From assembly GCA_016748015.1 (NCBI GenBank), contig JAAOMT010000778.1, forward strand, positions 4,945 through 68,944: DNA of 64,000 bases. Reading direction: 5' to 3'. Under the pieces are notes generated by a model. The model did no database searches. It was not told the DNA's origin and saw nothing but the letters and a program-made list of their open reading frames with translations. Below, piece by piece: positions 1-64,000 of the stretch (position 1 is the stretch's first letter; the number at the start of each line of letters is the position of its first letter). Both the position numbers and the translations under genes were made by a program. Source of the DNA: Geosiphon pyriformis uo1 (lineage: Eukaryota; Fungi; Glomeromycota).

Positions 1-49
1 AGTATAAATAAATGCACTATTCTCAAAACAGAGGTATCTTCAAATCAAC

Positions 50-705
50 ATGAACAATTATTTTCTGAATCAAAACATTCAAAATGTCTTCTATACTCTC
101 CATGAGTATTGGATTAAAAACTATCCAAATGCTACTTTGACTATTGGAAAACAGACCACAATAACTGATAGCAATGGAACACATACTGTTATTAGACCAA
201 AAAAAACAACTACCAGAAGAGAATGAATTGGTAACAAAATAGATAAATATCTGCTAGAGAGTATAACAGCAACAATACTTGTACCCCCCACCACACTTGG
301 AAAAACAATTAAAGAAATCTTACCCATAAACAAAAACTTGTCATATGGAAAACAATTAGAGCTCTATGGTCGCCTTGGTAAAATCATAGATGACATGAAG
401 CTCATGAAGAAAACAACTTTAGAGATACAGGCAAAAATTTTGGGCATTATACAATTAGATGTTCCAAGAGTTTTAACCATTGCTAGAAGAGCCAAAACTC
501 TAATACAAAGATTTGGTCTCTTGGATACAAAACTCATTTCACTTAAGTATTATACACCCTATCTACAAAAGACTTCAATAAATTAGTTAGCTTTGAGTTA
601 GATAAAACTTTTCAAATAGATTACACTATAAATAGCTTGATTTCACTGAAGCTCAATCTCTTTGGAGAGGATGATGTTACAGTTGAGACCTATACTTCTT
701 ATTAA
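50..705 (+). pseudogene. Gypsy-A ORF3 (accessory ORF downstream of integrase), disrupted
   Basis: MNNYF...YGKQLELYGRLGKII...TIARRAKTLIQRFGLLDTKLIS...LNLFGEDDV. Homologous to 12368-13038 and 32900-33556. Contains stops and a frameshift. Confidence 0.75.
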
Positions 706-1363
706 TTATCACATGTATTAGTCACTGATGTCATATGATTAGCCACACTATTTTTAGAAAGTGATTATTGACCTGATTAATGACCTAACTGTTGATCTGA
801 CCATTGACCTGATCATTGACCTGATTATTAACCACTTTTGATAGCTATATAAGTGATGAATCTCTTAGCTATAAAAAAGCATATAATAACAAGCATCTGA
901 ATAATCAAAAATAAATAAAATAACAATTTTCATCTCAATCCTTCTCTTATCGCTAATTTCCCTTTTCCTACCTTCAAGTATCTGAACATCTTAAAGATAA
1001 AAGATTACTTGTTGGCCTTTTTCTGACATATATAATTGTAGCATTTGAAGATTATTTAAATAAACGTAACTGAAAAGCACAAGTTAATACCTGATATTGA
1101 ATTCTAAGAGTACCGACATGAGGCATAGAATTATACCAGTGATGATTAATTGTTGACAGTATGAACTATCCCTCTACCTTCAGATTCCCCAGTTACCTTT
1201 GAAAAAAATAGTGACTGAGATATTTTATAAGATTAATCTTGCATATTGAATTTATACTTATTCAATTCACTCTTTAAAGTTGAATTCCTCTTTGATTATT
1301 TCCATCACCCTACAATCCTATTCTTCCTTGCTATCCATTAGCTTGTTACTTCAACCTGTAACA
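675..1363 (+). repeat. Gypsy-A 3' LTR (~690 bp)
   Basis: TG...CA termini with short inverted ends, 12-bp TTGACCTGATCA-type repeats at ~767-835, TATATAA at ~846-852. Matches 5983-6661 and 12993-13646. Confidence 0.93.
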
Positions 1364-2878
1364 GTAGCATTGTAACAACTGGCTTCACTATCAAATCTTA
1401 TGTAAGCACAGCCCATTCTGGTGTAATTTCTGCTAGTTCTTGGAATAAAGCAAGATTGGGCTTTGATTTGGTCCAAAGTGGTGCTCAGATAGTAAGTAGT
1501 ACAGTTTTGTGGTAGACCAACTAGCTTAGCTTCCCAGGTTTTCTTCTGCTCAATGATTTTTTGTATACCTATTATTGGATATATTTTAATTGCATCTTTT
1601 CTGATCAGGGTCAACCATTGGTTCACAGCTCTAGTTACTTCTTCTTGGTTGTTGGATTCAATCACTGCTAACTGCCATTTTCTAGCCACTTTGATTTGGA
1701 CTTTTTTACCTTTCCAAATTCTTTTATGGCAGCTCCTACTTCTCTGTCAGAAATACCCAAGAGAATATCCCTAACTAGAACCTTTTTTTGACTAGCCATT
1801 TGATTGGCAATGTCATCAGTTGTCATCAAAAATGACTCAATATCCACATCTGCCAGGATCTTCTTAGCTTGATCCCTTCCAGCAATTTTGAAGAAATCTA
1901 TTCTGATTTCTTGATTTCTCACCATTACAGCTCCCAAAAGGTAACTGACATCCCCCAACAGGTTGTAAATCCACCCCACCTTCTTTCCCATGTTCTTTTC
2001 TGGTATGTCCAATATCTGCACAAATAGAACATGTCTCTTGGTGCCATAAATGACAGTCTTCCATCCTTCTTCTTGATTTGCTTCTGTAGACATAGCGTTT
2101 CTCTCAGATAATTTGTTACTCTTTTGGCCCAGGCTTGAGCTTGGCATTCTGCTTGATAAACTTGATTTAGAATCTTTCATGTCTTCTGCAGTATCTTCCA
2201 GATTGGCTATATCTTTGTTTGTCTCAAATAAATTGTCCATTTGCTCATCAGTTTTCTCTACAGATTTCCCTTTGTTGATCATGTCCAGAATTTTTGGATT
2301 GCATTTTCTCAGAGCTGCTTCAATCTGCGCTGCTCTCTCAACATCTTCAATAAGCAATTTAAATGGTTTATCCAATTTTTTCAGGGACTTTGAGGCCCCC
2401 TTTTCACCAGTCCAGACTTCCATTTAAAACTGAACATTGGTCACAAAACAAAATTGTTGGTTTGGTCTGCTGTTTTATCAGTAAGTTTCTCTTCAAAGAC
2501 CTGATTAAATTTTTTTGTTAGGCCTTTAACACTTATTTTTTCCAAGTATCTGTACTTTTTATTGGGTTTTTTTTCTAGTCTGTTGCCTGTTATTGGAGAA
2601 AAGTCAGCTGCTCTTTGGTGTGGGGCTGTTCTTTTTGTAGTATTTGCTATTCTAAAGGGTGTGTTGTCTCCATTGCTTGTATTCACACTTCTAATTATTA
2701 CACTGTTATGTTCAAACCTAAATGGAGATGCTGTAGGTCTTGTCTTTTTGACTGGCATTTGATTTGGTATGAATGTGCTATTTTCTTCATTCTCTGTATT
2801 AATAGTGGAATTTCCTTCCACTTGGTCTATATTCTTGGTAGTATCTTTGCTAGTACTTCTGTTCATGACTGTTGTCAC
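1364..2878 (-). pseudogene. LINE-B ORF1 (RRM-like domains), disrupted
   Basis: ORF-track pieces 2441-2878, 1668-2423 and 1351-1689 join. RRM-like VLVRDI..G..DREV.AAIKEFGKV and AKLVGLPQNCT...CFIPR...AYIRF. Confidence 0.8.
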
Positions 2879-3032
2879 TTTGCTATTAGTATTGTTGTTA
2901 GATACTTTAAAGTCTGTTATAATAATAAAGTGTACTTTAACTAAGAGTATCTTTTGGCAAAAAACTATTTTTCTAAATTTGAGGCATAGTAATTTTTAGT
3001 AGTAGACAAAGAGAGAAAAAAAGTTTTTTTTT
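1364..3032 (-). mobile_element. LINE-B copy B1, 5' portion (5' terminus + ORF1), interrupted by A1
   Basis: Starts with the A(n)CTTTTTTTCTCTC motif as at 31882. Colinear with 31882-32278 plus 43467-44720. Confidence 0.85.
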
Positions 3033-3039
3033 AGATCCC

Positions 3040-4338
3040 TATTCACAGTAATAACACACAGGTGGGCCATAATTTTATTGTCTTTAATAAGGGGGTTGCT
3101 GGGGTTGATTAAAATGGGGTTTAAATCTGGGTCTTTGGGGTTGTAGATTCTCTCTAACTGCTTAGACTAAGAGTTCCAGTAACTGGACAAGATTAGCTGT
3201 GAGTCTATCTATTAATTATTCATTTGGGTCTTGAGTTTGGGCAGCAAAAGAGGTAACAGCCATTTGGGAAACAGGAGTTATAACAGGAGCAAGAGCAAAA
3301 ACTAGAAGTGTGGATCTTAGGTGCATCCATTGTGGGATTGTTTTTCAGTGCCAAGAGAGACCAAAGAGCATAAGAAAGATCAGTTCTCAATTCTTTTGTA
3401 AAGGAATGAATCTTTTGCTCTTCTGTCCAGTTTCTTCCAGAATCTACTTGCATGATTAATTTTCTGATTGCTTTGGCATACTCAGTTACAATTTTACCAG
3501 AACCTTGAGTTCTTCTTTCTAATTCCATGTGCTATTTAAATATCAAGATAGGAGTTCTAAATTTTATTTCAAACTGGGTAGTAAAAGAGGTGTTGTCTTT
3601 TCCAGCATTTGCTGGTGTCCATCTAATGATTCTTTGCTGAGTGTTAACATTGGTTTCTTGTAAGAACCAAGTAGCAGAAGAGCCTTGAAGATAGCCACCA
3701 ATGATTTGAAACTTATATTCATTATCATATTGGTTGACTGTGGCAGCTCTTTCAAAGTCGTCCAACTATTTAATTGGGTCTTGTGCATCACCTCTAAACA
3801 AGGGTAATGGAGTGTTGTTTTTTCTTCCCAAAGCAGTTTGTATGCCTTGGAGGGCAATCAGAATGTTCTGTTGCATAGGATCATTAGCCATTGGTTCAGG
3901 AGTTACTGTTTGAGTAGAGTGATCTAATTCACTTAAAAAGAGATCAAAAACAGGAGCAGTTTCAAAAAAAGTTTCAATTAATTGATGGGCAGCAATCCAA
4001 GTATGGATTTGATGATTCAGATATTCGAAATCAGGAGCCTATTGTTCAAAGATTGTGGAATATAAAAGCTGATTGATGCTGTTGTTTCTTTCTTCAAAGT
4101 TGTTTTCAAAATAAGCTTGATCAAAGTAATAAGTTGTATAGGCTGTGTAGGTTTCAGCTGAATGCTCATTCAGAAACCAGTTCCAAAAATCTTGGAATTG
4201 TTTGCTGGATTGTTCTTCAATGGAAAAGCAAATCAAGCAGGAGGGCAAAGGATTGAGTTCAATAAAGTCTAAATCATTTTTATTGTGTGCTTCAAAGTGT
4301 TCTTTTGATTGTTGTGGCAGGTATAAATAATTACCCAT
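3040..4338 (-). pseudogene. gag: Gypsy-A gag, truncated and disrupted
   Basis: DDFERAATVNQYDNEYKFQIIGGYLQG and ELERRTQG..IVTEYAKAIRKL (retrotransposon capsid). Near-identical to 6714-7934. Confidence 0.85.
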
Positions 4339-4367
4339 ACAATAGGAAACAAAGTGGATTTTGACAA

Positions 4368-4384
4368 CCTTACAGGAAGCACCA
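4368..4384 (-). promoter_or_regulatory. Primer-binding site of A2 (TGGTGCTTCCTGTAAGG)
   Basis: TGG-initiated motif 6 nt inside the 5' LTR, identical to 6668-6684. Confidence 0.8.
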
Positions 4385-4390
4385 CTTTTA

Positions 4391-5075
4391 TGTTACAGGT
4401 TGGAGTAACAAGCTAACAGATAGTAAGGGAGAACAAGATTGTAGGGTGATAAAAAAGAATCAAAGAGAATTCAACTTCAAAGAGTAAATTGAATAAGTAT
4501 GAATTTAATGTGTGAGATCAGTTTCATAAAATATTTCAGTCACTATACTTTTCAAAAGATAACTGGGGAATTTGAAGGTAGAGAGATAGTCTATACTGTC
4601 AACAAATGATCACACACTAGTATAATTCTATGTTTCATGTTGGCACTCTTAAAATTCAATATTAGGTATCAAATGTACTCTTTAGTCATATTTTATTCAA
4701 TAATCTTCAAATGCTGCAATTACACATTTCAGGAAAAGGGTAAAGAATAACCAATGTTCAGATACTTAAAGATAGTGAAAGGGAAATTAGCAATAAGAGA
4801 ATGATTGAGATGAAAGTTGTTATTTTATTTATTTTATTTTTACATGCTTTTCTATAGCTAAGAGATTCATCACTTATATAGCTATCAAAAGTGGTCAATA
4901 ATCAGGTCAACAACTAGATCAATTAATCAGGTCAATGATAAGGTCAATGATTAGGTCAATGGTCAGGTCATTAATCAGATTAATGATTACTATCTAAAAA
5001 TAAAGTGGCTAATTATATGACATTAGTGGCTAATACATGTGATAATAATAAGAAGTATAGATTTCAATCATAATA
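4391..5075 (-). repeat. Gypsy-A 5' LTR of A2
   Basis: Reverse complement of the A LTR; outer terminus mutated (TA for TG). Confidence 0.9.
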
Positions 5076-5982
5076 CTACCAAGAATTAGCATTCACTAGG
5101 GAGGAACAAGAGCAATGTTTAAAACAACTAAATATTCGACTATGTGACCATTGTCTAATACTATGTAATTTTTAGTATTGTAATGATTATGACCTTATTT
5201 ACAATCTACTATTATACATAATTTACATGATTCCAGAAGAAAAAAACCCAATAAGCAAATGTGCCACAGAATCAAAATCAAAATCAAAACAATATATTAC
5301 ACTCTCTGATCTTTTAAAAGAGTAAGAACTCAAATGGTTCAGTGATAATGATGAAAGTATTATGCCAGAATGCACACATAATGCCAATGCAGGATTTGAT
5401 TTAAGATATTCAGGAAAAGATGCCATCAAATTGGAATCACATTCATACATTTGTATTGACTAGCATCTAAGAATAGTTTAGCAAAAAAAAAGATTAATAT
5501 AAAAGGAGAAATAATTGATGCAGAATATGTAGGAAATATTATTGCAATACTATAAAATAATTTAGAAAAACCATATATCATCAAACCAAATAAAAAGATA
5601 GCACAGGCAATATTCCTATCTCTGATTAAAATAGATTAGCTAGTATCAGTGAAAAATAAAGAGGAATTAGGAATGACAACAAAAGAGATCAGTGAATTTA
5701 GATCAATAAGTAGAATAGATATACCAGTTAATATGGCAGAGAAAAAAATTATTGACAAGGGAGAAATTATCTTCACCTGTCAATCAATTTTCATTTCATC
5801 ATATAACTAGTATTTAGTAGTTATAGAAAGAAAAGTAAAAGATCAGTCCCAAATTTTTGAAGCAGAACCAAGTATTTGTAAATCCAAAGAGATTGCTATC
5901 ACCAATCTCTACATACTAGCTAAAAGCCACAAACACATTAAAATTCCCATTTACAATACAACTGAAAACCCCATCAAAATAC
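5076..5982 (+). mobile_element. Internal fragment of a second Gypsy-like family carrying dUTPase, bounded by the A2 and A3 LTRs
   Basis: Cys-rich CDHCL segment followed by dUTPase motifs. Homologous to the interior of LTR element E (58620-59010). Confidence 0.7.
5362..5715 (+). pseudogene. dUTPase (trimeric type), decayed
   Basis: Manual translation gives motif 1 AGFDLR, motif 2 LASKNSLA (RSS), motif 3 INIKGEIIDAEYVGNI, motif 4 KKIAQAIF and motif 5 TKEISEFRSISR (RGxxGFGSTG after G>A changes). Missing from the ORF track because of stops. Confidence 0.88.
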
Positions 5983-6661
5983 TGTTATAGTTGAAACTCA
6001 TAATTTTTATTAGTTATTACATGTATTAGCCATTAATGTCATATAATTAGCCACTCTATTTTTAGATAATAATTATTGACTTAATCAATAACCTGATCAT
6101 TAACCTGATCATTGACCTAGTCATTGACCTGGTCGTTGACCACTTTCATTAGCTATATAAGCAATAAGTCTCTTAGCTGTAGAAAATCATCTCTCAGACA
6201 AGAATCAATAAATAAAAATAACAACTTTCATCTCAATTACTCTCTTATTGCTAATTTCCCTTTCCCTACCTTCAAGTATCCAAACATTTTAGAATAAAAG
6301 ATTACTTCTTGGCCTTTTCCTGTTTGAATAATTGTAGTATTTGAAGACTATTTGTATAAACATGACTGAAGAACACAAGTTAATACCTGATATTAAATTC
6401 TAAGAGTGCCAACGTGAAGGCATAGAATTAATACCAGTGGTAATCAATTGTTGACAATACGGACTATCCCTCTATCTTCAGATTCCCTTGTTACCTTTTG
6501 AAAAAAATAGTGACTGAGATATTTTATGAGACTGATCTCACACATTGAATCCATACTCATTCAATTTGCTCATTAAAGTTGAATCTTCTTTGATTATTTC
6601 CATCATCCTACAATCCTGTTCTCCCTTGCTATCCATTAGCTTGTTATTCCAACCCATAACA
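5983..6661 (+). repeat. Gypsy-A 5' LTR of A3
   Basis: TGTTATAG...CCATAACA, followed by the PBS. Confidence 0.93.
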
Positions 6662-6667
6662 TAAAAG

Positions 6668-6684
6668 TGGTGCTTCCTGTAAGG
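6668..6684 (+). promoter_or_regulatory. Primer-binding site TGGTGCTTCCTGTAAGG (probably elongator tRNA-Met)
   Basis: Complementary to a tRNA 3' end ...CCTyACAGGAAGCACCA. The tRNA identity is inferred from resemblance to eukaryotic elongator Met 3' ends. Confidence 0.75.
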
Positions 6685-6713
6685 TTGTCAAAATTCACTT
6701 ATTTCCTTATTGT

Positions 6714-8270
6714 ATGGGTGATTACTTATATCTGCCACAGCAATCAGAAGAACACTTTGCAGTACACAATAGAAACGACCTAGATTTCATTGAACTTAAT
6801 CCTCTGCTCTCCTGCTTGATCTGCTTTCCCATTGAAAAACAATCCAGCAGACAATTTCAAGACTTTTGGAACTGGTTTCTGAATGAGCATTCAGCTGAAA
6901 CCTACACAACTTATACAATCTATTACTTTGATCAAGCTTATTTTGAAGATAACTTTGAAGAAAGAAACAACAGTATCAATCAGCTTTTATATTCTACAAC
7001 CTTTGAACAACAGCCCCCTGATTTCAAATATCTGAATCATCAAATTCACATTTGGATTGCTGCCCATCAATCAACAGTAACTTTCCTTGAAACAGAAAAA
7101 GAAAGCTATCAAATAGCTCCTATTTTTGATCTCTTCTTAAGTGAATCAGAGCACTTCACACAAACAGTAACTCCTGAACCAATGGCCCAAAATCCAATGC
7201 AAGCAAACATTCTGGCCGCCCTTCAAGGCATACAAACTGCTTTGGAACAAAAAAACAACACCCCACTACCCTTATTCAGAGGTGATGCCCAAGATCCAAT
7301 TGAATGGTTGGATGATTTTAAAAGAGCAGCCACTGCAAACCAGTATGATAATGAATACAAGTTCCAAATCATTGGTGGCTATCTCCAAGGCTCCTCTGCT
7401 ACCTGGTTTTTACAAAAAACCAATGCTAGTGCTCAACAAAAAATTGTTAGATGGATCCCAGCAAATATTGGAGAAAACAACACCTCTTTCACTACCTGGT
7501 TTGAAAACAAATTCAAAACTCCCATCTTAATATCCAAATGGTATATGGAATTAGAAAAAAAAACCCAAAGTCCTGGTAAAATTGTGACCAAATATGCCAA
7601 AGCAATCAGAAAACTTATCAAGTGTGTAGACTCTGGTAGAAACTGGACTGAAGAGCAAAAGATCCACTTTTTCACAAAAGGATTAAGAACTGATTTATCA
7701 TATGCTTTTTGGCCTCTCTTGGCTTTAAAAGATAATCCCACCATGGATATGGCCATTGAACTCGCCCAAAGAATTGAAGACAATCAAAGAATGCATTTGA
7801 GATCCACACTTCCAGTTTTTGCTTCTGCTCCTGTTATGGCTCTTACTTCTCAAATGGCCACTACTTCTTTTGCTGCCCAGACACAAGATCCAAATAAACA
7901 ATTAATAGATAGACTTACAGCAAATCTTGCTTAGCTATTAGAACTATTAGCCCAAACAGTCAAAGATAACCAGCAACCACAAAGACCCAGATTTGAAAAC
8001 TGTTTTAATCAGCCCCAGCAACCCCCTTACCAAAGACAGCAAAATCATAGCCCTTCTGTGTCTTATAGATGTGGATTAACTGGACATTTTTCCAGAGATT
8101 GCAACAATCCTCCACTGCCTCTTTCAGCTCTCAGAAACAATAACAACCAAAACAACAGACCCAACAACAACAACAATGTCCCTAATCAAAGACCTAATCA
8201 TGCCAACATCAATTTCTTTGGAAAGAATCCCCTAGTTGAAGCCAATGTTTATCAGCTTTTAAACTGGTAG
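6714..8270 (+). pseudogene. gag: Gypsy-A gag (capsid + CCHC knuckle), one premature stop at 7932
   Basis: The 406-aa ORF continues in frame to (C/S)YRCGLTGHFSRDC and ends LLNW* at 8270. Confidence 0.9.
8258..8264 (+). promoter_or_regulatory. -1 ribosomal frameshift slippery site T TTA AAC
   Basis: X XXY YYZ heptamer in the gag frame, ending one codon before the gag stop. The -1 frame matches pol ORF 8354. Conserved in A5 at 38688-38694. Confidence 0.8.
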
Positions 8271-10945
8271 GTTTACTTCCAAAGGGTGAGAGTGCAAGCT
8301 AACCAGAAGAAAACCCTTTTTACGCTTTTAACTTAACTGATGATGACCATGACATGGATGAACTAGCAATCAACACCTCAGAACCAACCAAAAAAAAAAA
8401 AAAAGCCAAGGTTGATTTCATTTTAGACTCCAACAAAGCCTCAAATTCTGCCATTAATAACAATGAGCCACCAAAAACTAAAATTTTTAAAGTTGGAACC
8501 TCCAGAAATTGTACAAAAATCTGGACCCTATTCTATTGTCAAAGATCTCATGAAAACCCCAGCACATATTACCTTTGGCCAGTTAATGACCTACCCACAG
8601 TTTAAAAAAGATCTTTGCAAATCCTTGATTCCAAAGAAGAAGACACCAAAAACCAACAAGTGCCTTTGCCAAGTTGGACTTGCTGACAACAGCAATGTTA
8701 TTCCTCTGATTTGTAAAGCCCAAGTGGCTGAATACTTCATTGACTTAATTCTGAACAGTGGATCATCTGTTAGTGTTATTGCCAAACACTTCTTGAAAGC
8801 AATTAGTAGAAAGATTGATGAACCTTCCACCAGACCAATGACCAACATACATAGTGACAAAAAGAAAGGACTGAGTATTGTCAAAGCTGTTCCTGTCTGC
8901 ATTAATGGAATCAGCATTGAAACTGACATGAAAGTTTCTGAAGCCAAGGAATACACCATCATTGTTAGCAATGAATGGCTCAAGAAAGCAAAAGCTTTGC
9001 TTGATTATAAACTTTGTAAATTAACCATCAGATGTGGTGAAAAACCCATTGTGGTTAAGTGTTGCCATTGGACAACTCCCCCAGTACCCAAACAAAACCA
9101 AAAAGAAGAACAATCAGATGAATCAGATAATGAAGAGAGCAATGAAGAAGAAGAACAAGAAGAGCAAAAAGAAACTGCTGAACTTGCCTATACCACCTTT
9201 ACCAGCAATGGCAAACCACTGGACAATGTTAAAGCAGACAAAGAAGGAATTATTTTAAATGGCAAGCTGATCTGCTGGCCTTATTATGATATTCTTAGAA
9301 GAACCTTTAAAAGAAAACCTGGCAAAAAAGCCAAATACAGTTTTTGGTGGCATAGTTTTTGTGCCCGGTGTTGGTGCAACAAACCCTTATATTCTCTAAG
9401 CAATGAATATAAATCATGCCTGATCTATTACAGAGATTGGGAACCAATTAGTTTGATACCCAGAGAAAAATTGAAAAAAGTACAGAAGTCCTTTGAGAAT
9501 AAACCACCTGAGATCCAATCACTGGTTGTAGAACAAAAAGAACTCTCCCCAGAAGAAAGAAAAATAGACATTGAAAATTTGCTGGCTAGAAATAGCCCAG
9601 TTATTTCCAAAGAAGGTGATACCTCTGGACATACCCATGTAATACAATACACCATCACCATCAGAGAAACTTGACCCATCCATTTGAAGTCTTATCAATC
9701 CAATTGGTGCAATAATGAGTTTATCAAAAAAGAGATAAACCAGATAAAAGAACTTGAATTCATACAAAAAACCAAGAGTGAATAGGCTTTCTCAGTTGTA
9801 GTGGTATCCAAGAAAGATGGAACACTATGCTTCTGTGTCGACTACTGCCAATTAAATACCATCACTGAAAGAGACATGTACCCATTTCCCAAGATAATGC
9901 AATGTTAGACCAATTCAAAGATGCTGTTTTCTTCTCAACTATTGACTTAACTGCAAGTAGAGATGGATCCAGAAAGCAGAAAAAAAACTGCCTTCATCAC
10001 CAAGTATGACACCTATGAATTCACAGTCATGCCTTTTGGTCTTACTAATGCTCCTTCCACCTTTCAATGCTTAATGGATAAAGTATTTGAATCAGTTAAG
10101 GAAAACTTTGTTCTAGTCTATTTGGATGACATAATAGTATACTCAAAAACCTGGGATGAACACCTGGAACATTTGCAAAAGGTTTTTGATCTTCTCAAAA
10201 ATGCTGGCTTTAAGATCAACCCAATCAAATCTTTTTTTGGAAGACAATCCACCCAGTTTCTTGGTCATTTTATCACAAAAGATGGAATTTTTTCTGACCC
10301 AGCCAAAGTTGAAAAAGTCCAAAACATCAAACAACCAATGAACATTTATGAACTATGTTCTTTTCTTGGTTTGGCCTCTTATTATCGTAAATTTGTCAAG
10401 GATTTCTCCAAAATCGCCTCTCTTCTCAATCAGCTACTCAGGAAAAATGTCAATTACCATTGGGGAACACATCAGCAAAAAGCCTTTAAAACTTTAAAAA
10501 AAAAACTGGTTACAGAATCCATCCTCAAGCAATCTGATCTAGATCGACCATTTATTCTCCACACTAATGCATCTGGCTTTGAACTTGGTGTTATTCTCTC
10601 CCAGAAAGATAAAGATGGCAAAAAACATGCCATAGCCTATGCCAGTAGAACTCTTTCCCCAGTAGAACTCTTTCTCCAGCAGAACAGAATTATTCAGTCA
10701 CTGAACAAGAATGCTTAGCAGTAGTATGGTCTACCAGTTACTGGAGTAAGTATTTTCTTGGTGTGAAGTTTTTGGTGGTAACAGATCACCAAGCTTTGGT
10801 TTGGCTGCACAACAAAAAAAGACTAGAACACAAATGGATAACTTGCTGGATATTCCACTTGAATGAATTCGACTATGATATTTAATATCGCAAAGGAGCT
10901 ACTTATCAAAACGCCAATGCTCTCTTCAGATTTACCATTCAGTAA
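8264..10945 (+). pseudogene. pol: Gypsy-A pol: aspartic protease, reverse transcriptase, RNase H
   Basis: LIL(D>N)SGSS protease; TAFIT..MPFGLTNAPSTFQ and VYLDD RT; FILHT(D>N)ASG...AYASRTL RNase H. Many stops and frameshifts. Confidence 0.93.
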
Positions 10946-11006
10946 CAGAACAACCCTCTTAAACCAAACCAACTTAATTATTAGTAATTTTCCCTTTTTG
11001 ACAAAC

Positions 11007-12326
11007 ATGATAATGGACTTGGACAACTACTCTGCCTTAATGGAATTTTTGGATAAAGGACAATACCCACCGAAATACACACAACAACAAAAAGAACATT
11101 TGCGCAAACAATCAAATTTCTATTTGATTTGCCAGAATCAACTTTATAAAAGAAATAGAAAAGATCCTGACTGCTCTCAGAGAGTCATCAGATTTGAAGA
11201 AAGAGAAATTGTAATCTACAATATGTACACTGATCCATTAGCTAGACACTTTGGAAAAACAAAAACAATTCAGAAAACTTTAGCTCACTATTATTGGCCT
11301 ACCTTGGGAAAAGACATTGCTAAATACATCAAAACCTGTAATATCTGCCAAAGAAAAGGAAAATCCAATCACAAAGAAGATATCCATCCAATCTCTGTTG
11401 GTCAACCCTTTGACAGAATTGGTATAGATGTTGTTAAACCTTTAATAATAACTTCTGATGGCAACAGATACATTATTACAGCTACTGATTATCTTATAAA
11501 GTGGATAGAAGCAAGAGCCACTCTAGACCAAACAGCAGTCTCAATAGCCAATTTCATTTATGAAGATATCATTTGTTGCCATGGCTGCTCCAAAGAACTT
11601 TTATTTGATAGAGAAAGAGCTTTTCTCAGTACACTTGTTAAAGAATTTTGCAGAAAAATGGGAATACATTACAAACTTTCCTCTTCTTATCACCTCTAAA
11701 CAAATGGCCTAGTGGAACATTTCAATAGAACATTATGTGAAACTCTAGCCAAAACCAGTGAAAAAACAAACTTATGGAACAAAGTACTGTCTTCAGCTTT
11801 GTTTGCTTATAGAACTGTGAATCATGACATAACAAGTTATGAACCCTTTTATCTATTCTATGGATGAATGGCAACCCTATTAATAGAAACTGACATTGAA
11901 ACAATACTTTTTGAAGAAATAACAATAGGGAATTACAAAGACATTTTGCAAAGAAGACTTGGTACCATTCTTGACTCATTAGTAGAAGCACAGATAATTG
12001 CCTTTGAAAAGATAAAATAATTCCAAGAGAAGCTTAAGAAAAAGAAAACATGTAAAACACATTTTTTAAGTATTGGTGACTTCGTTTTAGAATACTGTTC
12101 AGACAGAGACAATGTCTATGGTAATAAATTCTCTAGCTGGTAGAAAAAACCCTTTATAGTCAACAAAGTTTTGAACAATGGTTCTTATATCTTACAAGAT
12201 CAATATAGAACAATCTTCAATGATTGCCCTGTTCATAACACACGACTTAAGAAATATCACAAACGACCTGATTGGTTACCTGTTGTGGTAATACTGACCC
12301 AAATGATCAACAAAAATCAGATATAA
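11007..12326 (+). pseudogene. Gypsy-A integrase (HHCC, DDE, GPY/F-like tail)
   Basis: (H)TDPLARHFG...YYWP...CNICQR, PFDRIGIDVV, SSYH..TNGLVE.FNRTL, PFIVNKVLNNGSY. Confidence 0.9.
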
Positions 12327-12367
12327 ATAAATGCACCATTCCCAAAACAGAGGTATCTTCAATTGAC

Positions 12368-13038
12368 ATGAACAATTATTTCCTAGATCAAAACATTCAA
12401 AATGCTTTCTACACTCTCCATGAGTACTGGATCAAAAATTATTTAAATGCTACTCTGACCATTGGAAAACAACCACCATAATTGATAACAGTAGAACACA
12501 TACTGTTATTAAACCAAAGAAAACCACTACCAGAAGAAAAAGAATTGGTAGCAAAATGGATAAGTATTTACTGAAAAGCATAACAGCAGCAATACTTACA
12601 CCTTCCATGACAATTGGAAAAATGATTAAGGAAATCTTGTCTATAGACAAAAACTTGTCATATAGAAGACAACTAGAACTCTATAGTCATCTTGGTGAAA
12701 TTATAGAAGAAATGAAGCTCATGAAGAAAACAACTTCAGAGATACAAGTGAAAATTTTGGGCATTATACGTTTAAATGTCCCAAGAGTTTTGACCATTGC
12801 AAGAAAAGCCAAAACTCTTATACAAAGATTTGGTCTCTTGGATACAAAGCTTATTTCACCTCAAGTACTATACACTCTATTTACAAAAGATTTCAACAAA
12901 CTAGTTAGTTTTGAGTTAGACAAAACCCTTCAATTAGAATACCCTATAAATAGCTTGATTTCGCCAGAGCTCAATCTCTTTGGAGAAGATAATATTATGA
13001 TGAAACCCATAATTTTTATTAGTTATTACATGTATTAA
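12368..13038 (+). pseudogene. Gypsy-A ORF3 (~220 aa, unknown function), overlapping PPT and U3
   Basis: ORF-track pieces 12272-12481 and 12556-13038 are joined by a 1-nt indel near 12475. Conserved in three copies. Confidence 0.75.
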
Positions 13039-13646
13039 CTACTGATGTCATATAATTAGCCACTCTATTTTTAGATAGTGATTATTAACTTGATTATTGA
13101 CCTAGTTGTTGATCTGGTTGTTGACCACTTTCAATAGCTATATAAGCGATGAGTCTTTTAGCTATAGAAAATCATCTCTCAGACAAGAATCAAATAAATA
13201 AAAATAACAACTTTCATCTTAATTACTCTCTTATCACTAATTTCTCTTTCCTTACCTTCAAGTATTTGAACATCTTAGGATAAAAAGATTACTTGTTGGC
13301 CTTTTCTTGTTTGAATAATTGTAGTATTTGAAGACTATTTATATAAACATGACTGAAGAGCACAAGTTAATACTTGATATTGAATTCTAAAAGTGCTGAC
13401 ATGAAGACATAGAATTAATACCAGCAGTGATCAATTGTTAACAGTATGGACTATTTTTCTATCTTCAGATTCCCAGTTATCTTTGAAAAAAATAGTGACT
13501 GAGATATTTTATGAGACTGATCTTGCCCATTGAATCCATACTTATTCAATTCGCTCATTAAAGTTGAATCCTTTTTAATTATTTTCATCACTCTACAATC
13601 CTGTTCTCTCTTGCTATCTGTTAACTTGTTACTCCAACCCATAACA
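12993..13646 (+). repeat. Gypsy-A 3' LTR of A3
   Basis: Follows PPT ggagaagataa (12982-12992) and ends CCATAACA. Confidence 0.92.
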
Positions 13647-15362
13647 GTATATTTCCAATGCTTTACATTAAACTATATTAATATATTTGTATTTATCCAT
13701 AATGAGTGTAAACTCTAATATCTTAAAACAGCTGAGTATTCTACCACTGTTACTTTGTCTGTATTTTTTTGTAAAGTTTATTCATATTATTAGTAATCTA
13801 TCCTTGTTCTGTATCTGATGCAAATACAAAATATTCTCCTTTCTCAATAAGTTTTTGACTTTAGTATAGATTACACTTAAAAATATGACAGTCTCAATTA
13901 AGTGTAAGTGTGGTCTTAAAAATTCAGGTACTCTATATGTATTTTCAAAGTTTTTGAATAAAATGTCTCTTTTTTTTATTATTTGTATATATTTGCTATA
14001 AAATTAATTCTTGGTCTAGATTATTTATTAATGGGGTATTCAAGTATACTTTAAGCTGATCATCTTTGTGTTTGCAAGTTGGTTAGTCTGATTTTTGTAG
14101 TTATACCAGCAATATTATTATTGTTTAATCTAACCAACAAATCTGTGATCTTGTTTTTTGCTTGAATATTATCAATTTTGAACAAATTGTACAAAGATAA
14201 GTGATACATAATACTGGCTGGAAAATTTATTAAAAGTTTTGCCTTTTTTTTACAGTGGCTGAGATCTTTGAAGTTCATTTTTTGGCCCAATTAGTTAAAA
14301 TATAGGTCAATTAAGATCTAAATTCTATTATTGGACTAAGTATACTATTAAAAATGTAAATTGTCTGTTTTTTTGTAATATGTTTCTTCCTAATAACTTT
14401 ACATACTGCATTAATATCAGATTCTATTATTTTTAGCACAGTTTCATTTTTTTTATCTGCTTTAATCCATACCCTCAAATATTAGATACATATAGTAAGG
14501 TCTAGCAATTTCAAGATTTGTTTATTTGATCCAAATTTCAGTGGCTCAACTAACATTGATTTTTTTTTGGAAGGTCTGATTACCATTGTTTTAATCTTAT
14601 CTAAGTTAATTTTAATATTTACTATTCTAAAAAAAAAGCTGGTTGTATCTAATATACTCTGTATTTTCTGTCTTGAGTTAGCTATCTACACTCTGTTATC
14701 CACAAAAATAAAATAATTTACTGATATCAACAGTGATTGTGTATTTGTTTGGTTGTTTTATTTTTTTTATTCTGATGTTAGTTTGTACTCTTGACTATAA
14801 TTGGCTTGTTTTACTTTATTTAGTAAAGGGTTATAGAAAATTTTTCACATAATGGATAAGTTTGTTTTCCCCTAATCTAGTTCATCTTATACTTAATATT
14901 TATCACTTAATCTAAACTTAGTTATGATTCTATTGCTTTTATTGTTATGTATTAAGCCAAATAGCTTAATAAACCTATTGTTTATCTTGATTTTTTTCAG
15001 TGCAGCTTTTATGGGTTTCTATCTTACTAAGTTATAGGCCTTTTTTATGTCCTAAAATGTAAACTAAGCCTCATTACCAAATTCTCTTGCATGTTTAGCA
15101 ACAGCATTAATTACATGAATTGGCATTGTTATAGATATATTCTTCAAAACTAAAGTGTTGTAATCTTTTAGAACATTATAGAACTCATATGTTTTTGATA
15201 TTTTTTTAGTTAAAATCTTTGTTAAGATCTTTCTAATACTTTTTATAAGTGTAATTAGTCTGGTAATGTTAATATTGCCACTTTATTTTTTTAGTTTTGG
15301 AATTAGTATGACTTATCCTATTTTCTATTTCTTAAACATGTTTGTTGCTTTTATATAAGTAT
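13647..15362 (-). mobile_element. LINE-B ORF2 (RT region) fragment
   Basis: Reverse-complement match to 19490-20065, 20491-20809 and 25069-25855. Remnants of ILIPK, RPITL, QD.KKAY and YLG. Confidence 0.85.
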
Positions 15363-15502
15363 GAGTTTTAACTATAATACTAGCATAGAACAAAACAATT
15401 TTAATAATAATACTTGAAAAATTGGCATTATTAATATTAAAGAACTTAATAATTCTAACAAACTAAAGAAGTACTACAGTGAATTAAAGAAGAACAATTT
15501 GA

Positions 15503-17932
15503 TTTTTTTTTTGTTAATGTGTAGTTACACTAATTGTTTATTAGTTTGTTTAATAATATAGTTAACATTTTTATAAAGCCAGCTTACCCAATAATACAAA
15601 ATTACAAGATGTGGCTAACCACAAGTGGAAAGTCCTAATTACATACTAGTACTACTTATGCTACTTAATATATTAAATATATATAATTCATACATTTTAC
15701 TCATAATACTAACAAGCTCATAACTATTTTTAATCATACTACTCATCCACTTAGCAGTCTAATCAAGATTGGATTTAATATTAAAAAGTTGAATCTCCCA
15801 TAATTCTATTATTGCATCAAATATGTCATCATAGACTCAGAAATTTTTAATATCAATATTATTATCATCATCATCTATGTTTTTATTTTTAAAAACATTA
15901 ACAAAGTAGACTTTCTCACTTTTTTTTTGATGTCTACTACTTCTTTTTGTAGCAAAGAAGCCACAGCACAAACAGTTTTAATTTGGGTTGCCAATCCAAT
16001 TACACTTTTTTTTATTGCTTCTGCCATAACAAGTAAAGTAAACAGTAATTTAGTAATCAACATAACCAGAGAGCTCACAGGCTCAACTATAGATTTAATC
16101 AACAAAAACAGTTTACTAAGATGAGTTTTCAAAGAAGCCAATCTAGCATTAACAGCAGCATCTGGACCAAAGAAAACAATAGATAACAGAGGTATTAAAA
16201 CTATAAAAGAGCACCAAAGACCAGATTCATATCAGCAGCAGCAGCAACAAGAGAAACAACAGAGATAACAGCTTTGGCATAAGATTTGGCTTCAACAAAA
16301 GACAACTTGAAAACTTTGAGACCACCAACAGAGTTGGAAAAAATTTTGGGAGAGAGAGGTAATAACACTTTATAGTTTATAGCCAAATAATTCAATTCTT
16401 GATATCTGTAGCAATAACAACATTCAAGAGTTTCCCATCAAATGTGACAGCCATATAAAGTACCAGTTTTTGATACAGCAATGTTCAAAAATTCTGAGGA
16501 ATCAAATATAACTATAGCAAAACATTGATATCAATATAACTTAAGAGAATAGAAAATAAAACAAGTATGGCCACCAACTTGAGAGACCAACTTGCTAATC
16601 TTAAAGGCAGTACAGCCAAAAAAAAGATTAACCAACTTGGTTTTAAAAGCATTTCTTGAAATAATAATCTTCTTTTGGTTGACTAAAAGCAGAATTCTAA
16701 TACTGTTTTTTCTTACCAATACTAACCAGTAAGTAAGAGCAATAGCAGCAGAAGAAGAGTCTTGAAATTGAACCACAGCATATTTTTATAAACCAGTAGG
16801 CTTTAATTTGACTAAAGTAACAACACCAAAAACACCCAGAGAGAGTTTAATGTCATTAAAAGAAGTACTTAAAGATACATTATAAAGTGCAACTAATACA
16901 AAAGAGAAAGAAACAGAGACTACACCAAAAGACTGTGTAATCTTAAGAGTGGTCAGAAAAACTTCATTATTAATGGCCATTTTGGTGGCACTGTATAGAT
17001 TCTCTTGAGATACAAATTCCACACAAAACAATTTGACAGCATTTCATAAAACAGACTTAAACCCAATACAACCAGACAGCAACTAAAACAAAGAAACAAG
17101 CAGGACCATTTTAATCTTAAATGTAATACTAAGTACTAGATTGGAGGCCACCCAACCAGAGAACTTTTAATAACCATTCATATTCTCCCAAGCATTACTA
17201 TTAACAACACCAGAAACTGAAGAAGAAGCAGTTAATTTTATTTCCATCTGATCAACCCAATCTTTAAGATTATCTGCAATAATAAACTGTTTTTGCTTTT
17301 ATAATAAGTGATAATCTGCTAAAAAGTACTATATCAGGCAACACAGCCAGTAGTTGATCTTGGCTTATCTTAAAAAATATGCTGCTGCTGTTGCCATTCA
17401 TATCAAGAAGAGAACTGGCTGTTGCTGTGAAGATTTTACCCAAGATCTTATCTGAAACCACAAAGAAGTTTGGTGTCACCAAAGCAGTTGTGAGTGTTAG
17501 CTGCTGTTTTTTGGAATTTTTGGCTTTTATGGCTATTTGTAAAGCAGTAGTAGTAGTAGTAAAAATGGGAGTAGTAAGAGCAAGAAAGACCAATTTGTTT
17601 ACTGGTCTGTTATTAAAAATCTTTGGGCTTTTAGAAGTAGTAGAAACAACATTGAGACTAACTTAAGTATGTTTTTTGGAAGGAATTTTGACTGGAAAAG
17701 AACTACCAGCCAAAGATAAAGAAACTGAACCAGAAACCATTAAAAGCAGCTTTTCACTAATATTTTTAAAAAAAAATGTAGCCAAAACATTTTGTCTAGC
17801 TGCTTTAATAACAGAGAGATCTTTTCATGTTGAAACTTTATTAGTTACTATAAGAAAAGTAATGTTTGCAGCTTTTTTACTCTTAGTTCTAGTCATAATT
17901 ATAAAAATTAAAAGAAAAAAAGTTTTTTTGCT
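15503..17932 (-). mobile_element. HAL-C copy C1: ORF1-only non-autonomous poly(A) retroelement
   Basis: Poly(T) at 15503-15512; 9-bp TSD ACAATTTGA (15494-15502 / 17933-17941); one decayed ORF1 and no ORF2; LINE-B-like 3' tail. Confidence 0.88.
15639..17896 (-). pseudogene. HAL-C ORF1 (~750 codons; RRM-like domains, CCHC knuckle, coiled/acidic C-terminus)
   Basis: ORF-track pieces 17270-17593, 16786-17031, 16531-16776, 16201-16395 and 15875-16141. Homologous to but diverged from LINE-B ORF1. Confidence 0.8.
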
Positions 17933-20065
17933 ACAATTTGACTTTGTAATTATTATGAAAACTAAATTAACTCCACACAAAAAAAAAAGTATGCTTTTTG
18001 GCTTTAGTGAATATCATGCTTTTTGAAAGTCAAGTGCTAAGAAACAAATGGAAACTGAGGTGGAAATACTGATAAAAAGATATTAAACTCACTATATAAA
18101 ATTAATCAGAGAATACTATAGAAGAATATTATATTTGGTATTAAAATTTAGAAGTAAAATTAGTGTGCACATAGTAGAATTGTACATATCTGCTTCAAAA
18201 TCGATCTCTGAGAAAGCAGTAGCAAAAAAATCAGAAAACTCTTGGTAAATATTGTGCAAAACAAAGAAATAATCATAGTAACAAGCAATTTGAATAAAGA
18301 TCTAGCATCCAAATCACTTGAAGAAACATTTGCTACAAACAAAGTCAAAGTTTGTCCCACTGCAACAATGTTGTAACAAATAAATTTGGTAAATACATAT
18401 AAAGTATATGCAACAAACAAGCTGGAAAAAACATGAACATTAAATAAAATACAAAGAAAATTAGACTATATGTTTACTAATGCTGTTATAGCTTCATTGA
18501 TTACAAACATTGAGATGATTAATGTCAATAAATTATTTAGAACTGATTACAAAACAGTAGTAACAAGTATCTGATTTGACAGATATTAAAAAATCTAAAT
18601 CTGGAAGAAAAAAAAGTAACACAACTATAATTAATGGAAAAAAAGCATCTGAAATGCAATAAAAAATCTATTTAAGAGAAATTGATTAATTAACAGATAA
18701 AACACAAAGAAAATTAGAAGATAATAGCAATAATAATCTAAACCAAATATAACTTACAATTAAGAAAACTGTGTTTCAAACTGCTGATTGTTTACTAAAA
18801 AAAAAGTAAAAGTCTGATCTATACACATAAAAAAAAATGCACAAATCACAAACTGGTTAAAATTATAGCTGATATAATCAAACAAATAAGAGTAAAAAAT
18901 GTAAATATACATAATAACAATATTATACAGCTATTAACTAAATAGAAACAATTAAAACCTAAAGTAACAAATAATTCTTCCAAGAGATAAATTTATTATA
19001 GAACTATTTAGTATTAAAAAAAAATACAGATCAATATTGTATTCTAGGATTAAGCTATAATAGCAAAGCCAGATAATGAACAATATTATCAAAAAACAAC
19101 AAAACTTTGAACTAAACAAAGGGACTATAATTAAGAGCATTCTAAACAAAAAAAAACAAAGAATAGTACTGAACTATATTATTGAAGAAGGCAAATTTCA
19201 TGATAATTATGATGAAATCAAAAAGCTAATAAACAAAAAAGCTTAAAATTGAATTAGAACAAGAATTCTTGAACCTAAAATTTAAGAAAATTGGAAATAC
19301 AGATTTAAACTAATTGAGAGTATTTTTGACCATGTTTTTGATAGTGTAATGACTGAAATAACAAATAAAGAATTTAAACACATACTGGGTCACATATTAT
19401 ACAACAAAGCTTCTGGCTTATTAGACATTCAAGCTGAACTATGGAAGAAGGCTGGGCCTAATACCAAGTTTAAACTGAAAATACTGCTTAATATTTGCAT
19501 AGAAGCAGCAAATATGTCTAATAAGTAGAGAATAATACAAGTCATATTAATTCCAAAGCCAAAAAAACAAAATAGCAATATTGACATTATTAGGCCAATT
19601 ACACTTATAAAAAGTACCAGAAAAATCTTAACAAAGATTCTGACTGTAAGAATATTAAAAACATATAAGCTTTACAATATTTTAAAAGATTATAATATCT
19701 TATTTTAAAGAATACTTTTACAATAGTGCCAATTTATGTAATTAATGCTATAGCTAAGCATGCAAGAAAATTTGGTAATAAGGCTTGGTTTACATTTCAA
19801 GACATGAAAAAAGCATATAACTTAGTAGAATAGAAATTCATAAAAGCTGTACTAAAAAAATTAAGATAAAGAATAAGTTTACTGAATTATTTGGCTTAAT
19901 ACACAACAATAAAAACAATAGAATCATAATTGAGTTTGAATTAAGTAATGAATATCAAGTATAGAATAGACTAAATTAGAGGGAAACAAGCTTATTTATT
20001 ATGTAAAAGTTTTTTATAATATTTTATTATATAAAATAAAACAAGCCAATTATAGTCAAAAGTAT

Positions 20066-20490
20066 TGTTATAGGTTGGAGTAACAAGCTAACAGATAGCA
20101 AGAGAGAACAGAATTGTAAAGTGATGAAAATAATCAAAAAAAAATTACAATAAGGGAGCAAATTAAGAAGAGAAAAAAATAAGATATATGAATGCTAACA
20201 AGTAATCTTTTATTTTAAGATGTTTAGATACTTAAAGATAGGGAAAAAAAAATAAGCAATATGAGAGAAAGTAATTGATAATGGATTTTTATTTTATTAC
20301 TTTGATTATGTTTTTTTATAACTAAGAGACTTATTGCTTATATAGCTATTAAAAGTGGTTAATAATTAGGTCAACAACTAAGTCAATAATCAGATTAATA
20401 ATCACTATTTAAAAATAAGGTGGTTAATTATATGATATTAATGGTTAATACATATAATAATTAATAAATCTATGAATTTTAATCATAACA
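20066..20490 (-). repeat. Gypsy-A solo LTR, internally deleted
   Basis: Both LTR termini present but ~250 bp missing. Flanks GTAT/ATAC are a mutated GTAC 4-bp TSD (the uninterrupted LINE-B copy near 14785 has GTAC). Confidence 0.88.
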
Positions 20491-20992
20491 ATACAAATTG
20501 ATGGCTAAATAAAAAAAATAGAGCAATTAAACAGATACACAATTATTGTTAGTATTAGTAAACTATCTTGTTTTTGTAAATAACACAGTGTGAATAGCTA
20601 ATTTAAGACAGAAAATACAGAATATACTAAACACAGCTAGCTTTTTTTATAGAATAATAAATATTGAGATCAATTTAAATAAAACTAACACTATGGTAGT
20701 TAGATCTTTTGAAAGTAGATTAGTATTAGCTAAGCCATTAAAATTTGAATCAACTTAACAAATCTTAAAATTGTTGAACCCTATTACATGTATTTGGTAC
20801 TTGGGAGTACAGTGAACTCTCTTTATAATCATACTTTTTGGTTAGCACATTTGTGGTGACTATAAAAAGATAGGACTATAAAAAATGATTAATATCTTAT
20901 CACATAATCTATATATTACATGCATAATATAATAACCAATTATATATATTTTATTTAAAAAAGCTATCTATTTGCAACTGTTTTTTTTCTTC

Positions 20993-22509
20993 TTAAACTT
21001 TGAAAACAGTATTATAAATTAATGCTTTCAAAGTTTTAAAAAAGTCTGAATCAACTTTTTCACTATACTGCTCTTCACAATAGCACAATGTATCTTCAAG
21101 TGCAATTTTACTTTGATGTGTAGATAGCAAAGGCAAAGATTCATCTTCATTTTCACTTTCTAAATTTTTATTTGCATTAAAATTTCCACTATACTTGTTG
21201 TTAATAAGATCCACAATTTTATCCTCTAAAGCATAAGTAAATAATGATTCAAACTTGTCAATATTAATAAAGTTTATTGCCAATAGCTTATCAATATCAA
21301 TGTGCTCAATAAAAACTTGTACTTTTTGTAAGAGTTCTTGTTCAATATTTAATGGATGGACTGGCATTTGACTATTATTCAAAATTTCTGTATACATCAA
21401 CAGTTTTGGATTGTAGTTGTTGTTACTACTGACTATGCATCAATTAGAAAGTCAACTGCATTCTTTAATGTTATTGTTGATATTAAAATCTTGTCATCAT
21501 ACTGATTAATAAGATGGAAAAAAAACAACTTTTGGTATTGTGTCTTAAAAGATGCAATAATTTCTGCATTTAATGATTGCAAATGGGATGTTGTATTGGA
21601 TGATAAGTATCTAATCATAATATTAGATAATACAAAAGATTCTCTATCATGGGGACCAGCATTATCAAGCAATAGCAAAATCTTTTTTTTTTTGTGATGT
21701 ATTTCTTCATTTAATAAATTAAGTCATTCACTAAAAATATCAGTTTGCATTCATGCTTTTGTATTGTAATGATAAGTGATTGGAAGTGCATTCATATTAA
21801 TATTGCAAAAACATCATGGCTTTGTGGTTTTGCCAATAATTAAAGGCTACAACTTGATGCTGCCTATTGCATTATAAGCAAAAAGTATGGTAACTTGACT
21901 CTTATCATGCTTGGTACCAGAGGTAGATCTTGTTGCCAAAGTTGCATTTAGTGGTATTCTAAAGAATAATGCTGTCTTATTGGCATTGTAAACATTATTT
22001 AGATCATATTTACTGATAATCTTATACAGTTTTTCTTATTCCTCTGGTAAAATTTCCAAGGGGGCACTGTTTGTTTTGTTATGCATCTTAATATGGTGCA
22101 AATTATGACGTTTCTTGAATTTTTCTAACCAACCATCTGATGCTTTAAAGTTATTTTCTTCCAGAAACTTTTCAGTAAACTTGAGGACTTTCATTTGTAA
22201 AAATTTTCTAGTAAAAATGCAGTTGGTAGCTAGTGCTCCAAGCATCTATTTTCCTAGTGCATTATTTATTTTTGGAAACATCTCTTTCCTGTCTTTTGTT
22301 AATTAACCAGAGTTGCTAGATACATTCTTTTTAATTTATCGGTCTGATTTTGCAAGTATCTTTGTTATAGTAGAATGGTCAACTTTTAGATTAAATATTT
22401 CGATAAGTCTATTTGCTAAGTAGTCAAGATGCTCTAGTTTGTATTGGCAAAGAGCCTTTTTGGTTTCCAAGGAGATTGCTGTTCACTTTTGGTTCATATT
22501 TTTTGACAT
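20993..22509 (-). pseudogene. pogo/CENP-B-like DDD transposase
   Basis: FKASDGWLEKFKKRH (CENP-B HTH), VYNA(D>N)KTALF, LLLDNAGPH, TSHLQSL(D>N)AEII. Confidence 0.92.
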
Positions 22510-22679
22510 GTTAATAAAAACACGCTTTTTATTGTATTTTGCTTTTATAACATATTGATGTATTTGTTATATTTCAAACATCATTTTGCCTTATATCTAA
22601 TTGGACATGTGAGGTGTTTTATGTTATATGAAGTGTCTCAGATTATAAAAAGCAGCCAAATTATAAAAATGAAGGTTTT

Positions 22680-22890
22680 AATTCAACTATAGAATTCTAA
22701 GTGCAAATAACAGATTCTCAGTAAAAAGAAACCTAATTTTGATAATATATCTATGACACTTTTTGTTTCTTACCTCCAACTGATGATCAATAATAAAGGC
22801 TGTCAATTTGATCTTCTGCATACTTGCATAATCACATAAAAGATAGCACAATGTCATGTTGTTAAGCCCTCCAAATACAGCAATGCCTAT
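22680..22890 (-). pseudogene. Captured PP-loop ATPase exon(s), TilS/tRNA(Ile)-lysidine synthase-like, with intron
   Basis: GIAVFGGLNNMTLCYLL...LTAFIIDHQL converts to AVSGGPDSMAL...DH using only C>T/G>A reversions. GTAAG...TTAG intron at 22697-22773. Confidence 0.72.
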
Positions 22891-22998
22891 ATCAATTGGA
22901 ATATCAATATAAAATACTTTGCATAATATCAGAGATATTAGAGTGAAAGTCAATTGTAGTTTTTTAAAAAATGTCTTGATCATCATAAGTTATGGGAT

Positions 22999-23945
22999 TT
23001 GATATATAATATATATAGGCATGCAATGGCTTCCAAATTAATATGGCCATATATTGTTTTTAAGAAAAATCCATCTGTTAAAGGTTACTTAGAATGGGCC
23101 CAAAATAAAACAGATCCCACATTCAGGTTAAAGTATGAACAAGTCTTTTTTTATTTACAAGCAATTATTAACTTTTGCACTGGAGTTTGTTTTAATAAGT
23201 CTTTATTAAAACTCACAGCTAGACAAATGTTTGTACCAATTTGGTTTACTCGGCACCATCCTATTTACCAATTAATTGAAATTGCTGATGAAAAACAATG
23301 GCTACAATTAAAGTCTGAAGTTTGCAAGCTGATTCAAGAAAGAATTGTAATTTCTTGATCTAAACTTTCAAATTAACATCAAGGCCATGATGCAATACTT
23401 GAAGAAATTAATAAAACACTTAAATTGTTGATTCTTTTTACATTTTTACAATGGCATTGAAAAATTGCAGCGCATAACTATATCAAATTTGAGAGATTGC
23501 ATACTAATCTCTTTAATGTCATTGAATATTCTAAAAGTGAAATATACAGGTCTTATACACGTTTTAGCTTTATTGCTGAATCAAATTGATTTCGAGTTCA
23601 GATAAGAAAGACACAGTTTGTAAATCCAAATATCTCTAATCATGTTTTTTGTGATATTAACCATGAATAAATATTAAGTAAAGAAATAAAAAAATTCAGT
23701 GAAATTACATAGATGAAAAAAATAGACTTTTTTAAAATAAGACAAATTAAGAAAACATTATTAGGTACTTGGAAACCAATTTTAGTAACAAGTAAAGAAG
23801 CAAATCATCAAAAAATGTAAATCTATTAATAAAATCACAACTATTACTTATTATTAACTCTCTAATATCTCTTTTAAGTGATCATGTTTTCAAAGCTTAT
23901 CAAGTTAATTATGTGACAGCCTAATAAATATCCTTCAAGAAGTTA
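22999..23945 (+). pseudogene. Cargo fragment, possibly the C-terminal region of an Academ/DUF6589-like transposase
   Basis: A 119-aa ORF continues past stops into ..HQGHDAILEEINKTLK.., recalling the D..LE..N...K motif of Academ-type transposases. Family assignment is from memory. Confidence 0.45.
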
Positions 23946-24249
23946 GAAATATATTGTATTGTGTACAGTTTTGTTTATCTTGGGTTGGATGTATTACTAT
24001 TTATAATTGGCATTTTTAAAACATGATATGTTGAGTTTAGGTCCAAATTTTTATTCTGTGTGATTATGTTTGGATTATGAAAAGTATTCAACATGGATTT
24101 ATTTGCCCCAAAAAAGTTGATATTTAATATATCTTTAAAACTATTAGTCAAATTTTTGCTTGCTAATACTAAATATTAGTCAAATGATGAATATAATTGC
24201 TAATATAGAGCTTTTTTTTAATTATGAATGTCAAAGTTGATGTGAAAAT

Positions 24250-24830
24250 GTATTTATTGAGTATATATTAGAATTCTCATGCTCTGAGTTTTATTACTAG
24301 TCACATTTTTCTTCTTAAGGAAAGGTAAATTCAAACTCTATTCCCAGTTGATTTGCTTGAGCAATGTCCCATTAACAAACTTGTTCCCAAAAGATCCCAT
24401 TGGGTCATTATTCTTGCTTGTAGATCTGTTAATTTCTTCTTCTAATATGAAAAAAAAGTAATCTCATTAGCTAAAGTTTAATCCAGAGTAACTTCATTAA
24501 TACCTGCAGCAACAGCCTCTGAAGCACTACCAGCCTCTGAAGCACCACCAGTCTCCAAAGCACCAAGAGCAGCAGTACTGTATTATATGTCAACTATTAT
24601 TAAAACTCTCATAATACCCATAAACAACAAGCCAGATATAATAATTCTGTTATTGTCTTCTAATAGCAGTGGCGGCTTATAAAGAAGAAGAGTAATTAAA
24701 TATTGTAATATTTCAGAAATTTTGTTTAATGTTCTACAATCATTTCTCTCTAATTTTTTTTACTACCATAAAATGAATAATTTCCATTGACAAATCAGAA
24801 AATCTCCCTGACTGTACATGTTCAATTAAA
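24250..24830 (-). pseudogene. Captured unidentified gene fragment with a canonical intron
   Basis: On the minus strand: GCAG|GTATTA...GCTAAT (branch)...T-tract TTAG|AAG at ~24443-24503, flanked by coding-like Ala/Gly/Ser repeats. Confidence 0.45.
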
Positions 24831-27800
24831 TATGAGATGATATCTGATGTTCATATCTAATATTATATGATTATAGTATGACTATAAAGAGTGAAAATTA
24901 CTTATATTTTGCTATTATATTTGTGGAGATAAGGACTATAAGAAGATATATATAATAAAAGTGACTATAAAGAGATAATATTATATATAAATAGTTTTGG
25001 ATTTTAAAAAAATGTGATTATAAAAAGATAGTAACTATAACCAGAGGGACTATAGAAAGAGTTCACTATATAAATTAAAGCAGATAAAAAAAATGAAAAT
25101 GTGCTAAAAATAATAAGATCTGATATTAAAGCAATATATAGGGTTATCAAAAAAAAACACATCACTAAAAAACAGACAATTTACATTTTTAATAGTATGC
25201 TCAGTTTAGCAATAGAATTTAAATCTCAATTAACTTACATTCTAATTAGTTGGACCAGAAAATGGACTTTAAAGATCTTAGCTACTGTAAAAAAAAAGCA
25301 AAACTTAATAGATTTTTTTGCCAATGCCATGGATTATCTAGTTTTATACAACTTGTTCAAAATTAAAGATATACAAAAAAAAGCAAGATTACAAATTTGT
25401 TGGTTAAATTAAACAATAATGATATTGCTAGATCTGTTACAAAAATTAATTTGCAGACATACTTAAATACTTCATTAATAAATAGTCTAAGCCAGAGATT
25501 AATCTTATAGCAAATATTATGCAGATAATAGAAAAAAAAACATCTTATTCAAAAACCTTAGTAATACATATAAGATATCTAACTTTTTAAAACCATACTT
25601 ACACTTAATTAAGATTGTTATATCTTCAAAGACAATCTATACTAAAGTTAGATGCTTACTAAGAAAAAAAAATTTTGTATTTGCATCAAGTATAAAACAA
25701 AAATAAATTGCTAATAACATAAATAAACTTTACAAAAAAATACAGACAAAATAACAGTAATAGAATACCCAGCTGGTTTAAGATATTAGAATTTACACTT
25801 ATTATGGATAAATGCAAAAACATTAATATAGTTTAATGTGAAGCTTTGAAGATGCACAAATTGAATAACCAAATATCAGATAATCTTAACACGTTGCAAA
25901 AAAACATTATCTATATTCAAATTCTTGACACTTTATTATCATAATAGAAAAACATATAAGAGAAGTTAAGACTTAAAAAAAAACTAGAAATATTAACAGA
26001 TAGCTTACTAGTAAAATCTGGTTTTAAAAATGCTAAAGAAGCAATCACCTTTATAATACATAAAATAGAGGCCAACTTTGGTATAGCAATAAATAGAACA
26101 TTATCATTAAAAAAACTGAGACAAAAGCTTTATTGTTGGCTTTAAAAGCAGTATCTTATAAATACAAATTAACATTAAACACAGATAGTTAGGCAATAAT
26201 GTTAACAGCTCAAAAATAGTTGGCTAAAGACTTTTTTTTATCTATTAGAAAACAGCTTAAAACTCCTAATTAGCATACATAAAATGCAATTAAAACAGTA
26301 ATAAGTAAAAAACAGATTAATTTTATTATAAACAAAGTAGCTGCTTATACTAAGATATTTGAAAATAAGAAAACTAACAAACTAGCCAAAAAAGCTACTG
26401 TTTTTGACACAGTAAAGTGGGTTTACAATGCTAAAAATATCTGCTATATTCCTTTTTGCAAAAAAGTTAAAATAGACCTAAACATTAGATATTTTTTAAA
26501 TTAACAAACTGGATTACAAATAATTATAAATGAGATTGGTAATAGTAAAATCTAGAATAAATTATCAAGGACTTTAGACCAAAAAATAGATTGGAATTGC
26601 TTAACTAAAGTTTGGAACTGGAATGAAAAAATGTCATTAGGCTTTATTTCAGCTGGATTTTCAGCAATACATATATTTATTATAAAATTATTTCACAATG
26701 TGCTGCCAATAGCAATAGTGTTATACAATAAATGGTTTTTAGTGTATCTAAACAACTTATGTAAACAATATTACATAAAAGTTAAAACCAATTAGCACTT
26801 TTGAAAATACTATCTGAATACTCAAGCAGACAAAAAATTAATAGATAAAATTAGAAATGAATAGATATAATGCTTATCAAAAACTATAAGAATAAAACAT
26901 AAAAATTCAGATCTTGAAAAGAAAACTAACTTGTTTAAAGAGTATATTATGTTAACATCCAATATAGATCTGTTATGCAAAAAATTAATTAATAAGCAAT
27001 TTGAAAAATCAATGTCTTTGCTAATATTAATTTAAACATTAACAGAAACATATTGATTAAGATATGTAAATAGACAATAGCTTAAGCAAAAAAGAGACTA
27101 TAAAGAAAATATTGCAAAGTACAGATTAAATGAAAAAAATTAGTGAGTATTGAAACCAAAATTAAGAAGAACCCATCAAGAATATTAAAGATACAAAAAA
27201 TATTAAAAGGAAGTAATAGTAATAACTGCAAACCCAAAGTTAAAAAAGGTGATAGATTTACAATATATAATAAGATACTGATAAAAGTTTTTTGTAGTAA
27301 AATTACTTTAAGTAATAGTATAATACTTTTTAATTTTTCTGGTTAATTAGTATTTAGTTAAACATAATTATTTAGTAGTTAGCCACATTTTGTAATTTAA
27401 ATTATTGGATGAATTGGCTTTATAAAAAAGTCATACTTTTTAAGTAAGACTAAACTAATAAAAAATTAATATTGCTACATATTAAAAAAAAAAAGTTTCT
27501 AATAATCAGACTAAATTGGCTATGAATCTATCTATTAACTGTTTATTGGAATCTGAAATTTGGGCTGCAAAAAAGATAGCAGCCATTTAAAGAGCAAAAG
27601 CCATAACAAAAGCAAAAGCAAAAACTGAAAGAGTAGATTCTAAATGTATTCTTTGGTTATTTTCAATTTTTTGAGCAAGTTCAATAATTATATTTATTGT
27701 GAGATTATTTTTTAAAGCCAAAAGAGACTAAAAAACATATAAAAGATTAGTTTTCAATCCTTTTGTAAAGAAGTAAATCTTTTGTTTTTCTGTCTAGTTT

Positions 27801-28283
27801 TTTTCAAAGTCTATCTATTTGATTAACTTTAGCATATTTAATTACTATTTTTTCTGGGCCTTGAGTTCTTTTTTTTAATTTCATACACCATTTAAATATC
27901 AATATAGAAGTTCTGAATTTGATTTTGAACTAAATAGTAAAAAAAATATTTTCTTTTTTAGTATTTGTTGATGTTCATCTAATAATTCTTTAAAAAGTAT
28001 CAGCATTGGTTTTTTGTAAAAACCAAGTAGCAAAAGAGTCTTGAAGATAGCCACCAATAATTTGGAATTTGTATTCTTTATTATATTAATTGATTGTGGC
28101 AGCTCTTTTAAAGTTATTTAATTATTTAATTGAATCTTGTGTATTATCTATGAAAAATAGTAATAGAGGGTTGTTTCTTTGTCTTAAAGCAGTTTATGTA
28201 TCTTGAAGAGCAGCCAGAATGTTTGCTTATATAAAGTTAACAGTCATTGGTTCAAAAGTAGCTGTTTGAATAAAAGGATTTGA

Positions 28284-28613
28284 TTTTTTTTTGTTAATAT
28301 ATAGCCATACTGGTTGTTTATTAGTTATGTCCACAAAATTGTAGTGCTTTCATAAAGCCAGCTTACTTAATAATACAAAAATTACAAAATATGGCTAATC
28401 ACAAGAGAAAGTCTTAACTATATCTATGCTACCTAATATATTAAACATATATAACTCATATATCTTACCTATAATGCTAACAAGTTTATAATTATTCTTA
28501 ACAAGACTATTTATCTACTTAATAGTCTGATCAGAATCAGATTTAATACCAGAGAGCAAACTTTCTTATAATTCTATTATATTGTCAAAGGTGTTATTAT
28601 AAATTGAGAAATC

Positions 28614-28657
<44 letters not shown>

Positions 28658-30706
28658 TATTATTATCATTAGATACTTTTTTCAAACAGACTTATTTACA
28701 CATTTTTTTTAGATTTACTATCTTTTTTTGTATTATAAAAGCCACAGCACTAATAGCTTTAATTTGCTTAACCAATTCAGTCACACTTTTTTTTACTGTC
28801 ATGTCTATGGCAAATAGAATAGACAACAATTTAGTAATCAATGCAACCAGAGAGCCAATAAGTTCAACTATAGATTTTATTAACAAAGAAAGTTTATTAA
28901 AATGGGATTTCAAAAAAGCCAACTTAAATTTAACAGTATTATTAGAAGTGAAAAAGACAACAAACAACATAAGTGTTGTAGCTTTGAAGAGACCACCAAG
29001 AGCCAAGTTTATATTAACAGCAGTAGTAACAGAAAGAACCACAAAGACAATAGCTTTGGCATAAAATTTAGCTTTAGTAAATAATAATTTAAATACTTTA
29101 GGGCCACCAGCAGAATTGGAAGAGAATTTAGAAAGGAGAAATAATAACATTTTATAGTCCACAGCCAAATAATTCAAGTCTTAATACCTGTAACAATGGT
29201 AATATTAAGAAGTTTTCCACCAAATATGACAATCACACAAAGTATTGGTTTTTGACACAGTAATGTTTAAAAATTCTAAGGAATTAAAAATAACCACAGC
29301 AAAGCATTAATGTAGTATAATTTAGAAGAGTAAGAAATAAAACATATTCAGCCACTAATTTGAAAGATGAAATTACTTATTTCAAAAACAGTACAGCCAA
29401 AAAAAAATTAACCAACTTAGCTTTAAAAGCATCTCTTAAAATGATAACCTCTTTTTGGTTGACAATAAAGAGAATTCTAATACTGTCTTTTTTAATTAAT
29501 ACAAACCAGTAAATAAAAGCAGCAATAGCAAAAAAGGTGTCTTTAAAGTGAACCATAGCATATTGTTACAAGCCAACAGACTTTAATTTGACTGAAATAA
29601 CAACACCAAAAATGCCAAGAGCAGTTTTAATATTATTAAAAAAAGTACTTAAAAATATATTACAAAGTGCAACTGACACAAGAAGAGAAGAAACAAAGAC
29701 CACATCAGAAGACTATGCAATCTTAAGAGTAGTCAGAAAAACTTTATTATCAATGACCATTTTGATGGCACTGTTTAGACTCTCTTGAGATGCAAATTCT
29801 ACACAGAACAATTTGACAGCATCTTATAAAACAGACTTAAGCCCAATACAACCAGACAGCAACTGAAACAAAGAAACAAGCAAGGCCATTTTAATCTTAA
29901 ATGTAACACCAGTTACTAGATTAAAAGCCACCCAACCAGAGAACTTTTAATAACCATTCATATTTTCTTAAGCATTACTATTAGCAACACCAGAAACTAA
30001 AGAAGAAGCAGTTAATTCCATTTTTATCTGATCAGCCCAATTTTTAAGATTATCTGCAATAATAAACTGTTTTGCTTTTATAATAGGTAATAATCTGCCA
30101 AAGAGTACCATATTAGACAATATAGCTGGTAATTGATCTTGTTTTATCTTTAAAGATATACTGTTGCTGTTGCCATCTATATTAAAAAAAGAGCTAACTG
30201 CTGCTATAAAAAATTTTTCCAAGATTTTATCTAAAACCACAAAGAAGTTTGGTGTAATTATAATAATTGTGAGTGCCTGCTGCTGTTTTTTGATTTTTTG
30301 GCTTTTTCAGCTATTTGTAAAGCAGTAGTAATAGTAGCAATAATAGTAATAATGGGAATAGTGAAAGCAAAAAGAACTAACTTATTGACTAGTCTGTTAT
30401 TAAAAATCTTTGGGCTCTTAGAAGTAATAAAAACAACACTAAAACTAATTTATATGTATCTTTTAAAAGGAATTTTAACAAGAAAAAAACTCTTAACCAA
30501 AGATAAAAAAATAAACCAGAAGCTATTAAAGACAGTTTTTCATTAATGTTTTTTAAAAAAAATGTAGCCAGGCTGTTTTGTTTAGCTGTTTTAATAATAG
30601 AGAGACTTTTTTATATTAAAACTTTATTAGTTACTATAAAAAAAGTAATATTTGCAACCATTCTACTCTTAGCTCTTGTTATAATCATAAAAAATAAGAG
30701 AAAAAA
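28284..30706 (-). mobile_element. HAL-C copy C2 (ORF1-only)
   Basis: Colinear with C1 and C3 over ~2.4 kb. Poly(T) at 28284-28292; TSD degenerate. Confidence 0.85.
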
Positions 30707-31199
30707 CCAGAAATATTATTACTGTTTAAAAAGTTTAATTTACTTAAAAAGAGATCAAAAATAGAAATAATTTGATAACTTTTTTCTTTTGTTTCAAAAA
30801 AAGTTTCAGCTAATTGATAAGCAGTAATTCAGATGTGAATTTGGTGATTCAAATATTCAAAATCAGAAGGTTGTTGTTTAAAAATTGTTGAGTATAAGAG
30901 TTGATTAATATTTTTTTAAAGTAAGCTTGATCAAAAAAATAGATTATATAGACTATATAAATTTCAGCTAAATACTTATTCAAAAACCAGTTCCAAAAAT
31001 CTTGGAATTGTTTACTTGATTGTTTTTTAACAGAAAAACAAATCAAACAAGAGAGCAGAGGATTGAGTTTAATAAAATTTAAGTCATTTTTGTTGTATAT
31101 TACAAAGTATTTTTTTGATTGTTGTAGCAAATATAAATAATTATTCATATAATAAGGAACAAAGTGAATTTTGACAACTTACAGGGAGCACTACTTTTA

Positions 31200-31830
31200 T
31201 GTTACAAATTAAAGTAACTAGCTAACAGATAACAAAAAAAAACAGAATTGTATAGTAATAAAATAGATCAAAAAGAATTTAACTTCAAGAAATAAATTGA
31301 ATGAATATAGATTCAATTTGCAAGATTAGTCTTATAAAATATTTTAGTTGCTATTCTTTCAAAAAATAATTAGAAAATTTGAAGGTAGAAAGATAATTTA
31401 TATTGTTAATAAATAATAATATATTGATATAATTCTATGTTTTATGTTGATGTTCTTAGAATTTAATATTAGATATTAGATGTGTTTTTTAGTTATATTT
31501 TATTTAATAATCTTCAAATATTATAATTACATAAATTAAAAAAAGAGTAAGAAAATTCTAACAAGTAATTTTTTATTTTAAGATGTTTAGATACTTAAAA
31601 GTAAAGAAAAAAAAATAAGTAATATAAAAAAAATTAATATATTGTTGTTATTTTATTTTTTTTATTTCTTATATTTGATTATTAATATTATTATAATTAA
31701 GAAACTTATTGCTTATATAGTTATTAAAAGTGGTTAATAATTACTGTTTAAAAATAAAATAGCTAATTATGTAATATTAATGGCTAATATATATAATAAC
31801 TAATAAAAACTATGATTTTTAATTATAATA
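31200..31830 (-). repeat. Gypsy-A 5' LTR of A4 (very AT-shifted)
   Basis: Alignable to 4391-5075 with pervasive G>A/C>T changes. Confidence 0.85.
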
Positions 31831-32278
31831 TTATTATTGATTTCCAAAGAATTTTTTTGTATACAACATCTATAAGATGTTAAAAAAAAAAACTTTTTTT
31901 TCTCTTTAATTATTATTACATAATTTACTATGTCTTAAATTTGGAAATTAAGTTTTTTACAAAGATACTCTTAATTATAATTAATTATTATTATTACAAC
32001 AGACTTAAAAATGTCTAATATCAATACCAATAGTAAAGTAACAACAGTTATACACAAAAGTACAAAAAAAAAGACCATCAATTATAAAAACCAAATGAAA
32101 AGAAACATTACTTTTATTACAAAAAAAGAAAAAAATAATACAACTATATGAAATTTAACAACAGTAGAGACTACAAAACCTACTATATTTACATTCAAAT
32201 TTAAAACTGGTAACAAACCATTCAAGAGTATGAACACAAATAATAATAATAATACACTTTTTAGAATTGCTAACACAT

Positions 32279-32931
32279 TGTTACAAATTGGAATAACAAG
32301 CTAACAGATAGCAAAAGAGAACAAGATTGTAGGGTAATAGAAATAATCAAAGAGATTTCAACTTCAAGAAGTGAATTGAATGAGTAAGGATTCAATGTGT
32401 GAGATCAGTCTCATAAAATATCTCAGTCACTGTACTTTTCAAAAGATAACCAGAGAATTTGGAGGTAAAGAGATAGTTTGTACTGTTAACAAATAATTAC
32501 ATACAGGTATAATTCTATGTCTTATATCAACACTCTTAGAATTCAATATTAGGTATCAGATGTACTTTTCAGTTACATTTTATTCAATAATCTTCAAATG
32601 CTGCAAATACACATTCAAAAAAAGGGTAGGTAAATGCCAACAAGTAATTTTTTATTTCAAGATGTTTAGATACTTGAAGGTAAAGAAAAAAAAATTAGTA
32701 ATAAGAGAAAAATTGAGATAAAGTTGTTATTTTATTTTATTTCTTTTTTTTATTCCTGCATGTTTTTTTATAGCTAAAAAATTCATCACTTATATAGCTA
32801 TCAAAAATAGTTAATGATCAAGTCAATAATCAGGTCAATAATCACTATCTAAAAATAGAGTGGCTAATTATATAATATTAATAGCTAATACATGTGATAA
32901 TTAATAAAAAGTGTAGATTTCAACCATAATA
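32279..32931 (-). repeat. Gypsy-A 3' LTR of A5
   Basis: Adjacent to the reverse PPT ttatcctctcc. Confidence 0.92.
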
Positions 32932-33556
32932 TTATCCTCTCCAAAGAAATTGAGCTCTGGCAAAATCAAACTATTCATGGTGTAATCTATTTGAAGAATT
33001 TTATCTAACTTAAAGCTAACTAATTTGTTGAAGTTTTTTGTGGATAGGATATATAATACTTAAGGCAAAATGAGTTTTGTATCCAAGAGACTAAATCTTT
33101 GTATTAGAGTTTTGGCTTTTTTAGCAATAGTTAAAACTTTTAGGACATCTAACCATATAATGCCCAAAATTTCTGCCTGTATCTCTGAAGTTGTTTTTTC
33201 ATGAGTTTCATATTTTTTATAATTTTACCAAGGCAACCATAGAGTTTTAATTGCCTTTCATATGACAAATTTTTATTTATGGGCAAGATTTCTTGGATTG
33301 TTTTTTCAATTGTGCTAGAAAGTAAGAGTATAACTGCTGTTATATTTTCTAACAGATATTTATTCATTTTGCTACCAATTTTTTCTCTTCTGATAGTAGT
33401 TTTCTTTAGTCTAATAATAGTATGTGTTTCACTGTTATCAGTTATAGTAGTCTGTTTTCTAATGGTCAGAGTAGTATTTGAATAGTTTTTAATCCAATAC
33501 TTATGAAGAGTATAGAAAGTGTTTTGAATGTTTTGATCCAAAAAATAATTATTCAT
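32900..33556 (-). pseudogene. Gypsy-A ORF3 (A5)
   Basis: ORF 33149-33652 gives the N-terminal part, MNNYFLDQNIQN...RQLKLYGCLG. Confidence 0.72.
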
Positions 33557-33599
33557 GTTGATTGAAAATACCTCTGTTTTGGGAATGATGCATTTATTT

Positions 33600-34875
33600 A
33601 TACTTGATTTTTGTTGATTATTTGGGTTGGTATTATCACAACAGACAACCAATCAGATCATTTATGATATTTTTTGAGTCATATACCATGAACAAGATGA
33701 TCATTAAAGATTGTTCCAGATTGATTTTGAAGAATATAAAAACCATTGTTCAAAACTTTGTTGATTATAAAAGGTTCTTTCTACTGGCTAGAAAATTTAT
33801 CACTATAAATATTGTCTTTGTTTGAACAATATTCCAATACCAAGTTACCAACACTTAAAAAAAGTGTTTTATAGGTTTTCTTTTTTTTAAGCTTTTCTTA
33901 AAACTGTTTTATCTTTTCAAAAGCAATTATTTGTGCTTTTATCAAGGAGTTAAGAATGGTACCAAGTCTTTTTTGCAGAATGTTTTTGTAATTTTCAAAA
34001 AGTATTGTTTCAATGTTAGTTTTTATTGGTAGTGTTGCTATGCATCCATAGAATAGATAAAAAAATTCATAATTTGTTATGTTATGATTCACAGTTCTAT
34101 AAGCAAACAAAGCTGAAAACAGTATTTTGTCTTATAAGTTTGTTTTTTTACTGGTTTTGGCTAAGGTTTTACATAATGTTCTATTAAAATGTTCTACTAG
34201 GCCATTTGTTTGGGAGTGATAGGGGGAGGAAAGTTTGTGACATATTCCCATTTTCCTGCAAAGTTTTTTAACCAGTATACTGAGAAAAGCTCTTCTTTTA
34301 TCAGATAAAAGTTTTTTGTAACAGCCATGATGGCAGATAATATCTTTATAAATGAAATTGGCTATTAAGACTGCTGTTTGGTTTAGAGTGGCTTTTGCTT
34401 CTACCCACTTTGTAAGATAGTCAGTAGCTGTAATAATGTATTTGTTGCCATTAGGAATTATTGTTAAAGATCCAACAATATCTATACCAATTTTGTTAAA
34501 TAGTTGATTAACAAAGATTAGATGAATATCTTTTTTGCAATTGAGTTTGTCTCTTCTTTGACAAATGTCACAGGTTTTAATATATTCAGCCAATAATAGC
34601 AAGCTAAGGTTTTTTGAATTGTTTTTGTTTTTCCAAAGTGTCTAGCTAATGGGTCAGTGTGTATGTTGTATATTACAATTTCTTTTTCTTCAAATTTGAT
34701 GACTTTCTGGAGGTGGTCAGAATCTTTTCTATTTCTTTTATATAACTGGTTTTGGCAAATTAAATAGAAATTTAATTGTTTGCACAAATGTTTTCTTTGC
34801 TGTCAAGTGTATTCTGGTGAGTATTGTTTTTTACCCAAAAATTCTATTAAGACTAAATAGTTGTTCAAGTCTATT
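33600..34875 (-). pseudogene. Gypsy-A integrase (A5)
   Basis: HTDPLARHFG, CDICQR, IGIDIVG, SPYHSQTNGLVEHFNRTL. Confidence 0.9.
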
Positions 34876-34938
34876 ATTGTGTTTGTTTATAAAGAAGTTA
34901 CTAATAATTAAGTTGGTTTGGTTTGAGAGGTTGTACTA

Positions 34939-37900
34939 TTACTGAAAGGTAAATCTAGAAAGAGCATTAGCATTTTGATGATTTGCTCCTTTATGATGTT
35001 GAATATCATAGTTAAATTCATCCAAGTGAAGTATCCAGTAAGTTATTTTTTTGTGTTCCAGCTTCTTTTTATTGTGCAGCCAAACCAAGACTTGATAATT
35101 TGTTACTACTAAGAATTTTACACCAAAAAGATATTGCTCCCAATAACTAGTAGTCCAAACTACTGCTAACATTCTTGTTCAGTTACTGAATAATTTTTTT
35201 TTGCTGGTGTTAGGGATCTACTGGTATATACTATAGCATGTTTTCTGTCATCTTTATTTTTTTATGAGAGAACTGCACCAAGTCTATACCAGATGTATTA
35301 GTGTGGAAGATGAAAAATTGGTCCAAATTAAGTTGCTTGAGAGTTGGTTCAGTAACAAGTTTTTTTTTCAAAATTTTAAAAGCTTTTTGTTGATGAGTGC
35401 CTTAGTGATAATTGACATTTTTTCTGAGTAGCTGATTAAAAAGAAAGGTGGTTTTAGGGAAATCCTTGATAAATTTGCAATAGTAAGAAGCCAAACCAAA
35501 GAAAGAACATAGTGTAGGAACATTTATTGATTGTCTAATGTTTTGAACTTTTTCAATTTTAGCTAGGTTAGGGAAAATTTCATTTTTTGTAATAAAATGA
35601 CCAAAAAACTGGGTAGATTGGTGTCCAAAGAAAGATTTGATTGGGTTGATCTTAAGATCAGCATTTCTGAACAGTATTACTAAAGGTTTTTGGTCCCTTT
35701 TCTTGAATGTTGTTAATGTTGATTTGCTGTGAATTTATGTTTACAGGAAGTAGTTGGACTTCCAGTAACTGAATTTATCTTCAAATTATTTCCTATAATT
35801 TAAACTGCTGGACTTATAAGTAGAATGGCCAATTTCTTGCCAGTTATTTTGTATAGTTACATTGTAGTAAACATCAACTCTTTCCCAGAAATTGCTTGTC
35901 TGGAAGCTTACTAAAAATGTGTAGTTACTTTGCTATAAAAGTCAATTCTTTTACAAGAATCTTATTTGTAGACTACCCTAATGATTGTAATAAAAATAAA
36001 AAATAAAAATAAAAAAAATGTAAAAGAAATGGGATTTTATTAAGGGAAACGTTTTTTATCCAGGCCTGGAGTCACTAACAGTTTATTGAAATTAGTAGCT
36101 AATTAATTTCAAAACGTTAGTTGTGTTGAGAGAATTTCCAATGTAATAATTTTAAGGATTTGTTTTCGAATATTTAATTTTTATTTGAATGTGTAAAAAG
36201 TGATTTGTTCCAATTAAGATATCTAAAGTAAGATACTATGTTAAAATATTATAAAAAGATATTATGAGAAGATATTATGAGAAGATATTATGAAAAGATC
36301 TTATGAAAAGATATTATGAGAAAATATTATGAGAAAATATTATGAGAAGATATATTTTCTTAAAGAAAGAAGCTCTTTTTTTATACAACTTATTGTAATA
36401 CTAGTCTTTAAACTTGCACTTTTCTCTTTGTTACCATTTAGGTGAACTAAAGATACATTTTGGCGAATTTACAAGTTATTTCACTGAACTATTGATTATT
36501 TTGGCCAATTTTCATTAATTTCGATGAATTTTGACTATGTTAAATGGTTCAGGGTATTGTGTAATTTGATCATCTTAATTTCTAGAGTACAAATTGGATT
36601 ATTGATTGAGTAATGATATTTGATAATTTAATTAAATAATAAGTAATAATTGAAATAATAATAATGTATGTTAATTAATAAAAGGAATTATGAAGGTAAT
36701 TTTATGCTAATTAATAGCTAAAATTCTACTGGTAACAGCAGATCAAAAACCTTCTGCAAATGTTCAAGATATTCATTCCAGGTTTTTGAATAGACCATTA
36801 TGTTATCTAAGTAAACCAGAACAAAGTTTTCTTTTATTGATTCAAATACTTTGTCCATTAGGTGTTGAAAAGTAGGAGAGGCATTGGTAAGACCAAAAAC
36901 ATGACTGTAAATTCATAGGTGCCATACTTGGTAATGAAGGCAGTTTTTTTTCTGCTTTCTGGATCTATCTCTACTTGCCAGAATCTAGCAGTTAAGTCAA
37001 TAGTTGAAAAGAAAACAATATCATTGAATTTATTTAGCATTGCATCAATTTTGGGGAGTGGGTATATGTCTTTTATAGTAATAGCATTTAATTGGTGGTA
37101 GTCAACACAGAAGCATAGAGTTCTACTTTTCTTGAATATCACTACAACTTTGAAAGCCTATTCACTTTTGGTTTTTTGTATGAATCTGAGATCTTTTATT
37201 CAGTTTATCTCTTTCTTAATAAACTTATTATTGCATCAATTAGATTAATAAGGCTTTAAATAAATGAGGCGAGTTTTTTTTGTGGTAATAGTGTGTTGTA
37301 TCACATGAATTTATTTGGAAATATTATTTTCTTTTGAGATAACTGGACTATTTCTAGCCAACAGATTTTCAATGTCTACTTTTTTTTCTTTAGAAGAAGA
37401 TTTTCTTTGTTCTACAACTAGTGATTAGATTTTAGGTGGTTTATTTTCAAAAAACTTCTGTACTTTTTTTAGTTCTTCTCTGGATATCAAACTAATTGGC
37501 TCTCAATCTTTGTAATAGATTAGGCAAGACTTGCATTTATCACTAAGAAAATACAAAGATTTATTATACCAGCATCTGGCACAAGGACTATGCCCCCAAT
37601 AATTGTATTTTGCTTTCTTGCCAGGTTTTTTATCAAAGGTTTTTCTGAGAATATCATAGTAGGATCAGCAAATCAGCTTGCCATTTATTATGATTTTTTC
37701 TTTGTTAGCTTTAACATTGTTCAGTGGCTTGCTGTTACTAGTAAAAATAATATAAGCAAGTTCAGCAGTTTCTTTTTGTTTTTCTTGATCTTCTTTTTTA
37801 TTACTTTCATTATCATTTGATTTATCTAATTGTTTTTCTTTTTGTTTTTGTTTAGGTACTAAAAGAGTTGTCCAATGGTGGCACTTAACCATGATAGGTT

Positions 37901-38688
37901 TCTCATCATATCTGATAGTCAGTTTACAGAGTTCATAATTAAGCAAAACTTTTGCTTTCTTGAGTCATTCATTGCCAACTATTATAGTATATTCTTTTGC
38001 TTTAGATACTTCTATGTCAGTTTTAATGCTAATACCATTGATTTAGACAGAAACAGCTTTGGCTATGCCCAGACTTTTTTTTTGTCACCATGTATATTGG
38101 TTATTGGTCTTGTGGATGGTTTATCAATTTTTCTGCCAATTGCTTCTAAGAAGTGTTTGGCAATGATGCTAACAGATAATCTACTGTCCAGAATCAGATT
38201 AATGAAGTAACCAGCCACTTGGGCTTTACAAATAAGAGAGGTAACATTGCTGTTGTCAGCAAGTTCAGCTTGGCATGGGCATTTGTTGATCTTTGGTGTT
38301 TTTTTCTTGGGAATCAAAGATTTGTGAAGGTCTTTTCTGAATTGGTAATGGGTCATTAACCGGCCAAAAGTAATATAAGCAGGCATTTCTATAAGATCTT
38401 TGACAACAAAATAGAGTCCAAATTTTTGTATAATTTCTGGAAGTTCCAACTTTAGAGAATTTTTAAAAACTTTAGTTTTTGGTGGCTCATTGTTATCAGC
38501 AGTTGATTTGAATGCTTTGTTTAGATTTATAATAAAATTAACCTTGGCTTTCTTTTTTTTTTTTGTTAATTCAGAAGTGTTAATTGCTAGTTCATTCATG
38601 TTATGGTCATCATTAGTTAAGTTAAAAGCATAAAAAAGGTTTTTTCTGGTTGGCTTGCACTCTTATCTTTTGGAAGTATGCCTACTAG
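34939..38688 (-). pseudogene. pol: Gypsy-A pol PR-RT-RH (A5), interrupted by the F solo LTR
   Basis: LILDS protease, CFCVDY..LN, YPLPKID, TAFITKYG, NANALSR. Confidence 0.9.
35675..36737 (-). repeat. Gypsy-F solo LTR
   Basis: Matches 46663-47643. TSD ACAG/GCAG. Contains a 13-bp tandem array at ~36245-36350. Confidence 0.9.
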
Positions 38689-41600
38689 TTTAAAGACTAA
38701 TAAACAGTAGTTTCAACTAAGGAATCCTCTCCAAAGAAATTGATGTTGGCATGATTGAGTCTTTGGTTGGAGACATTGTTTTTTTTTTTTTTTTGTTAAT
38801 ATGTAGCCACATTGGTCATTTATTAGTTATGTCTATAGTAATATGGCACTTTCATAAAGCCAGCTCACCCAATAATACAAATTACAAGATATGGCTAACC
38901 AAAAGTAGAAAGCCCTAACTACATGCTAGTATTACCTTTGCTACCTAATGTATTAAACATATTTAACTAATACATCTTACTCATAATGCTAACAAACTCA
39001 TGACTATTCTTAACTATACCACTCATCTACTTAGCAGTCTGATCAGGACTGGATTTAATACTGGAAGGCTGATTTTCTCATAGGTACATCATAATATCAA
39101 AGGTATTGTTATAGACTAAAAAGTCCTTATTATCATTATCATTATCATTATTATCCATGTTTTCATCCTCTTCTAACACATCCTCCAAGTAGGCCTGTTC
39201 ACATTTTTTTTCAAGGTGTGTCATTTTTTTCTGTATTATGGTAGCAACAGCAGCCAAACCTTTATTTTGCTTAGCCAACTCAGCCACACTTTTCCTAATT
39301 AACACATCCACAACAGATGGAGTAAACAGCAATTTGGTAACCAATACAACCAGAGCACTAACAGGTTCAACCAAAAATTTTATCAATACAAACAGCTTGC
39401 TAAGATGGGATTCTAAAAAAGCCAACCTAAATTTAACAGCAATATTGGGAGCAGAAAAGACAACAGACAACATAGATGTTGTAGTTTTGAGGGGACCACT
39501 GAGATCCAAGTTCATTTCAGCAGCAGCAGCAACAGAAAGAACCACAAAGGCAGCAGCTTTGACATAAGATTTCAATTTAGCAAATAAAAGTTTGAAAACT
39601 CTGGGGCCACCAGAAGTGTTGGAAGATAGTTTGGATAGAATAAGAGATGACTTTTTGCAGTCCACAGCCAAATGGGTCAGGTTTTAACACTTGTAGCAGT
39701 GGTGACATCTAGGAGTTTTTCACCAGATGTGGCAACCATACAAGGTACTAGTTTTTAACACAGCAGTATTTAAAGATTCCAAAAAATCAAAGGTAACCAC
39801 AGCAAAATGTTGACATTGGTAAGATTCAAGGGAGCAAGGAATAAAACATGTACAGTCACCAACTTGGGAAATCAAATCACTTATCTCAAAGGCAGTATAG
39901 CCAAAGGATAGATTAACCAACTTAGTCTTAAAAGTGTCTCTTGAAAAAATAACATTATTTTGGTTGACAACAGGAAGAATTCTAATATTGTCTTTTCTAA
40001 CCAGCACAAATTAGTAAGTAAAAGCAGCAGCAGCAGAAGAAGTGTCTTTGAAATAAACCACAGCATATTGTTATAAGCCAACAGGCTTTAACTTAACAGA
40101 AGTAACAACACCAAAAATGCCAAGAGCAGATTTGATGTTATCAGAGGAGGTATCCAAAAGTATATTACGAAATGCAATTGACAAAGAAGAGAAAGAAACA
40201 GAGACCATATCAGAAGACTGTGCAATCTTAAGAGTGGTCAAAAAAACTTTATTACCAATGGCCACTTTGGTGGCATTATTTAAACTCTTCTGAGATACAA
40301 ATTTCACACAAAATAACTTGACAGTATTTCATAAAACAGACTTAAGCCCAATACAACCAGATAGCAACTGAAACAAGAAACTGAGCAGGGCCATCTTAAT
40401 CTTAAATTTAACACCAGGTACAAAATTGGAGGCCACTCAACCAGAAAACTTTTGATGACCATTTATATTCTTTCAAGCACCACTATTAGTAGCACCAAAA
40501 ACTGAAAAAGAAACAGTTAATTCTATTTCTATCTGATTAGCCCAATCTTTGAGATCATCTGAAATAATAGACTGTTTTGCTTTTGGGATTGACAATGATC
40601 TGCTGAAGAGTACCACATTAGACAACACAACCAGTAGTTGATCTTGGTCTATCTTGGAAGATATGCTGCTGCTGTTGCTATCTATATCAGAAAGAGAGCT
40701 GACTGTTGTTGTAGAGATCTTACCAAAAATCTCATCTGAAACCACAAAGAAGTTTGGTGTGACCATAGCAGTTGTGATTGCCTGCTACTGTTTTTTGGAA
40801 TTTTTTGCTTTTGCAGCCATTTGTAAAGCAGTAGAAGTAGTAGTAGTAGTAGAAATAGTAAAAGTGAGAAAGACTAGCTTGTTAACTGGTCTGTTATTAA
40901 AAATCTTTAAGCTCTTAGAAGTAATAAAGACAACACTAGGACTAACCTAAGTGTGTTTTTTGGAAAAAACTTTGACTGGAGAAGAACTACCAGCCAAAAG
41001 TAAAGAAAATAAACCAGAAGCTGCTAAAGACAGCTTTTTACTAATATTTTTTAAAGGAAATATAACCAGAACATTTTGTCTAGCTGCTTCAATAACTGAG
41101 AGACTCTCTCATGTTGAAACTTTATTAGTTACTATAGGAAAAGTAATGTTTGCAACTTTTTTACTCTTAGCTCTAATCATGGTCATAAAAATTAAGAGAG
41201 AAAAAGTTTTTTTTCAACCATAACAGTAGAAAACAACCAACAAGTAATTTTTTATCTTAAAATGTTCAGATACTTGAAGATAAGGAAAGAAAAATTAGCA
41301 ATATTGAGGACATTGTTGTTGATGATTCTGTTGTTTTAATTGTCATTGTTTCTGGAAGTTGGAGGAAACAGAAGAGAATTGTTACAATCTCTGGAGAAAT
41401 GTCCAGTTAATCTACAGTGATAATACACAGATGGGCCATGATTTTGTTGTCTTTAATAAAGAGTTTGCTGGGATTGATTAAAACAGGATTCAAATCTGGA
41501 TCTTTGGGATTGTTGATTTTCTTTGACTGCTTGGACTAAGGGTTTCAGTAACCAGGCAAAATTAGCTGTAAGTCTATCTATTAACTGTTTATTTGGGTCT

Positions 41601-42772
41601 TAAGTTTGGGCAGCAAAAAAGGTAACAGCCATTTGGAGAGCAGAAGCCATAATAAGAGCAAAAGCAAAAACTGGAAGTGTGAATTCCAAGTGCATTCTTT
41701 GGTTGTCTTCAATTTGTTGGGCAAATTCAATGGGTATGTCTATTGTGGGATTGTTTTTTAGGGCCAAAAAGAGCCAAAGTGCATAGGACAGATCTGTTTT
41801 TAATCTTTTTGTAAAGGAATAAAACTTTTGTTCTTCTGTTCAGTTTCTTTCAGAATCTACTCTTTTAATTAACTTTCTGATGACTTTGGCATATTCAGTT
41901 ACCACTTCACTAGGATCTTGGATTCTTTTTTCTAGTTCCATGTACTATTTAGATATCAAAATAGGAGTTCTAAATTTTATTTCAAACCAGGTAGTAAAAG
42001 AGATGTTGTTTTTTTTGGCATTTGTTGGTGCCCATTTAATGATTCTTTATTGAACATTGGCATTGGTTTCTTGTAAGAACCAAGTAGCAAAAAAGTCTTG
42101 AAAATAGCCACCAATGATTTGGAACTTATATTTATTATTATATTGATTGGCTGTGGCAGCTCTTTTAAAGTCATTCAACCATTCAATTGGATCTTGTGTA
42201 TTACCTCTAAACAAGGATAATAGAGTGTTGTTTCTTCTTCCCAAAGCAGTTTGTATGTCTTGGAGAGCAATTAGAATGTTCTGTTGTATAGGATTATTAG
42301 CCATTGGTTCAGAAATTACTGTTTGAGTAGAGTGATTTGATTTATTTAAGAAAAGATCAAAAACAAAAGCAGTTTGATAGCTTTCTTTTTTTGTTTCAAG
42401 AGGAGTTTTAGTTGATTGATGAGCAGCAATCTAAGTATAGATTTGATGATTCAGATATTCGAAATCAGAGGGCTGTTATTCAAAGATTGTGAAATATAAA
42501 AGCTAATTGATGCTGTTGTTTTTTTCTTCAAAGTTGTCTTCAAAATAAGCTTAATTAAAGTAATAAGTTGTATAGACTGTATAGGTTTCAACTGAATGCT
42601 TATTCAAAAACCAGTTCCAAAAGTCTTGAAATTGTCTGCTGAATTGTTTTTCAATAAGGAAGCAAATCAAGCAAGAGAGCAAAAAATTGAGTTCAATAAA
42701 GTTTAAATTATTTTTGTTGTGTGCTTCAAAGTGTTCTTTTGATTGTTGTGACAGGTATGAATAATCACCTAT
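38682..42772 (-). pseudogene. gag: Gypsy-A gag (A5), interrupted by C3
   Basis: ORF pieces 42551-42820 and 42047-42304; zinc-knuckle remnant at ~41385-41425. Confidence 0.85.
38779..41214 (-). mobile_element. HAL-C copy C3 (ORF1-only), best preserved copy
   Basis: Long poly(T) at 38779-38794; 5' motif A8CTTTTTCTCTC; TSD GACATTGTT lies ~95 bp beyond the 5' end. Confidence 0.88.
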
Positions 42773-42825
42773 ACAATTAGGAAACAAAGTGAATTTTGAC
42801 AACTTTACAGGAAGCACCACTTTTA

Positions 42826-43466
42826 TGTTACAGATTGGAGTAACAAGCTAATGGATAGCAAAGAAGAACAGGATTGTAGAGTAATAGAAATAATCAAAGG
42901 AATTTCAATTTCAAGGAGAGAATTAAATGAGTAAGGATTCAATGTGTGAAATTAATCTCATAAAATATCTTAGTCACTGTACTTTTCAAAAGATAACCAG
43001 AAAATCTAAAGATAAAGAAATAGTTTGTACTGTTAACAAATAATCACACACTGGTATAATTCTATGTCTTACATTGGTGCTTTTAGAATTCAATATCAGG
43101 TATTAGATGTACTCTTTAGTCACATTTTATTCAATAATCTTTAAATGTTGCAAATACACATTCAGAAAAAGGGTAGATAAATGCTAACAAGTAATCTTTT
43201 ATCCCAAGATGTTCAGATACTTGAAAATAAGAAAAGAGAAATTAGTGATAAGAGAAGAATTGAAATAAAGTTGTTATTTTATTTTATTTTATTTTTTTAT
43301 TTCTGCATGCTTTTCTATAGCTAAAAAATTCATCACTTATATAGCTATCAAAAGTAGTTAATGATCAGGTCAATAATTACTATCTAAAAATAAAATGGCT
43401 AATTATATGATATCAGTGGCTAATACATGTGATAATTAATAAGAAGTATAGGTTTCAACTATAACA
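42826..43466 (-). repeat. Gypsy-A 5' LTR of A5
   Basis: Adjacent PBS acaggaagcacca at 42807-42819. Confidence 0.92.
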
Positions 43467-46400
43467 ACATCAAAAAAAACAGCTCTACATAGGCAAGCAG
43501 CAGACTTTTTTCCAACAACAGCCAACAGACTAAAAGAAAAAACCAACAAAAAATACAGACATATTGGAAAAATAAGTGTAAAAAATCTAACTAAAAGATT
43601 TAACCAAGTAATTAAAAAAGACTTATCTGAAAACACAATTAATCAAACCAACAACTTTGTTTTACAACCAATGTTTAACAAAAGAGAAAATAATAATAAA
43701 TTCCAAATAAAAACTTGGATTAGTGAAAAAAGCATTCTAAAGTTCTTAAGAAAAATAGGCAAATAAAAGCAGCTCTGAAAAAATGCAATTCTAAAATCTT
43801 GAACAAAATCAACAATAGAAAATCTGTGAAGAAAATTGAAAAGCAATAAACAATTCATTTATTATAAACAAAAATTTGGCTAATCTAGATAATATTATAA
43901 AAGATATTGAAGACTTTAAATTGGACCTATCAAGCAGAATAACAAGTTTAAGTCCAGACCAATATGATAGTAAATTACTTGGCAAAAAACCCATGTCTAT
44001 GAAATCAAATCAAGAGGAAAAATAAAAAACTGTGGTTTATGGAATCTAAAAACATGTGCTTTTTGTACAGATATTGGACATACCAAAAAAAACATAAGAA
44101 AGAAAGTGGAGTGAATTTACAATTTTTTGAGAGATGTCAATTATCTTTTAGGAGCTGTGATAATAAAAAACCAAGAAATTTGAATGGATTTCTTCCAAGT
44201 TGTAAAAAAAAATCAGACCAGAAAAATCCTGGTAAATAAGAAAATTAAATTATTTCTAATGACTACTGATAACATTACCAACCAAATAGCCAGTCAAAAA
44301 AAAGTTCTGATAAGAAATATCTCTTTAGATATTTCAAACAGAGAAATAGAAGCTGCTATAAAAGAATTTGGTAAGATTAAAAAAGTTCAAATCAAAGTGG
44401 CCAGAAAATGACAATTAATAATAGTTGAATTTAACAACCAAAAAAAAACAACTAGAGCTGTAAATTAATAGTTAATTATAGTCAAAAAAAATGCAGTCAG
44501 AATTTACTTAATAATAAAAACTCAAAAGACTATTAAGCAAAAAAAAACCTAAGAAGCTAAACTTGTAGGTCTATTACAGAATTGTACTGTTTACTATTTG
44601 AGTACCACTCTAAATCAAATCAAAGCCCAATTTTGCTTTATTCTAAGAACTAGCAAGAATTATACAAAGATGAATTGTGTTTACATAGAATTTGACAGTA
44701 AAGTTAGTCACAATAATGCAACCAACAAGCCCTTGGTAATTGAGAACACACTAGTTTACTGATGCCAAAGAGTGCCACTTTTGTTATTATGTAGAATATT
44801 TAGTCTTTAAATATCTAACTCTGCATAGAAAAAAAGAGAGAAATACCAAAAAAGTTACCAATAATATAAAATTGGCAAAGCTATATGTTAGAAAAAATAT
44901 TCTAAAAAAACTTATCAAGATCTTTGATAGAAGATTATATGTCAAAATGACTGCATTCAAACTGTTTTATAATTTGAACAATGCAAATTCAAACAGATTT
45001 CAAAAACTTGGTTTACAAGTAAACAATAAAAAAAACCAACCAAAAAAAAAGTAAACTAACTATAAAAGGCTGAAATTAATAAGTTAAGACAACAAATTAA
45101 TAAAATGGCCAAACTGCTAAATAAAATGGCTGCCAAACTTGAAGTAACAATAGAGGAAAAAAAAATAGTGACTTAACAGCAAATTCATATTTCAGAAGAG
45201 AAAATAGAGATAAAAAATAGAACATTAAGTCAGAATACAATATCCAAGTCTAACTTAACAAAAAAAAAGACATACAACTCAGAGACAAAATCAATGAAAT
45301 TAAAAAAACATTAAAATCTATTCTGATGTTGTTAAAACAAGTGAAAAAATAAGGTAATTGGAGCAGTCCTATTGTTAAAAAACCTAAATCTATGAAAACA
45401 AATAATGTGTACTATATCCAATTTCAATATAGAACAGAATAACTCTAATAATAATACTTGAAAAATTAACACTGTTAATGTTAAAAGACTTAATAATTCT
45501 GGTAAAACTAAAAAGATGTTGTAATAGATTATAGAAAAACAATTTGACTTTGTAATTATTAAAAAAACTAAACTGACTTTACTTAAAAAAAAAAATATAT
45601 TGTTTAGTTTTAATAAATATTATGTCTTTTGGAAGTCAAGTACTGAAAAACAAATAGGAATTAAAATAGATATACTGATTAAAAAATATTGGATGCACTA
45701 TGTTGAAATAATCAAGAGTTATTATGGAAGACTATTATATTTGGTGTTGAAATTTAGAAATAAAATTAGTGTATACATGGTAGAATTGTATATGTCTGCT
45801 TTAAAATCAACTATTGAAAAAACAATAGCAAAAAAAATTAAAAAACCTTTGGAAAATATTGTGTAAAACAAAGAAATAACTATTGTAACAGACAATTTGA
45901 ATAAAGATTTGGTATCCAAATTACTTAAAAAAATATTTGCTACAAACAAAATCAAAGTTTGTTCAATTGCAAAAAATAAATTTGGTAAATACACATGGAG
46001 TATATACAACAAACAATCCAAAAAAAACATGAGTATTAAATAGAGTACAAAAAAAATTAAACTATATGTTTATTAATGCTATTACAGCCTTATTGGTTAC
46101 AAACATTAGAATAATTAATATCAATAAATCATTTAGTACTGATCACAAAACAGTAATAACAATTATCTAATTTAACAAAATCTTGACAAGCACTAAAAAA
46201 TTTAGATCTGGAAAAAAAAAGTAGCACAACTATGATTGATATTAAAAAAGCATTTGAGATGCAATGAAAAATTTATGCAAGAAAAACTGATTAATTGACA
46301 GATGAAGCACAAAAAAATCAATAGATAATAATAATAATAATTTAAACCAAATATGACTTATAATCAAGAAAACTATATTACAAGCTACTAATTATTTACC

Positions 46401-46662
46401 AAAAAGAAAAATAGAAGCCCAATCTGCATACACAAAAAAAAAATGCATAGATTATAAGCTTGTTAAAATTGTAGCTAATATAATCAAACAAATAAAAATA
46501 AACAATACAGATATACATAATAACAATGTTATACAGCTATTTACTAAATGGAAACAGTTGAAACCTAAAACAGTAAATACATATCTAATAACTCTCCCAA
46601 AAAATAAACTTATTACAGAATTACTCAGCATTAAAAAAGAAATACAGATTAATACTATATGT

Positions 46663-47643
46663 TGTTACCGGAGATTTTTGGTCTCTTTTCTGTAATGTTG
46701 TTGATACTTATTTGCTGTGAATTCACGTTTTTTGGATGTGGTTGAACCTCCAGTAACTGAATTTATCTTCAAATTATCTCCTATAATTTGAACTTGCTGG
46801 ACTTATGAGTGGAATGGCCAATTCCGTGCCAGTTGCTTTATGTAGTTACGTTGTAGTAAACGTCAACTCTTTCCCAGGAATTGCTTGTCTGGAAGCTTAC
46901 TAAAAAATGTGTAGTTACTTTGCTGTGAAAGTCAACTCTTCTACAGGAATCTCGTCTGTAGGCTACCTTAATGATTGTAATAAGAAAAGAAAAGAAAAAT
47001 AAAAGAAGTGTAAAAGAAATAGGATTTTTATTAAGGAAAACGTTTTCTATTCAGGCCTGGAGTCACTAACAGTTTACTGAAATTGGTAGCTAATCAATTT
47101 CGAAATGTTAGTTGGGTTTTTGGGGGTTTTTTTAAGTACAATAATTAAAGAATTTGGTTTTTCGAATTATTTGATATTTATTTTTTTTTGTGTGTATAGA
47201 AATGGTTTTTAAGAGATAAATCTAAAGTAAGATACATTTTTTCGAAGAAAAAAGCTCTTCTTTTATACAACTTGTTGTAACACTATTCTATGAACTTGAA
47301 CTTTGCTATTTTCTACAATTTCACTGAACTAAAGATACATTTCGGCAAACTACAAGTTATTTCGGTGAACTATTAGATATTTCGGTGAACTATCAATTAT
47401 TTCGGTGAATTTCTACAAATTTCGGCGAACTTCTGAATGTTACATAGTTTGGAGTATTGCATGATTGATCATCACAATTAGGTTACATTTGTGTTGTGTA
47501 CAATTTGAGTTATTAATTAAATGATAATTTCGGACATTTTTGCTAATGTAATAAGTGATCATTTGAAACGATAATATGCTAATTAATGATAGGAATTATA
47601 AGATAATTTCATGCTAAATAATATCTAATTTTGTCTGGTAACA
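46663..47643 (-). repeat. Gypsy-F 3' LTR (981 bp)
   Basis: Near-identical to 49762-50348 over the shared part; 20-bp TTCGGYGAA repeat array. Confidence 0.92.
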
Positions 47644-47818
47644 TAACTTCCTCCTCAAGACTGAGCTCCATCGAAGTCCAAGTACTGTCTGTTATTTCCA
47701 GATAATAATCCAAAATTATTGAAGAAATTTGGTCTGAAAATTGTTGAAATTTCAGTTCTGTAAGCTTTCCAATGTATTGAATCTTCAAAGGTTGAAAAAT
47801 TGGGTTTTGTAGTATGTG

Positions 47819-49680
47819 TTCACAAGTGTGAAATAGTGGTGTGGTTATGAGAAGGGTTTCGTTGTTGTTGTGCTGCAGCTCTACCTTCCGAGGGTGTAGT
47901 ATGGTGAAAATCCTGTTCTTCTGGCATTGTTAAATAACTGGGTTGAGTGTGATAATGGTTGAATCTTGGTTGAGTGGTATTTCGGGGAACCAATTGGTTG
48001 TTTAAACTGATTCTACTGTTGTTTACTTGGTATCGGTTTTGTGGTGTGAATTGATTTTGTGTAATCAGTCTTCAAGCAGGTACTTGATAATGTTGTGTGG
48101 GTGGTTGTTGGTATTGCTGTTGGATTGGTTGTGGGGTGGGCTGATAATAGTTATTTTGGTATTGGGGTCTTGGTGGATAGTAAGCTGGTGGTGATGGTTG
48201 ATAATAAGATTGCTGTGGTGGAGAGTAACGTTGATTACCCCTATTTTGTTGGTCTCATTGCAGCTTTCTGCAATCTCTTTTCCAGTGGCCAGAGATTCCA
48301 CAGTAATGGCAATTTTGGGGCTGGTTATTGGAAAGTAGTGCAAAGTTATTTTGATTTCGTCTTTGGGGTGGTTGATATCTTTGGGGTTGTTGTTGTTGGT
48401 TGGTAAAATAGTTTTCGACCTTCTTTGTGAGTTGGTCAATTTTTTCTTCAGCTGCTGAGCTGGTTTTTCCAATTGCCAAATTTACAAGTTTTGTACGATT
48501 GGCTTCTTCTATGGCCATTTCGTATCTTTTCACATGCTGTATTGCAGAGTTTAAATCTTCTGGCGCATGTGGGCGAACTTTTTTAATTAGTTTGTCTTTT
48601 AGACCAGTGATAAATTGATCCAAGATTTGTGCATCAGAATAATAATCGTTTGTTTTGAGTTGGCGAATCCATCTGAGAAGTTTGTTGAATTTCTCAATAT
48701 AAGTCATAACGGATTCGGAGGGTTCTTGTTTGATATTTCGAAAATGATTGCGAAGAGTGATGGAGGTATTATTGTCGGTGAACTGTTCAAGGAAGGCTGC
48801 TTTGAAAGCATTCCAATTATTGAATGGGGCAGCAAGGTTTTCAAACTATTCTCCTGCTGTTCCTTTGAGAAAGTAGGGAATTGTTCTTAACATTCTGACA
48901 GTGTTCCATCCATTTGCATCTCCAGCTTTAGTAACTTGGTCAAGCCATTCTTGGGGACTGGTCTCAATATCTTCTTCATTGAATTCAGGGATTTTTGCAA
49001 TGTATGTTGTCATTTTGTCTTCTTCGTTTTCACTGTCTATTGATTCTTCTTCAGTTATTTCAGAGTTGTTTTTTTTGTTTGCTGCTGTCTCAAAGTGTTC
49101 ACTTTGATTTTCAGCTAGAAAATCAAGGAGATTGGAACTAGTTTGAAGGGGTTCTTGTTGTCTGGTGGGACTTCTGAGTGATGTAAAATCTTCTGGTCTT
49201 GCAAATCGATTCAAGGGTGAATTAGGTGTTTGTGCTTGTGCAAGTGAAGCTGGAAAAGGTGTGATAGTAAGTGGAAGTTTTGAGCTGGTTCTTTGTTCAG
49301 GTGTTTGTAAATGTTTGGCAGTTGTTTTCAGTAGTGTTGGAGTATTTGGGGTGGTTCTTGAATATTGCTTTAATTTGTTTTTGCTTTTGTTGCTTGTTTC
49401 TGTTTCCGATTCAAAATCAATAGTGTATTGAGACTGCACTGGATATGTTTCTTCACAGTATTTGATAATGTTAAAATTAAGTTCATGAAAGTAAGTGGCA
49501 AGTGTTTCACTATTAAGGTCTTCAGTTCCCAACTGTAAATAGTGTGCTAAATTATTGTAAAGGTTGCTTCTAACTTCTGAGATATTGTAATTTCCAAAAA
49601 GATAATTGTTGATGTGGTTTTCAATGTATTGGTATACTGATTTCTTGACAACTTCAATTCCGTCTGGACTGTTGAATCTT
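47819..49680 (-). pseudogene. gag: Gypsy-F gag (capsid, CCHC knuckle, Q/P/Y-rich tail) with a few in-frame stops
   Basis: KIPEF..SPQEWLDQV, PYFLKGTAGE*F, DQFITGL, CHYCGISGHWKRDC. The stops look like TGG>TAG and CGA>TGA transitions. Confidence 0.88.
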
Positions 49681-49761
49681 NNNNNNNNNNNNNNNNNNNN
49701 NNNNNNNNNNNNNNNNNNNNNNNNNNNNNNNNNNNNNNNNNNNNNNNNNNNNNNNNNNNNN
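49681..49761. other. Assembly gap (81 N)
   Basis: Run of N. It must hide ~400 bp of the 5' LTR plus the PBS and gag start. Confidence 0.98.
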
Positions 49762-50348
49762 CTGAAATTGGTAGCTAATCAATTTCGAAATGTTAGTTGG
49801 GTTTTTGGGGGTTTTTCTAAGTACAATAATTAAAGAATTTGGTTTTTTGAATTATTTGATATTTATTTCTTTTTGTGTGTATAGAAATGGTTTTTAAGAG
49901 ATAAATCTAAAGTAAGATACATTTTTTCAAAGAGAGAAGCTCTTCTTTTATACAACTTGTTGTAACACTATTCTATGAACTTGAACTTTGCTATTTTCTA
50001 CAATTTCGCTGAACTAAAGATACATTTCGGTGAACTACAAGTTATTTTGGCAAACTACAAGTTATTTCGGCGAACTATTAGATATTTCGGTAAACTATCA
50101 ATTATTTCGGTGAATTTCTACAAATTTTGGCGAACTTCTGAATGTTACATAGTTCGGAGTATTGCATGATTGATCATTGCAATTAGGTTACATTTGTGTT
50201 GTATACAATTTGAGTTATTAATTAAATGATAATTTCGAACATTTTTGCTAATGTAATAAGTGATCATTTAAAATGATAATATGCTAATTAATGATAGGAA
50301 TTATAAGATAATTTCATGCTAAATAATATCTAATTTTGTCTGGTAACA
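49762..50348 (-). repeat. Gypsy-F 5' LTR (partial, cut by the gap)
   Basis: Matches 47077-47643. Confidence 0.92.
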
Positions 50349-50490
50349 ATGTTAAAATTAAGCTATAACAACAAAGACAAATAGTAGACAATATTAATTA
50401 CTAAAAATTTAATATTTAATTTTTTTTATTTAATAGATTTTAAACAATTTTAAAAACAAAAAATAATTTTTTATTTAAGCTTAATATATA

Positions 50491-53400
50491 TTTTTTATTA
50501 ATATTTTAATAAAGTATACTTAAAAACTATCTAATACAATATGTCAAATTAAATAACTTAAATTAAATGTTAATTATGTATTTTTTATATATAACCAATT
50601 ATTCAAGTTAGTCAAAGCACTAACTAAGCTGAACCAAAAGAAGCCAGAAGTAAATTTTATTTATTAAGACTCTTAATAATACCATTTAAATTTCTAAAAT
50701 TAAAAATAAACTTACTTAAAAACAATCTACTTTTTTTAATACTATTTTTAACTTTAAAACTACATATTTGCCACAAAATAATTATATGATTACATGTTTT
50801 TTCATTTAAAAAATGTGTTTTGGCAATACTTAAATTATTATTATTCATATTATTAAATTTATTAGTTTTAAGACTAACAAAGTTTTTAGACATATTAATT
50901 AAAAGAAAAACAAAGTTTTAAAAAACATTAAACATAATAAATAAATTTTTTTCAACTTTGTAATTTTTGCACATATTTTTAACACAAAAAAAATAATCAA
51001 AATAATCAAAAAACCAATAGATTTAATAATAGACTTTACCAAAGTAGTTAAACACAAAATCTTGAGACTTCAAAAAAATTAAACTTAAATTTAATAGCAG
51101 AATTAACAATAAGAACAGCCAAACAAGCAGCAAAAAAAAATTAGAGAAGCAGAAGTCATAATATAAGATTTATTATTAATAATAAAAAATATAAAAAGCT
51201 AAAAACTAACAATTAACTTAAAAAATAATTTAAAAAGAAAAAAAAAGACATTTTATAGTCAAATATTTATAACAATGACAGAATTTAAAAATTTCTCATT
51301 AAATATAATATTTATGTAAAATACAGTTTTTATCACAATAAGCTTTAGCTTCTTATAAGATTTAAAAATAATAACAGTAAAGCATTAATAATAATATAAA
51401 TTAAAAAAATAAAAAATAAAGCAAGTATAGTTACCAATTTGAAAAATCATATTACTAATTTCAAAAGCAATATAACTAAAAAAAAAATTAATCAATTTGG
51501 TTTTAAAAAAATTTTAAGAAGTAATTGCTTTTTTTTAATAAAAAAAAGAAAAAATTTAAATGTTGTTTTTTTTCATTATAACAAACCAGTTATTAAAAAC
51601 AGCAGCAATAAAAAAAGTTCTTAAAATTAACAATAGCATATTGTCACAAATCAACAGACTTCAATTTAATAAAGATAACAACACCAAAAATACCAAAAGC
51701 ATTCTTAATATTATTAAGAAATATACCAAAAAAAATATTATAAAGTACAACAAAAATAAAAATAAAAGAACCAGAAGTTACTATAAAAGATTTTACAATT
51801 TTAAGTATAATTAAAAAAAGAAAATCATTAATAAAAACTTTAACAGCAACAGTTAAAAAAGATTTAAAAGTAAAATTTACATAAAACAACTTAATATTGT
51901 TTTTAAAAACCAACTTGGATCTAATAAAGTCAAACAACAGATAAATAAAAAATTAACAAAAACCAACTTAATTTTAAAAGTATAATTAGAGATTAAAGTA
52001 AAAACCATTTATTTAAAAAATTTTTAATAGCTAAAAATTGTTTTTTAGATATTATTAAAGACAGCATCAGAAAACAAAAAAACAAATATTGATTTAGTTT
52101 TTATCTAATTAATCTAATATTTAAAATTAAGTAACTAAATAAGTTGCTTTGTTTTTAGAACTAACAATAATTTGTTAGAAAACATTATATTTAACAATAA
52201 AACCAGTAATAAATCTTGACTTATTTTAAAAAACATATTATTGTTATTATTACTTATATTAAAAAAAAAACTGGTTGTTGTTAGAAAAATTTTATCCAAG
52301 ATTTTATTTGAAATCACAAAAAAATTTGGTATAACAATAATAAACACAAGCAACTGTCATTGTTTTTTTGATTTTTTGGCTTTTTTAGTTATTTGTAAAG
52401 AAGTAGTAATAATATTAGTAATAATAGCAAAGAAAATTAGCTTATTAACTAGTCTATTATTAAATACTTTTGAACTCATAAAAGAAATAAAAACAACACT
52501 AAAATTAACTCAAATGTATTTCTTAAAAAAAACTTTAACTAAAAAAAAACCATTAGCCAAAGATAAAAAAATGCTTTAAAAATTGTTAAAAACAGTTTTT
52601 TATTATTAATATTTAAAAAAAATACTGCTATGATATTCTGCTTAGCTGTTTCAATAATAAAAAAACTTTTTTTCATTAAAATTTTATTAATTACTATAGA
52701 AAAAAGCAATATTTAAAACTTTTTAACTTTTTACTTTAATTGTAATTATTGTTACTAGTAAAAATTTAAGATATTAATTAGTATAAAAATATTCTTATAA
52801 TTTTTTTTATTAATTAGTATATATTATTATTTTAATTTATTACTCATTATTTTATCAAATTATTTAAATTACTATTTAATTAATAATCTAATTTGTTTAA
52901 TACACAAATTATAATAATTAAATTACATAATACTCTAAACTATATAATATTTAAAAATTTGCCAAAATAATTAATAGTTTACTAAAATACTAAATAATTT
53001 ATAAAAATAATTTTTAGTTTGCCAAAAATATATTTTTAATACAGTAAAATAATAGCAAAAAAAAAATACAAGTTTATAAACTAGTATTATAACAAGTTGT
53101 ACAAAAAAAAACTTTACTTTTTAGAAAAATGTATCTTAGCTAAAATTATTTTTTACTAAAAATATTTTTTTTAATATTAATACAAATTATTCCAATAAAA
53201 ATTACATTAAAAAACAACAAAATTCATAATTATTTTACTTAAAATTCTTTAAATTTCAACTAATGTATTAAAATTGATTAATTACTAATTTCAATAATTT
53301 GTTAATAAATTTAGGCCTAAACAGAAAATAATTCTCTTAATAAAATTCCTTTTTTTTTATGTTTTTTTTGTTTTTTTATTATAATTATTAAGGTAGTTTA

Positions 53401-53702
53401 CAAACAAGATTTTTGTAGAAAAATTGACTTTTACTACACATTTTTAGTGAACTTTCAGATAAGTATTTCCTGAAAAAAAGTTAATTTTTCTTGTAAAGTA
53501 ACTATACAAATAATTGGCATAAAATTAGCCATTCTATTTATAAGTTCAATAGTTCAAATTATAAGAGATAATTTGAAGATAAATTTAATTATTAGAGATT
53601 TATTAATTTCTAATAATTAAAAAGTAATAGCAAAGCAATAACAACAATATTTAAGAAAAAAAACCAAAAACCATTAATAATATTATAAAAATAGAAAAAA
53701 AA
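50491..53702 (-). mobile_element. HAL-C variant C4 (ORF1-only, LINE-D-type 3' tail), extremely AT-shifted, with nested F solo LTR
   Basis: 51250-52749 aligns to C1-C3 ORF1. 50491-50620 aligns to the LINE-D 3' end at 53812-53940. Confidence 0.78.
52750..53682 (+). repeat. Gypsy-F solo LTR, old
   Basis: Reverse-complement match to 46663-47643; TSD TTAT/TTAT. Confidence 0.82.
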
Positions 53703-56700
53703 ATCAATAAATTTTATTTTTAATATTAATAAAAATTTTTTAATATTTAAAATTTTTATTAAATTACAAAAAGTTTTAGAACTTATTAATTATTAATAAT
53801 ATATATATATATTTTTTTTAATAATTTATGAATAAGGTCCAAATGCTACTTAGTACAATATATCAAACTAAGTAATCTAAACTAGATGTAAATTATGTAT
53901 TTTCTACATGTGACCAGTTATTCAAACCAGTTAGAGCAATATTATAGATCTATTATAATAGATATAAAGCTATCAATACCAGAAAAAAAACTGCAAGACT
54001 TGTAAAAACCAAAACTAATACCATGTGTCTTCAATATTAAATAACCTAATAATATTATTAGAAAGCAAAGACAAAAATTCATGAATAATAGAAAGCACCA
54101 AATTATTACACACAATTAAATTTTTTTTCTTTAAAATTACCCTAAACTTAGCTTTTACCAACCACATCTCTGTTCAGTAAGCAATTTCCAAATCTCTTAC
54201 CAAATTAATAACCATTTTGTCTGCAATCTTAGCATACTTGAATACTGACAAAGTCTCCAAATATCAGTTCTTAAAAACAAAACTCTTGCACAAAGCCATA
54301 TATATCTCAAAATTAGAGGCATATGTAGAAAGCATCTGCATAATTCAAGATAACAATAGGCCCAAATCTGACAAAGAAATCCAATAAGCCAAGTAAAAAT
54401 TAAGTTTGCATAAGTGGCAAAGTTTATCACACATGTAAATAAATAATTAAGAAGTTTCATCTCTCTACAATGAAGACATAACACTCTAGAATATATTCTG
54501 TTATACAGTTGTTTTCTAATAGCAAAAACAATAATATAAAGTTTTTATAAAATACAAGCACAAGTCAATCATGAATTTACTAGTAAAACCAACTGCCATA
54601 TATAAGTCAGAGTGCCAAACTAATAAAGTACCTTAATTTATATCTTTAATCATATTAGTACTAATAACATTAGATTTAGGCCCAACTTTTTAGCAAGCCT
54701 AATGAACAACTCCAAAAATATTATTAGTAAATTAATAAATATTATTAAACACTATCATCTTACTGGCCTTTATAAATTTTTTCTTGACAAAAACAGAGAA
54801 TATTAAATTTAAATACAAAACCAAGTTGGCCAACTTATCAGCATGTTTATTTTCCAAAACACCTAAATGATTTTTAATCTTAGGCCAAGATACACTAATT
54901 CTTCTGTTTTTAATAGAGTTTACAACACTACACTTTTTTATCCAACAACAATTATGAAAATCTGGCAGAGCCAATTTCAATTCAGCAATGCATGCATCCA
55001 AAGTGGCCTGATTGTTTGAATGTACTACAACATAACTACCAGTCAGAACACACTTCAAAGTGAAGACAATAGTTTGTAATTTAGTTAACATTAAAGAAAC
55101 CAAACCACCAACTTTGATACCAACATTCAAATTCAAGTTAGCAAAAAATGCAGCTGCATTACATCTCATCTTATACATACTCAAGTTTTTCAGAGAACCA
55201 TTTATGTAAACATTGATAACATCGAAATTGGCATTAAAAAAATACTGCCATATTGATAAAAAACCACTAGAATCAAAAACACTTGAAAACAAGAATTCAT
55301 CACAAAAAGGCTAAACAACAAAACCACAAGAAAAGCAGACCAAATACTTGTATGCCAATTTGAACCATTTAGAAACAGAGCCTTTGGGATTGAGCTTCTT
55401 TCAACAATAAAATCTCTTTCAATTGAAAACTAAGTCTTTTTTATCATACAATTGTTCAACAAAAGCAATACTGAACCTTTTAAGTGATTTAAAAACATTA
55501 TAGAACACTAAATCTCCCAAAATAGAAGATATTGGAGTGCCATCTAAAAACCAAAACACAGATGAGAGATTGTTATCAAAAGCCATATTATATTCTAAGA
55601 AAATTTTTACCACACCAGTCAGAAAGTTGTTAACTAGACTAATTTCAATCTTATTGAAGTTTGTAAAGAATAAACAGGAAACCAACTTGAAACTTATAAG
55701 TCCAAAGATCTATGGTCAAATAAATAACCAAAAATTTTATAAGCATTCAAAAATCACAACACCAAAGCTGACTTACTTTCTATTTGCACCTGTTTAAATA
55801 ATTTCAAACTGTATAAAGATGGATAATAAAGAGCTTTATTAGGAAAGTCTTTAGACAAACCAGCTTTTATTTTTAAATCTTTTTTGATTAGTGTATTCTA
55901 TTTGATATATACACTCTTAGAAACAAAACTAAATTGGATTCTGTAACCAATAATAGAGTGCAATACTACTGAGACCAAATAAAAAAACTGTTTATCCAAA
56001 ATAGTCTTTTTCAGAACCATATTAGAAAAAAACTTGACATTTACATAAGCTTTTACCAAACTAGATTTGGACAAACTCTCAAAAGACAAAAAAATATTCA
56101 AATACCAATAGAACTTCCCTTTTTATGTGATAAAAATTGGCAATTTATTAATCAGTAATAAAGCATTTTTAACCCTCTAATTGATAGGAATGGTTACTGT
56201 CTTATTATTATTGATTGAAATGTTATTAATTTTGAAAAAACTATTCACAATGTCAAAAATATGTTGAGTGATTACCTGACTACACCAAACCCAAATTGTG
56301 CCATCAACAAAAGCACAAATTACTAAAAATAAAATTAGTTCACTCTAACTCACTAATTTGTTTGTTTTGACAATAAACTTAGTATTAATACAGTAGTCAT
56401 ACAGACCTTTTTGTTATTTGACTTTACATAAGAAAAGATTATAAAAGATTCTCTAAAGCAGAGGAAAGAAAATCTCACTCTGGTCCAGACTATTATGCAC
56501 ATAGTACCCATTGGTCAAACCATAATTAGTTATAACTTAATTGACTCTATTATCATAAATTTTTCCAAAGAATTGAATAAACTGCTTATATATTTTAATC
56601 TTAACCAAACTATTTCTTAGATAATACCAATCCACAAAGTCATAAGTCTTTCACATATTCTATAAGACTAACCAAAGCTCATGGCCCTTTTTTAAAGCAT

Positions 56701-57989
56701 CTTCAACTACTGAATTAATAGCAAAAATAGAAGACTAGATGGGAGTATTTTTTAACACAAAAAAATTGTTACCACAAAAAACATCAAATTTATTACATGA
56801 CAAAGAGATTCTATCAGAAAACAACTTAAAAAAATTTTTTTAAAAAGTTTCAATCAATGCAATTGGTCTAGTATTAGTCAAAATACCCTTCTACTCATAA
56901 GGCTTAAGAATCATTAATACTCAAGCTTCTTTTCAAGGTTGAAATACAGATTTATATACTAAACAAAGATTCAAAATATTTAAAAACATATTAAGCACTA
57001 TTACTTATAGAAATTAAGAGTATTATAGTTAAAGGAATAGTCAATTAGAAATAAGCATAATAACAAAAAAATTTTAGAATTTTTCTAAAAAAATTGTAGA
57101 ATTTTAGAATTTCAGAATTCCTTTAAAAAAATTGCAGGATTTCAGAAATTTTATATAATATAAAATATATATATATAGCAAGAGTGTTAAAAGCAAAAAA
57201 AGCAATTCTTAGAGAATTTAATAGAGTTTATATTAATTTAGAATAATATTTTTTCTTTAAAAGATAATTTTTTATGACTTAAAGTGAAATTATTTCCCTA
57301 TTAATAAAATTATCTATTATTATTGAATTCATGTTATTATTACTTGATTAAAAATATTAATTACTTTTACCATTATTAACACTTTATGTTAATAAAATCT
57401 AATACTTAACTACGTTAAACCAATAACTCTTGATTACAGCTATTAATAGGATACTAATTTCTTATTTTCTTTTTATTTTTTTTATTTTTTTTGTTGTTTA
57501 CTAAGTAATTAAAAGATTAACATGTGAAGTACTAACATTAGAAAAAACTAATAAAAGACCCAGAAATAAGGATAGACATTCAGAATTGAGAATAGCTTAT
57601 TAAGAGATACCAGCAACCAAGCTGAAAAAAAAATTGACAAAATAACTTTCTGAAAAGTTACAAACACCAAAGCATATTAACTTGAAAATTGGAAAAAAAA
57701 CTAAAAACATCACAAGAAGATATTACTATTGAATATCTGTTTATTATACAAAAGACTCAACCAAAACTTTCAGATATTACTAATACAACCAAGCTATTGA
57801 GCACCAAGTTACAGATTTGTTATTTGTTTTTATATCCCAAATAATTATCTGTAATATTTAGTGCTTTTTGTGAGGTATAATCCAACAAAAAACTAGCATT
57901 AGCAACAATCATACAGAAAAATGGCAGACCAAAAGAAAACAAGAAAAAATTACTTAGAATTTATAAAATCTTTATTTTAATATTATCTT

Positions 57990-58510
57990 TGAAAAACTTG
58001 TTAAATTGAAACTCCAATTATTCAAAACCCAAATATTAAAACCATGAACATTCAAAACTTACTTTTAATAAAAATTGTTAACTTCAAACTCTGAACATTT
58101 GAAACTTACTTTTAATAAATTTATTAAAAACTTGTTAAAATTAAAACTCCAATTATTTAAGATCTGATCATTTAAACCCTAAATATTTAAAAATTACCAT
58201 TAATAAATTCATTAAAAATTCGTTAAATTAAAACTCCAATTATTCAAAACCTGATTATTAAAACCCTAAACATTTAAAACTTATCTTTAATAAACTTGTT
58301 AAAACTCATTAAATTAAAAACTCTGATTATTCAAGATCTGATTATTTAAAAACTCAAACATTTAAAACCTGATAATTCCAACTCTGTTATTGTACAAAAA
58401 AACTTACTGTTAATAAAAACTTGTTAAATCTTTAGCAATTCAAACTCTGGGAAATATTTAAAAACTCAAACATAAAAAGTTCAATAAATTTCAAACTCTG
58501 CTATTATACA
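57990..58510 (+). repeat. Degenerate ~75-bp tandem repeats inside Gypsy-E
   Basis: Recurring GTTAAATTAAAACTCCAATTATTCAA...AAACATTTAAAACTTA...TAATAAA units. Confidence 0.7.
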
Positions 58511-58789
58511 AGAAAACTTATCTCCAATAGCCCAATAAAACCTAATTCTCACAGTACCAATAAATCAACAAAACTTATCTGATGGCTCTAAGTCAAAATA
58601 TTAGAACATAGTTACAATTCACTTCCATGTGTTATATATTTGAAAAAAAACCAATCAACAAGAACAAATAAGAATTGGAATCAGAACTTAATCCCAATTT
58701 AAACTCTACTAATGATGACAATAATTTAAACTCCACTAATAACAATGATAATTCAAACTCTGTCAACAACAATTCAAACTTTATTTCAA

Positions 58790-59010
58790 ATACTAAACAA
58801 TATATTATGCTTTTAGATCTTACAATAAAGCAAAAATTAACTTAATTTAATGATAATAATAAGGGCATTATGTTTGAATATGTACATAATACAAATACAA
58901 GATTTGAACTTAAATATTTTGGACAGACCACTATAGTTAAAAACTCTGGTTACATATAAAATTAGATTTAAAAATAGCAATAGAAATTACAACAACAACA
59001 TTAATACAAA
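58790..59010 (+). pseudogene. dUTPase N-terminal remnant
   Basis: KQYIMLLDL...KGIMFEYVHNTNTRFELKYFG aligns with KQYITLSDL...ESIMPECTHNANAGFDLRYSG at 5287-5415. Confidence 0.7.
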
Positions 59011-61531
59011 AAAAAAATTTAGAAAATTTTACAGAAGCTTAATATTAAAGGAGAGAATAATATTATTCATAGAAATTAAAAGTATTATAACTAGAGGAAT
59101 AGCCAATTAAAAGTAAACATAGTAACAGAGGAATTTCAGAATTTCTTTAAAAGAATTGCAGAATTCCTTTGAAAAAATTTCAGAATTTCAGGAATTTTGT
59201 ATAATATAAATTATATATATATAATGAGAGTATTAAAAGCAGAAAAAGCAATTCTTGGAGAATTTAATAGAGTTTATATTAATTTAGAACAACTCTTCCT
59301 TTAAAAAATAGTTTTATATAACTTGAAGTAAAATTATTTCCCTATTAATAAAATTATCTATTATCATTGAATTCATATTATTATTACTTGATTAAGAATA
59401 TTAATCATTTTTACCACTATTAACACTCCATGTTAATAAAATCTAATATTTAACTACTTTGAACCAATAGTTCTTAATTATAGCTATTAACAGAATACTA
59501 ATTTTTTATTTTTTATTTATTTATTTTATTTTATTTTGTTTACTAAATAATTAAAGGATTAACATACAAAGTACTGACATTAGAAAAAATTGGTAAAAAA
59601 CCCAAGAATAAAAGTAGACACTCGAAATTAAAAATAGCTTACCAGAAAATACTGGCCACTAAGCTAAGAAAAAAATTGACAGAATAACCTTTTAAGAAGC
59701 TACAAATACCAAAACATACTAATTTGAGGGTTGAAAAAAAAACTAAAAACATCACAAAAAGATATTACTATTGAATCTCTGTTTATTATACAAAGAACTC
59801 AACCAAAACCTTTAGATACTAAAACCTTTAAATATTACCAATACAACCAAACTATTGAGCACCAAGTTACAGATTTGTTATTTGTTTTTATACCTTAAAT
59901 AATTATCTGTAACAGCACCAAATTGTCACAATGTCTCCATAATTCATTTGTAATATCAAAAAAACCAGCAGTTTTTTCATCAGATAAGTTCTTAATTACA
60001 TGTACTAAGTTATCATAATTGATAAGATTTATAATATTGGAAAAAGCAGTATTATCAACATAAGCCAGCAACAGATATTGATGACATTACAGATTAAAAA
60101 CATGATTTAACATCATTCTCTTTCTTGTTTAATCCTTTATAATTGTATCAATCTTATTTTTAACCTTAACAAACTCTAGAAACAATTTACTATTAGCAAC
60201 TAAATAATCTAATATCATTTTCCAGAAAAAATGCTCCAAAATGCTCCTGATAGTATGGTTTTTATTAACTGTAAAGCTTTCCATTTTTCTATTGATAGCA
60301 GATCTAATGTGAACTTCTTTAGCCCTCAGTGACTTAACAAGTTTGCAGGCATAGTATAATTTTCTTATACCATAAAAAGCAAACTGCACACAATCAAAAT
60401 TAGTGCTAGAATTCAAAAAAACCTAAATAAGAGAAGTCTTGTTATTGTTCAAAAATGCCCAGCAGTTTATTAAAGAAGTAAACTTATTATTAATATTTTT
60501 ATGTGAAAATCTGATAATCTTTGAAACCAAAATTTCTAACTTATAAAACTTGAAAGAATTCTTAGTAAAAACACTATCAAAATTCTTAAACCACTTTTTT
60601 TTAAATATCTTATCAGCCAACAAACACACTATCTTGTAAACTACATTTTACATAGCATCCAAATCCAAGAATTTTTTAAAAGTAGCAAAATTACCAGAAA
60701 ACATTGCTGTATTGGCTGCTGTAAAATCTTTAAAATTGTTTTATTTTACTTTATTAGCATTTTTAACATTAAACTTTCAACAATTTCTGTTTACCTGTTT
60801 GTGCACAAGGTTAAGCTGCATATTTAACAAGCTGTTCAAATCCACAGAAACAGAAATAACTTGGTAGTTATTATCAAAGTAATTATCAACATTTACAATA
60901 TTACAATTCATTATTGCATTAACCAAATTTAAAAAAACAAAAATGTAATCAATTGTTTTCTTGACACCTTTGAAATTCTTCTAAGTTGAGACTTTTGCAA
61001 TTGGACTTTTGACCAAGGAATTAACCAACCTTAAATTGAAGTATTTTCCAAAACTAGCACATCTGTAAAAACCATTCTTATTAAAATCTCCACCCAAGAT
61101 AATAAAAAAAGATTCATTTACAGTCTTCAAAATCAAAAAATTGACCTTATTAGCTTGAAATAAACACACAGCCAAAGTGGTATCAGCATATAGCCCCAAG
61201 ATCAAAATAGATAATTTATTTCTAAAAAGCAGCTTAATAAACAAAAGCCTATTAGCAACTTCTGAAACTTTATATACATGTCTTGTCAAATTAATGTTTA
61301 TGATAACTATAACACCAAAACTCAAATAACCAAACTCCATATTAGAAGTAAACACCCAAACACTATTAAACTTGTTCATAATCCATGGACAAATTTTTTC
61401 TTTCAATTTTGTCTCAGTAACAATAGAAATTAAATTGTTTATATCTTTATGCCAATAAACAATATTAGCTTGTTTAGCAGAATTGTTTATATCTTTAACA
61501 TTATACATAGTCACTTTTTAAACAAGATTAA

Positions 61532-64000
61532 TCATTGAAAAAAATGAGTATTAAAACCCAAACCAGCATTATCTACTCTGGTCAATAAACCCATAACTGT
61601 GTCTGACAAATTGCTTAAAGTCTCCTCTAATTTTGAAATAACTAAAAAATTAAAACTTATTATTTTTGTAATAGTTTTACTACTAATAGCTGCATCTAAA
61701 CTCTTACTTATCACTATATTTGTCTCTTGATTCTATGATAAAAAAGTTATTAATGACTGACATCTAAGACTAGGCTGAGAAATTATTGATTTAAGTGTGT
61801 CCAACTTTTTAGCCAGCTTAACAACTTGTTTTATGAGATTGTTGAGACTGCACTCAAGAGTGGCAAACCTACAATCTAATTTTACAGACACCAACAGAAT
61901 AGATTTCATTTTCAAAAAGAAACCAGAATTAACTGAATCATTTCATGTAAAAAAAAGAAAAAAAGAGAACCCATTAACAATCTTAGCCTAAGGGATACTA
62001 CCAAAAGAAACATAATAGATAATTGATGCTGAATGTTTAGCATAAATGAATACCAGTCTGCTTTTATCTTTCTCTGATAATACTCTATAAAATAAACTAC
62101 TAAAAAGAGTTTTTCTACTTATAGAGCAGTCCAATAACATATGACTCAATTTCTCATACTTAACATATTTTACAAAACCTAAACAAAACCAGTACAAAGT
62201 GACACTTCTTAAAACTAACATAGTTCTTATAACACCATCCAGTAACTTAGTTAAGTTGAAACAAACAACTGCATATCTGGTCTGAGCATATAAAACTAAA
62301 TGTCAATTAATAACACATGTTTTTCATTTACAGAACCAATAAAATTCCAAATGTTATGAGCATTTGTTCCTATTGGTAATATATAAAGAAGTGTTTTATA
62401 ACAATCTTTTGTATCTCATGTTATTTTATTCAGATCTGTCCTGGCTATACACCATTACTCATAGAATATAGAAAATATAGTATTATTAGTCAGTAGATAT
62501 TAGCCAATTAGATATAGACATAGTAAATGTGGAATTCCAGGATTCCTCTCAGAGGAATTGCAGAATTCCAGAAATTTCAGGATTCCCCAATGAGAAATCG
62601 CAGGATTCCAGAAATTCCAGGATTCCTGTCACAAGAAATTGAGGAATTGAGGAATCTCAAATATGTATATATAACAGTAGCATTAGAAGCAGAAAAGACA
62701 GACTCAATACCAAGAATACTTAGCTTAGTTACCACAATCTTCAAATAAATAATTATTCACTATATCAAATCTATTCTTTGCTACCAACACTTCATGTTAA
62801 TAGTAACTAATACTTAACCATACTGGAACAATAGCTCTTGATCACGGCTATTGACAGAATACTAATTTGCAAATCGCCTTGGCTTACTTCTTATTTCTCT
62901 CTTTTATCTTTCTTTATTTTTTTTGTTGTCTACTAACTTGATTAAAGGATTTACTCTTGGAGGACTTACAGAGGAATAACACATACTTAAAGAATACTTA
63001 CTCTTGGAGGACTTATGGAGGAATAAACTTGCTTAAACAATACTTACTCTTGGAGAACTTACAGAAGAACTGATGTCAGGAAACAGCACTGGTATATACT
63101 TACAGAAAATATTGTACCAGAAGAATCATCAACCATCAAGCTGAGCAAACAATTGACGAAACTACAGTTTCAGGAAACTACTGATAAACTGTTACCAGTG
63201 AATCTCTGTCCATTATACAAAAAACTCAATTGGAAAAATCTTCAGATAAAATACCTTCAGATTATTATTGTTACTAATTGCTTTGAGCACCAAGTTATGA
63301 GTTTGTTATTTGATTTGAGACCCCAAAGAATCACCTGTAACAACACACAGCATCTTTTTTAATTAAGATGAACTATTTTACTGTAACCAAATCACTCTGA
63401 TTTGATTGGTCAAACTCTATTACAGCTTTTTGCCAAAGTCTCACCAATTGTATTTTAATCAACTTAATCAACCCAAACTCGGATAACATAGTGTATACAG
63501 TCTTAATTAATGTTTCAATTGGGATTTTTTTTATTATCACAGCTTAATTTAAATGCCCAATAGATTTTTTGAAATTAGTATTAACCAAGATTTTCACATC
63601 TTTAGCCTTTTCAGTAGTTTGTATTAAACTCAATTCAGAAATGAATATTGTTTTGATAATGCCAGCAAATTTTAAGGAAATAAATGTCTCTTCAAAACTA
63701 TTGACTTTTGAAAATAACTTTCTAACTATTACAAGCTTTTCTTGAGAAAATTTTCCAGTTATTTTATCCAATTTAATATTCAAAGTAAATGACTTTTTAA
63801 TGGAAACAACAACCAAATTCTTCAAAAGAAGAGAGAGAATTAGTGGAATATCCAACAAAATATTATTATTATTACCATTACTTAAAAAATTTATCTTGTT
63901 CAACAGTTTTTTCAAAGTCTTTTTGATATTAATATACAAATTTTTTGGCATTTAGTTGGCATTTTTGCTATTAAAAGTGGTTTTACTACCATAGTCAAAA
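61532..64000 (-). pseudogene. LINE-D ORF1, interrupted by a solo LTR
   Basis: Pieces 63544-63951, 61988-62221, 61733-61915 and 61532-61714 lie upstream of APE; RRM-like and knuckle remnants. Confidence 0.75.
62453..63342 (+). repeat. Solo LTR related to Gypsy-E
   Basis: Ends CACCTGTAACA; TSD ACAC/ACAC; shares blocks with 59061-59914; internal ~47-bp repeat x3 at ~62950-63065. Confidence 0.87.

Follow-up and report, generated by a model that had tools for sequence, protein, structure and literature searches.

Can a retroposon that encodes ORF1 but no reverse transcriptase change the LINE that mobilises it by exchanging its 3' untranslated region (3' UTR)? The question is raised by a repeat copy, C4, in the genome of Geosiphon pyriformis. 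C4 lies on the minus strand of a 64,000-nt stretch of contig JAAOMT010000778.1, the whole of which was analyzed here and is referred to as the window. The same strand holds three related copies, C1 (15498..17937), C2 (28279..30706), and C3 (38780..41221). A sequence-only reading of the window had proposed that all four are members of one family with the same ORF1 body, and that interchangeable 3' tails allow this family to parasitise two autonomous LINEs, LINE-D in the case of C4 and LINE-B in the case of C1 to C3.

The common ORF1 body and the single family did not withstand comparison. DNA identity between C4 and C1-C3 is 60-66%, as opposed to 76-78% among C1-C3, and C4 is accordingly placed in a separate sister family, here called C'. 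Based on a comparison of natural ORF1 proteins, C and C' are two old families that are homologous over their full length at 44-46% amino acid identity. The two consensus sequences are 65.6% identical over 1.65 kb (C' consensus positions 35-1800), the C' consensus having been built from 7-13 strongly decayed copies with a GC content of 9-21%.

C4 itself consists of two parts, 50491-52749 and 53683-~53722, separated by a solo LTR 'E' with TG...CA termini (52750..53682, minus strand) that sits in the start-codon region. Further copies of this LTR are present at 35671-36736, inside a Gypsy element, and at 46665-47643 and 49762-50348. Beyond the LTR the 5' UTR of C4 continues as a remnant (53683..53722, minus strand; upstream boundary approximate), which aligns across the insertion to the 5' end of a full-length C' copy, L061. 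The decayed ORF1 body (50991..52749, minus strand; GC 17%) is homologous to C1-C3 and showed 34-42% amino acid identity to natural C ORF pieces in tblastn. The C-terminal part of ORF1 (50627..50990, minus strand) can be aligned to family C as protein, but not as DNA, and gave no nucleotide match to either C or LINE-D. Residues 591-708 of P0090 fall on this segment (39% identity, E 1.5e-14), so that a P0090-type ORF1 C terminus stops at 50627, and the C-termini of C and C' proteins align with each other. The final ~370 nt of the C' ORF have no DNA match to C or LINE-D and were considered as a possible foreign segment; this was rejected because natural C'-type proteins show a diverged ORF1 C terminus. 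Two matches from a loose self-BLAST, of the LINE-D tail into 46431-46664 and of the first 80 nt of C4 to 47644-47727, were rejected on inspection as extensions through AT-rich DNA. No target-site duplication of C4 itself was recognisable in its decayed flanks. C4 is best explained as a dead full-length C' copy that was later split by the solo LTR.

Both tail assignments of the sequence-only reading were borne out. The end of C4 (50491-50620) aligns without large gaps to the 3' end of LINE-D (53812-53940), reproducing the match string given earlier, and in BLAST searches the C4 tail matched 30 independent LINE-D 3' ends with E values of 1e-9 to 3e-23. The homologous stretch corresponds to the whole LINE-D 3' UTR, from the ORF2 stop codon (53944-53942) to the A-run. 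In C4 it comprises 136 nt (50626-50491), and this D-type 3' UTR (50491..50626, minus strand) runs from the ORF1 stop codon TAG (50626-50624) to the A-rich end. The LINE-D 3' UTR in the window (53812..53941, minus strand) represents the donor type of the C' tail, and this is where 30 genomic copies terminate, each in an A-run and in differing flanks. Nucleotides 2173-2308 of the C' consensus match nucleotides 1541-1675 of the LINE-D consensus at 73% identity (E 4e-18), and a global alignment gave 97 of 128 identical positions (z = 14.2 compared with shuffled sequences), placing tail identity between the consensuses at 73-76%. Diagnostic tail positions are fixed in 16/16 LINE-D copies and 7/7 C' copies. 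Because the tails are only ~75% identical and differ at fixed positions, either the acquisition is old or the true donor and helper is an unsampled LINE-D subfamily.

Similarly, C1-C3 end in the LINE-B tail. Positions 2396-2540 of the C consensus match 27348-27494 (E 9e-18; z = 11.7), the LINE-B 3' tail on the plus strand, which represents the donor type of the C tail. Position 27494 is a genuine 3' terminus of the family. All four remaining pairings of tails gave z values of at most 2.3, at noise level. No similarity was found between the 5' end of C and the LINE-B 5' end at 43471. In some C copies (L030, L012:858-1017) the central block of the tail has LINE-B-like variants, a hint that exchange with the partner LINE has gone on.

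Relationships inferred from ORF1 and from the tails disagree: ORF1 pairs C with C', and the tails pair C with LINE-B and C' with LINE-D. Genome-wide, we observed 42 exact pattern matches to a junction of C' ORF1 with the D tail and 42 to a junction of C ORF1 with the B tail, but none to either cross combination, and reversed-pattern controls gave none. These counts were obtained with a second junction pattern; the first, anchored on an 'MDY' motif, matched nothing. Since cross combinations are absent from the counts, the linkage fits a single ancient switch and not the freely interchangeable modules originally proposed.

Both families have the properties of retroposons. Family C comprises at least 1369 candidates in the genome with a unit of 2.44 kb. 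All 30 fetched copies have identical ends. In 18 of them a direct repeat of 9-16 nt at the 5' flank recurs behind the A-tail, and the 14 clearest cases are target-site duplications of 10-16 nt. For C', there are at least 849 first-look candidates with a unit of ~2.3 kb. Six fetched loci share an A-tailed 3' end and have differing flanks; only one reaches full length, the other five being 5'-truncated at various points, and copy L061 is bounded by the target-site duplication AAATTTCAA. An A-rich 3' end, 5' truncation, and target-site duplications are the hallmarks of target-primed reverse transcription. After correction for deamination, the C consensus contains a single 765-codon ORF that fills the unit. 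ORF1 has a Pfam RRM_1 match of 28.1 bits (cut-off 20.7) in two stretches and a C-x2-C-x4-H-x4-C motif. In C' copies the ORF1 stop codon is followed directly by the 3' UTR, and 3 of the 63 best C'-type copies have no stop across 708 codons. Encoding ORF1p without an endonuclease or reverse transcriptase (RT), C and C' belong to the functional class of ORF1-only LINE derivatives of the HAL1/HeT-A type. Median transversion divergence is 3.8% for C, 3.5% for C', and 9.3% for LINE-D, and their ages are compatible.

The putative helper LINEs are decayed in the window. The 3' part of LINE-D ORF2 (53942..56977, minus strand), recognised by tblastx collinearity with LINE-B and by RT motifs, comprises the C-terminal part of the RT, an RNase H-like domain, and a Cys/His motif; Pfam matches to RNase_H were weak (E 0.004 and 0.05), and a consensus from 16 copies has a 512-codon open frame. 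Upstream lies a foreign 2.96-kb insertion (56978..59933; no strand assigned) bounded by two ~0.9-kb 'G' repeats (56999-57854 and 59061-59912), LINE-B being continuous across this point. Weak ORF1 matches at 57006-57854 and 59069-59918 were rejected, as they are copies of the unrelated 'G' repeat. The LINE-D endonuclease, the start of the RT, and the 3' part of its own ORF1 follow (59934..62445, minus strand). This segment is contiguous in at least eight other copies, and in three (C663, C714, C545) it lies ~3.07 kb upstream of the D tail. Another 'G' repeat (62446-63344) divides the LINE-D ORF1, the 5' part of which (63345..64000, minus strand) runs off the window. LINE-B is represented by a 5'-truncated body (17938-27494), an ORF1 with an RRM and a decayed CCHC motif (43471..45100, plus strand), and a second ORF1 copy (1364-2637, minus strand). 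Amino acid identity to C/C' ORF1 is ~27% for the ORF1 of LINE-D and ~30% for that of LINE-B, in the RRM region only. An intact LINE-D ORF2 was not seen: when the 150 best matches to the RNase H region of LINE-D were screened, none had an open frame longer than 627 amino acids. Pfam searches of the decayed LINE fragments gave almost no matches. LINE-B and LINE-D are collinear over endonuclease, RT, and RNase H. Both putative helpers carry RNase H, and neither is assigned to L1.

Taken together, these results suggest that C', an abundant family whose only product is an ORF1-type protein with two RRMs and a CCHC knuckle, carries the complete 3' UTR of LINE-D, and its sister C that of LINE-B, probably as a consequence of one 3' UTR replacement. 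This event would have happened a single time in the C/C' lineage, with the ORF1 stop codon as its boundary. A likely route is template switching by a LINE reverse transcriptase at a short shared 'TAGT..GCT.T' stretch by the stop codon; another is read-through into a heavily 5'-truncated LINE copy after its insertion. C and C' would then have been amplified to hundreds of copies each by target-primed reverse transcription. We infer that the tail directs the helper reverse transcriptase: for each family, the LINE with the matching 3' UTR would provide the ORF2 protein that does the copying in trans, and the family's own ORF1 protein would act in cis. As the sister families have different LINE tails, the helper is likely to have changed once in the history of the lineage.

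One alternative, which we consider unlikely, is that ORF2 was lost independently according to the HAL1 model. C' would then have arisen by internal deletion from an unsampled LINE-D-like element whose ORF1 was of the C' type, and C from a LINE-B-like element whose ORF1 was of the C type, and any exchange of ORF1 or tail would have taken place among autonomous LINEs. HAL1 and Drosophila ORF1-only elements arose repeatedly in this way (PMC5753468; PMC13534243), the LINE copies sampled here are the best 40-150 of thousands of candidates, and there is a third ORF1 lineage, P0110, which is 62-64% identical to P0090. By contrast, none of the 66 fetched loci had ORF2 downstream of a C-type ORF1, the candidates scored being the best 40-63 of each search. 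Moreover, the LINE-D copies that are linked to the D tail (C663, C714, C545, and the copy in the window) have the divergent, ~27% identical ORF1, and the 5' UTR and start region are common to C and C'.

Alternatively, the tail could be a historical relic without a role in recognition, any resident LINE mobilising C and C' through poly(A) in a relaxed, L1-like manner and no switch of helper having occurred. This, too, appears improbable. In its favour, A-runs end all four families, the tails and their donor have diverged to ~75% identity, and no significant structure was found in the tails: predicted hairpins fold no more stably than shuffled sequence (z -0.6 to -1.4) and the consensus fold is weak (-8.9 kcal/mol). 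Apparent compensatory pairs are G:C to A:U changes and are confounded, because the pervasive C-to-T and G-to-A decay yields such changes anyway. Nevertheless, both sister families keep a complete LINE 3' UTR that extends exactly from the stop codon to the poly(A), ORF1 type and tail type are linked without exception in 84/84 junctions, and the LINE-B-like central tail blocks of some C copies also speak against a mere relic. Finally, a local accident, with C4 a lone chimera, a C copy carrying a LINE-D 3' fragment, or a chance similarity in AT-rich DNA, might be suspected where GC is 16-18%, nested repeats are dense, and only ~90 nt separate the 5' end of C4 from a LINE-D 3' end, but is refuted, given that D-tailed copies form a large multi-copy family with flanks of their own, 5' truncations, and at least one target-site duplication, and that the ORF1-tail junction recurs in at least 30 other copies (search with the 3' 860 nt of C4), in 6 fetched loci, and in the 42 exact pattern matches elsewhere, with z = 14 against shuffles.

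ORF1-only elements in mammals and flies, and SINEs with tails from different LINEs, are known already. HAL1 ('half-L1') of mammals is a non-autonomous non-LTR retroposon with ORF1p as its sole product, and it needs a LINE for reverse transcription (PMC5753468). C and C' are likewise ORF1-only and without an RT of their own. However, HAL1 is an ORF2-deleted L1 with L1's own ORF1 and several independent origins, whereas the ORF1 of C/C' is only 27-30% identical to that of the putative helpers. Also unlike HAL1, the 3' UTR of the C/C' lineage was exchanged between helpers, the partner LINEs have RNase H, and ORF1 combines RRM and CCHC, the architecture given for the I superfamily (PMC4641428). 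HeT-A and other ORF1-only telomeric elements of the Jockey clade in Drosophila, which resemble C/C' in having only Gag/ORF1, rely on the ORF2 of other families, and old ORF1-only lineages beget new ones; the passages considered mention no exchange of a 3' UTR borrowed from one helper LINE for that of another (PMC13534243). These elements form head-to-tail arrays at telomeres and are mutualists, whereas C/C' copies are dispersed inside hundreds of contigs with their own target-site duplications.

In mosaic SINE superfamilies (CORE-, V-, Deu-, and Meta-SINEs), recombination or module shuffling is invoked to explain how one body came to be joined to 3' tails that derive from the 3' UTRs of different LINE clades (PMC11481361), much as the related bodies of C and C' have tails homologous to the 3' UTRs of different LINEs. 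Whereas SINEs are short and non-coding and have Pol III heads, the C and C' units measure 2.3-2.4 kb, encode a protein of ~700-760 amino acids, and have no tRNA-like head; no tRNA-like sequence was found in 38700-54100 and no Rfam family in 50300-54100. The shared tail is also longer (130-150 nt, compared with 35-61 nt in mosaic SINEs). Another fungal multi-copy family of LINE ORF1 origin is EKA (AVRk1/AVRa10) of Blumeria graminis, derived from ORF1 of RNase H-bearing I-superfamily LINEs with RRM and CCHC (PMC4641428). As truncated derivatives of ORF1, EKA genes have been recruited as effectors; retroposition as a unit with a borrowed tail is not part of their description.

In conclusion, we report here a coding lineage in which ORF1-only elements and LINE-derived tails are combined, and in which the gene tree and the tail tree disagree cleanly. 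At least 120 Geosiphon gene models are copies of C/C' ORF1, and such copies account for a sizeable share of the annotated 'hypothetical proteins' in this genome. More broadly, and only tentatively, we suggest that an ORF1-only lineage in an early-diverging fungus may be a long-term parasite of RNase H-bearing LINEs, whose helper changed via 3' UTR exchange alone at the stop codon and whose D-tailed branch still has an uninterrupted ORF1. If this is true, the reverse transcriptases of these fungal LINEs recognise the 3' UTR of their own element, and an ORF1 protein can function with an unrelated ORF2 protein. If the tail directs the helper enzyme, C and C' would provide two natural constructs, alike in their kind of ORF1 and different in the 3' UTR, for addressing template choice by RNase H-bearing fungal LINEs and the need for ORF1p and ORF2p to come from the same element.

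On the minus strand, the tail of C4 (50626-50491) aligns with the 3' end of LINE-D (53941-53812), and on this alignment we reproduced the similarity, with its dotted consensus, that the sequence-only reading had described. An accident of AT-rich composition is ruled out for this match. Against 30 independent LINE-D 3' ends, the C4 tail gives E values of 1e-9 to 3e-23; between deamination-corrected family consensuses, positions 2173-2308 of C', the family of C4, match positions 1541-1675 of LINE-D (E 4e-18); and a global alignment of the C' and LINE-D tails has 97/128 identities, 14 standard deviations over shuffles. LINE-D copies stop at this point in an A-run followed by unrelated flanks, and the point is therefore a true 3' terminus. 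In the LINE-D consensus, a frame of 512 codons encodes an RNase H-like block and a Cys/His motif, and it is at the stop of this frame that the similarity to C' sets in; the piece in common is therefore the complete 3' UTR.

Genome searches covered the 128-Mb assembly, in which the window corresponds to C598:4945-68944, and the DNA of 66 loci was sampled from it. A search with the 3' 860 nt of C4, including the tail, gave at least 849 genomic candidates, and the 40 scored among them match this segment contiguously at 72-84%. Six sampled copies, one full-length and five 5'-truncated, share one 3' end in different flanks, and a 9-nt target-site duplication flanks the full-length one. Their identity is 76-79% to C4 and only 65-70% to family C; thus, C4 belongs to a separate family, C'. 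Decay is extreme in all of them (GC 9-21%). C4 itself is a full-length copy, split in its start-codon region by a solo LTR with TG...CA ends (52750-53682), beyond which its 5' UTR continues (53683 to ~53722). At locus L063 (2053-2970 and 501-2041), another C' copy, 5'-truncated at position 738, lies 12 nt from the end of an LTR of repeat E, as in the window; this repeated adjacency may reflect chance or an insertion preference.

In family C, to which the window copies C1-C3 belong, the last ~145 nt align with the LINE-B terminus at 27348-27494 (E 9e-18; z 11.7; alignment A4, two LINE-B and 14 C copies), and window position 27494 is a terminus common to many LINE-B copies. The cross comparisons of tails, D-C, D-B, C'-C and C'-B, were at noise level in all four pairs (z ≤2.3). 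There are at least 1369 candidates of family C in the genome, and 30/30 sampled copies share the same ends. Direct repeats of 9-16 nt between the 5' flank and the sequence following the A-tail were present in 18 of the 30; of these repeats, 14 stand out as target-site duplications 10-16 nt long, and the other four are A-runs. In the deamination-corrected consensus, a single 765-codon ORF spans the whole 2.44-kb unit. In natural pieces of this ORF, Pfam RRM_1 (28.1 bits against a cut-off of 20.7) covers two stretches, and a C-x2-C-x4-H-x4-C knuckle is also present; an ORF1 architecture of RRM plus CCHC type is that of RNase H-bearing I-superfamily LINEs (PMC4641428). No similarity was found between the 5' ends of C (17937, 30706 and 41221) and the 5' end of LINE-B (43471-43560).

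Two further features of family C concern its junctions and its tail. In four sampled copies (L010, L021, L027 and L030), 10-25 extra, copy-specific nucleotides separate the 5' target-site duplication from the point where the conserved element begins; these nucleotides may be untemplated or template-jump additions. Some C tails (L030:1498-1662 and L012:858-1017) have the LINE-B version of the central tail block, including its 4-nt insertion. This suggests either repeated exchange of tails between C and LINE-B or an intermediate subfamily, and the few copies concerned may have arisen by later exchange with LINE-B.

At the DNA level, the alignment of C with C' covers the 5' UTR, the start codon and the sequence up to approximately nt 1800 of C' (65.6%), and beyond this position no DNA similarity to C was detectable. 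A group of Geosiphon proteins of ~700 amino acids (P0090, P0087, P0089, P0091, P0107 and P0108; mutual identity 77-85%) aligns to C-type proteins over the entire length at 44-46%, and its C terminus maps to C4 50977-50627, ending exactly ahead of the TAG that opens the D-type tail. The ORF1 of C and that of C' are thus homologous throughout, which leaves the 3' UTR as the only part of different origin. The first 13-16 nt past the stop are similar in C, C' and LINE-D ('TAGT..GCT.T'); this may be breakpoint microhomology, for proof of which the stretch is too short. A third ORF1 lineage (P0110, P0113 and similar proteins) has 62-64% amino acid identity to the C' type and 42% to the C type, and a different C terminus.

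In the window, LINE-D occupies 53812-56977, 59934-62445 and 63345 to 64000 and beyond, interrupted by a 2.96-kb insertion and a 0.9-kb repeat. Its 5' part is uninterrupted in at least eight other copies, and three of these have a D tail ~3.07 kb downstream of that part. LINE-D and LINE-B are collinear across the endonuclease, reverse transcriptase and RNase H regions, with visible motifs of the types '..IDYIF..', 'K(A/T)(S/A)G..DI..ELW' and 'RPI(A/T)LI'. Identity to the C-type ORF1 is only ~27% for the ORF1 of LINE-D itself and only ~30% for that of LINE-B (43471-45100). The relationships of the gene, ((C, C'), B, D), are therefore at odds with those of the tails, ((C, B), (C', D)). An intact LINE-D ORF2 was absent from the 150 best matches, whose open frames reached at most 627 amino acids.

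The sequence-only reading had proposed that the tails are interchangeable modules. We examined this linkage in a genome-wide junction test with four patterns, each linking a motif of the ORF1 C terminus across a spacer to a motif of the tail. The C'-type ORF1 end was joined to the D-type tail motif in 42 exact matches and to the B/C-type motif in 0, whereas the C-type ORF1 end was joined to the B/C-type motif in 42 and to the D-type motif in 0; reversed-pattern controls all gave 0. The junctions of C' type with D type coincide with P0090-type copies from the protein search, among them three without a stop codon in 708 codons, which lie at C659:642422-644545, C651:1005194-1007296 and C705:145684-147804. 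Diagnostic tail differences are fixed in 16/16 LINE-D and 7/7 C' copies. One old replacement of the 3' UTR, followed by separate amplification, fits these results, and not free interchange. Transversion-only divergence is similar in C (3.8%) and C' (3.5%) and larger in LINE-D (9.3%), which allows for the presence of LINE-D during the C' burst.

Beyond the anatomy, family sizes, retroposition hallmarks and ORF1/tail incongruence observed here, each family would supply its own ORF1 protein and would depend for reverse transcription on the ORF2 protein of the LINE that matches its 3' UTR. A template switch, or the nested insertion of a truncated copy, could account for the replacement itself. A conserved RNA structure was unsupported, since the three hairpins predicted in the D/C' tail have ordinary energies. 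Apparent G:C to A:U compensations in the tail were discarded as evidence of structure because strong C-to-T/G-to-A decay would produce them anyway. In family C copies (L001-L030) and at window positions 50000-54000, changes affect 21% of C positions and 18% of G positions, compared to 2-3% for the reverse changes. The decay is strongest at CpG (48% versus 15-21% in other contexts) and resembles deamination of methylated cytosine more than RIP of the CpA type.

The window is dense in repeats, and its GC content falls to 16-18% at 50-54 kb. Repeat E (~1.07 kb; 35671-36736, 46665-47643, 49762-50348 and 52750-53682) has TGTTACC...GGTAACA ends and internal 20-bp tandem repeats and behaves as an LTR; one solo copy, with a short duplication, lies within a Gypsy element and another in the C4 start codon. 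The copies at 47077-47643 and 49762-50348 are 93.7% identical and flank gag-like ORFs (47612-48845, minus strand) and an 81-N run (49681-49761) that may be an assembly gap; they therefore probably represent the LTR pair of a single younger element. The high-copy repeat G (~0.9 kb; 62446-63344, 56999-57854 and 59061-59912) has copies 85-88% identical, at least 30 of them among the best genome matches. One G copy splits the LINE-D ORF1. The 2.96-kb insertion within the LINE-D reverse transcriptase has one of the two other copies (82% identical to each other) at either end and tandem repeats at 57958-58520; this arrangement may represent a small LTR-type element. ORFs with a DDE-transposase-like motif, 'LLLDNAGPHD', are nested within a LINE-B copy (20996-21723, minus strand), and Ty3/Gypsy elements lie at ~6000-13700 (plus strand) and 32230-38789 (minus strand), with Pfam matches to gag, protease, RT/RNase H and integrase.

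HAL1 and HeT-A are ORF1-only elements (PMC5753468; PMC13534243), and C and C' work similarly; in the behaviour of their tails they resemble mosaic SINE superfamilies (PMC11481361). C and C' are members of neither group because their ORF1 is not that of the putative helper, they have no Pol III head and they are not telomeric. No description of such tail-borrowing ORF1-only elements in fungi was found in the literature searched, which is weak evidence of absence.

In the protein search, the 120 best relatives of the element's ORF1 are all annotated as 'hypothetical protein G9A89_... [Geosiphon pyriformis]', and many of these gene models are grouped on the same contigs. At least 120 annotated 'hypothetical proteins' of G. 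pyriformis (G9A89_..., NCBI gene models) are thus copies of this retroposon ORF1.
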